The notes under the pieces: model-generated | Database searches by the model: none | The model's input: the letters and a program-made list of their open reading frames with translations, nothing else | What the model was told of the DNA's origin: nothing | In this document: positions 1 through 64,000 of the stretch, piece after piece | Layout: every line of letters starts with the position of its first letter | How positions within the stretch are numbered: the stretch's first letter is position 1 | Assembly (NCBI GenBank): GCA_051362555.1 | Contig: CM120645.1 | Span: 17,918,001-17,982,000, forward strand | Direction: 5' to 3' | Length of the DNA: 64,000 nucleotides | From: Lingula anatina | Lineage: Eukaryota > Animalia > Brachiopoda | Position numbers and translations under genes: made by a program

Positions 1-489
1 ATAACAAAGTGACAGTCACCTCAACCTGTCTATCTATAACAGGTTACCAAGAACTGGTAACTTTACTAACGTAACTCCATCACATTTACAGCAACTTATT
101 CATCCTGATGCTGACCTTGCAAGGAATTCAGTTTATTGGAATGTATTTCTGAATAACAAGTTAAGAAAATTCACTAGTTCACTAAAGACACAAAACAACT
201 GTCACGTTTACTTTAAAACCCTTTTGTTATTATTTTGATAAATTTATATAGTTACAGTATTGATAAACAAAGTATCACGTTTTCAATAATTAATATTTTA
301 AATTACAATCCATAACTGCATGGTTGTGTCAATTACCAATATACCATGTTGAGTCAATGTCACATTATGACGGTTTTTTGATGTGGCTGGATCAATGTTG
401 ATTTTACGTTGAATTTAGGTAGATCAACAGCAATTCAAAGTATCAACCTGTTTTCAACATTGATCCAACGTGCCTATGCCTGCTGGGTA

Positions 490-960
490 GAGCCAATTTT
501 AACATCTTCGACTTTCCAATTGTGGTGGTTGAGCTACACAAATTGTGAGACACCGATTGTTGTAGTGCTGACTAATTCCATTATGTTTAAAGTACTAGAG
601 CCGAATTTGACAGCATCGATTTTTCAATTGTTGTAGTTGAGCTGGACCAATCGCTAGGCTGGGAGAAAAACTGCAGGCTCCCCCTGGGATTCGAACCCGG
701 GACTCTTGCTCACTGTCCAACTGCTCTACCAACTGAGCTACCCAGCCAGGGCCAACACCCGGCAGCCGTTACAGGGGCTAGAGCCAATTTTAACATCTTC
801 GACTTTCCAATTGTGGTAGTTGAGCTAGACCAATCGCGACACACCGATTGTACTAGTTCGGATCAATTCCAGTATGTTTAAAGTACTATAGCCAATTTCG
901 ACAGCATAGACTTTCTGATTGTGGTAGTTGAGCTGGACCAATCACTAGGCTGGGAGAAAA
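490..960 (-). repeat. ~110-bp subrepeats associated with a tRNA-like head; mirrored at ~13670-14235
   Basis: Recurrent motif caattgtggtagttgagct(a/g)gaccaatc...acaccgattgt...gtttaaagtacta at ~515, 625, 808, 918; reverse-complement copies at 13680-14235. Confidence 0.75.
675..747 (-). ncRNA. Diverged tRNA-like/SINE head with Pol III A and B boxes
   Basis: Minus strand reads GGCTGGGTAGCTCAGTTGGTAGAGCA...GAGTCCCGGGTTCGAATCCCAGGGGGAGCCT then GCAGTTTTT (T5 terminator). Anticodon and acceptor stems are degenerate. An internally deleted mirror copy lies at ~13999-14051 (+). Confidence 0.75.
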
Positions 961-1482
961 ACGGCATTACAAAGCATAAGTCCAGTCTTTTTTCCAAACT
1001 CAAACCTGTTAAGGTAAACAGCGTGTTCCAATCCCAGGCGAGCCTGTCCCCCCAAAGAGACATTAGACCAACCGTTTAAGATAGAAAGGACTATTATGAC
1101 AATTTTAAGGAAATGTAAAGGGCATTTTCTTGACAGTCCCAGGTTAGAATCCCGAGCAAACCTGGTGTTTTCTCCCTCCAAAGAGACATAAGACAAACCG
1201 TTTACATTAGAAAGGAATATTATGACAATTTTAAGGTACTTTAAAGGGGATTAAGGCCAATTTGAAAACTATTGAGCTTACCTGACAAATCAAACAAGCA
1301 TTTCATAGTTTCTGAAATCAAAACTGTTCAGACAAACAGCGCCGACGTGGTGTGCCATGGCGCAATTTACCTGGAACCAATTCACCCCTCTTTCTTACCT
1401 CCACATCTACAAGAGCTCATGTCAAGATGAGCCTGGATCATTTCTTGACAGGTACCTGTAGTGGACAAGCAAGATGGACCCA

Positions 1483-1555
1483 GGCTTGGTAGCTCAGTTG
1501 GTTAGAACAGTCGGATGGTTTGCGAAAGTCCCGGGTTCGAATCCCGATCGAGTCT
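1483..1555 (+). pseudogene. tRNA-like element, copy L1
   Basis: A box TAGCTCAGTTGG, B box GGTTCGAATCC; mismatches in D, anticodon and T stems; TTTT follows within ~5 nt. Confidence 0.75.
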
Positions 1556-1834
1556 GGTGTTTTCTTCTCCAAAATAGACATTAGACCAACTGTTTACGAT
1601 AATAAAGACAATATGAATGACTGTTGAACTTACCTGACAAATCTAACAAGCATTTCATAGTTTCTGAAATCAAAACTGTTAAGACAAACAGCGCCGACGT
1701 GGTGTGCCATGACGCAATTTACCTGGAACCAATTCACCCCTCTTTCTTACCTCCACATCTACAAGAGCTCATGTCAAGATGAGCCTGGATCATTTCTTGA
1801 CAGGTACCTGTAGTGGACAAGCAAGATGGACAGA

Positions 1835-1907
1835 GGCTCGGTAGCTCAGTTGGTTAGAACAGTCGGATGGTTTGCGAAAGTCCCGGGTTCGAATCACGAT
1901 CGAGCCT
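1835..1907 (+). pseudogene. tRNA-like element, copy L2
   Basis: Same A box; T stem disrupted (GGTTCGAATCACGA); TTTT downstream. Confidence 0.7.
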
Positions 1908-2186
1908 GGTGTTTTCTTCTCCAAAATAGACATTAGACCAACTGTTTACGATAATAAAGACAATATGAATGACTGTTGAACTTACCTGCCAAATCTAACG
2001 AGCATTTCATAGTTTCTAAAATCAAAACTGTTAAGATAAACAGCGCCGACGTGGTGTGCCATGGCGCAATTTACCTGGAACCAATTCATCCCTCTTTCTT
2101 ACCTCCACTTCTAGGAGAGCTCATGTCAAGATGAGCCTGGATCATTTCTTGACAGGTACAGGTAGAGGACAAGCAAGGTTGACCCG

Positions 2187-2259
2187 GGCTCGGTAGCTCA
2201 GTTGGTTAGAGCAGTCGCATGGTTTGCGAAAGTCCCGGGTTCGAATCCCGGTCGAGCCT
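2187..2259 (+). tRNA. tRNA-like gene with near-intact cloverleaf (Pro-like body, nominal anticodon GGT), copy L3
   Basis: GGCTCGG-TA-GCTC AGTTGGTTA GAGC-A-GTCGC ATGGTTT GCGAA-AGTC-CCGGG TTCGAAT CCCGG-TCGAGCC-T. Acceptor, D and T stems pair fully; anticodon stem pairs 4/5; loop non-canonical (A32, T37); followed by GGTATTTT. Confidence 0.6.
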
Positions 2260-2520
2260 GGTATTTTCTTCTCCAAAATAGACATTAGACCAACTGTTTA
2301 CGATAATAAAGACAATATGAATGACTGTCTAACGAGCATTTCATAGTTTCTGAAATCAAAAATGTTAAGATAAACAGCGCCGACGTGGTGTGCCATGGCG
2401 CAATTTACCTGGAACCAATTCACCCCTCTTTCTTACCTCCACTTCTAGGAGAGCTCATGTCAAGATGAGCCTGGATCATTTCTTGACAGGTACAGGTAGA
2501 GGACAAGCAAGGTTGACCCG

Positions 2521-2593
2521 GGCTCGGTAGCTCAGTTGGTTAGAACTGTCGCATGGTTTGCGAAAGTCCCGGGTTCGAATCCCGATCGAGCCT
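2521..2593 (+). pseudogene. tRNA-like element, copy L4
   Basis: A/B boxes intact; GAAC in the D stem; CCCGA in the T stem; TTTT downstream. Confidence 0.75.
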
Positions 2594-2873
2594 GGTATTT
2601 TCTGCACCCATAAAAGACATTAGACCAACGGTTTACGGTAATGAGGACAAACTGAATGACTGTTGAGCTTACCTGACAAATCTAACGAGCATTTCATAGC
2701 TTCTAAATTCAAATTTGTTAAGACAAAAAGCGCCGACGTGTTGTGCCATGGCGCAATTTTCCTGGAACCAGTTCATCTCTCTTTATTACCTCCACATCTA
2801 CGAGAGCTCATGTCAAGATGAGCCTGGATCATTTCTTGACAGGTACCTGTAGTGGACAAGCAAGATTGACCAA

Positions 2874-2946
2874 GGCTCGGTAGCTCAGTTGGTTAGAACT
2901 GTCGCATGGTTTGCGAAAGTCCCAGGTTCAAATCCCGGTCGAGCCT
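2874..2946 (+). pseudogene. tRNA-like element, copy L5 (innermost)
   Basis: A box intact; T loop TTCAAAT as in many eukaryotic tRNA-Pro; ends TCGAGCCT. Confidence 0.75.
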
Positions 2947-3120
2947 GATGGTTTCTCCCCCATTAGACGATTAATCAATTTAAATTTAAAAGGCACTAAA
3001 TAAGCTAATCTGACTATTGAGCTGGGCCAGTACAACTGATAAAGGATAGAAACGACAATTTTAAGGCTCTTTAAGGGGGATTTAAGCCAATTCCTAGACT
3101 GTTAAGCTTGGCCCGTACAT

Positions 3121-6100
3121 AAAAAAAAAAGCGAAAAGAACGGCTTTAGAAACATGAAAAGAAGGGCTTTAGAGACTTGAAAAGAAGCAAAAAGAAAGGC
3201 TTTAGAGACATGTTAAGAGGGCGTTAGAGATGAAAAGAAGCGAAAAGAAGGGCGTTAGAGACATGAAATGAAGCGAAAAGAAGGGCTTTAGAGACATGAA
3301 AAGAAGGGCTTAAGGGAAAAAAAAGGAAGGAAAAGAAGGGCTTTAGAGACATGGAAAGGAAGGAAAAGAAGGGCTTGAGAGACATGAAAAGAACGGCTTA
3401 AGGGACAAAAAAGGAAGGAAAAGAAGGGCTTTAGAGACATGGAAAGGAAGGAAAAGAAGGGCTTAAGAGACATGAAAAGAACGGCTTAAGGGACAAAAAA
3501 GGAAGGAAAAGAAGGGCTTTAAAGACATGGAAAGGAAGGAAAAGAAGGGCTTTAGAGACATGGAAAGGAAGGAAAAGAAGGGCTTGAGAGACATGAAAAG
3601 AACGGCTTAAGGGACAAAAAAGGAAGGAAAAGAAGGGCTTTAGAGACATGGAAAGGAAGGAAAAGAAGGGCTTTAGAGACATGGAAAGGAAGGAAATGAA
3701 GGGCTTAAGAGACATGAAAAGAACGGCTTAAGGGACAAAAAAGGAAGGAAAAGAAGGGCTTTAGAGACATGGAAAGGAAGGAAAAGAAGGGCTTTAGAGA
3801 CATGGAAAGGAAGGAAAAGAAGGGCTTTAAAGACATGGAAAGGAAGGAAAAGAAGGGCTTTAGAGACATGGAAAGGAAGGAAAAGAAGGGCTTTAAAGAC
3901 ATTGAAAGGAAGGAAAAGAAGGGCTTTAAAGACATTGAAAGGAAGGGCTTAAGGGACAAAAAAGGAAGGAAAAGAAGGGCTTTAGAGACATGGAAAGGAA
4001 GGAAAAGAAGGGCTTTAGAGACATTGAAAGGAAGGAAAAGAAGGGCTTTAATGACATGGAAAGAAGGGCTTAAGGGACAAAAAAGGAAGGAAAAGAAATG
4101 CTTTAAAGACATGGAAAGGAAGGAAAAGAAGGGCTTTAGAGACATGGAAAGGAAGGAAAAGAAGGGCTTTAGAGACATTGAAAGGAAGGAAAAGAAGGGC
4201 TTTAATGACATGGAAAGAAGGGCTTAAGGGACAAAAAAGGAAGGAAAAGAAATGCTTTAAAGACATGGAAAGGAAGGAAAAGAAGGGCTTTAGAGACATG
4301 GAAAGGAAGGAAAAGAAGGGCTTAAGAGACAAAAAAGGAAGGAAAAGAAGGGCTTTAGAGACATGGAAAGGAAGGAAAAGAAGGGCTTTAGAGACATGGA
4401 AAGGAAGGAAAAGAAGGGCTTAAGAGACAAAAAAGGAAGGAAAAGAAGGGCTTTAGAGACATGGAAAGGAAGGAAAAGAAGGGCTTTAGAGACATGGAAA
4501 GGAAGGAAAAGAAGGGCTTAAGAGACATGAAAAGAACGGCTTAAGGGACAAAAAAGGAAGGAAAAGAACGGCTTAAGGGACAAAAAAGGAAGGAAAAGAA
4601 GGGCTTTAAAGACATGGAAAGGAAGGAAAAGAAGGGCTTAAGAGACATGAAAAGAACGGCTTAAGGGACAAAAAAGGAAGGAAAAGAAGGGCTTTAGAGA
4701 CATGGAAAGGAAGGAAAAGAAGGGCTTAAGAGACATGAAAAGAACGGCTTAAGGGACAAAATAGGAACGAAAAGAACGGCTTAAGGGACAAAAAAGGAAG
4801 GAAAAGAAGGGCTTTAGAGACATGGAAAGGAAGGAAAAGAAGGGCTTTAGAGACATGGAAAGGAAGGAAAAAAAGGGCTTTAAAGACATTGAAAGGAAGG
4901 AAAAGAAGGGCTTTAGAGACATGGAAAGGAAGGAAAAGAAGGGCTTTAGAGACATGGAAAGAACGGCTTAAGGGACAAAAAAGGGAGGAAAAAGAAGGGC
5001 TTTAGAGACATGGAAAGGAAGGAAAAGAAGGGCTTTAGAGACATGGAAAGAACGGCTTAAGGGACAAAAAAGGAAGGAAAAGAAGGGCTTTAGAGACATG
5101 GAAAGGAAGGAAAAGAAGGGCTTTGGAGACATGGAAAGGAAGGAAAAGAAGGGCTTTAAAGACATTGAAAGGAAGGAAAAGAAGGGCTTTAGAGACATGG
5201 AAAGAACGGCTTAAGGGACAAAAAAAGAAGGAAAAGAAGGGCTTTAGAGACATGGAAAGGAAGGAAAAAAAGGGCTTTAAAGACATTGAAAGGAAGGAAA
5301 AGAAGGGCTTTAGAGACATGGAAAGGAAGGAAAAGAAGGGCTTTAAAGACATTGAAAGGAAGGAAAAGAAGGGCTTTAGAGACATGGAAAGGAAGGAAAA
5401 AAAGGGCTTTAAAGACATTGAAAGGAAGGAAAAGAAGGGCTTTAGAGACATGGAAAGGAAGGAAAAGAAGGGCTTTAAAGACATTGAAAGGAAGGAAAAG
5501 AAGGGCTTTAGAGACATGGAAAGGAAGGAAAAGAAGGGCTTAAGAGACATGGAAAGGAAGGAAAAGAAGGGCTTTAAAGACATTGAAAGGAAGGAAAAGA
5601 AGGGCTTTAGAGACATGGAAAGGAAGGAAAAGAAGGGCTTAAGAGACATGAAAAGAACGGCTTAAGGGACAAAATAGGAAGGAAAAGAACGGCTTAAGGG
5701 ACAAAAAAGGAAGGAAAAGAAGGGCTTTAGAGACATGGAAAGGAAGGAAAAGAAGGGCTTTAGAGACATGAAAAGAACGGCTTAAGGGACAAAATAGGAA
5801 GGAAAAGAACGGCTTAAGGGACAAAAAAGGAAGGAAAAGAAGGGCTTTAGAGACATGGAAAGGAAGGAAAAGAAGGGCTTTAGAGACATGGAAAGGAAGG
5901 AAAAGAAGGGCTTAAGAGACATGGAAAGGAAGGAAAAGAAGGGCTTTAAAGACATTGAAAGGAAGGAAAAGAAGGGCTTTAGAGACATGGAAAGGAAGGA
6001 AAAGAAGGGCTTAAGAGACATGAAAAGAACGGCTTAAGGGACAAAATAGGAAGGAAAAGAACGGCTTAAGGGACAAAAAAGGAAGGAAAAGAAGGGCTTT

Positions 6101-8132
6101 AGAGACATGGAAAGGAAGGAAAAGAAGGGCTTTAGAGACATGGAAAGGAAGGAAAAGAAGGGCTTTAAAGACATTGAAAGGAAGGAAAAGAAGGGCTTTA
6201 GAGACATGGAAAGGAAGGAAAAGAAGGGCTTTAGAGACATGGAAAGGAAGGAAAAGAAGGGCTTTAAAGACATTGAAAGGAAGGAAAAGAAGGGCTTTAG
6301 AGACATGGAAAGAACGGCTTAAGGGACAAAAAAAGAAGGAAAAGAAGAGCTTTAGAGACATGGAAAGGAAGGAAAAGAAGGGCTTTAGAGACATGGAAAG
6401 AACGGCTTAAGGGACAAAAAAAGAAGGAAAAGAAGAGCTTTAGAGACATGGAAAGGAAGGAAAAGAAGGGCTTTAGAGACATGGAAAGAACGGCTTAAGG
6501 GACAAAAAAGGAAGGAAAAGAAGGGCTTTAGAGACATGGAAAGGAAGGAAAAGAAGGGCTTTAAAGACATTGAAAGGAAGGAAAAGAAGGGCTTTAGAGA
6601 CATGGAAAGAACGGCTTAAGGGACAAAAAAAGAAGGAAAAGAAGAGCTTTAGAGACATGGAAAGGAAGGAAAAGAAGGGCTTTAGAGACATGGAAAGAAC
6701 GGCTTAAGGGACAAAAAAGGAAGGAAAAGAAGGGCTTTAGAGACATGGAAAGGAAGGAAAAGAAGGGCTTTAAAGACATTGAAAGGAAGGAAAAGAAGGG
6801 CTTTAGAGACATGGAAAGAACGGCTTAAGGGACAAAAAAAGAAGGAAAAGAAGAGCTTTAGAGACATGGAAAGGAAGGAAAAGAAGGGCTTTAGAGACAT
6901 GGAAAGAACGGCTTAAGGGACAAAAAAGGAAGGAAAAGAAGGGCTTTAAAGACATGGAAAGGAAGGAAAAGAAGGGCTTTAGAGACATGGAAAGGAAGGA
7001 AAAGAAGGGCTTTAGAGACATGGAAAGGACGGCTTTAGAGACATGGAAAGGAAGGAAAAGAAGGGCTTTAGAGACATGGAAAGGAAGGAAAAGAAGGGCT
7101 TTAGAGACATGGAAAGAAGGGCTTTAGAGACATGGAAAGGAAGGAAAAGAAGGGCTTTAGAGACATGGAAAGGAAGGAAAAGAAGGGCTTAAGAGACATG
7201 AAAAGAACGGCTTAAGGGACAAAAAAGGAAGGAAAAGAAGGGCTTTAGAGACATGGAAAGGAAGGAAAAGAAGGGCTTTAGAGACATGGAAAGGAAGGAA
7301 AAGAAGGGCTTTAGAGACATGGAAAGGAAGGAAAAGAAGGGCTTTATAGACATTGAAAGGAAGGAAAAGAAGGGCTTTAGAGACATGGAAAGGAAGGAAA
7401 AGAAGGGCTTAAGAGACATGAAAAGAACGGCTTAAGGGACAAAATAGGAAGGAAAAGAACGGCTTAAGGGACAAAAAAGGAAGGAAAAGAAGGGCTTTAA
7501 AGACATTGAAAGGAAGGAAAAGAAGGGCTTTAGAGACATGGAAAGAACGGCTTAAGGGACAAAAAAGGAAGGAAAAGAAGGGCTTTAGAGACATGGAAAG
7601 GAAGGAAAAAAAGGGCTTTAAAGACATTGAAAGGAAGGAAAAGAAGGGCTTTAGAGACATTGAAAGGAAGGAAAAGAAGGGCTTTAGAGACATGGAAAGG
7701 AAGGAAAAGAAGGGCTTTAGAGACATGGAAAGGAAGGAAAAGAAGGGCTTAAGAGACATGAAAGAGAACGGCTTAAGGGACAAAATAGGAAGGAAAAGAA
7801 CGGCTTAAGGGACAAAAAAGGAAGGAAAAGAAGGGCTTTAAAGACATTGAAAGGAAGGAAAAGAAGGGCTTTAGAGACATGGAAAAAACGGCTTAAGGGA
7901 CAAAAAAGGAAGGAAAAGAAGGGCTTTAGAGACATGGAAAGGAAGGAAAAGAAGGGCTTTAGAGACATGGAAAGAACGGCTTAAGGGACAAAAAAGGAAG
8001 GAAAAGAAGGGCTTTAGAGACATGGAAAGGAAGGAAAAGAAGGGCTTTAGAGACATGGAAAGAACGGCTTAAGGGACAAAAAAGAAGGAAAAGAAGAGCT
8101 TTAGAGACATGGAAAGGAAAGGCTTTAGAAAG
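3121..8132 (+). repeat. Purine-rich minisatellite, left arm (33-bp unit TTTAGAGACATGGAAAGGAAGGAAAAGAAGGGC plus 23- and 32-bp variants)
   Basis: Direct reading; ORF offsets of 88, 121 and 209 bp (6385/6594/6803) show higher-order periodicity. Confidence 0.97.
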
Positions 8133-8134
8133 GC

Positions 8135-11100
8135 TTCCTTCTTTTCCTTCTTTTTTTGTCCCTTAAGCCGTTCTTTTCATGTCTCTAAAGCCCTTCTTTT
8201 CCTTCCTTTCCATGTCTCTAAAGCCCTTCTTTTCCTTCCTTTCTATGTCTCTCAAGCCCTTCTTTTCCTTCCTTTCCATGTCTCTAAAGCCCTTCTTTTC
8301 CTTCCTTTCCATGTCTTTAAAGCCCTTCTTTTCCTTCCTTTTTTGTCCCTTAAGCCGTTCTTTTCATGTCTCTCAAGCCCTTCTTTTCCTTCCTTTCCAT
8401 GTCTCTAAAGCCCTTCTTTTCCTTCCTTTCCATGTCTTTAAAGCCCTTCTTTTCCTTCCTTTCCATGTCTCTAAAGCCCTTCTTTTCCTTCCTTTCTATG
8501 TCTCTCAAGCCCTTCTTTTCCTTCCTTTCCATGTCTCTAAAGCCCTTCTTTTCCTTCCTTTCCATGTCTTTAAAGCCCTTCTTTTCCTTCCTTTTTTGTC
8601 CCTTAAGCCGTTCTTTTCATGTCTCTCAAGCCCTTCTTTTCCTTCCTTTCCATGTCTCTAAAGCCCTTCTTTTCCTTCCTTTCCATGTCTTTAAAGCCCT
8701 TCTTTTCCTTCCTTTTTTGTCCCTTAAGCCGTTCTTTTCATGTCTCTTAAGCCCTTCTTTTCCTTCCTTTCCATGTCTCTAAAGCCCTTCTTTTCGCTTC
8801 ATTTCTTGTCTTTAAAGCCCTTCTTTTCCTTCCTTTCCATGTCTTTAAAGCCCTTCTTTTCCTTCCTTTCCATGTCTTTAAAGCCCTTCTTTTCCTTCCT
8901 TTTTTGCCCCTTAAGCCCTTCCTTTCCATGTCTCTAAAGCCCTTCTTTTCCTTCCTTTCCATGTCTTTAAAGCCCTTCTTTTCCTTCCTTTCCATGTCTT
9001 TAAAGCCCTTCTTTTCCTTCCTTTTTTGTCCCTTAAGCCCTTCTTTTCATGTCTCTTAAGGCCTTCTTTTCCTTTCTTTTCATATTTTTAACGCCCTTCT
9101 TTTCGCTTCTTTTCATCTCTAACGCCCTCTTTTCATGTCTCTAAAGCCCTTCTTTTCCTTCCTTTCCATGTCTTTAAAGCCCTTCTTTTCCTTCCTTTTT
9201 TGTCCCTTAAGCCGTTCTTTTCATGTCTCTCAAGCCCTTCTTTTCCTTCCTTTCCATGTCTCTAAAGCCCTTCTTTTCCTTCCTTTCCATGTCTTTAAAG
9301 CCCTTCTTTTCCTTCCTTTTTTGTCCCTTAAGCCGTTCTTTTCATGTCTCTTAAGCCCTTCTTTTCCTTCCTTTCCATGTCTCTAAAGCCCTTCTTTTCG
9401 CTTCATTTCTTGTCTTTAAAGCCCTTCTTTTCCTTCCTTTCCATGTCTTTAAAGCCCTTCTTTTCCTTCCTTTCCATGTCTTTAAAGCCCTTCTTTTCCT
9501 TCCTTTTTTGCCCCTTAAGCCCTTCCTTTCCATGTCTCTAAAGCCCTTCTTTTCCTTCCTTTCCATGTCTTTAAAGCCCTTCTTTTCCTTCCTTTCCATG
9601 TCTTTAAAGCCCTTCTTTTCCTTCCTTTTTTGTCCCTTAAGCCCTTCTTTTCATGTCTCTTAAGGCCTTCTTTTCCTTTCTTTTCATATTTTTAACGCCC
9701 TTCTTTTCGCTTCTTTTCATCTCTAACGCCCTCTTTTCATGTCTCTAAAGCCCTTCTTTTCCTTCCTTTTTTGTCCCTTAAGCCGTTCTTTTCATGTCTC
9801 TTAAGCCCTTCTTTTCCTTTCTTTCCATGTCTCTAACGCCCTTCTTTTCGCTTTTTTTCATCTCTAACGCCTTCTTTTCATGTCTCTAAAGCCCTTCTTT
9901 TCGCTTCATTTCTTGTCTTTAAAGCCCTTCTTTTCCTTCCTTTCCATGTCTCTAAAGCCCTTCTTTTCCTTCCTTTCCATGTCTCTAAAGCCCTTCTTTT
10001 CCTTCCTTTCCATGTCTCTAAAGCCCTTCTTTTCCTTCCTTTCCATGTCTCTAAAGCTCTCTTTCTCCTTCCTTTTTTGTCTCATAAGCCCTTCCTTTCC
10101 ATGTCTCTAAAGCCCTTCTTTTCCTTTCTTTTCATGTCTCTAAAGCTCTCTTTCTCCTTCCTTTTTTGTCTCATAAGCCCTTCTTTTCATGTCTCTAAAG
10201 CCCTTCTTTTCCTTCCTTTCCATGTCTCTAAAGCCCTTCTTTTCCTTCCTTTCCATGTCTCTTAAGCCCTTCTTTTCCTTTCTTTCCATGTCTCTAACGC
10301 CCTTCTTTTCGCTTTTTTTCATCTCTAACGCCCTCTTTTCATGTCTCTAAAGCCCTTCTTTTCGCTTCATTTCTTGTCTCTTAAGCCCTTCTTTTCCTTC
10401 CTTTTTTGTCCCTTAAGCCCTTCCTTTCCATGTCTCTAAAGCCCTTCTTTTCCTTCCTTTCCATGTCTCTAAAGCCCTTCTTTTCCTTCCTTTCCATGTC
10501 TTTAAAGCCCTTCTTTTCCTTCCTTTTTTTGTCCCTTAAGCCCTTCTTTTCATGTCTCTTAAGGCCTTCTTTTCCTTTCTTTTCATATTTTTAACGCCCT
10601 TCTTTTCGCTTCTTTTCATCTCTAACGCCCTCTTTTCATGTCTCTAAAGCCCTTCTTTTCCTTCCTTTCCATGTCTTTAAAGCCCTTCTTTTCCTTCCTT
10701 TCCATGTTTTTAAAGCCCTTCTTTTCCTTCCTTTTTTTGTCCCTTAAGCCCTTCTTTTCATGTCTCTAATGCCCTTCTTTTCCTTCCTTTCAATGTCTTT
10801 AAAGCCCTTCTTTTCCTTCCTTTCCATGTCTCTAAAGCCCTTCTTTTCCTTCCTTTTCCATGTCTTTAAAGCCCTTCTTTTCCTTCCTTTCCATGTCTCT
10901 AAAGCCCTTCTTTTCATGTCTCTAAAGCCTTTCTTTTCCTTCCTTTTTTGTCTCTTAAACCCTTCTTTTCATGTCTCTAAAGCCCTTCTTTTCCTTCCTT
11001 TCCATGTCTCTAAAGCCCTTCTTTTCATGTCTCTAAAGCCTTTCTTTTCCTTCCTTTTTTGTCTCTTAAACCCTTCTTTTCATGTCTCTAAAGCCCTTTT

Positions 11101-11496
11101 ATTCCTTTCTTTTTTGTCTCTTAAGCCCTTTTATTCCTTTCTTTTCATGTCTCTAAAGCCCTTCTTTTCCTTTCTTTTCATGTCTCTAAAGCCCTTTTAT
11201 TCCTTTCTTTTCATGTCTCTAAAGCCCTTCTTTTCATGTCTCTTAAGCCTTTCTTTTCCTTCCTTTTGTGTCTCTTAAGCCTTTCTTTTCATGTCTCTAA
11301 AGCCCTTCTTTTCCTTCTTTTCATGTCTCTAAAGCCCTTTTATTCCTTTATTTTTTTGTCTCTTAAGCCCTTCTTTTCATGTCTCTAAAGCCCTTTTATT
11401 CCTTTCTTTTTTGTCTCTTACGCCCTTCTTTTCATGTCTCTAAAGCCTTTCTTTTCCTTCCTTTTTTGGCTCTTAAGTCCTTCTTTTCATGTCTCT
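8135..11496 (-). repeat. Same minisatellite in inverted orientation, right arm
   Basis: Unit gcccttcttttccttcctttccatgtctctaaa; internal 253-bp and 604-bp duplications (ORF ends 8408/8661, ORF starts 8740/9344); degenerates outward. Confidence 0.97.
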
Positions 11497-11694
11497 GTAC
11501 TGGCCCAGCTCAACAGTCTAGGAATTGGTTTAAATCCCCCTTAAAGGGCCGAAAAGTCCCTTAAAATTGTCATTTCTATCCTTAAATCGGTTGTACTGGC
11601 CCAGCTCAATAGTCAAATAGTAAAATCCCTTTTTTAGTGCCTTTTAAATTTAAATTGATCTATCGTAAACGGTTGGTCGGGGGAGAAACCATCA

Positions 11695-11767
11695 GGGCTC
11701 GACCGGGATTCGAACCCGGGACATTCGCAAACCATGCGACAGTTCTAACCAACTGAGCAACCGAGCC
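11695..11767 (-). pseudogene. tRNA-like element, copy R1 (innermost)
   Basis: Minus strand: GGCTCGGTTGCTCAGTTGGTTAGAACTGTCGCATGGTTTGCGAATGTCCCGGGTTCGAATCCCGGTCGAGCCC; the 3' end CGAGCCC matches tRNA-Pro. Confidence 0.75.
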
Positions 11768-12046
11768 TGGGTCAATCTTGCTTGTCCACTACAGGTACCT
11801 GTCAAGAAATGATCCAGGCTCATCTTGACATGAGCTCTCGTAGATGTGGAGGTAATAAAGAGAGATGGACTGGTTCCAGGAAAATTGCGCCATGGCACAA
11901 CACGTCGGCGCTGTTTGTCTTAACAGATTTGAATTCAGAAACTATGAAATGCTCGTTAGATTTGTCAGGTAAGCTCAACAGTCACTCAATTTGTCCTTAT
12001 TATCATAAACAGTTGGTTTAATGTCTATTTTGGAGAAGAAAACACC

Positions 12047-12119
12047 AGGCTCGACCGGGATTCGAACCCGGGACTTTCGCAAACCATCCACCTGTTCTAA
12101 CCAACTGAGCTACCGAGCC
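12047..12119 (-). pseudogene. tRNA-like element, copy R2
   Basis: A/B boxes, acceptor and T stems intact; anticodon stem broken. Confidence 0.75.
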
Positions 12120-12398
12120 TGGGTCAATCTTGCTTGTCCACTATAGGTACCTGTCAAGAAATGATCCAGGCTCATCTTGACATGAGCTCTCGTAGATGTG
12201 GAGGTAATAAAGAGAGATGAACTGGTTCCAGGAAAATTGCGCCATGGCACAACACGTCGGCGCTGTTTGTCTTAACAGATTTGAATTCAGAAACTATGAA
12301 ATGCTCGTTAGATTTGTCAGGTAAGCTCAACAGTCATTCAATTTGTCCTTATTATCATAAACAGTTGGTCTAATATCTATTTTGGAGAAGAAAACACC

Positions 12399-12471
12399 AG
12401 GCTCGACCGGGATTCGAACCCGGGACTTTCGCAAACCATCCAGCTGTTCTAACCAACTGAGCTACCGAGCC
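12399..12471 (-). pseudogene. tRNA-like element, copy R3
   Basis: As R2. Confidence 0.75.
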
Positions 12472-12750
12472 TGGGTCAATCTTGCTTGTCCACTATAGGT
12501 ACCTGTCAAGAAATAATCCAGGCTCATCTTGACATGAGCTCTCGTTGATGTGGAGGTAATAAAGAGAGATGAACTGGTTCCAGGAAAATTGCGCCATGGC
12601 ACAACACGTCGGCGCTGTTTGTCTTAACAGATTTGAATTCAGAAACTATGAAATGCTCGTTAGATTTGTCAGGTAAGTTCAACAGTCATTCATATTGTCT
12701 TTATTATTGTAAACAGTTGGTCTAATGTCTATTTTGGAGAAGAAAACACC

Positions 12751-12823
12751 AGGCTTGACCGGGATTCGAACCCAGGACTTTCGCAAACCATGCAACTGCT
12801 CTAACCAACTGAGCTACCGAGCC
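12751..12823 (-). pseudogene. tRNA-like element, copy R4
   Basis: Intact D stem (GAGC) and A/B boxes; shares diagnostic variants with L3/L4. Confidence 0.75.
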
Positions 12824-13102
12824 CGGGTCAACCTTGCTTGTCCTCTACCTGTACCTGTCAAGAAATGATCCAGGCTCATCTTGACATGAGCTCTCGTAGA
12901 AGTGGAGGTAATAAATAGGGGTGAATTGGTTCCAGGTAAATTGTGCCATGGCACACCACGTCGGCGCTGTTTATCTTAACAGTTTTGATTTCAGAAACTA
13001 TGAAATGCTCGTTAGATTTGTCAGGTAAGTTCAACAGTCATTCATATTGTCTTTATTATTGTAAACAGATGGTCTAATGTCTATTTTGGAGAAGAAAACA
13101 CC

Positions 13103-13175
13103 AGGCTCGATCGGGATTCGAACCCGGGACTTTCGCAAACCATCCGACTGTTCTAACCAACTAAGCTACCGAGCC
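13103..13175 (-). pseudogene. tRNA-like element, copy R5 (outermost)
   Basis: B box intact; shares GTCGGATGG and CCCGA variants with L1/L2. Confidence 0.75.
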
Positions 13176-14164
13176 TGGGTCCATCTTGCTTGTCCACTAC
13201 AGGAACCTGTCAAGAAATGATCCAGTTTCATCTCGACATGAGCTCTTGTAGATGTGGAGGTAATAAAGAGAGATGAACTGGTACCAGGTGCTGTTTGTCT
13301 TAACAGATTTGAATTCAGGAACTATGAAATGCTTGTTAGATTTGTCAGGTAAGCTCAATAGTTTTCAAATTGGCCTTAATCCCCTTTAAAATACCTTAAA
13401 ATTGTCATAATACTCCTTTCTAATGTAAACGGTTTGTCTTATGTCTCTTTGGAGGTTTGCCCGGGATTCTAACCCGGGACAGCTGTCAAGAAAATGCCCT
13501 TTACATTTCCTTAAAATTGTCATAATAGTCCTTTCTATCTTAAACGGTTGGTCTAATGTCTCTTTGGGGAGACAGGCTCGACTGGGATTGGAACCCGCTG
13601 TTTACCTTAACAGGTTTGAGTTTGGAAAAAAGACTGGACTGGACTGGACTGGGCTTTGTAATGCCATTTTTCTCCCAGCCTAGTGATTGGTCCAGCTCAA
13701 CTACCACAATCGGAAAGTCGATGCTTTCGAAATTGGCTATAGTACTATAAACATACTGGAATTGATCCGAACTAGTACAATCGGTGTGTCGCGATTGGTC
13801 TAGCTCAACTACCACAATCCGAAAGTTGATGCTGTCTAAATCGGCATTACTGCCTTTGAAAGTACTTTGAACACACTGGAATCAGTGGTCTAGCGCAATC
13901 GATGTGTCCCGATTGTTCTAGCTCAACTACCACAATCGGAAAGTCGAAGATGATAAAATTGGCTCTAGCCCCTGTAGCCGCTGGCGGGTATTGGCCCTGG
14001 CTGGGTAGCTCAGTGTGCAAAAGTCCCGGGTTAGAATCTCAGGGTGACCCTGAAGTTTTATCCGAGCCTCGCGATTGTTCCAGTTCAACTACCACAATCA
14101 AAAAGTTGATGCTGTTGAAATCGGCTCTAGTACTTTAAACATACTGGAATTAGTCCAAACTACT

Positions 14165-14742
14165 ACAATCGGTGTGTCACAATTTGTCTAGCTCAACCAC
14201 CACAATTGGAAAGTCGAAGATGTTAAAATTGGCTCTACCCAGCAGGCATAGTCGCGTTGGATCAACGTTGAAAACAGGTTGATACTTTAAATTGCTTTTG
14301 ATCTACCTAAATTCAATGTAAAATCAACGTTGATCCAGCCATGTCAAAACACCGTCATAATGTGACATTGACTCAACGTTGTATTTTGGTAATTGACCCA
14401 ACCTTGAAGTTATGGATTGTAATTTAAAATATTAATTATTGAAAACGTGATACTTTGTTTATCAATACTGTAACTAAATTTATCAAAATAATAACAAAAG
14501 GGTTTTAAAGTAAAAGTGACAGTTGTTTTGTGTCTTTAGTGAACTAGTGAATTTTCTTAACTTGTTATTCAGAAATACATTCCAATAAACTGAATTCCTT
14601 GCAAGGTCAGCATCAGGATGAATAAGTTGCTGTAAATGTGATGGAGTTACGTTAATAAAGTTACCAGTTCTTGGTAACCTGTTATAGGTAGACAGGTTGA
14701 GGTGACTTTGTTTTATATATATATATATATATATCATATATC

Positions 14743-14799
<57 letters not shown>

Positions 14800-16516
14800 A
14801 TCACTGTGATGTGTCTATGTTGTAACTGCTGTATATGTCTCCACATATTCTTAATTAATGATGTGTTCTCTGATTTCAGCAGAGATGAAGGTGTATTTCC
14901 TTGATTATCATCATACTTAGGACATCTAAACTCTTCATCACATCAGGACCGCAACATTGCAGCCTCAGCACAGGTCAGTGCAATAATGATATTGCTATAC
15001 TTTGTTGTTCTCTTTTGACCAGCACCATTATATATATTATCTTGTTAATTATCATTTTGTAAAAGGGTTACTTAGGTCCTACTCAGTTTTAGTACAATCG
15101 GTGTGTCGCGATTGGTCTAGCTCAACTACCACAATTGGAAAGTCGACGATGTTAAAATTGGCTCTACCCAGCAGGCATAGTTGCATTGGATCAACATTGA
15201 AAACAGGTTGATACGTTGAATTGCTGTTGATCTACCTAAATTCAATGTAAAATCAGCGTTGATCCAGCCACGTCAAAACACCGTCATAATGTGACATTGA
15301 CTCAACGTTGTATTTTGGTCATTGACACAACCTTACAGTTATGGATTGTAATTTAAAATATTAATTATTGAAAACGTGATACTTTGTTTTTCAATACTGT
15401 AACTATATAAATTTATCAAAATAATAACAAAAGGGTTTTAAAGTAAAAGTGACAGTTGTATTGTGTCTTTAGTGAACTAGTGAATTTTCTTAACTTGTTA
15501 TTCAGAAATACATTCCAATAAACTGAATTCTTTGCAAGGTCAGCATCAGGATGAATAAGTTGCTGTAAATGTGATGGAGTTACGTTAGTAAAGTTACCAG
15601 TTCTTGGTAACCTGTCATAGATAGACAGGTTGAGGTGACTGTTACTTTGTTATATATATATATATATTGATCACTGTGATGTGTCTATGTTGTAACTGCT
15701 GTATATGTCTCCACATATTCTTAATTAATGATGTGTTCTCTGATTTCAGCAGAGATGAAGGTGTATCTCCTTGATTATCATCATACTTAGGACATCTAAA
15801 CTCTTCATCACATCAGGACCGCAACATTGCAGCCTCAGCACAGGTCAGTGCAATAATGATATTGCTATACTTTGTTGTTCTCTTTTGACCAGCACCACTT
15901 TATATATTATCTTGGTAATTATCATTTTGTAAAAGGGTTACTTAGGTCCTACTCAGTTTTAGTACAATCGGTGTGTCGCGATTGGTCTAGCTCAACCACC
16001 ACAATTGGAAAGTCGAAGATGTTAAAATTGGCTCTACCCAGTAGGCATAGTCGTGTTGGATCAACGTTGAAAACAGGTTGATAACGTTGAATTGCTGTTG
16101 TTCTACCTAAATTCAATGTAAAATCAATGTTGATCCAGCCACGTCAAAACACCGTCATAATGTGACATTGACTCAACATTGTATTTTGGTCATTGACACA
16201 ACCTTCTAGTTATGGATTGTAATTTAAAATATTAATTATTGAAAACATGATACTTTGTTTATCAATACTGTAACTAAATTTATCAAAATAATAACAAAAG
16301 GGTTTTAAAGTAAAAGTGACAGTTGTTTTGTGTCTTTAGTGAACTAGTGAATTTTCTTAACTTGTTATTCAGAAATACATTCCAATAAACTGAATTCTTT
16401 GCAAGGTCAGCATCAGGATGAATAAGTTGCTGTAAATGTGATGGAGTTACGTTAGTAAAGTTACCAGTTCTTGGTAACCTGTTATAGATAGACAGGTTGA
16501 GGTGTCTGTGACTTTG

Positions 16517-16576
<60 letters not shown>

Positions 16577-17690
16577 ATCACTGTGATGTGTCTATGTTGT
16601 AACTGCTGTATATGTCTCCACATATTCTTAATTAATGATGTGTTCTCTGATTTCAGCAGAGATGAAGGTGTATTTCCTTGATTATCATCATACTTAGGAC
16701 ATCTAAACTCTTCATCACATCAGGACCGCAACATTGCAGCCTCAGCACAGGTCAGTGCAATAATGATATTGCTATACTTTGTTGTTCTCTTTTGACCAGC
16801 ACCACTATATATATTATCTTGGTAATTATCATTTTGTAAAAGGGTCTCTTAGGTCCTACTCAGTTTTAGTACAATCGGTGTGTCGCGATTGGTCTAGCTC
16901 AACCACCACAATTGGAAAGTCGAAGATGTTAAAATTGGCTCTACCCAGTAGGCATAGTCGTGTTGGATCAACGTTGAAAACAGGTTGATAACGTTGAATT
17001 GCTGTTGTTCTACCTTAATTCAATGTAAAATCAACGTTGATCCAGCCACGTCAAAACACCGTCATAATGTGACATTGACTCAACATTGTATTTTGGTCAT
17101 TGACACAACCTTCTAGTTATGGATTGTAATTTAAAATATTAATTATTGAAAACATGATACTTTGTTTATCAATACTGTAACTAAATTTATCAAAATAATA
17201 ACAAAAGGGTTTTAAAGTAAAAGTGACAGTTTTTTTGTGTCTTTATTGAACTAGTGAATTTTCTTAACTTGTTATTCAGAAATACATTCCAATAAACTGA
17301 ATTCCTTTCAAGGTCAGCAACAGGATGAATAAGTTGCTGTAAATGTGATGGAGTTCTGTTAATAAATTTACCAGTTCTTGGTAACCTGTTATAGATAGAC
17401 AGGTTGAGGTGACTGTGACTTTGTTATATATTGATCACTGTGATGCGTCTATGTTGTGTTCTCTGATTTCAGCAGAGATGAAGGTGTATTTCCTTGATTA
17501 TCATCATACTTAGGACATCTAAACTCTTCATCACATCAGGACCACAACATTGCAGCCTCAGCACAGGTCAGTGCAATAATGATATTGCTATACTTTGTTG
17601 TTCTCTTTTGACCAGCACCACTATATATATTATCTTGGTAATTATCATTTTGTAAAAGGGTCACTTAGGTCCTACTCAGTTTTATCTATG
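14165..17690 (+). repeat. Four tandem ~870-930-bp composite units (CCCAG-headed repeat + (AT)n + exon-like cassette)
   Basis: ctacccag(c/t)aggcatag at ~14235, 15165, 16034, 16941; near-identical ORFs at 15002, 15872, 16779; length differences come mainly from the (AT)n tract. Confidence 0.93.
14714..14793. repeat. (AT)n microsatellite; paralogous tracts at ~15651-15666 and ~16518-16573, nearly absent at ~17425
   Basis: Direct reading. Confidence 0.95.
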
Positions 17691-20624
17691 TTCAAAGTGA
17701 AAGTAATGTCAACTTGCAGGGGTGAAGAAAATTTTCTGACGGTCATTCCAATCCCTATAAATAAACACTAAATTTTGTTTTTATTCTGATGCCTCACAGT
17801 GCATTGTGTTTTGTGACACTAAATGTGTGTGTATTTTCTGATCACTGTATATGTGTGTTTTATCACTGTATGACTGTTTAAATATAATCTGATCTCTGTG
17901 TTATATTTGTGTTGTAACTACTGTGTATGTCTGCATATATTCTTTATTGATGATGTGTTTTCTGATTTCAGCAGAGATGAAGGTATGTCTGTTGGATTAT
18001 CATTTCACTGAGGAGAGCTAATTTATAAACTCATCATCACCTACAATATCTACATCCTTGTAGCCTTAGTAGAGGTCAGTGCAAAAAAAAAAATTATAAT
18101 GTGTTCTCTTTAAACCCTTTGTGGCCATCACCACTATATAATATAAAATAATACCTGGGAATATATCACTTTGTTAATGGGACACTTAGATCCCACTCAG
18201 TTTTGTATATGTTAGAAGGGGTTAATGTGAACTTGTGGGGGTGAGCAAGAATTACTGACAGTCACTTAAATCCCTATATATGAACTTTAAATTCAATGTT
18301 TGTATTCTCATGCCTCACAGTGCATTGTCTTTTGTGACACTGTGTGTGTCTATATATATTCTGATCACTATCTATGTTTGTATATCTGTATATATTCTGA
18401 TCACTATCTATGTTTGTGTTGTGGCTGTAAAAGGGTCACTTAGAGATTTATATATGTTTAGAGTTTAAAAGGTTAATGTGAACTCGTGGATGTAATCAAA
18501 ATTTTCTGACAGTCATTCCAAACCCTGTATATAAACATTAAATTTTATGTTTATATTCTGATGCCTTAGAGTGCATTGGATTTTGTGAGGCTGTATTTGT
18601 CTGTATAAATTCTGATCACTATCTATGTTTGTGTTGTGGCTGTATGTGTTTATATATATTTTGATCACTGTGATGCGTCTATTTTGTAACTGCTGTATAT
18701 GTCTGCATATATTCTTTTCAGCGGAGATGAAGGTGTGTCTTCTGGATTATCATCACACTGAGGACAGCTAAACTCGTCATCACATCAAGATCTCCAGCAT
18801 CGCAGCCTCACCACAGGTCAGCGCAAAAATGATATTGCTATACTTTGTTGTTCTCTTCAATCCCCTTTTGATCCTTACCACTTTATATAGTTCCTGGGAA
18901 ATTATCATTTTAAAAGGGTCACTTGAGGACAGTCCCGCAGATATTTGGATTGATCTATCTCCGTAGGGAGTCTTACTAAATTGCTATCAACTTAACCATC
19001 TTAAATGTCTGTCATGCTTAGTAAAGCTGTAAGGGGGTAATTATCTTTACCCCCTAGTTGGTTTGATATAACTGGCTGACAGTTAAGTCGATAAAGTTGA
19101 TAGCAATCTAGTGAGACTCCTTAGGGAGTTAGACCAATCCAGATGGATTGATCAAGGTATGGAAACTTAGGGTGCTTTCCCAGAGATTTAGATCGATCTA
19201 AGGATTAAGATTTAGATCGACCCAACTCCCTGGGGGTTCAAGCTAAATTGCAGTCAGCTGAGCGGGCGCCATAGTTAATTACCCCTTTACAGCTTTTAGT
19301 AGGCGGGACAGACGCTTAAGCCGGCCAAGCTGACAGTAATCTAGTGAGACTCCCCACAGGGATAGATCGATCTAAAAATCTATGGTAATGGGGTGTTAGT
19401 CTTAGATCCCACACAGTTTTATATATGTTCAAATTGACAAGGGTTGATATGAACTCGTAGGGGTGGGAAGGCGCTGAGAAAAATCTGTATATAGATAAAA
19501 TTTCTTGCAAATTATCATTTTTAAAAGGGTCACTTAAATCCCACAGAGTCTTATATATGTTCAGAGTGAAAAGGGTTAATATGAACTAGTGGGTGTGAAC
19601 AAGAATTTCTGGCAGTCATTCCAATTCCTATATATAAAGATTAAATTTAATGTTTGTATTCTCATGCCTCACAGTGCATTGTCTTTTGCGATACTCTGTG
19701 TGTTTGTATATATTCTGCTTACTGTATATGTCTGTTTTGTCACTGTTTGAAAGTCAAAATACATTTTGATCTTTGTATTACATCTGTGTTGTATATACTG
19801 TATGTGCCTGTGTATGTTATATATTGATGGTTTCTCTAATTTCAGCAGAGATGAAGGTATGTCTCTTGGATTATCATCCAACATACTGAGGACAGCTAAT
19901 TTAAAAACTCATCATCACCAGCAAGATTTACAATGTCACAGCTTCAGCACAGGTCAGTGCATCAATCATATTGCTATACTTTATTGTTCTTTTCAATACC
20001 CTTTTGACCCTCACAACTAGAAAAAATATCTTGCATACATTCTGAAGCCTGTGTACTGCATGTTGTGATGCTGTATGTGTCTCTATATTGAACTTTAAAT
20101 TCAATGTTTGTATTCTCATGCCTCACAGTGCATTGTCTTTTGTGACACTGTGTGTGTCTATATATATTCTGATCACTATCTATGTTTGTATATCTGTATA
20201 TATTCTGATCACTATCTATGTTTGTGTTGTGGCTGTAAAAGGGTCACTTAGAGATTTATATATGTTTAGAGTTTAAAAGGTTAATGTGAACTCGTGGATG
20301 TAATCAAAATTTTCTGACGGTCATTCCAAACCCTGTATATAAACATTAAATTTTATGTTTATATTCTGATGCCTTAGAGTGCATTGAATTTTGTGAGGCT
20401 GTATGTGTCGGTATAAATTCTGATCACTATCTATGTTTGTGTTGTGGCTGTATGTGTTTATATATATTTTGATCACTGTGATGTGTCTATTTTGTAACTG
20501 CTGTATATGTCTGCTTATATTCTTTTCAGCGGAGATGAAGGTGTGTCTTCTGGATTATCATCACACTGAGGACAGCTAAACTCGTCATCACATCAAGATC
20601 TCCAGCATCGCAGCCTCACCACAG
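14880..20624 (+). other. Eight copies of an exon-like cassette of 94-107 nt (14880-14973, 15750-15843, 16657-16750, 17473-17566, 17972-18074, 18722-18816, 19846-19952, 20530-20624); putative non-coding exons
   Basis: Each is preceded by a pyrimidine tract ending TTTCAG and followed by AG|GTCAG(T/C); splice signals persist in diverged copies. Copies 14880 and 18722 have stop codons in all three frames. Confidence 0.55.
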
Positions 20625-20690
20625 GTCAGCGCAAAAATGATATTGCTATACTTTGTTGTTCTCTTCAATCCCCTTTTGATCCTTACCCGA
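18280..20690 (+). repeat. Direct duplication of ~600 bp (18280-18880 and 20088-20685)
   Basis: Identical ORFs at 18280 and 20088 (offset 1808); identity continues through the exon-like cassette. Confidence 0.9.
18925..19402. mobile_element. Two adjacent, oppositely oriented ~210-bp foldback MITE-like elements of one family
   Basis: 18944-18993 pairs with ~19094-19143 (~50-bp IR); ~19179-19260 pairs with ~19328-19385; the internal motif aagctgtaagggggtaatta is inverted in the second copy; the block splits the local motif aaagggtcactt|agatcccac. Confidence 0.7.
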
Positions 20691-20797
20691 CGCACAGCTG
20701 ATGAGCCACCGTTAAACCGACGTCAGGCCAATGGCGTGAAGCAGTCGTTGGCCCGACGTCGGGTCACCAGTAGCGCGACCACTTATTGCTATCTGGG
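20686..20797. mobile_element. GC-rich terminal fragment of a CCCAG/CTGGG-ended non-autonomous DNA element
   Basis: Repeated ccgacgtc motifs, ends ttgctatctggg; absent from the paralogous site at ~18880. Confidence 0.5.
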
Positions 20798-20843
20798 AAT
20801 ATTGCTTTACCTGTGTTCGGTGTTCATCATCACTATATATAGT

Positions 20844-21010
20844 CAGGGGCGGATTTAGGCCGTCTTCTGGGTCTTCCGGAAGACGGTCAGATTTTCAAGT
20901 TTACATTGACGGGTATCTAATTTTTCTGTCGGAAGATGGTCAAAAATGGGGGATGGCGCAACAAAGATAATTTGGAAGACTGTCAGAAAATATCTCTGGA
21001 TCCGCCACTG
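20844..21010. mobile_element. 167-bp MITE with TIRs CAGGGGCGGAT / ATCCGCCACTG
   Basis: Terminal inverted repeats; internal gtcttcc/ggaagac repeats; interrupts the local motif cactatata...acctgggaaattatc. No clean TSD seen. Confidence 0.75.
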
Positions 21011-21419
21011 ATACTACCTGGGAAATTATCATTTTGTAAAAGGGTCACTTAGAGATTTATATGTGTTATGAGTTAAGAATAATATGCCCAAAACTTTCAA
21101 ATGAGGTCAAACCACTAGCAAGGCAGGAGATAGGACTATCTCAGCCTAGAGAAAGGAAGAGTACCAACCGTTAAGGAACTTTGTAATTATGTTGGCTTGC
21201 AGCAAGTGGCAATAATTCCCCGTTGAGCATGAACAGTGTGACAAGCGGGGATTGATTTGCATATTTGTGCACATAGCATTGGCTTGACGTCACCTCATTT
21301 GCATTGCCATTGTGTTTTGCCCTATAATTTCCTCATCAGCCTGTAAGAATGCAAACGTCAGAAAATGATCAATTAGCTGTTACATGACATATAAGCATAA
21401 TGGTATAACAATGAAAAAA

Positions 21420-22235
21420 GGCTTCAAAATCAACCATCCCCAGGGATAGCCAAAACCTCTGTTGAACTAATTATGAAATGCCCATGCATATCCTTGAGGA
21501 AACAGCTATCATTCACCAAAGTTTCAACTTCTAAAGTCTAATGTTCTAAGAGGAGATCAGGGAAATTATAACGTGAAAAAAATTTTGAACAACTATCCCC
21601 CCACAAGGACATCCCAATGCCCTCTTGAAATAATTCTGAAGTGCCAACGCACTTCCCTGATGACAGGTCTAGCAATCACCAAAGTTTCAATTATCTAACT
21701 CAAATAGTCTAGGAGGAGATAACAGAAATAACATGAAGAGAATTCCGAATCATCCTGCCCCCCCCCCCCCCCAGGGACAGCGCAACCCCCTGTTGCACTA
21801 AAATTTTAGAATGCCAACACACATTTTGACTACAGTTCTACCAATCATCAAAGTTTCAAGTTCTTAAGTCTAATGGTCTAAGAGGAGATTGGGGAAATTA
21901 CAACGTGAAAAAATTTTTGAACAACTACTTCCCCCCCCCCCCCTCAAGGACATCCCTATGTCCTCTTGAAATAATTCTGAAATGCCAATGCACTTCCCTG
22001 ATGACAGGTCTAGCAATCACCAAAGTTTCAATTATCTAACTCAAATAGTCTAGGAGGAGATAACAGAAATAACGTGAAAAGAATTCAGAATCATCTCCTC
22101 CACCCCACCCCCCCCCCCAAGGGAGAGCGCAACCCCCTGTTGCACTAAAATTCTGAAATGCCAACACACATTTTGACTACAGTTTCACCAATCACCAAAG
22201 TTTCCAGTTTTTAATAGTCTAGTAGGAGACATTTT
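21420..22235 (+). repeat. Tandem repeat of ~165-bp subunits (~330-bp dimer) with poly-C tracts
   Basis: Five recurrences of ca(c/t)caaagtttc...ct(a)(a/g)gaggaga; 21541-21870 duplicated at ~21873-22230. Confidence 0.8.
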
Positions 22236-22689
22236 TAATATGATTTTCATTTTTCTCAAATATATTGTTCTTTTTCCAGGTGACCCTTTCCATACAGCAT
22301 GGTGGCTTCTTGGGGAACTGACTCTACTTATCTTGTAATGGATAATACCTATAGAAAAAGTAGGCAGTGAAAAACAGCAGCAAGAGCAGTGCATTATCTC
22401 ATCCATGTGTAGAATACATGATATGTGGCAAGATTATAAACGTCAAATGATGTGCAAAGCCTGATTTTAGACACCCATTACAAGGAGGAATCTGCATCTG
22501 GTATTGGTAGTAAGAAGAAATCTTGAATGGATATATATTGTTTCCAGATGACAATAATGGGTAATTTGTCTCCTCTTACACAACCAAACTCAAATCATAA
22601 CATAAAATGCTTCATTTGATACTGAATAATATTATTGTAATACTGAAAATTTTATTTTTTGTCATTCTCAATCTTCTCCTATCAATTGC

Positions 22690-23930
22690 CAATAAATGAG
22701 GCAGTCAACTGATACACTTATCTCAGATTATTATAGTTGTTAAGCTTATTTTTGACAAATTTTACAAACATTGGACTAGATTTGTCAACAGCATATACAT
22801 TTGAATATGTTAAGGTATGGAATTTGCCAGTGTTTTCAATCTTATTTTTAGTTTTCTTAAATATTTTCTGAAAACATCATTTTCATTAGGCACAGTCAAC
22901 TGATAAGCTGATCTCAGATTATTTCAGTTGTTAAGCATCATTTGTAGAAATTTCACGAACATTGGACTAGATTTGTCAAAATTATTAACATAAAAGTATT
23001 TTAAAGCATGAAATTTGCCTTTTCTTTCTATGCAATTTTTAGTTTTCTCAAATACTGTATATTGTCCGAAAAAATCAATTTCATTACACACAGTCAACTG
23101 ATAAGCTTATGGCTGATTATTTCAGTTGTTAATTATAAGCTTCATTGTGCAAATTTCACAAAGAATTAAGGAAATTTCACAAAGTTATTAACATTTAACT
23201 ATTTTTATATACAACATCAGCAGTTTTTATGTACAGACACAGATGTTTTTGTCTGTACATTTCACAGCTTTGCTGCCTTGTTTAAATTTAATTTTGCACT
23301 TTTCTCAAATATATTGTTTAAAAAAGTTTCATTACACTCAGTGAACAGATAAGCTTTTCACAGATTTTTTTTTTTTTTTTTTTGGTTAAGAAATTTCACA
23401 AACATTGGACTAGATTTGTTGAAATTACATGTATTAATATTTAAGTGTTTTAAGCCATGGAATTTACCTCCTTTTCAGTGTTATTTTCAGTTTTCTCTAA
23501 TATATTTTCTGAAAAATATTTTTCATGAAACAGTTAACAATTAAACTAATGTCAGATTATTATAGTTGATAAGCTTTATTTGTAAAAATATCATAAAGAT
23601 TCTTCTACATTTGTGAAAATGGCTAATGTTGAACTATTTTTATCCATGGAATTTGCTGGTGTTTTCAGTGTAATTTACAGTTTTCTCAATTATATTGTCC
23701 AAAATATCACTTTTATTACACACAGTCAACTAATAACTTATCTCAGATCTCTCTGTAATAGTTTACAGACTAAATTTGCCAAAATTACTAACATTTAACT
23801 ATTTTTTATCCATGGAATTTGCTATTCTTTTCAAATATAATGAAAATCTTTTTCATTAGGCACAGTCAACTGATAAGCTTATCTCAGATTACAGTATTTC
23901 ATTTGTTAAGCTTGAGTTGTACAAGTCAGA
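22690..23930 (+). repeat. Old, diverged tandem repeat (~190-bp unit, ~7 copies)
   Basis: Motif cagtcaactgataagcttatctcagatt...cattggactagatttg...catggaatttgc at ~22700, 22890, 23090, 23340, 23530, 23720, 23860. Confidence 0.8.
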
Positions 23931-24229
23931 CATTTCACAGAGTTGTTACATTCAGAAGAGACGTTTGATCATTACTGGCTTTTTTTGTGATCTGTGTAGA
24001 TTTGGCGCATGAGTAGTTTTTTTTTTTTTTTTTTTTTTTTTGCAAAACGGCTAATGATAAAAGTATAACATGTATTAAAACATGTAAATCATCCTTTTAT
24101 GAAATATTTGTTGTTATTTTGGCCGAAGCACTATAAGTATGTCAACAATGCATTGCGTATCCGTGAACACCAAGTCTTTAACGATGTTAAGGACACACGT
24201 GACTTTATTTACAAATGCTGCAATGGGAA

Positions 24230-24882
24230 AATTTTCATGGAGAGGGTTGGAAAATAGCGTTTTAGTAAGGCTTGTATAGCCGTGACAAGATCTTATCCCA
24301 CTGGAAATATTCACAAGCGCTTGCATTTTGACCACAAGTATGTTATGGAGTAATATGACCTGTAAACAGTGCAATTTTCAACTCTCTTGAAAAGATGCAA
24401 TAGTTGTGCTCTCTTCTGGTGTGAGCAGATATTTGGTGTTGCAATGCCATTGTTGTAATGGCTTTGTAAAAGTACTAATGTACAGTACAAAACCCATCAA
24501 ACACAATATAACAGATAACCAAGGAATATTGATGAAAATACAAATAATACTTTTTCATGTTTGGGAAATGAACAGAATTTTAGAAGATAAATTGTACTTT
24601 ATTCCATGTGACGACTTTATCCAAATTTACCCAATCATTAACAAGAGACTTTAGTTTGTAAATTACTTAACAAATTGTTCAGCTCATAATTCATTAGAAG
24701 ATTGTCTTGAGTTACAAAATTTAGTTAATATATTCAATAATGAAGAGAAGAGTATCCTTTTTATCCATCCCAGCCAAATGACTAAATCCTGTGTTCAACT
24801 TTTAGCAAATTCTTTAGAATACCTCATTTATAAAAGAAAATTCTCCATCTGTTTCAAAAAGAAGTTATTTTCTACTATGTGA
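24230..24882 (+). pseudogene. Decayed remnant resembling a Mutator-like transposase N-terminal Cys domain joined to a DEDDh-type exonuclease C-terminus
   Basis: One frame from 24361 reads CKQCNFQLS*KDAIVVLSSGVSRYLVLQCHCCNGFVKV...KRL*FVNYLTNCSAHNSLEDCLELQNLV...FSTM*. The CxxC...G...CxxC spacing and the AHxxxxD ExoIII-like motif were recognised from memory, not by search. Confidence 0.45.
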
Positions 24883-24947
24883 AATTAATCTAAACACAGA
24901 TAAACCACTATGAATAACAATGTGTATGAAAGTGATTAGAAATTTGT

Positions 24948-25022
24948 AGGATCCGCGGCGGACACCCCCCCCCCCCCCCCCCCCCCCCCATTTAAATTTA
25001 AGTAATCCTGGATCAGCCCCTG
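24948..25022. mobile_element. Right-end fragment of a CAGGGGC-GATCCAGG-type MITE with poly-C core
   Basis: Ends cctggatcagcccctg, related to the TIR at 20844; poly-C tract at ~24966-24989. Confidence 0.55.
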
Positions 25023-26610
25023 ATTGTATATCGGGCAATGGACATTAAACAATACCGGTAGGTCTACCGTCCGCGAAATTCATATTTGAACTAAAAATCA
25101 AAAGATCTGACCGAAATAGCTTGAACGTAGCGTTTCTCGGATGCGCTTGATGTTCCCCGATTCTCCTCCGATGCAGTGTGTTAGTTGTGAAAGATATGTT
25201 GATTGCGTTTTTCCTGCGGGGTCTTTTTTTTCACTAAGAGACTTGTTCATTCGGATCGGAATACTATTTTCAAGTATTTTGCACGTTATGGAATATATTT
25301 AGGGATATTAACGATGTAAGAAACTTCAATCACCACTGGCATCTTGCCTAACATATGCAAAAATGCAGTGAAGATTCTTTGGGATGGGAAAGAGCGGAAT
25401 ACATGTAGTTTTTGAAGTTAACACAATCGAAGAGGAGTGCATTTTAGTTTATTGGGTAAGTATAAAGACTGTTTGCTTCCCTTCTGTTAATGCTTTAAGA
25501 CTTCTGGTTTGTGATAAAAAAAAACAAATATTATCTACATTCGTGTCTTTCATTCTGTTTCTACAAAACCACACAAAACGGTGTTCAGTCATCCAAGTTT
25601 TTCTAACATTGCTTAAGTGACTCCGATATACAGTGATTGCTGTACATAAGACTGTGTGATGAGCATAATGCAGTTGCTGTTATTTTCTGTGTGTGCTATA
25701 TATATATATATATATATATAATAAAAACTGCATGTACATGTATGTTACATGTAAATCAAAATTCATTGACATTAGCATGGAGCATCACATAAGTATTGAA
25801 TTGTAACCTGTTCAGTAATAATTAAGTAAACTTCTAGTTGATGGATGACAGCTGGCAAGGTTTTTATCACTTGGAGCCTCAGCTGTCTTAATTTAGAAAA
25901 CTATGTAAAAGAATGTGAACCTTACGATCCAAAAGTACCCTTTCTGAAAGTGAGAGTAGGGGAGAGAAAATGCTTGCCATATCAATATGATTAAAGATAC
26001 ATCAATACATTATGCAGGTAAGGGATGGGACAATAATTTTCATGAGGCATGAATGCATGACAATAAGTCAAGGTTTATTGATAATGGGCCAAGTGTCACA
26101 AGAGGTCATATTTTATGGATTTTTAATGAATTAAAATCAAAATCTTTTGCAAAAAAAATTTGGTGAATGATTTGTCAACATGGTAATATATTCTTATGCT
26201 TATGAACAAAATTTGGAGCCTCAATAGTCTTATTTTAAAGAACCATGCCAACTAATAAAATGTGAACCTAACATTCAAAATATGGGTTCTTTGAAAGTGG
26301 GGATAGGAGAGAGAAAAGTGTCACTTAGATCCCACCCAGTTTTATATATATATGTTTAAAGTGATAAGGATTAATGTGAACTGATGGGTGGGAGTTGGGG
26401 GTGTGCTAAGCGAAAATATTTCACAGACTTTCAAATCGCTATATAAATAAAATTTCATTTAAACTTTCTGATGCCTGTGTACTGTCTGTCGTGACAGTGT
26501 ATTGTTCGAGACATCTAATAATTCACAGGCAATTTTGGTAACTTCACGTAATAACTTTTTACTGTAGTCTGTATCTCCTTATAATAAGTTATGTAAAGAG
26601 TCTAAAGAGG

Positions 26611-26742
26611 CAGAGTAGGCTTGTTGACTATTCTGATTAGATAGCCATTGAATAGGAAATTCATGAAGCCATGGCCTTGGTTTGATACTAAAGAGTGTGA
26701 TTCTCCACACATCGTCAGAATGTAGTCAACAAGCCTATTCTA
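26611..26742. mobile_element. ~130-bp MITE-like element with ~26-bp TIRs
   Basis: cagagtaggcttgttgactattctga (26611-26636) pairs with tcagaatgtagtcaacaagcctattcta (26715-26742). Confidence 0.7.
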
Positions 26743-29700
26743 CAAAGTCGTAGCCTCAGCACAGGTCAGTGCAACAATAATATTGTTATACTGGTGTTCT
26801 CATCGTCATTCTATTTGTTTGTAATCATTACTATTACTGTGTATGATGGTGTTGTCCCTGTATGCCTGTGTGTTTGTTTATCTTATGTTTGCTGTCTATT
26901 CTGTATTATTACTGAATGTGTTTGTATATAATGACTGTATACTGCTATATGTTTTCACTCTTTTTCCTTGTCTTCATTCCTATTACGATGTATGTTACTG
27001 TTGTCACTGTACATGTCAAATTTTTTTCTGATCACTGTGTATGTCTGTATTTTGACTGTGTTTGTTTTTATTTATTTTGATTACTGTGCATGTTGGTGTT
27101 GTTAATATTGTTGTTTGTATTAATTGTGAGCAATGTGTAATTCAGTTTTGTCACTATTTGTTTGTAATCATTACTATTACTCTACATGATGATGTTGTTC
27201 ACTATATGTCTATGTGTCTGTTTGAATTCTGTTTCCTGTGTTTATTCTGTATTGTTACTGAATGTGTTTGTACGTGTTAAAATGACTGTGCATGTCTATG
27301 TTTTCAATCTTTTTCCTTGTCTTCTTTCTTATTACGATGTACGTTACTGTTGCCATTGTACATGTCCAAATTTTTTCTGACCACTGTATATGTCTGTAAT
27401 TTTTTACTGTGCATGTTCGTGTTAGCATTTATAATGAGCACTGTGTCTGTTAGTATTGTCAATCCATTTGTTTGTAATCATTACTATATTACTCTGCATG
27501 ATGATGTTGTTCACTATTTATCTATGTGTCTATATATATTCTGTTTGCTGTGTCTGGCTATTTTTTTTTTTTTCTTTTTTACTCTTTTTCCTTGTGTTCT
27601 CATTACGTTAAACGTTACAGTTGTACTGTTGACACTGTACGTTTCAAAATTTATTCTGATCACTGTATGTCTATATTTTGTGTTACTGAATGTGTTTGTA
27701 TATATTGTGATGACTGTGTATAGCTATGTTTTTTACTCTTTTTCCTAGTGTTCATTCTCATTATGGTGAACGTTACTGTTACTGTACACGTCAAAATTTA
27801 TTCTGATCACTGCATATGTCTGTATTATGACTGTTTTTGATTGTATTTATTTTGATTACTGTGTTTGTTGGTGTTGTTACTGTTTGTGTTTGTATTTATT
27901 GTGATCACTACGCATGTCAGTTTTGTCACTCTTATTTGTTTTCATTCATTATTATTATTACTCTGCACGACGGTTTTTTCACTGTATGTCTATGTGTCTG
28001 GTTATATTCTGTTTGCTGTGTTTATTCTGTATTGTTACTGAATATGATTGTATATAATGTGATGACTGTGCACTGCTATGTTTTCAATCTTTTTCCTTGT
28101 CTTCTTTCTAATTTGTTTATTTATGTCTGTATTCTGACTGTGTTTGTTTCTATTTATTATGATTGCTGTGTTTGTTGGTGTTGTTACTGTTTGGTGTTGT
28201 TACTGTTTGTATTTATTGTGAGCACTGTGTATGTCAGTTTTTTTTTTTTACTCTGTTTGTAATCATTACCATTACTCTGCGTGATGGTGTTGTCACTATA
28301 TGTTTATGTGTCTGTTTATATGCTGTTTGCTGTGTCTATTCTGTATTCTTACTGAATGTGTTTATATATATTGTGATGTCTGTGTACAACTTCGTTTTCA
28401 CTGTTTTTCTTTGTGTTCATTCTTATTATGGTGAATGTTATTGTTCTCACTGTACATGTGAATTTTTTTTCTAATCACTGTGTATGTCTGTTTTGTGACT
28501 GTTTTTTGTTTGCATTTATTTTGATTACTGTGTTTGTTGGTGTTGTTACTGTTGATGTTTGTATTTATTGTGAGCACTGTGTATGTCAGTTTTGTTACTC
28601 TATTTGTTTGTAATCATTACTATTACTCTGTATGATGGTGTTGTCACTGTATGTCTATGTGTCTGTTTATATTCTCTTTGCTATGTCTATTCTGTATTGT
28701 TACTGAATGTGTTTGTACATTATGATATGACTGTGTACAACTTCATTTTAACTCTTTTTCGTTGTGTTCATTCTTATTACGGTGAATGTTATTGTTCTCA
28801 CTGTACATGTGAATTTTTTTTCTAATCACTGTGTATGTCTGTTTTGTGACTATTTTTGTTTGCATTTATTTTGATTACTGTGTTTGTTGGTGTTGTTACT
28901 GTTGATGTTTGTATTTATTGTGAGCACTGTGTATGTCAGTTTTGTTACTCTATTTGTTTGTAATCATTACTATTAGTCTGTATGATGGTGTTGTCACTGT
29001 ATGTCTATGTGTCTGTTTATATTCTTTTTGCTGTGTCTATTCTGTATTGTTACTGAATGTGTTTGTACATTATGAGATGAATGTGTACAACGGCGTTTTC
29101 ACTCTTTTTCGTCGTGTTCATTCTTATTACGGTAAATGTTACTGTTGTCACTGTACCTTTGATATTTTTTTCTAATCACAGTGTAATATTGTGTTTTGAT
29201 TGTGCTTGTTTTTATTTATTTTGATTACTGTGCATGTTTGTGTTGTCACTGTTCGTGTTTGTATTTATTGTGAGCACTGTGTATGTCAGTTTTGTCACTC
29301 TATTTGTTTGTAGTCATTACTATTACTCTGCATGATGGTGTTGTCACTGTATGTCTATATGTTTGTTTATATTCTCTTTGCTGTGTCTGTTCTGTATTGT
29401 TACTGAATGTGTTTGTACATTATGAGATGACTGCATGTGTACAACTTTGTTTTCACTCTTTTTCGTCGTGTTCATTCTTATTACGGTAAATGTTACTGTT
29501 GTCACTGTACAATGGAAATTTTTTTCTAATTACTGTGTTTGTCTGTATTTTTACTGTGTTTGTTTTTATTTATTTTTGTTACTGTGCATGTTTGTGTTGT
29601 CACTGTTCATGTTTGTATTTATTGTGACCACTGTGTATATCAGTTTTGTCACTCTATTTGTTTGTAATCATTACTATTACTCTACATGATGGTGTTGTCA

Positions 29701-32700
29701 GTGTATGTCTATGTGTCTGTTTATATTCTGTGTGCTGTGTCTATTCTGTATTGTTACTGAATATGTTTGTACATTATGAGATGACTGCATGTGTACAACT
29801 TTGTTTTCACTCTTTTTCGTCGTGTTCATTCTTATTACGGTAAATGTTACTGTTGTCACTGTACATGTCAAAATTTATTCTGATCACTGTGTATGATTGT
29901 ATTGTGACTGTTTTTCTTTGTATTTATTTTGATTACTGTGTTGGTTGGTGTTGTTACTGTTGACGTTTGTATTTATTGTGAGCACTGTGTATGTCAGTTG
30001 TTTTACTCTATTTGTTTGTAATCATTACCATTACTCTGCATGATGGTGTTGTCAATATATGTCTGTGTGTCTGTTTATATGCTGTTTGCTGTTTCTATTC
30101 TGTATTGTTACTGAATGTGTTTGTTCATATCGAGATGACTGTTTACGACTTCGTTTTCACTCTTTTACCATGTGTTCTTGTCATTATGGTGAATGTCATT
30201 GTTGTCACTGTACATGTGACTGTACATGTGTGACTTTTTGTTTGCATTTATTTTGATTACTGTGTTTGTTGGTGTTGTTACTGTTCATGTTTGTATTTAT
30301 TATGAGCACTGTGTATGTCAGTTTTGTCACTCTATTTGTTTGTAATCATTACTATTACTCTGTATGATGGTGTTGTCAGTGTATCTCTATGTGTCTCTTT
30401 ATATTTTGTGTGCTGTGTCTATTCTGTATTGTTACTGAATGTGTTTGTACATTATGAGATGAATGTGTACAACGTCGTTTTCACTCTTTTTCATTGTGTT
30501 CATTCTTATTACGTTAAATGTTTCTGTTGTCACTGTACATGTGAAATTTGTTTTTAATTACTGTGTTTGTATGTATTTTTACTGTGTTTGTTTTTTTTTA
30601 TTTTGGTTACTATGCATGTTTGTGTTGTCACTGTTCATGTTTGTATTTATTGTGACCACTGTGTATGTCAGTTTTCTCACTCTATTTGTTTGTAATCATT
30701 ACTATTACTCTGCATGATGGTGTTGTCAGTGTATCTGTGTGTCTCTTTATATTCTGTGCGCTGTGTCTATTCTGTATTGTTACTGAATGTGTTTGTACAT
30801 TATGAGATGACTGTGTCCAATTTCGTTTTCACTCTTTTACCTTGTGTTCATTGTCATTAAGGTGAGTGTTACTGTTGTCCCTGTACGTTTGAAATTTTTT
30901 TACTCTTTTTCCTTGTGGTCATTATCATTATGGTGAATGTCATTGTTGTCACTGTACATGTGACATTTTTTTCTAATCACTGTGTTTCTGTTTTGTGACT
31001 GTTTTTGTTTGTATTTATTTTGATAACTGTGTTTGTTGGTGTTCTTACTGTTGATGTTTGTATTTATTGTGAGCACTGTGCATGTCAGTTTTGTCACTCT
31101 ATTTGTTTGTAATCATTACTATTACTCTGTATGATGGTGTTGTCACTGTATGTCTATGTGTCTGTTTATATTTTCTCTGCTGTGTCTATTCTGTATTGTT
31201 ACTGAATGTGTTTATATATATTGTGATGACTGTGTATTGACTTTGTTTTCACTCTTTTTCCTTGTGTTCATTCCCATAATGGTTAATGTTACTGTTGTCA
31301 CTGTACATGTGAAATTTTTTTTCTAATCACTGTGTTTGTTGGTGTTGTTACTGTTGATGTTTGTATTTATTATGAGCACTGTGTATGTCAGTTTTGTTAC
31401 TCTATTTGTTTGTAATCATTACTATTACTGTGCATGATTGGGTTGTCACTATGTTTATGTGTCTGTTTATATGCTGTTTGCTGTTTCTATTGCGTATTAT
31501 TACTGAATGTGTTTGTACATTATGAGATGACTGTGTACAACTTCGTTTTCACTCTTTTTCATCGTGTTCATATTATTACAGTAAATGTTTCTGTTGTCAC
31601 TACATGTGAAAATTGTTTCTAATCACTGTGTTTGTCTGTATTTTTACTGTGTTTGTTTTTATTTATTTTGGTTACTGTGCATGTTTTTATTGTGACCACT
31701 GTGTATGTCAGTTTTGTCACTCTATTTGTTTGTAATCATTACTATTACTCTGCATGATGGTGTTGTCACTGTATCTCTATGTGTCTTTTTATATTCTGTG
31801 TGCTGTGTCTATTCTATATTGTTACTGTATGTGTTTGTACATTATGAGATGACTGTGTACAACTTCCTTTTCACTGTTTTTCGTCGTGTTCATTCTTATT
31901 ATGGTGAATGTTACTGTTCTCACTGTACATGTGAATTTTTTTTTCTAATCACTGTGTATGTCTGTTTTGTGACTTTTTATTTGCATTTATTTTGATTACT
32001 GTGTTTGTTGGTGTTGTTACTGTTATTGTTTATATTTATTATGAGCACTGTGTATGTCAGTTTTGTTACTCTATTTGTTTGTAATCATTACTATTACTCT
32101 GCATGATGGTGTTGTCACTGTATGTCTATGTGTCTCTTTATATTCTCTTTGCTGTGTCTATTCTGTATTGTTACTGAATGTGTTTGTACATTATGAGATG
32201 ATTGTGTACAACGTCGTTTTCACTCTTTTTTGTAGTGTTCATTCTTATTATGGTAAATGTTACTGTTGTCACTGTACACTGTCTGTACTTTTACTGTGTT
32301 TGTTTTTATTTATTTTGGTTACTGTGCATGTTTGTGTTGTCACTGTTCATGTTTGTATTTATTGTGACCACTGTGTATGTCAGTTTTATCACTCTATTTG
32401 TTTGTAATCATTACTATTACTCTGCATGATGGTGTTGTCCGTGTATCTCTATGTGTCTCTTTATATTCTGTGTGCTGTGTCTATTCTGTATTGTTACTGA
32501 ATGTGTTTGTACATTATGAGATGACTGTGTACAACTTCGTTTTCACTGTTTTTCTTTGTGTTCATTCTTATTATGGTGAATGTTATTGTTCTCACTGTAC
32601 ATGTGAATTTTTTTTCTAATCACTGTGTATGTCTGTTTTGTGACTGTTTTTTGTTTGCATTTATTTTGATTACTGTGTTGGTTGGTGTTGTTACTGTTGA

Positions 32701-35577
32701 TGTTTGTATTTATTGTGAGCACTGTGTATGTCGGTTGTTTTACTTTATTTGTTTGTAATCATTACTATTACTCTGCATGATGGTGCTGTCACTGTATGTC
32801 TATGTGTCTGTTTATATTCTTTTTGCTGTGTCTATTCTGTATTGTTACTGAATGTGTTTGTACATTATGAGATGAATGTGTACAATGTCGTTTTCACTCT
32901 TTTTCGTTGTGTTCATTCTTATTACGGTAAATGTTACTGTTGTCTCTGTACAAGTGAAATTTGTTTCTAATTACTGCGTTGTCTGTATTTTTACTGTTTT
33001 TCTTTGTATTTATTTTGATTACTGTGTTTGTTGGTGTTGTTACTGTTGATGTTTATATTTATTGTGAGCAGTGTGTATGTCAGTTTTTTTACTCTATTTG
33101 TTTGTAATCATTACCATTACTCTGCATGATGGTGTTGTCAATATATATCTATGTGTCTGTTTATATGCTGTTTGCTGTATCTATTGTGTATTGTTACTGA
33201 ATGTGTTTATTCATATTGAGATGACTGTTTACGATTTCGGTTTCACTCTTTTACCTTGTGTTCTTGTCATTATGGTGAATGTCGTTGTTGTCACTGTACA
33301 TGTGAAATTTTTTTCTAATCACTGTTTCTGTTTTATGACTGTGTTTGTTTGTATTTATTTTGATTACTGTGTTTGTTGGTGTTGTTACTGTTGATGTTTG
33401 TATTTATTGTGAACACTGTGTATATCAGTTTTGTCACTCTATTTGTTTGTATTCATTACTATTACTGTGCATGATGGTGTTGTCAATATATGTCTTTGTG
33501 TCTGTTTATATGCTGTTTGCTGTTTCTATTCTGCATTGTTATTGAATGTGTTTGTTCATATCGAGATGACTGTTTACGCCTTCGTTTTCAATCTTTTAAC
33601 TTGTGTTCTTGTCATTATGGTGAATGTTACTGTTGTCCCTGTACGTTTCAATTTTTTTTACTCTTTTTCCTTGTGTTCATTCTCATTATGGTAAATGTCA
33701 TTGTTGTCACTGTACATGTGAAATTTTTTTTAATCACTGTGTTTCTGTTTTGTTACTGTGTTTGTTTGTATTTATTTTGATTACTGTGTTTGTTGGTGTT
33801 GTTACTGTTGATGTTTGTATTTATTGTGGGCACTGTGTATGTCAGTTTTTTTACTCTATTTGTTTGTAATCATTACCATTACTCTGCATGATGGTGTTGT
33901 CAATATATGTCTATGTGTCTGTTTATGTGCTGTTTGCTATTTCTATTCTGTATTGTTACTGAATGTGTTTGTTCATATCGAGATGACTGTTTACGACTTC
34001 GTTTTTACTCTTTTTCTTTGTGTTCATTCTTATTATCGTAAATGTTACTGTTGTCACTGTACAAGTGAAATTTGTTTCTAATAACTGTTTGTCTGTATTT
34101 TCACTGTTTTTGTTTTTATTTATTTTGGTTACTGTGCATGTTTGTGTTGTCACTGTTCATGTTTGTATATATTGTGACTACTGTGTATGTAAGTTTTGTC
34201 ACTCTATTTGTTTGTAATCATTACTATTACTCTGCATGATGGTGTTGTCAGTGTATCTCTATGTGTCTCTCTATATTCTGTGTGCTGTGTCTATTCTGTA
34301 TTGTTACTGAATATGTTTCTACATTATGAGATGACTGTGTACAACTTCGTTTTCACTCTTTTTCGTTGTGTTCATTCTTATTACAATGAATGTTATTGTT
34401 CTCACTGTATATGTGAATTTTTTTTCTAATCACTGTGTATGTCTGTTTTGTGACTGTTTTTGTTTTTATTTATTTTGGTTACTGTGCATGTTTGTGTTGT
34501 CACTGTTCGTGTTTGTATTTATTGTGAGCACTGTGTATGTCAGTTGTTTTACTCTATTTGATTGTAATCATTACCATTACTCTGCATAATGGATCTGTCA
34601 ATATATGTCTGTGTCTGTTTATATGCTGTTTGCTGTTTCTATTCTGTATTGCTACTGAATGTGTTTGTTCATATCGAGATGACTGTTTACGACTTCGTTT
34701 TCACTCTTTTACCTTGTGTTCTTGTCATTATGGTGAATGTCATTGTTGTCACTGTACATGTGAAATTTTTTTCTAATCACTGTGTATGTCTGTTTTGTGA
34801 CTTTTTGTTTGCATTTATTTTGATTACTGTGTTTGTTGGTGTTGTTACTGTTGATGTTTGTATTTATTATGAGCACTGTGTATGTCAGTTTTGTTACTCT
34901 ATTTGTTTGTAATCATTACTATTACTCTGCATGATGGTGTTGTCACTGTATGTCTATGTGTCTGTTTATATTCTTTTTGCTGTGTCTATTCTGTATTGTT
35001 ACTGAATGTGTTTGTACATTATGAGATGAATGTGTACAACATCGTTTTCACTCTTTTTTGTTGTGTTCAATCTTATTACGTTAAATATTTCTGTTCTCAC
35101 TGTACATGTGAAATTTGTTTCTAATTACTGTGTTCGTCTGTATTTTTACTGTGTATGTTTTTATTTATTTTGGATACTGTGCATGTTTGTGTTGTCACTG
35201 TTCGTGTTTGTATTTATTTTGAGCACTCTGTATGTCAGTTTTGTCACTATTTGTTTGTAATCATTACTATTACTCTGCATGATGGTGTTGTCAGTGTATC
35301 TCTCTGTCTCTTTATATTCTTTTTGCTGTGTCTATTCTGTATTGTTACTAAATGTGTTTGTACATTATGAGATGAATGTGTACAACGTCGTTTTCACTCT
35401 TTTTCGTTGTGTTCATTCTTATTATGTTAAATGTTACTGTTGTCACTGTACAAGTGAAATTTGTTTCTAATTACTGTGTTTGTCTGTATTTTTACTGTGT
35501 TTCTTTGTATTTATTTTGATTACTGTGTTGGTTAGTGTTGTTACTGTTGATGTTTGTATTTATTGTGAGCACTGTGT

Positions 35578-38500
35578 ATGTCAGTTTTTTTACTCTATTT
35601 GTTTGTAATCATTACCATTACTCTGCATGATGGTGTTGTCAATATATGTCTATGTGTCTGTTTATATGCTGTTTGCTGTTTCTATTGTGTATTGTTACTA
35701 AATGTGTTTATTCATATCGAGATGACTGTTTACGATTTCGTTTTCACTCTTTTACCTTGTGTTCTTGACATTATGGTGAATGTCATTGTTGTCACTGTAC
35801 ATGTGAAATTTTTTTCTAATCACTATGTTTCTGTTTTGTGACTGTGTTTGTTTGTATTTATTTTGATTACTGTGTTTGTTGCTGTTGTTACTGTTGATGT
35901 TTGTATTTATTGTGAACACTGTGTATGTCAGTTTTGTCACTCTATTTGTTTGTAATCATTACTAATACTTTGCATGATGGTGTTGTCACTATGTTTATGT
36001 GTCTGTTTATATGCTGTTTGCTGTTTCTATTCTGTATTTTTACTGAATGTGTTTGTACATTATGAGATGACTGTGTACAACTTTGTTTTCACTCTTTTTT
36101 GTCATGTTCATTCTTAGTACGGTAAATGTTACTGTTGTCACTGTACATTTGATATTTTTTTCTAATCACTGTGTATGTCTGTGTTTTGACTGTGCTTGTT
36201 TTTATTCATTTTGATTACTATGCATGTTTGTGTTGTCACTGTTCGTGTTTGTATTTATTGTGAGCACTGTGTATGTCAGTTTTGTCACTCTATTTATTTA
36301 CGTAATTTTAACTTATTAACATTATTTAATGCTATATAATATCTAACACCATTCTTTAATAGAGGGACCTTTCAATAAAAGCAGCCGCTACCGGCCAAAT
36401 TTTGAACACCATTTATCTGTGTTTGTCATTTATCTGTTTTTTTTTTATCTGTGTTTTTATTCATTTTGATTACTGTGCATGTTTGTGTTGTCACTGTTTG
36501 TGTTTGTATTTATTGTGAGCACTGTGTATGTCAGTTTTGTCACTCTATTTGTTTGTAGTCATTACTATTACTCTGTATGATGGTGTTGTCACTGTATCTC
36601 TATGTGTCTCTTTATATTCTGTGTGCTGTGTCTATTCTGTATTGTTACTGAATATGTTTGTACATTATGAGATGACTGTGACTAACTTCATTTTCACTCT
36701 TTTTCGTTGTGTTCAGTCTTATTATGTTGAATGTAACTGTTGTCACTGTACATGTCAAAATTTATTCTTATCACTGTGTATGACTATATTGTGACTGTGT
36801 TTCTTTGTATTTATTTTGATTACTGCATTGGTTGGTGTTGTTACTGTTGATGTTTGTATTTATTGTGAGCACTGTGTATGTCAGTTTTTTTACTCTATTT
36901 GTTTGTAATCATTACCATTACTCTGCATGATGGTGTTGTCAATATATGTCTATGTGTCTGTTTATGTGCTGTTTGCTATTTCTATTCTGTATTGTTACTG
37001 AATGTGTTTGTTCATATCGAGATGACTGTTTACGACTTCGTTTTCACTCTTTTTCGTTGTGTTCATTCTTATTATCGTAAATGTTACTGTTGTCACTGTA
37101 CAAGTGAAATTTGTTTCTAATTACTGTTTGTCTGTATTTTCACTGTTTTTGTTTTTATTTCTTTTGGTTACTGTGCATGTTTGTGTTGTCACTGTTCATG
37201 TTTGTATATATTGTGGCCACTGTGTATGTAAGTTTTGTCACTCTATTTGTTTGTAATCATTACTATTACTCTGCATGATGGTGTTGTCAGTGTATCTCTA
37301 TGTGTCTCTTTATATTCTGTGTGCTGTGTCTATTCTGTATTGTTACTGAATATGTTTCTACATTATGAGATGACTGTGTACAACTTCGTTTTCACTCTTT
37401 TTCGTTGTGTTCATTCTTATTACAATGAATGTTATTGTTCTCACTGTACATGTGAATTTTTTTTTCTAATCACTGTGTATGTCTGTTTTGTGACTGTTTT
37501 TGTTTGCATTTATTTTGATTACTGTGTTTGTTGGTGTTGTTACTGTTGATGTTTGTATTTATTGTGAGCAATGTGTATGTCAGTTTTGTTACTCTATTTG
37601 TTTGTAATCATTACTATTACTCTGAATTAATGGTGTTGTCAATATATATCTATGTGTCTGTTTATATGCTGTTTGCTGTATCTATTGTGTATTGTTACTG
37701 AATGTGTTTATTCATATTGAGATGACTGTTTACGATTTCGGTTTCACTCTTTTACCTTGTGTTCTTGTCATTATGGTGAATGTCATTGTTGTCACTGTAC
37801 ATGTGAAATTTTTTTCAAATCACTGTTTCTGTGTTATGACTGTGTTTGTTTGTATTTATTTTGATTACTGTGTTTGTTGGTGTTGTTACTGTTGATGTTT
37901 GTATTTATTGTGAACATTGTGTATATCAGTTTTGTCACTCTATTTGTTTGTAATCATTACTATTACTGTGCATGATGGTGTTGTCAATATATGTCTTTGT
38001 GTCTGTTTATATGCTGTTTGCTGTTTCTATTCTGCATTGTTATTGAATGTGTTTGTTCATATCGAGATGACTGTTTACGCCTTCGTTTTCACTCTTTTAA
38101 CTTGTGTTCTTGTGATTAAGGTGAATGTTACTGTTGTCCCTGTACGTTTCAAATTTTTTTACTCTTTTTCCTTGTGTTCATTCTCATTATGGTAAATGTC
38201 ATTGTTGTCACTGTACATGTGAATTTTTTTTCTAATCACTGTGTTTCTGTTTTGTGACTGTGTTTGTTTGTATTTATTTTGATTACTGTGTTTGTTGGTG
38301 TTGTTACTGTTGATGTTTGTATTTATTGTGGGCACTGTGTATGTCAGTTTTTTTACTCTATTTGTTTGTAATCATTACCATTACTCTGCATGATGGTGTT
38401 GTCAATATATGTCTATGTGTCTGTTTATATGCTGTTTGCTGTTTCTATTGTGTATTGTTACTAAATGTGTTTATTCATATCGAGATGACTGTTTACGATT

Positions 38501-41103
38501 TCGTTTTCACTCTTTTACCTTGTGTTCTTGACATTATGGTGAATGTCATTGTTGTCACTGTACATGTGAAATTTTTTTCTAATCACTATGTTTCTGTTTT
38601 GTGACTGTGTTTGTTTGTATTTATTTTGATTACTGTGTTTGTTGCTGTTGTTACTGTTGATGTTTGTATTTATTGTGAACACTGTGTATGTCAGTTTTGT
38701 CACTCTATTTGTTTGTAATCATTACTAATACTTTGCATGATGGTGTTGTCACTATGTTTATGTGTCTGTTTATATGCTGTTTGCTGTTTCTATTCTGTAT
38801 TTTTACTGAATGTGTTTGTACATTATGAGATGACTGTGTACAACTTTGTTTTCACTCTTTTTTGTCATGTTCATTCTTAGTACGGTAAATGTTACTGTTG
38901 TCACTGTACATTTGATATTTTTTTCTAATCACTGTGTATGTCTGTGTTTTGACTGTGCTTGTTTTTATTCATTTTGATTACTATGCATGTTTGTGTTGTC
39001 ACTGTTCGTGTTTGTATTTATTGTGAGCACTGTGTATGTCAGTTTTGTCACTCTATTTATTTACGTAATTTTAACTTATTAACATTATTTAATGCTATAT
39101 AATATCTAACACCATTCTTTAATAGAGGGACCTTTCAATAAAAGCAGCCGCTACCGGCCAAATTTTGAACACCATTTATCTGTGTTTGTCATTTATCTGT
39201 TTTTTTTTTATCTGTGTTTTTATTCATTTTGATTACTGTGCATGTTTGTGTTGTCACTGTTTGTGTTTGTATTTATTGTGAGCACTGTGTATGTCAGTTT
39301 TGTCACTCTATTTGTTTGTAGTCATTACTATTACTCTGTATGATGGTGTTGTCACTGTATCTCTATGTGTCTCTTTATATTCTGTGTGCTGTGTCTATTC
39401 TGTATTGTTACTGAATATGTTTGTACATTATGAGATGACTGTGACTAACTTCATTTTCACTCTTTTTCGTTGTGTTCAGTCTTATTATGTTGAATGTAAC
39501 TGTTGTCACTGTACATGTCAAAATTTATTCTTATCACTGTGTATGACTATATTGTGACTGTGTTTCTTTGTATTTATTTTGATTACTGCATTGGTTGGTG
39601 TTGTTACTGTTGATGTTTGTATTTATTGTGAGCACTGTGTATGTCAGTTTTTTTACTCTATTTGTTTGTAATCATTACCATTACTCTGCATGATGGTGTT
39701 GTCAATATATGTCTATGTGTCTGTTTATGTGCTGTTTGCTATTTCTATTCTGTATTGTTACTGAATGTGTTTGTTCATATCGAGATGACTGTTTACGACT
39801 TCGTTTTCACTCTTTTTCGTTGTGTTCATTCTTATTATCGTAAATGTTACTGTTGTCACTGTACAAGTGAAATTTGTTTCTAATTACTGTTTGTCTGTAT
39901 TTTCACTGTTTTTGTTTTTATTTCTTTTGGTTACTGTGCATGTTTGTGTTGTCACTGTTCATGTTTGTATATATTGTGGCCACTGTGTATGTAAGTTTTG
40001 TCACTCTATTTGTTTGTAATCATTACTATTACTCTGCATGATGGTGTTGTCAGTGTATCTCTATGTGTCTCTTTATATTCTGTGTGCTGTGTCTATTCTG
40101 TATTGTTACTGAATATGTTTCTACATTATGAGATGACTGTGTACAACTTCGTTTTCACTCTTTTTCGTTGTGTTCATTCTTATTACAATGAATGTTATTG
40201 TTCTCACTGTACATGTGAATTTTTTTTTCTAATCACTGTGTATGTCTGTTTTGTGACTGTTTTTGTTTGCATTTATTTTGATTACTGTGTTTGTTGGTGT
40301 TGTTACTGTTGATGTTTGTATTTATTGTGAGCAATGTGTATGTCAGTTTTGTTACTCTATTTGTTTGTAATCATTACTATTACTCTGAATTAATGGTGTT
40401 GTCAATATATATCTATGTGTCTGTTTATATGCTGTTTGCTGTATCTATTGTGTATTGTTACTGAATGTGTTTATTCATATTGAGATGACTGTTTACGATT
40501 TCGGTTTCACTCTTTTACCTTGTGTTCTTGTCATTATGGTGAATGTCATTGTTGTCACTGTACATGTGAAATTTTTTTCAAATCACTGTTTCTGTGTTAT
40601 GACTGTGTTTGTTTGTATTTATTTTGATTACTGTGTTTGTTGGTGTTGTTACTGTTGATGTTTGTATTTATTGTGAACATTGTGTATATCAGTTTTGTCA
40701 CTCTATTTGTTTGTAATCATTACTATTACTGTGCATGATGGTGTTGTCAATATATGTCTTTGTGTCTGTTTATATGCTGTTTGCTGTTTCTATTCTGCAT
40801 TGTTATTGAATGTGTTTGTTCATATCGAGATGACTGTTTACGCCTTCGTTTTCACTCTTTTAACTTGTGTTCTTGTGATTAAGGTGAATGTTACTGTTGT
40901 CCCTGTACGTTTCAAATTTTTTTACTCTTTTTCCTTGTGTTCATTCTCATTATGGTAAATGTCATTGTTGTCACTGTACATGTGAATTTTTTTTCTAATC
41001 ACTGTGTTTCTGTTTTGTGACTGTGTTTGTTTGTATTTATTTTGATTACTGTGTTTGTTGGTGTTGTTACTGTTGATGTTTGTATTTATTGTGGGCACTG
41101 TGT
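35578..41103 (+). repeat. Near-identical 2763-bp tandem duplication (higher-order repeat)
   Basis: ORF pairs 36528/39291, 36878/39641, 37059/39822, 37692/40455, 37917/40680 are all offset by 2763 with identical translations. Confidence 0.93.
36299..36452. repeat. ~155-bp non-satellite insert, five copies (~36299, 39062, 50400, 53563, 56732)
   Basis: tacgtaattttaact...agagggacctttcaataaaagcagccgctaccggccaaattt...atttatctgtttttt; always in the same monomer context. Confidence 0.9.
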
Positions 41104-44100
41104 ATGTCAGTTTTTTTACTCTATTTGTTTGTAATCATTACCATTACTCTGCATGATGGTGTTGTCAATATATGTCTATGTGTCTGTTTATGTGCTGTTT
41201 GCTATTTCTATTCTGTATTGTTACTGAATGTGTTTGTGCATATCCAGATGACTGTTTACGACTTCGTTTTCACTCTTTTTCGTTGTGTTCATTCTTATTA
41301 TCGTAAATGTTACTGTTGTCACTGTACAAGTGAAATTTGTTTCTAATTACTGTTTGTCTGTATTTTCACTGTTTTTGTTTTTATTTATTTTGGTTACTGT
41401 GCATGTTTGTGTTGTCACTGTTCATGTTTGTATTTATTGTGACCACTGTGTATGTAAGTTTTGTCACTCTATTTGTTTGTAATCATTACTATTACTCTGC
41501 ATGATGGTGTTGTCAGTGTATCTCTATGTGCCTCTTTATATTCTGTGTGCTGTGTCTATTCTGTATTGTTACTGAATATGTTTCTACATTATGAGATGAC
41601 TGTGTACAACTTCGTTTTCACTCTTTTTCGTTGTGTTCATTCTTATTACAATGAATGTTATTGTTCTCACTGTACATGTGAATTTTTTTTCTAATCACTG
41701 TGTATGTCTGTTTTGTGACTGTTTTTGTTTCCATTTATTTTGATTACTGTGTTTGTTGGTGTTGTTACTGTTGATGTTTGTATTTATTGTGAGCAATGTG
41801 TATGTCAGTTTTGTTACTCTGTTTGTAATCATTACTATTACTCTGTATGATGGTGTTGTCACTGTATGTCTATGTGTTTGTTTATATTCTTTTTGTTGTT
41901 TCCATTCTGTATTGTTACTGAATGTGTTTGTACATTATGAGATGAATGTGTACAATGTCGTTTTCACTCTTTTTCGTCGTGTTCATTCTTATTACGGTAA
42001 ATGTTACTGTTGTCACTGTACAATGGAAAATTTTTTCTAATTACTGTGTTTGTCTGTATTTTTACTGTTTGTTTTTATTTATTTTGGTTACTGTGTATGT
42101 CAGTTTTGTCACTCTATTTGTTTGTAATCATTACTATTACTCTGCATGATGGTGTTGTCACTGTATCTCTATGTGTCTTTTTATATTCTGTGTGCTGTGT
42201 CTATTCTGTATTGTTACTGTATGTGTTTGTACATTATGAGATGACTGTGTAGAACTTCGTTTTCACTGTTTTTCGTCGTGTTCATTCTTATTATGGTGAA
42301 TGTTACTGTTCTCACTGTACACTGTCTGTATTTTTACTGCTTCTTTGTATTTATTTTGATTACTGTGTTGGTTGGTGTTGTTACTGTTGATGTTTGTATT
42401 TATTGTGAGCACTGTGTATGTCAGTTTTGTTACTCAATTTGTTTGTAATCATTACTATTACTCTGCATGATGGTGTTGTCACTGTATGTCTATGTGTCTC
42501 TTTATATTCTCTTTGCTGTGTCTATTCTGTATTGTTACTGAATGTGTTTGTACATTATGAGATGAATGTGTACAACGTCGTTTTCACTCTTTTTCGTTGT
42601 GTTCATTCTTATTATGGTAAATGTTACTGTTGTCACTGTACACTGTCTGTATTTTTACTGCTTCTTTGTATTTATTTTGTACACTGTACATGTGAAATTT
42701 TTTTCTAATCACTGTTTCTGTTTTATGACTGTGTTTGTTTGTATTTATTTTGATTACTGTGTTTGTTGGTGTTGTTACTGTTGATGTTTGTATTTATTGT
42801 GAACACTGTGTATATCAGTTTTGTCACTCTATTTGTTTGTAATCATTACTATTACTGTGCATGATGGTGTTGTCAATATATGTCTTTGTGTCTGTTTATA
42901 TGCTGTTTGCTGTTTCTATTCTGCATTGTTATTGAATGTGTTTGTTCATATCGAGATGACTGTTTACGCCTTCGTTTTCACTCTTTTAACTTGTGTTCTT
43001 GTCATTAAGGTGAATGTTACTGTTGTCCCTGTACGTTTCAAATTTTTTTTACTCTTTTTCCTTGTGTTCATTCTCATTATGTTGAATGTAACTGTTGTCA
43101 CTGTACATGTCAAAATTTCTTATCACTGTGTATGACTATATTGTGACTGTGTTTCTTTGTATTTATTTTGATTACTGCATTGGTTGGTGTTGTTACTGTT
43201 GATGTTTGTATTTATTGTGAGCACTGTGTATGTCAGTTTTTTTACTCTATTTGTTTGTAATCATTACCATTACTCTGCATGATGGTGTTGTCAATATATG
43301 TCTATGTGTCTGTTTATGTGCTGTTTGCTATTTCTATTCTGTATTGTTACTGAATGTGTTTGTTCATATCGAGATGACTGTTTACGACTTCGTTTTCACT
43401 CTTTTTCGTTGTGTTCATTCTTATTATCGTAAATGTTACTGTTGTCACTGTACAAGTGAAATTTTTTTCTAATTACTGTTTGTCTGTATTTTCACTGTTT
43501 TTGTTTTTATTTCTTTTGGTTACTGTGCATGTTTGTGTTGTCACTGTTCATGTTTGTATATATTGTGGCCACTGTGTATGTAAGTTTTGTCACTCTATTT
43601 GTTTGTAATCATTACTATTACTCTGCATGATGGTGTTGTCAGTGTATCTCTATGTGTCTCTTTATATTCTGTGTGCTGTGTCTATTCTGTATTGTTACTG
43701 AATATGTTTCTACATTATGAGATGACTGTGTACAACTTCGTTTTCACTCTTTTTCGTTGTGTTCATTCTTATTACAATGAATGTTATTGTTCTCACTGTA
43801 CATGTGAATTTTTTTTTCTAATCACTGTGTATGTCTGTTTTGTGACTGTTTTTGTTTGCATTTATTTTGATTACTGTGTTTGTTGGTGTTGTTACTGTTG
43901 ATGTTTGTATTTATTGTGAGCAATGTGTATGTCAGTTTTGTTACTCTATTTGTTTGTAATCATTACTATTACTCTGAATTAATGGTGTTGTCAATATATA
44001 TCTATGTGTCTGTTTATATGCTGTTTGCTGTATCTATTGTGTATTGTTACTGAATGTGTTTATTCATATTGAGATGACTGTTTACGATTTCGGTTTCACT

Positions 44101-47100
44101 CTTTTACCTTGTGTTCTTGTCATTATGGTGAATGTCATTGTTGTCACTGTACATGTGAAATTTTTTTCTAATCACTGTTTCTGTGTTATGACTGTGTTTG
44201 TTTGTATTTATTTTGATTACTGTGTTTGTTGGTGTTGTTACTGTTGATGTTTGTATTTATTGTGAACACTGTGTATATCAGTTTTGTCACTCTATTTGTT
44301 TGTAATCATTACTATTACTGTGCATGATGGTGTTGTCAATATATGTCTTTGTGTCTGTTTATATGCTGTTTGCTGTTTCTATTCTGCATTGTTATTGAAT
44401 GTGTTTGTTCATATCGAGATGACTGTTTACGCCTTCGTTTTCACTCTTTTAACTTGTGTTCTTGTGATTAAGGTGAATGTTACTGTTGTCCCTGTACGTT
44501 TCAAATTTTTTTACTCTTTTTCCTTGTGTTCATTCTCATTATGGTAAATGTCATTGTTGTCACTGTACATGTGAAATTTTTTTCTAATCACTGTGTTTCT
44601 GTTTTGTGACTGTGTTTGTTTGTATTTATTTTGATTACTGTGTTTGTTGGTGTTGTTACTGTTGATGTTTGTATTTATTGTGGGCACTGTGTATGTCAGT
44701 TTTTTTACTCTATTTGTTTGTAATCATTACCATTACTCTGCATGATGGTGTTGTCAATATATGTCTATGTGTCTGTTTATGTGCTGTTTGCTATTTCTAT
44801 TCTGTATTGTTACTGAATGTGTTTGTGCATATCCAGATGACTGTTTACGACTTCGTTTTCACTCTTTTTCGTTGTGTTCATTCTTATTATCGTAAATGTT
44901 ACTGTTGTCACTGTACAAGTGAAATTTGTTTCTAATTACTGTTTGTCTGTATTTTCACTGTTTTTGTTTTTATTTATTTTGGTTACTGTGCATGTTTGTG
45001 TTGTCACTGTTCATGTTTGTATTTATTGTGACCACTGTGTATGTAAGTTTTGTCACTCTATTTGTTTGTAATCATTACTATTACTCTGCATGATGGTGTT
45101 GTCAGTGTATCTCTATGTGTCTCTTTATATTCTGTGTGCTGTGTCTATTCTGTATTGTTACTGAATATGTTTCTACATTATGAGATGACTGTGTACAACT
45201 TCGTTTTCACTCTTTTTCGTTGTGTTCATTCTTATTACAATGAATGTTATTGTTCTCACTGTACATGTGAATTTTTTTTCTAATCACTGTGTATGTCTGT
45301 TTTGTGACTGTTTTTGTTTGCATTTATTTTGATTACTGTGTTTGTTGGTGTTGTTACTGTTATTGTTTATATTTATTATGAGCACTGTGTATGTCAGTTT
45401 TGTTACTCAATTTGTTTGTAATCATTACTATTACTCTGCATGATGGTGTTGTCACTGTATGTCTATGTGTCTCTTTATATTCTCTTTGCTGTGTCTATTC
45501 TGTATTGTTACTGAATGTGTTTGTACATTATGAGATGAATGTGTACAACGTCGTTTTCACTCTTTTTCGTTGTGTTCATTCTTATTATGGTAAATGTTAC
45601 TGTTGTCACTGTACACTGTCTGTATTTTTACTGTTTCTTTGTATTTATTTTGATTACTGTGTTGGTTGGTGTTGTTACTGTTGATGTTTGTATTTATTGT
45701 GAGCACTGTGTATGTCAGTTGTTTTACTTTATTTGTTTGTAATCATTACCATTACTCTGCATAATGGATCTGTCAATATATGTCTATGTGTCTGTTTATA
45801 TGCTGTTTGCTGTATCTATTCTGTATTGTTACTGAATGTGTTTGTTCATATCGAGATGACTGTTTACGACTTCGTTTTCACTCTTTTACCTTGTGTTCTT
45901 GTCATTATGGTGAATATCATTGTTGTCACTGTACATGTGAAATTTATTTCTAATCACTGTGTATGTCTGTTTTGTGACTTTTTGTTTGCATTTATTTTGA
46001 TTACTGTGTTTGTTGCTGTGTATGTCAGTTTTTTTACTCTATTTGTTTGTAATCATTACCATTACTCTGCATGATGGTGTTGTCAATATATGTCTATGTG
46101 TCTGTTTATGTGCTGTTTGCTATTTCTATTCTGTATTGTTACTGAATGTGTTTGTTCATATCGAGATGACTGTTTACGACGTCGTTTTCACTCTTTTTCG
46201 TTGTGTTCATTCTTATTACGTTAAATGTTTTTACTCTTTTTCGTTGTGTTCATTCTTATTATCGTAAATGTTACTGTTGTCACTGTACAAGTGAAATTTG
46301 TTTCTAATTACTGTTTGTCTGTATTTTCACTGTTTTTGTTTTTATTTATTTTGGTTACTGTGCATGTTTGTGTTGTCACTGTTCATGTTTGTATATATTG
46401 TGACCACTGTATATGTAAGTTTTGTCACTCTATTTGTTTGTAATCATTACTATTACTCTGCATGATGGTGTTGTCAGTGTATCTCTATGTGTCTCTTTAT
46501 ATTCTGTGTGCTGTGTCTATTCTGTATTGTTACTGAATATGTTTCTACATTATGAGATGACTGTGTACAACTTCGTTTTCACTCTTTTTCGTTGTGTTCA
46601 TTCTTATTACAATGAATGTTATTGTTCTCACTGTACATGTGAATTTTTTTCTAATCACTGTGTATGTCTGTTTTGTGACTGTTTTTGTTTTTATTTATTT
46701 TGGTTACTGTGCATGTTTGTGTTGTTACTGTTCGTGTTTGTTTTTATTGTGAGCACTGTGTATGTCAGTTGTTTTACTCTATTTGTTTGTAATCATTACC
46801 ATTACTCTGCATAATGGATCTGTCAATATATGTCTATGTGTCTGTTTATATGCTGTTTGCTGTTTCTATTCTGTATTGTTACTGAATGTGTTTGTTCATA
46901 TCGAGATGACTGTTTACGACTTCGTTTTCACTCTTTTATCTTGTGTTCTTGTCATTATGGTGAATGTCATTGTTGTCACTGTACATGTGAAATTTTTTTC
47001 TAATCACTGTGTATGTCTGTTTTGTGACTTTTTGTTTGCATTTATTTTGATTACTGTGTTTGTTGGTGTTGTTACTGTTGATGTTTGTATTTATTATGAG

Positions 47101-50100
47101 CACTGTGTATGTCAGTTTTGTTACTCTATTTGTTTGTAATCATTACTATTACTCTGCATGATGGTGTTGTCACTGTATGTCTATGTGTTTGTTTATATTC
47201 TTTTTGCTTTGTCTATTCTGTATTGTTACTGAATGTGTTTGTACATTATGAGATGAATGTGTACAACGTCGTTTTCACTCTTTTTTGTTGTGTTCATTCT
47301 TATTACGTTAAATGTTTCTGTTCTCACTGTACATGTGAAATTTGTTTCTAATTACTGTGTTTGTCTGTATTTATACTGTGTTTGTTTTTATTTATTTTGG
47401 ATACTGTGCATGTTTGTGTTGTCACTGTTCGTGTTTGTATTTATTTTGAGCACTCTGTATGTCAGTTTTGTCACTATTTGTTTGTAATCATTACTATTAC
47501 TCTGCATGATAGTGTTGTCAGTGTATCTCTGTGTCTCTTTATATTCTTTTTGCTGTGTCTATTCTGTATTGTTACTGAATGTGTTTGTACATTATGAGAT
47601 AAATGTGTACAACGTCGTTTTCACTCTTTTTCGTTGTGTTCATTCTTATTACGTTAAATGTTACTGTTGTCACTGTACAAGTGAAATTTGTTTCTAATTA
47701 CTGTGTTTGTCTGTATTTTTACTGTGTTTCTTTGTATTTATTTTGATTACTGTGTTGGTTGGTGTTGTTACTGTTGATGTTTGTATTTATTGTGAGCAAT
47801 GTGTATATCAGTTTTGTCACTCTATTTGTTTGTAATCATTACTATTACTGTGCATGATGGTGTTGTCAATATATTTCTTTGTGTCTGTTTATATGTTGTT
47901 TGCTGTTTCTATTCTGCATTGTTATTGAATGTGTTTGTTCATATCGAGATGACTGTTTAAGCCTTCGTTTTCACTCTTTTAACTTGTGTTCTTGTCATTA
48001 AGGTGAATGTTACTGTTGTCCCTGTACGTTTCAAATTTTTTTACTCTTTTTCCTTGTGTTCATTCTCATTATGGTAAATGTCATTGTTGTCACTGTACAT
48101 GTGAAATTTTTTTCTAATCACTGTGTTTCAGTTTTGTGACTGTGTTTGTTTGTATTTATTTTGATTACTGTGTTTGTTGGTGTTGTTACTGTTGATGTTT
48201 GTATTTATTGTGGGCACTGTGTATGTCAGTTTTTTTACTCTATTTGTTTGTAATCATTACCATTACTCTGCATGATGGTGTTATCAATATATGTCTATGT
48301 GTCTGTTTATATGCTGTTTGCTATTTCTATTCTGTATTGTTACTGAATGTGTTTGTTCATATCGAGATGACTGTTTACGACTTCGTTTTCACTCTTTTTC
48401 GTTGTGTTCATTCTTATTATTGTAAATGTTACAGTTGTCACTGTACAAGTGAAATTTGTTTCTAATTACTGTTTGTCTGTATTTTCACTGTTTTTGTTTT
48501 TATTTATTTTGGTTACTGTGCATGTTTGTGTTGTCACTGTTCATGTTTGTATATATTGTGACCACTGTGTATGTAAGTTTTGTCACTCTATTTGTTTGTA
48601 ATCATTACTATTACTGTGCATGATGGTGTTGTCAGTGTATCTCTATGTGTCTCTTTATATTCTGTGTGCTGTGTCTATTCTGTATTGTTACTGAATATGT
48701 TTCTACATTATGAGATGACTGTGTACAACTTCGTTTTCACTCTTTTTCGTTGTGTTCATTCTTATTACAATGAATGTTATTGTTCTCACTGTACATGTGA
48801 ATTTTTTTTCTAATCACTGTGTATGTCTGTTTTGTGACTGTTTTTGTTTGCATTTATTTTGATTACTGTGTTTGTTGGTGTTGTTACTGTTGATGTTTGT
48901 ATTTATTGTGAGCAATGTGTATGTCAGTTTTGTTACTCTGTTTGTAATCATTACTATTACTCTGTATGATGGTGTTGTCACTGTATGTCTATGTGTCTGT
49001 TTATATTCTTTGCTGTGTCTATTCTGTATTGTTACTGAATGTGTTTGTACATTATGAGATGAATGTGTACAATGTCGTTTTCACTCTTTTTGGTCGTGTT
49101 CATTCTTATTACGGTAAATGTTACTGTTGTCACTGTACAATGGAATTTTTTTTCTAATTACTGTGTTTGTCTGTATTTTTACTGTGTTTGTTTTTATTTA
49201 TTTTGGATACTGTGCATGTTTGTGTTGTCACTGTTCGTGTTTGTATTTATTTTGAGCACTCTGTATGTCAGTTTTGTCACTCTATTTGTTTGTAATCATT
49301 ACTATTACTCTGCATGATGGTGTTGTCAGTGTATCTCTGTGTCTCTTTATATTCTTTTGCTGTGTCTATTCTGTATTGTTACTGAATGTGTTTGTACATT
49401 ATGAGATGAATGTGTACAACGTCGTTTTCACTCTTTTTCGTTGTGTTCATTCTTATTACGGTAAATGTTACTGTTGTCACTGTACAAGTGAAATTTGTTT
49501 CTAATTACTGCGTTGTCTGTATTTTTACTGTGTTTCTTTTTATTTTTTTATTACTGTGTTGGTTGGTGTTGTTACTGTTGATGTTTGTATTTATTGTGAA
49601 CACTGTGTATATCAGTTTTGTCACTCTATTTGTTTGTAATCATTACTATTACTGTGCATGATGGTGTTGTCAATATATGTCTTTGTGTCTGTTTATATGC
49701 TGTTTGCTGTTTCTATTCTGCATTGTTATTGAATGTGTTTGTTCATATCGAGATGACTGTTTAAGCCTGTGTTTTCACTCTTTTAACTTGTGTTCTTGTC
49801 ATTAAGGTGAATGTTACTGTTGTCCCTGTACATTTCAAATTTATTTACTCTTTTTCCTTGTGTTCATTCTCATTATGGTAAATGTCATTGTTGTCACTGT
49901 ACATGTGAAATTTTTTTCTAATCACTGTGTTTCTGTTTTGTGACTGTGTTTGTTTGTATTTATTTTGATTACTGTGTTTGTTGGTGTTGTTACTGTTGAT
50001 GTTTGTATTTATTGTGGGCACTGTGTATGTCAGTTTTGTCACTCTATTTGTTTGTAATCATTACTAATACTTTGCATGATGGTGTTGTCACTATGTTTAT

Positions 50101-52289
50101 GTGTCTGTTTATATGCTGTTTGCTGTTTCTATTCTGTATTGTTACTGAATGTGTTTGTACATTATGAGATGACTGTGTACAACTTTGTTTTCACTCTTTT
50201 TTGTCATGTTCATTCTTAGTACGGTAAATGTTACTGTTGTCACTGTACATTTGATTTTTTTTCTAATCACTGTGTATGTCTGTGTTTTGACTGTGCTTGT
50301 TTTTATTCATTTTGATTACTATGCATGTTTGTGTTGTCACTGTTCGTGTTTGTATTTATTGTGAGCACTGTGTATGTCAGTTTTGTCACTCTATTTGTTT
50401 ACGTAATTTTAACTAATTAACATTATTTAATGCTATATAATATCTAACACCATTTTTTAATAGAGGGACCTTTCAATAAAAGCAGCCGCTACCGGCCAAA
50501 TTTTGAACACTATTTATCTGTGTTTGTCATTTATCTGTTTTTTTATCTGTGTTTTTATTCATTTTGATTACTGTGCATGTTTGTGTTGTCACTGTTTGTG
50601 TTTGTATTTATTGTGAGCACTGTGTATGTCAGTTTTGTCACTCTATTTGTTTGTAGTCATTACTATTACTCTGTATGATGGTGTTGTCACTGTATGTCTA
50701 TGTGTCTGTTTATATTTTCTCTGCTGTGTCTATTCTGTATTGTTACTGAATGTGTTTATACATATTGTGATGACTGTGTATCGACTTTGTTTTCACTATT
50801 TTTCCTTGTGTTCATTCCCATAATGGTTAATGTTACTGTTGTCACTGTACATGTGAAATTTTTTTCTAATCACTGTGTTTGTTGGTGTTGTTACTGTTGA
50901 TATTTGTATTTATTATGAGCACTGTGTATGTCAGTTTTGTTACTCTATTTGTTTGTAATCATTACTATTACTGTGCATGATTGGGTTGTCACTATGTTTA
51001 TGTGTCTGTTTATATGCTGTTTGCTGTTTCTATTCTGTATTATTCCTGAATGTGTTTGTACATTATGAGATGACTATGTACAACTTCGTTTTCACTCTTT
51101 TTCGTCGTGTTCATATTATTTCAGTAAATGTTTCTGTTGTCACTACATGTGAAAATTGTTTCTAATCACTGTGTTTGTCTGTATTTTTACTGTGTTTGTT
51201 TTTATTTATTTTGGTTACTGTGCATGTTTGTGTTGTCACTGTTCGTGTTTGTATTTATTGTGAGCACTGTGTATGTCAGTTTTGTCACTCTATTTGTTTG
51301 TAATCATTACTATTACTCTGCATGATGGTGTTGTCAGTGTATCTCTATGTGCCTTTTTATATTCTGTGTGCTGTGTCTATTCTGTATTGTTACTGTATGT
51401 GTTTGTACATTATGAGATGACTGTGTACAACTTCGTTTTCACTGTTTTTCGTCGTGTTCATTCTTATTAAGGTGAATGTTACTGTTCTCACTGTACATGT
51501 GAATTTTTTTTTCTAATCACTGTGTATGTCTGTTTTGTAACTTTTTATTTGCATTTATTTTGATTACTGTGTTTGTTGGTGTTGTTTCTGTTATTGTTTA
51601 TATTTATTATGAGCACTGTGTATGTCAGTTTTGTTACTCAATTTGTTTGTAATCATTACTATTACTCTGCATGATGGTGTTGTCACTGTATGTCTATGTG
51701 TCTCTTTATATTCTCTTTGCTGTGTCTATTCTGTATTGTTACTGAATGTGTTTGTACATTATGAGATGAATTTGTACAAAGTCGTTTTCACTCTTTTTCG
51801 TTGTGTTCATTTTTATTACGGTAAATGTTACTGTTGTCACTGTACAAGTGAATTTTGTTTCTAATTACTGCGTTGTCTGTATTTTTACTGTGTTTCTTTG
51901 TATTTATTTTGATTACTGTGTTGGTTGGTGTTGTTACTGTTGATGTTTGTATTTATTGTGAGCACTGTGTATGTCAGTTTTTTTACTCTATTTGTTTGTA
52001 ATCATTACCATTACTCTGCATGATGGTGTTGTCAATATATGTCTATGTGTCTGTTTATATGCTGTTTGCTGTTTCTATTGTGTATTGTTTTGATATTTGT
52101 ATTTATTTTGATTACTGTGTTTGTTGCTGTTGTTACTGTGGATGTTTGTATTTATTGTGAACACTGTGTATGTCAGTTTTGTCACTCTATTTGTTTGTAA
52201 TCATTACTAATACTTTGCATGATGGTGTTGTCACTATGTTTATGTGTCTGTTTATATGCTGTTTGCTGTTTCTATTCTGTATTGTTACT

Positions 52290-53297
52290 TTTTTAATATA
52301 ATAATCTTTATTGAGCACTAAAATGCATACATATTACATTTTATAGGCTCTCTACACTAGTCATAACAACTTAGCAACAATTATACAAAGCTATACAATA
52401 CTTATTGAATGATTACTGGGAAGCAGCACAGAATGAAACGACTATTGCTATTGGTGGGTGTGTCGTTTTTTCAAACTTTCAGTTATATATAGATATAATG
52501 TTCTCAAACACAATTCACTATTTGGACTGAGCAGCCACTGAATTTTTTCATGATCTGTTTTCTGCTCAGGAGGTATCATTAATCTAATTCTTCTGTCACT
52601 ATGTTCTTCACATTTCAGTAAAAAGTGGATCTCCGTTTCAATTTCATTACAGTGGGGGCACTTGCGATTTTCAGTAGGGGTTTTAGGGGATGTATAGCGG
52701 CCACGTTCAATTTCTAATTCGTGGTCACTAATCCGCATTTTTGCAATAGTCTTCATTTCTGATGGGGTGACTTTCATTGACAGATATTTTTCAGGGGTGT
52801 AAGTTTTTTTAAGTAATCTGTATGTCCTGAGTTTACTGTAGTTATCACTTTCCAGGTCTTTCCAAAATAGTTCCTCAATTTTATTGTTGATAGCATCTCT
52901 TAGGTTTTCAAAGTTATCTAGTGTTTGTGTATCAGTTTTATGACCCAGACCCCAACACTGTCTAAATGTTCTTATTGATTCAGACCAACAGGGTCCTTTT
53001 TCTTTTTGCTCCTGTTCATAAATGTTTTTGACCAATCTGCTGGAAGGTAGCTCTTTCAGTCTGGCACTGTATCTCTCTGTCTGTTTTGCAATATCAGAAT
53101 AGAGTGGAAATCTTCCAAATTCAGCTCTACAGACATTGTTCATAGCATTTTTTCGTACACCTAGTGCCCATTTGCACATTTTTAGATGTAGTTGTTCAAA
53201 AGGAAATTTATTTAGTTTTGTAAGTGACATTTGTTTTTCCTTGAACATTTCTTCAGACCAAACTTCACACCCATATAGTAAGATGGGCTTGACATTG
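52290..53297 (-). mobile_element. 5'-truncated non-LTR retrotransposon (RTEX/RTE-like LINE) with 11-bp TSD
   Basis: TSD GTATTGTTACT at 52279-52289 and 53298-53308; the minus-strand 3' end reads AATAAAGATTATTATATTAAAAA; open ORF2 C-terminus. Confidence 0.92.
52448..53296 (-). CDS. Partial LINE ORF2: end of RT/thumb region and C-terminal CCHC zinc finger (5'-truncated, no true start)
   Basis: Frame open from the truncation point: NVKPILLYGCEVWSEE-MFKEK...EQLHLKMCKWALGV...CRAEFGRFPL...KMRISDHELEIERGRY...RKCPHCNEIETEIHFLLKC; motifs typical of RTEX-type ORF2. Confidence 0.85.
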   Translation of the reverse strand, partial: NVKPILLYGCEVWSEEMFKEKQMSLTKLNKFPFEQLHLKMCKWALGVRKNAMNNVCRAEFGRFPLYSDIAKQTERYSARLKELPSSRLVKNIYEQEQKEKGPCWSESIRTFRQCWGLGHKTDTQTLDNFENLRDAINNKIEELFWKDLESDNYSKLRTYRLLKKTYTPEKYLSMKVTPSEMKTIAKMRISDHELEIERGRYTSPKTPTENRKCPHCNEIETEIHFLLKCEEHSDRRIRLMIPPEQKTDHEKIQWLLSPNSELCLRTLYLYITESLKKRHTHQ

Positions 53298-56200
53298 GTA
53301 TTGTTACTGAATGTGTTTGTACTTTATGAGATGATTGTGTACAACTTTGTTTTCACTCTTTTTTGTCATGTTCATTCTTAGTACGTTAAATGTTTCTGTT
53401 GTCACTGTACATTTGATATTTTTTTCTAATCACTGTGTATGTCTGTGTTTTGACTGCGCTTGTTTTTATTCATTTTGATTACTATGCATGTTTGTGTTGT
53501 CACTGTTCGTGTTTGTATTTATTGTGAGCACTGTGTATGTCAGTTTTGTCACTCTATTTGTTTACGTAATTTTAACTAATTAACATTATTTAATGCTATA
53601 TAATATCTAACACCATTCTTTAACAGAGGGACCTTTCAATAAAAGCAGCCGCTACCGGCCAAATTTCGAACACTATTTATCTGTGTTTGTCATTTATCTG
53701 TTTTTTTTATCTGTGTTTTTATTCATTTTGATTACTGTGCATGTTTGTGTTATCACTGTTAGTGTTTGTATTTATTGTGAGCACTGTGTATATCAGTTTT
53801 GTCACTCTATTTGTTTGTAATCATTACTATTACTCTGCATGATGGTGTTGTCAGTGTATCTCTATGTTTCTCTTTATATTCTGTGTGCTGTGTCTATTCT
53901 GTATTGTTACTGAATATGTTTGTACATTATGAGATGACTGTGTACAACTTCATTTTCATGGTGAATGTTTATGTTTTATGGTGAATGTTACAATTGTCAC
54001 TGTACATGTCAAAATTTATTCTGATCACTGTGTATGACTGTATTGTGACTGTGTTTCTTTGTATTTATTTTCATTACTGTGTTGGTTGGTGTTGTTACTG
54101 TTGATGTTTGTATTTATTGTGAGCACTGTGTATGTCAGTTGTTTTACTCTATTTGTTTGTAATCATTACCATTACTCTGCATAATGGATCTGTCAATATA
54201 TGTCTATGTGTCTGTTTATATGCTGTTTGCTGTTTCTATTCTGTATTGTTACTGAATGTGTTTGTTCATATCGAGATGACTGTTTACGACTTCGTTTTCA
54301 CTCTTTTACCTTGTGTTCTTGTCATTATGGTGAATGTCATTGTTGTCACTGTACATGTGAAATTTTTTTCTAATCACTGTGTATGTCTGTTTTGTGACTT
54401 TTTGTTTGCATTTATTTTGATTACTGTGTTTGTTGGTGTTGTTACTGTTGATGTTTGTATTTATTATGAGCACTGTGTATGTCAGTTTTGTTACTCTATT
54501 TGTTTGTAATCATTACTATTACTCTGCATGATGGTGTTGTCACTGTATGTCTATGTGTCTGTTTATATTCTTTTTGCTGTGTCTATTCTGTATTGTTACT
54601 GAATGTGTTTGTACATTATGAGATGAATGTGTACAACGTCCTTTTCACTCTTTTTCGTTGTGTTCATTCTTATTACGTTAAATGTTTCTGTTGTCACTGT
54701 ACATGTGAAATTTGTTTCTAATTACTGTGTTTGTCTGTATTTTTACTGTGTTTGTTTTAATTTATTTTGGATACTGTGCATGTTTGTGTTGTCACTGTTC
54801 GTGTTTGTATTTATTTTGAGCACTCTGTATGTCAGTTTTGTCACTATTTGTTTGTAATCATTACTATTACTGTGCATGATGGTGTTGTCAATATATGTCT
54901 TTGTGTCTGTTTATATGCTGTTTGCTGTTTCTATTCTGCATTGTTATTGAATGTGTTTGTTCATATCGAGATGACTGTTTAAGCCTTCGTTTTCACTCTT
55001 TTAACTTGTGTTCTTGTCATTAAGGTGAATGTTACTGTTGTCCCTGTACGTTTCAAATTTTTTTACTCTTTTTCCTTGTGTTCATTCTCATTATGGTAAA
55101 TGTCATTGTTGTCACTGTACATGTGAAATTTTTTTTCCAATCACTGTGTTTCAGTTTTGTGACTGTGTTTGTTTGTATTTATTTTGATTACTGTGTTTGT
55201 TGGTGTTGTTACTGTTGATGTTTGTATTTATTGTGGGCACTGTGTATGTCAGTTTTTTTACTCTATTTGTTTGTAATCATTACCATTACTCTGCATAATG
55301 GATCTGTCAATATATGTCTATGTGTCTGTCTATATGCTGTTTGCTGTTTCTATTCTGTATTGTTACTGAATGTGTTTGTTCATATCGAGATGACTGTTTA
55401 CGACTTCGTTTTCACTCTTTTACCTTGTGTTCTTGTCATTATGGTGAATGTCATTGTTGTCACTGTACATGTGAAATTTATTTCTAATCACTGTGTATGT
55501 CTGTTTTGTGACTTTTTGTTTGCATTTATTTTGATTACTGTGTTTGTTGGTGTTGTTACTGTTGATGTTTGTATTTATTATGAGCACTGTGTATGTCAGT
55601 TTTGTTACTCTATTTGTTTGTAATCATTACTATTACTCTGCATGATGGTGTTGTCACTGTATGTCTATGTGTATGTTTATATTCTCTTTGCTGTGTCTAT
55701 TCTGTATTGTTACTGAATGTGTTTGTACATTATGAGATGAATGTGTACAATGTCGTTTTCACTCTTTTTTGTTGTGTTCATTCTTATTACGTTAAATGTT
55801 TCTGTTGTCACTGTACATGTGAAATTTGTTTCTAATTACTGTGTTTGTCTGTATTTTTACTGTGTTTGTTTTAATTTATTTTGGATACTGTGCATGTTTG
55901 TGTTGTCACTGTTCGTGTTTGTATTTATTTTGAGCACTCTGTATGTCAGTTTTGTCACTATTTGTTTGTAATCATTACTATTACTGTGCATGATGGTGTT
56001 GTCAATATATGTCTTTGTATCTGTTTATATGCTGTTTGCTGTTTCTATTCTGCATTGTTATTGAATGTGTTTGTTCATATCGAGATGACTGTTTAAGCCT
56101 TCGTTTTCACTCTTTTAACTTGTGTTCTTGTCATTAAGGTGAATGTTACTGTTGTCCCTGTATGTTTCAAATTTATTTACTCTTTTTCCTTGTGTTCATT

Positions 56201-59200
56201 CTCATTATGGTAAATGTCATTGTTGTCACTGTACATGTGAAATTTTTTTCTAATCACTGTGTTTCTGTTTTGTGACTGTGTTTGTTTGTATTTATTTTGA
56301 TTACTGTGTTTGTTGGTGTTGTTACTGTTGATGTTTGTATTTATTGTGGGCACTGTGTATGTCAGTTTTGTCACTCTATTTGTTTGTAATCATTACTAAT
56401 ACTTTGCATGATGGTGTTGTCACTATGTTTATGTGTCTGTTTATATGCTGTTTGCTGTTTCTATTCTGTATTGTTACTGAATGTGTTTGTACATTATGAG
56501 ATGACTGTGTACAACTTTGTTTTCACTCTTTTTTGTCATGTTCATTCTTAATACGGTAAATGTTACTGTTGTCACTGTACATTTGATTTTTTTTCTAATC
56601 ACTGTGTATGTCTGTGTTTTGACTGTGCTTGTTTTTATTCATTTTGATTACTATGCATGTTTGTGTTGTCACTGTTCGTGTTTGTATTTATTGTGAGCAC
56701 TGTGTATGTCAGTTTTGTCACTCTATTTGTTTACGTAATTTTAACTAATTAACATTATTTAATGGTATATAATATCTAACACCATTTTTTAATAGAGGGA
56801 CCTTTCAATAAAAGCAGCCGCTACCGGCCAAATTTTGAACACTATTTATCTGTGTTTGTCATTTATCTGTTTTTTTATCTGTGTATTTATTCATTTTGAT
56901 TACTGTGCATGTTTGTGTTGTCACTGTTTGTGTTTGTATTTAGTATGTCAGTTTTGTCACTCTATTTGTTTGTAGTCATTACTATTACTCTGTATGATGG
57001 TGCTGTTACTGTATGTCTATGTGTCTGTTTATATTTTCTCTGCTGTGTCTATTCTGTATTGTTACTGAATGTGTTTATACATATTGTGATGACTGTGTAT
57101 TGACTTTGTTTTCACTCTTTTTCCTTGTGTTCATTCCCATAATAGTTAATGTTACTGTTGTCACTGTACATGTGAAATTTTTTTCTAATCACTGTGTTTG
57201 TTGGTGTTGTTACTGTTGATATTTGTATTTATTATGAGCACTGTGTATGTCAGTTTTGTTACTCTATTTGTTTGTAATCATTACTATTACTGTGCATGAT
57301 TGGGTTGTCACTATGTTTATGTGTCTGTTTATATGCTGTTTGCTGTTTCTATTCTGTATTATTCCTGAATGTGTTTGTACATTATGAGATGACTATGTAC
57401 AACTTCGTTTTCACTGTTTTTCGTCGTGTTCATATTATTTCAGTAAATGTTTCTGTTGTCACTACATGGGAAAATTGTTTCTAATCACTGTGTTTGTCTG
57501 TATTTTTACTGTGTTTGCTTTTATTTATTTTGGTTACTGTGCATGTTTGTGTTGTCACTGTTCATGTTTGTATATATTGTGACCACTGTGTATGTAAGTT
57601 TTGTCACTCTATTTGTTTGTAATCATTACTATTACTCTGCATGATGGTGTTGTCAGTGTATCTCTATGTGTCTCTTTATATTCTGTGTGCTGTGTCTATT
57701 CTGTATTGTTACTGAATATGTTTCTACATTATGAGATGACTGTGTACAACTTCGTTTTCAGTCTTTTTCGTTGTGTTCATTCTTATTACAATGAATGTTA
57801 TTGTTCTCACTGTACATGTGAATTTTTTTTTAATCACTGTGTATGTCTGTTTTGTGACTGTTTTTGTTTCCATTTATTTTGATTACTGTGTTTGTTGGTG
57901 TTGTTACTGTTGATGTTTGTATTTATTGTGAGCAATGTGTATGTCAGTTTTGTTACTCTGTTTGTAATCATTACTATTACTCTGTATGATGGTGTTGTCA
58001 CTGTATGTCTATGTGTTTGTTTATATTCTTTTTGCTGTGTCTATTCTGTATTGTTACTGAATGTGTTTGTACATTATGAGATGAATGTGAACAATGTCGT
58101 TTTCACTCTTTTTTGTCATGTTCATTCTTATTACGGTAAATGTTACTGTTGTCACTGTACAATGGAAATTTTTTTCTAATTACTGTGTTTGTCTGTATTT
58201 TTACTGTGTTTGTTTTTATTTATTTTGGATAGTGTGCATGTTTGTGTTGTCACTGTTCGTGTTTGTATTTATTTTGAGCACTCTGTATGTCATTTTGTCA
58301 CTCTATTTGTTTGTAATCATTACTATTACTCTGCATGATGGTGTTGTCAGTGTATCTCTGTGTCTCTTAATATTCTTTTGCTGTGTCTATTCTGTATTGT
58401 TACTGAATGTGTTTGTACATTATGAGATGACTATGTACAACTTCGTTTTCACTGTTTTTCGTCGTGTTCATATTATTTCAGTAAATGTTTCTGTTGTCAC
58501 TACATGTGAAAATTGTTTCTAATCACTGTGTTTGTCTGTATTTTTACTGTGTTTGTTTTTATTTATTTTGGTTACTGTGCATGTTTGTGTTGTCACTGTT
58601 CATGTATGTATATATTGTGACCACTTACTGTGTATGTAAGTTTTGTCACTCTATTTGTTTGTAATCATTACTATTACTCTGCATGATGGTGTTGTCAGTG
58701 TATCTCTATGTGTCTCTTTATATTCTGTGTGCTGTGTCTATTCTGTATTGTTACTGAATATGTTTCTACATTATGAGATGACTGTGTACAACTTCGTTTT
58801 CACTCTTTTTCGTTGTGTTCATTCTTATTACAATGAATGTTATTGTTCTCACTGTACATGTGAATTTTTTTTTCTAATCACTGTGTATGTCTGTTTTGTG
58901 ACTGTTTTTGTTTCCATTTATTTTGATTACTGTGTTTGTTGGTGTTGTTACTGTTGATGTTTGTATTTATTGTGAGCAATGTGTATGTCAGTTTTGTTAC
59001 TCTGTTTGTAATCATTACTATTACTCTGTATGATGGTGTTGTCACTGTATGTCTATGTGTTTGTTTATATTCTTTTTGCTGTGTCTATTCTGTATTGTTA
59101 CTGAATGTGTTTGTACATTATGAGATGAATGTGTACAATGTCGTTTTCACTCTTTTTCGTCATGTTCATTCTTATTACGGTAAATGTTACTGTTGTCACT

Positions 59201-62200
59201 GTACAATGGAAATTTTTTTCAATTACTGTGTTTGTCTGTATTTTTACTGTGTTTGTTTTTATTTATTTTGGATACTGTGCATGTTTGTGTTGTCACTGTT
59301 CGTGTTTGTATTTATTTTGAGCACTCTGTATGTCAGTTTTCTCACTCTATTTGTTTGTAATCATTACTATTACTCTGCATGATGGTGTTGTCAGTGTATC
59401 TCTGTGTCTCTTTATATTCTTTTGCTGTGTCTATTCTGTATTGTTACTGAATGTGTTTGTACATTATGAGATGACTATGTACAACTTCGTTTTCACTGTT
59501 TTTCGTCGTGTTCATATTATTTCAGTAAATGTTTCTGTTGTCACTACATGTGAAAATTGTTTCTAATCACTGTGTTTGTCTGTATTTTTACTGTGTTTGT
59601 TTTTATTTATTTTGGTTACTGTGCATGTTTGTGTTGTCACTGTTCATGTTTGTATATATTGTGACCACTGTGTATGTAAGTTTTGTCACTCTATTTGTTT
59701 GTAATCATTACTATTACTCTGCATGATGGTGTTGTCAGTGTATCTCTATGTGTCTCTTTATATTCTGTGTGCTGTGTCTATTCTGTATTGTTACTGAATA
59801 TGTTTCTACATTATGAGATGACTGTGTACAACTTCGTTTTCAGTCTTTTTCGTTGTGTTCATTCTTATTACAATGAATGTTATTGTTCTCACTGTACATG
59901 TGAATTTTTTTTCTAATCACTGTGTATGTCTGTTTTGTGACTGTTTTTGTTTCCATTTATTTTGATTACTGTGTTTGTTGGTGTTGTTACTGTTGATGTT
60001 TGTATTTATTGTGAGCAATGTGTATGTCAGTTTTGTTACTCTGTTTGTAATCATTACTATTACTCTGTATGATGGTGTTGTCACTGTATGTCTATGTGTT
60101 TGTTTATATTCTTTTTGCTGTGTCTATTCTGTATTGTTACTGAATGTGTTTGTACATTATGAGATGAATGTGTACAATGTCGTTTTCACTCTTTTTCGTC
60201 ATGTTCATTCTTATTACGGTAAATGTTACTGTTGTCACTGTACAATGGAAATTTTTTTCTAATTACTGTGTTTGTCTGTATTTTTACTGTTTGTTTTTAT
60301 TTATTTTGGATACTGTGCATGTTTGTGTTGTCACTGTTCGTGTTTGTATTTATTTTGAGCACTCTGTATGTCAGTTTTGTCACTCTATTTGTTTGAAATC
60401 ATTACTATTACTCTGCATGATGGTGTTGTCAGTGTATCTCTGTGTCTCTTTATATTCTTTTGCTGTGTCTATTCTGTATTGTTACTGAATGTGTTTGTAC
60501 ATTATGAGATGAATGTGTACAACGTCGTTTTCACTCTTTTTCGTTGTGTTCATTCTTATTACGGTAAATGTTACTGTTGTCACTGTACAAGTGAAATTTG
60601 TTTCTAATTACTGCGTTGTCTGTATTTTTACTGTGTTTCTTTGTATTTATTTTGATTACTGTGTTGGTTGGTGTTGTTACTGTTGATGTTTGTATTTATT
60701 GTGAACACTGTGTATATCAGTTTTGTCACTCTATTTGTTTGTAATCATTACTATTACTGTGCATGATGGTGTTGTCAATATATGTCTTTGTGTCTGTTTA
60801 TATGCTGTTTGCTGTTTCTATTCTGCATTGTTATTGAATGTGTTTGTTCATATCGAGATGACTGTTTAAGCCTTCGTTTTCACTCTTTTAACTTGTGTTC
60901 TTGTCATTAAGGTGAATGTTACTGTTGTCCCTGTACGTTTCAAATTTATTTACTCTTTTTCCTTGTGTTCATTCTCATTATGGTAAATGTCATTGTTGTC
61001 ACTGTACATGTCAAAATTTATTCTGATCACTGTGTATGACTGTATTGTGACTGTGTTTCTTTGTATTTATTTTGATTACTGTGTTGGTTGGTGTTGTTAC
61101 TGTTGATGTTTGTATTTATTGTGAGCACTGTGTATGTCAGTTGTTTTACTCTATTTGTTTGTAATCATTACCATTACTCTGCATAATGGATCTGTCAATA
61201 TATGTCTATGTGTCTGTTTATATGCTGTTTGCTGTTTCTATTCTGTATTGTTACTGAATGTGTTTGTTCATATCGAGATGACTGTTTACGACTTCGTTTT
61301 CACTCTTTTTCGTTGTGTTCATTCTTATTATCGTAAATGTTACTGTCGTCACTGTTTGCATTTATTTTGATTACTGTGTTTGTTGGTGTTGTTACTGTTG
61401 ATGTTTGTATTTATTATGAGCACTGTGTATGTCAGTTTTGTTACTCTATTTGTTTGTAATCATTACTATTACTCATTATGGTAAATGTCATTTTTTTCTA
61501 ATCACTGTGTTTCAGTTTTGTGACTGTGTTTGTTTGTATTTATTTTGATTACTGTGTTTGTTGGTTTTGTTACTGTTGATGTTTGTATTTATTGTGGGCA
61601 CTTTGTATGTCAGTTTTTTTACTCTATTTGTTTGTAATCATTACCATTACTCTGCATGATGGTGTTATCAATATATGTCTATGTGTCTGTTTATGTGCTG
61701 TTTGCTATTTCTATTCTGTATTGTTACTGAATGTGTTTGTTCATATCGAGATGACTGTTTACGACTTCGTTTTCACTCTTTTTCGTTGTGTTCATTCTTA
61801 TTATCGTAAATGTTACTGTCGTCACTGTACAAGTGAAATTTGTTTCTAATTACTGTTTGTCTGTATTTTCACTGTTTTTGTTTTTATTTATTTTGGTTAC
61901 TGTGCATGTTTGTGTTGTCACTGTTCATGTTTGTATATATTGTGACCACTGTGTATGTAAGTTTTCTCACTCTATTTGTTTGTAATCATTACTATTACTC
62001 TGCATGATGGTGTTGTCAGTGTATCTCTATGTGTCTCTTTATATTCTGTGTGCTGTGTCTATTCTGTATTGTTACTGAATATGTTTCTACATTATGAGAT
62101 GACTGTGTACAACTTCGTTTTCACTCTTTTTTGTTGTGTTCATTCTTATTACAATGAATGTTATTGTTCTCACTGTACATGTGAATTTTTTTTCTAATCA

Positions 62201-64000
62201 CTGTGTATGTCTGTTTTGTGACTGTTTTTGTTTCCATTTATTTTGATTACTGTGTTTGTTGGTGTTGTTACTGTTGATGTTTGTATTTATTGTGAGCAAT
62301 GTGTATGTCAGTTTTGTTACTCTGTTTGTAATCATTACTATTACTCTGTATGATGGTGTTGTCACTGTATGTCTATGTGTTTGTTTATATTCTTTTTGCT
62401 GTGTCTATTCTGTATTGTTACTGAATGTGTTTGTACATTATGAGATGAATGTGTACAATGTCGTTTTCAATCTTTTTCGTCGTGTTCATTCTTATTACGG
62501 TAAATGTTACTGTTGTCACTGTACAATGGAAATTTTTTTCTAATTACTGTGTTTTTCTGTATTTTTACTGTGTTTGTTTTTATTTATTTTGGATACTGTG
62601 CATGTTTGTGTTGTCACTGTTCGTGTTTGTATTTATTTTGAGCACTCTGTATGTCAGTTTTGTCACTCTATTTGTTTGTAATCATTACTATTACTCTGCA
62701 TGATGGTGTTGTCAGTGTATCTCTGTGTCTCTTTATATTCTTTTGCTGTGTCTATTCTGTATTGTTACTGAATGTGTTTGTACATTATGAGATGAATGTG
62801 TACAACGTCGTTTTCACTCTTTTTCGTTGTGTTCATTCTTATTACGGTAAATGTTACTGTTGTCACTGTACAAGTGAAATTTGTTTCTAATTACTGCGTT
62901 GTCTGTATTTTTACTGTGTTTCTTTGTATTTATTTTGATTACTGTGTTGGTTGGTGTTGTTACTGTTGATGTTTGTATTTATTGTGAACACTGTGTATAT
63001 CAGTTTTGTCACTCTATTTGTTTGTAATCATTACTATTACTGTGCATGATGGTGTTGTCAATATATGTCTTTGTGTCTGTTTATATGCTGTTTGCTGTTT
63101 TTATTCTGCATTGTTATTGAATGTGTTTGTTCATATCGAGATGACTGTTTAAGCCTTCGTTTTCACTCTTTTAACTTGTGTTCTTGTCATTAAGGTGAAT
63201 GTTACTGTTGTCCCTGTACGTTTCAAATTTATTTACTCTTTTTCCTTGTGTTCATTCTCATTATGGTAAATGTCATTGTTGTCACTGTACATGTGAAATT
63301 TTTTTCTAATCACTGTGTTTCAGTTTTGTGACTGTGTTTGTTTGTATTTATTTTGATTACTGTGTATTTTGGTGTTGTTACTGTTGATGTTTGTATTTAT
63401 TGTGGGCACTGTGTATGTCAGTTTTTTTACTCTATTTGTTTGTAATCATTACCATTACTCTGCATGATGGTGTTATCTATATATGTCTATGTGTCTGTTT
63501 ATGTGCTGTTTGCTATTTCTATTCTGTATTGTTACTGAATGTGTTTGTTCATATCGAGATGACTGTTTACGACTTCGTTTTCACTCTTTTTCGTTGTGTT
63601 CATTCTTATTATCGTAAATGTTACTGTTGTCACTGTACAAGTGAAATTTGTTTCTAATTACTGTTTGTCTGTATTTTCACTGTTTTTGTTTTTATTTATT
63701 TTGGTTACTGTGCATGTTTGTGTTGTCACTGTTCATGTTTGTATACATTGTGACCACTGTGTATGTAAGTTTTGTCACTCTATTTGTTTGTAATCATTAC
63801 TATTACTCTGCATGATGGTGTTGTCAGTGTATCTCTATGTGTCTCTTTATATTCTGTGTGCTGTGTCTATTCTGTATTGTTACTGAATATGTTTCTACAT
63901 TATGAGATGACTGTGTACAACTTCGTTTTCACTCTTTTTCGTAGTGTTCATTCTCATTACAATGAATGTTATTGTTCTCACTGTACATGTGAATTTTTTT

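What the first reader, a model, noticed from the sequence alone, without database searches (positions are those of the whole stretch)
11795..13348. Possible micro-exon gene antisense to the tRNA-like array: symmetric phase-1 exons of 57 and 42 nt per unit
Seen in unit R1 (+ strand): acceptor cttgcttgtccactacAG|11795; exon A 11795-11851 (57 nt); donor GAG|GTAATA (GTAAGA in most left-arm copies); 75-nt intron ending ctgtttgtcttaacAG; exon B 11927-11968 (42 nt); donor CAG|GTAAG(C/T). Both exons are multiples of 3 and exon A is open only in phase 1. Spliced, they give a 33-aa repeat GTCQEMIQAHLDMSSRRCG-DLNSETMKCSLDLS. The in-frame TGA present in most copies falls inside the 75-nt intron. Against: R3 has a TGA in exon A, and R4, L3 and L4 lack the exon A acceptor. 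Inference: a skippable micro-exon repeat gene (as in schistosome MEGs) or a spliced lncRNA, mirrored on the minus strand of the left arm.
Basis: inference. Interest (0 to 1): 0.7.

Follow-up and report, generated by a model that had tools for sequence, protein, structure and literature searches.

The report
Amplified short-exon cassette, weakly spliced RNA
Ten copies of a 352-base unit carry two short exon-like pieces with strong splice signals and are weakly transcribed, but most reads run through them unspliced, so this is likely a decaying non-coding repeat RNA rather than a working micro-exon protein gene.

Summary
The anatomy is real. Exon A (57 nt), a 75-nt intron and exon B (42 nt) sit at the stated coordinates. 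There are ten units, five on each arm of a diverged palindrome, and the four splice sites beat shuffled units (p 0.014; 0.0007 with the frame conditions). RNA from the same species label is weak and on the + strand. No A^B or B^A joint was listed in 4 runs. Intron-only bins are covered about as deeply as exon bins (1.5 vs 1.8). Variants in the proposed frame are 2 synonymous, 14 replacement and 1 stop; only 5 of 10 units are intact; no upstream exon or signal peptide and no credible homologue was found. Best reading: an exon-intron piece with an antisense tRNA-derived head was amplified in tandem, then inverted, and is now the 5' part of a likely non-coding spliced RNA, possibly of coding ancestry. 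A live micro-exon gene is not excluded, because depth was only about 22 reads (probability about 0.12).

The parts
11684..13378 (+). Right-arm array: five units of period 352 nt (R1-R5; R5 has a 28-nt deletion)
11795..11851 (+). Exon-like segment A, unit R1 (copies 12147-12203, 12499-12555, 12851-12907, 13203-13259); use as an exon not shown
   Evidence: no joint listed
11927..11968 (+). Exon-like segment B, unit R1 (copies 12279-12320, 12631-12672, 12983-13024, 13307-13348)
13307..13348 (+). Segment B of R5: its donor is used, joined to an exon of family C
   Evidence: 3 reads with loose ends behind 13348 in run X4
11695..11767 (-). tRNA-derived (SINE-head-like) element inside the 178-nt B-to-A intron; copies 12047-12119, 12399-12471, 12751-12823, 13103-13175
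   Evidence: Rfam tRNA 34.5-43.6 bits; ARAGORN; folds
1252..2962 (-). Left-arm mirror array, five units (exon A starts at 2846, 2493, 2159, 1807, 1455 on the minus strand; tRNA-like heads on + at 1483, 1835, 2187, 2521, 2874)
14..14707 (.). Diverged palindrome: 14-3187 pairs with 11425-14707 at about 88% identity, centre near 8130; it runs off the left end of the window
3124..11496 (.). Central 33/23-nt purine/pyrimidine satellite, itself inverted at about 8130
14880..20624 (+). Second tandem exon family C, eight copies: 14880-14973, 15750-15843, 16657-16750, 17473-17566, 17972-18074, 18722-18816, 19846-19952, 20530-20624 (94-107 nt, none a multiple of 3); a 3' remnant at 26752-26774
   Evidence: acceptor use shown by the 3 reads (copy not resolved); donors of C not tested in RNA
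22280..22338 (+). Candidate later exon: strong acceptor (12.5 bits), 18 open codons in phase 1 then a stop; AATAAA at 22691; untested

Best explanation
The 352-nt unit is a tandemly repeated exon-intron cassette in a weakly transcribed, spliced + strand RNA, and it is likely a decaying non-coding (pseudogene-like or lncRNA) 5' region, not a working micro-exon protein gene. Shown: the unit has four good splice sites and an antisense tRNA-derived head in one intron; it is copied five times on each arm of a palindrome; it is transcribed on the + strand; the last B donor joins an exon of family C; most reads cross the array unspliced. Inferred history: a tRNA-derived element sat antisense in an intron of a small-exon gene; unequal crossing-over or slippage amplified [head-A-B], and separately [C plus intron]; an inverted duplication copied an array of about three units, and each arm then expanded on its own. 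Inferred working: transcription would start in or just before the array and run outward from the palindrome centre. With no upstream exon, the array would act mostly as one long first exon or as retained introns, closed by the last donor. A coding ancestry in phase 1 is possible (about even odds) but no longer under purifying selection.
For: Splice scores above shuffles and real tiles. All array reads in X4, X1 and X2 have the first mate on minus, and the GT-AG joint at 13348 is a + strand joint. In X4 the four bins with under 7% exon average depth 1.5 against 1.8 for the other twelve; depth does not track exon fraction (p 0.40, 15 bins). Three reads carry left-arm-type letters at 12912 and 12916, inside the A-B intron just after the stronger GTAAGA donor, against 4 reads at 12896 in exon A. 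Poly(A) run X2 covers intron-rich bins. 5 of 10 units are broken. Best upstream donor 4.2 bits. C exons have indels and stops. Unit tree mixes the arms: R4 with two left units at 100/100, R1 with L1 at 86/84. No credible protein relative.
Against: Both exons being 3n and jointly open in one phase is about a 1-in-20 event given strong sites (0.0007/0.014). The first 32 nt of family C show 5 synonymous and 2 replacement variants in the same phase (P 0.015), weakening to 6 of 13 over 50 nt (P 0.10). RNA depth is about 22 array reads in the best run, joints under 3 reads are not listed and may scatter over five copies, and X4's selection is unspecified, so unspliced reads may be precursor RNA. The one joint rests on 3 reads, possibly fewer molecules. 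A high replacement rate also fits diversifying selection.
Confidence: 0.65

Rival explanations
1. SINE-derived tandem repeat with passengers: the array is only a satellite-like amplification around a tRNA-derived element, transcribed by read-through; A and the B acceptor were never exons, and only the last donor is used cryptically.
For: No A or B-acceptor joint listed. Splice dinucleotides decay at least as fast as the rest of the unit. Tandem and palindromic SINE arrays inside introns are reported in bivalves (PMC11481361, passages), and SINE-derived satellites in reptiles (PMC10702118, abstract).
Against: Four top-ranking sites in the right order on the transcribed strand (p 0.014 to <0.001). 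None of the four sites lies in the tRNA-derived part. The + strand of 11500-27000 has 34 candidate exons against 6 on minus (copies are not independent).
Confidence: 0.18
2. Live micro-exon protein gene: A and B are skippable phase-1 exons that give a variable number of 33-residue repeats, ended by one of the C exons as alternative C-termini, expressed in a tissue or stage not sampled here.
For: 3n lengths and a shared open phase. The B-to-C joint would continue that phase for 12 codons. Weak synonymous excess in C. An in-frame ATG lies in exon A1 at 11809. MEGs are reported to have high dN/dS (PMC8293314, passages).
Against: No joints, and introns are covered. No upstream exon or signal peptide. 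Exons are longer than the 36-bp MEG limit. Half the units are broken. The stop in C lies 53 nt before a donor with seven more C copies behind it, which by the general nonsense-mediated-decay rule (recalled) would mark the mRNA for decay if later exons are spliced in. No homologue.
Confidence: 0.12
3. The functional unit is on the other strand or is double-stranded: an array of RNA polymerase III tRNA-like genes, or a long hairpin that feeds small-RNA pathways, with the + strand RNA as an antisense by-product.
For: All ten heads are matched by the Rfam tRNA model (9 of 10 above the gathering score of 29). The best copy folds as a cloverleaf, z -3.0. A-box, B-box and a short T run are visible in the sequence. 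The arms are 88% complementary.
Against: The best copy has a 5-nt anticodon loop, and the anticodon arm is lost in R2. Heads vary as much as the rest of the unit (0.24 variants per column). No array read had the opposite orientation in 4 runs, so no read-through hairpin was seen; these libraries lose small RNAs.
Confidence: 0.05

Closest known systems
Schistosome micro-exon genes (MEGs), as described in the reviews PMC8293314 and PMC4015677 (passages read)
   Same: Short symmetric exons that could be skipped without a frameshift; repeat-rich surroundings; an excess of replacement changes.
   Different: MEG exons are mostly 36 bp or shorter and follow a signal-peptide exon, and skipping isoforms and proteins are observed. 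Here the exons are 57 and 42 nt near-identical repeats, no leader exon is found, no skipping was seen, and half the units are broken.
Tandem and palindromic tRNA-derived SINE arrays in bivalve introns (PMC11481361, passages) and SINE-derived satellites of squamates (PMC10702118, abstract and outline)
   Same: Head-to-tail copies of a tRNA-derived head with flanking DNA, direct and inverted, inside a transcription unit.
   Different: Here about 260 of 352 nt are host-like sequence with four splice sites, and one donor is used in RNA. No SINE family, tail or target-site duplication could be assigned.
Spliced lncRNAs and transcribed pseudogene fragments with tandemly duplicated exons (general class, recalled)
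   Same: Low expression, GT-AG splicing, repeated exons with frameshifting lengths, no conserved reading frame.
   Different: Two separate exon arrays in one unit and a mirrored 5' end on a palindrome; function and conservation untested.

Membership tests
Micro-exon gene (MEG-type) | Symmetric exons, length a multiple of 3 | tested here: met
   57 and 42 nt, both open in phase 1
Micro-exon gene (MEG-type) | Coding region mainly of exons of 36 bp or less | tested here: not met
   57 and 42 nt; limit from PMC8293314
Micro-exon gene (MEG-type) | 5' exon with signal peptide | tested here: not met
   Best + donor between 8130 and 11794 is 4.2 bits; the region is satellite plus about 300 nt. Only this window was examined.
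Micro-exon gene (MEG-type) | Transcripts spliced at the micro-exons, with skipping isoforms | tested here: inconclusive
   No joint listed in 4 of 9 runs, 6-25% of each read; about 22 array reads in the best run, introns covered
Micro-exon gene (MEG-type) | Protein product made and secreted | not testable with these tools
   No ribosome or proteome data; no credible homologue
Micro-exon gene (MEG-type) | Raised dN/dS | tested here: inconclusive
   2 synonymous of 17 variants: P 0.14 under neutrality
Functional tRNA gene | Cloverleaf fold | tested here: inconclusive
   Formed by 2 of the 3 array heads folded (2187 and 12751 copies); R2 loses the D and anticodon arms
Functional tRNA gene | 7-nt anticodon loop of canonical form | tested here: not met
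   5-bp stem with a 5-nt loop in the best copy; the Rfam alignment has a mismatched pair there
tRNA-derived SINE | tRNA-like head with A and B boxes | tested here: met
tRNA-derived SINE | Many dispersed copies, LINE-like tail, target-site duplication | not testable with these tools
   No genome held; one diverged copy in the window at 662-755, 80% over 97 nt, plus remnants
Spliced lncRNA / transcribed pseudogene | Transcribed, longer than 200 nt, spliced at GT-AG | tested here: met
   Coverage in successive bins 11925-12352 and 12781-13348, and one joint in 3 reads; thin support
Spliced lncRNA / transcribed pseudogene | No constrained reading frame | tested here: inconclusive
   No purifying selection in A and B; weak synonymous excess in C, P 0.015-0.10

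The most novel reading that the evidence does not exclude
A micro-exon repeat gene outside the described schistosome families: five skippable two-exon modules, each intron holding an antisense tRNA-derived element, spliced to one of eight alternative C-terminal exons, and present twice head-to-head on a palindrome. It would make a family of small peptides of variable repeat number in a tissue not sampled here.
Probability: 0.1. Interest if true: 0.65.

Novelty: new member of a known kind. Interest (0 to 1): 0.28.

Why it matters
As most likely read, it is a local example of how tandem and inverted duplication recycle exon-intron pieces and a tRNA-derived repeat into a species-specific non-coding transcript: ordinary in kind, tidy as a case. 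It would matter more if the short exons are spliced and translated somewhere, because that would show a combinatorial micro-exon peptide gene being built by repeat amplification. One deep, splice-aware look at existing RNA runs would settle that.

Tried and rejected
No whole genome is held, so no parent gene, orthologue or genome-wide copy number could be sought. Sequencing-run search: no RNA holder listed; nine runs came by species label. Only one lay of reads gave data; a second, over the downstream exons and with three further runs, gave none, so C-to-C joints, the 22280 exon and deeper A/B counts stay untested. The unspliced 90-codon frame of R1 (11749-12018), which holds both exon translations, gave no candidate at similar length, none of 16 longer candidates at E<=10 and no Pfam family at E<=1. 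Its one HMMER hit among 1.84 billion (E 2.4e-5) is a bacterial HYR-repeat protein; rejected as a sum of five weak repeats of about 26 bits that begin in the predicted intron. Two metagenome loci matched a short peptide translated from the intron and share no DNA similarity with the window: chance. The spliced 33-residue repeat itself was not used as a query. Exon B in phase 2 has more synonymous changes (3 of 7) but one stop, and exon A is closed in that phase: not pursued. Rfam miRNA and snoRNA matches at the palindrome centre are far below their gathering scores and reflect the hairpin. Assembly artefact rejected for the palindrome: arms differ by about 12% and have different unit histories. 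An 11-nt micro-exon at the start of C (internal donor 9 bits in four copies) is not what the three reads show: their 30-letter consensus runs past it. Three look-ups in earlier findings returned nothing. Paper searches were by general terms; they cannot show that this locus is undescribed. No supplements were read.

Full report
Setting. The window is repeat-rich DNA with spliceosomal-type signals and a LINE fragment, so eukaryotic and probably animal (inference). No whole genome is held. Positions 14-3187 are an inverted copy of 11425-14707 at about 88% identity, around a 33/23-nt satellite (3124-11496) that itself turns at about 8130. Each arm holds five 352-nt units. Each unit has a tRNA-like head on the strand opposite to the proposed exons. 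Rfam matches all ten (28.0-54.7 bits, nine above the gathering score 29) and ARAGORN calls eight. Of three array heads folded, the best gives a cloverleaf (z -3.0) with a 5-nt anticodon loop, one gives a weaker cloverleaf, and R2 loses two arms. A diverged, separate copy lies at 662-755 (80% over 97 nt). These are degenerate tRNA-derived heads of SINE type, not likely working tRNAs; SINE membership could not be tested without a genome.

Observation. Additional defects: acceptor B is lost in L1 and L2, donor B is deleted in L2, and the R5 intron is 47 nt. Five of ten units keep all four dinucleotides and an open exon A. With recalled, approximate weight tables the R1 sites score 10.3, 5.8, 6.4 and 11.8 bits. 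In unit R2 they are the two best acceptors and two best donors on the + strand. Of 1500 dinucleotide shuffles searched on both strands, 1.4% match the four-site score, 0.2% with both lengths a multiple of 3, and 1 with an open repeat frame as well; for L4 the counts are 1, 0 and 0. Of 214 overlapping real tile-strands from outside the array, 1 reaches the R2 score and none does with the 3n condition; the six best-scoring tiles are all + strand tiles between 14808 and about 22400. The exon-like anatomy is therefore more than chance, though it is one ancestral observation chosen after the fact.

RNA. No indexed RNA holder was listed; nine raw-read runs came by species label. Four of the nine were laid on 11497-14700, reading about 6% of X1, X4 and X2 and 25% of X7. 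Reads laid: 23, 42, 243 and 20; nearly all of X7's fall on a dispersed repeat at 14172-14700. On the array, X4 gives about 2950 aligned letters (about 22 reads), X2 about 450, X1 about 150 and X7 none. No joint was listed; the table needs 3 reads from 2 starts. Three X4 reads leave the stretch exactly at 13348, the B donor of R5, and continue with 30 letters that match the start of a downstream exon family: one mismatch to the copy at 15750, two to the copy at 14880. This is a GT-AG joint on the + strand. The bin holding that donor has 119 X4 letters, 99 of which three junction reads would explain, and the next bin is empty, so this donor seems well used in X4. The X1 letters there fit either one unspliced read or two junction reads. 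The loose part has a median of 67 letters, so the laid part probably exceeds the 42-nt exon and runs into the 47-nt intron (inference; that shortened intron may be unspliceable and says little about other units).

Elsewhere the array is read through. In X4 the four bins with under 7% predicted exon average depth 1.5 and the other twelve 1.8; depth does not follow exon fraction (p 0.40 over 15 bins; 0.17 over the 10 covered ones). Four reads show a left-arm-type letter in exon A at 12896 and three show such letters at 12912 and 12916 inside the intron, so the stronger GTAAGA donor is crossed unspliced there; those unit types lack acceptor A. Poly(A) run X2 also covers intron-rich bins. Letters at 12896, 12912, 12992 and 13570 match left-arm units, while 13621 matches neither arm. 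So some reads come from the left arm, another copy or another allele, in the same sense relative to the unit. That fits transcription outward from the centre. No array read had the opposite orientation, so no read-through hairpin was seen. Limits: low depth, joints may scatter over five copies, X4's selection is unspecified, and a second lay gave no data.

Downstream exons. Family C has eight copies from 14880 to 20624 of 94, 94, 94, 94, 103, 95, 107 and 95 nt, each with AG and GT kept while the inside has indels; seven are closed in all three phases. A remnant lies at 26752, and a strong acceptor (12.5 bits) at 22280 precedes 18 open codons in phase 1; both are untested. Joined to B in phase 1, the first C copy gives 12 codons and a stop 53 nt before its donor.

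Coding test. The neutral expectation is about 0.26 synonymous: P 0.14 under neutrality, 0.009 at omega 0.5, below 0.0001 at omega 0.2. Exons are slightly less variable than the rest (0.16 and 0.19 variants per column against 0.21-0.37), on small counts. No donor above 4.2 bits lies between the centre and exon A1, so there is no leader exon in this arm. Searches with the unspliced R1 frame found nothing credible. For a coding ancestry: the 3n lengths and shared open phase are about 1 in 20 given strong sites, and the first 32 nt of C have 5 synonymous and 2 replacement variants in that same phase (P 0.015), fading to 6 of 13 over 50 nt (P 0.10). This is suggestive only.

History. The unit tree mixes the arms: R4 groups with L2 and L3 (100/100), R1 with L1 (86/84), R2 with R3 (91/87); only one inner branch is starred. 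The simplest reading is an array of about three units that was inverted, with later expansion in each arm (inference; gene conversion would blur it). The divergence argues against an assembly artefact.

Comparison. MEGs are described as mostly 36-bp or shorter symmetric exons behind a signal peptide, with observed skipping and high dN/dS (PMC8293314 and PMC4015677; passages only; the original MEG paper was not read). This locus meets symmetry, fails size and leader, and is inconclusive on skipping, so it is not filed as a MEG. Tandem and palindromic arrays of tRNA-derived SINEs inside introns are reported in bivalves (PMC11481361; passages) and SINE-derived satellites in reptiles (PMC10702118; abstract and outline). 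Other papers were seen only as search listings.

Verdict. Observation confirmed; interpretation partly supported. Most likely an amplified, decaying exon cassette at the 5' end of a weak spliced non-coding RNA (0.65). Rivals: passenger sites in a SINE-derived repeat (0.18), a live micro-exon gene (0.12), a polymerase III or hairpin locus (0.05). Interest 0.28.

Noticed in passing
window 52290-53297 (minus strand, frame 52448-53323): 5'-truncated LINE fragment inserted in the satellite; 291 open codons match the C-terminal part of 34 proteins with reverse transcriptase, many also with endonuclease domains (best E 5.5e-34).
   Followed up: partly
window 26800-64000: About 350-nt TG-rich satellite with a 49-nt sub-period and higher-order repeats. 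It starts right after a remnant of exon C and shares sequence with the introns between C copies, so it may have grown out of an intron of the same transcription unit.
   Followed up: partly
window 36307-36411, 39070-39174, 50416-50509, 53579-53692, 56748-56861: The same roughly 105-nt non-satellite insert recurs five times in the satellite and marks higher-order duplications.
   Followed up: no
window 14161-17684: Recent tandem duplication of a roughly 870-900-nt unit (92-95% identity) that holds the four youngest C exons; 18271-18879 is duplicated at 20080-20687 at 98.7%.
   Followed up: partly
window 14172-14700: Dispersed repeat that draws diverged reads on both strands from other loci, above all in X7.
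   Followed up: no
window 13530-13743: A patch of about five X4 reads inside the B-to-C intron, over degenerate partial copies of the unit, including a diverged copy of acceptor B near 13612; possibly an alternative exon or left-arm RNA.
   Followed up: partly
window 11927-11968 and 14880-14911: Phase-1 translations of B and of the start of C resemble each other over about seven residues (an MK..C..LD pattern, seen by eye); possibly ancient exon duplication, not tested.
   Followed up: no
window 18943-19144 and about 26600-26745: Short palindromic, MITE-like inserts; the first is a self-match, the second seen by eye, where it replaces the 5' part of the last C copy.
   Followed up: no
window 13667-14240 and 485-960: Repeated hairpin-like subunits around a second, oppositely oriented tRNA-like head (662-755 and its degenerate mirror near 13990-14059); may be the body of a larger element.
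   Followed up: no
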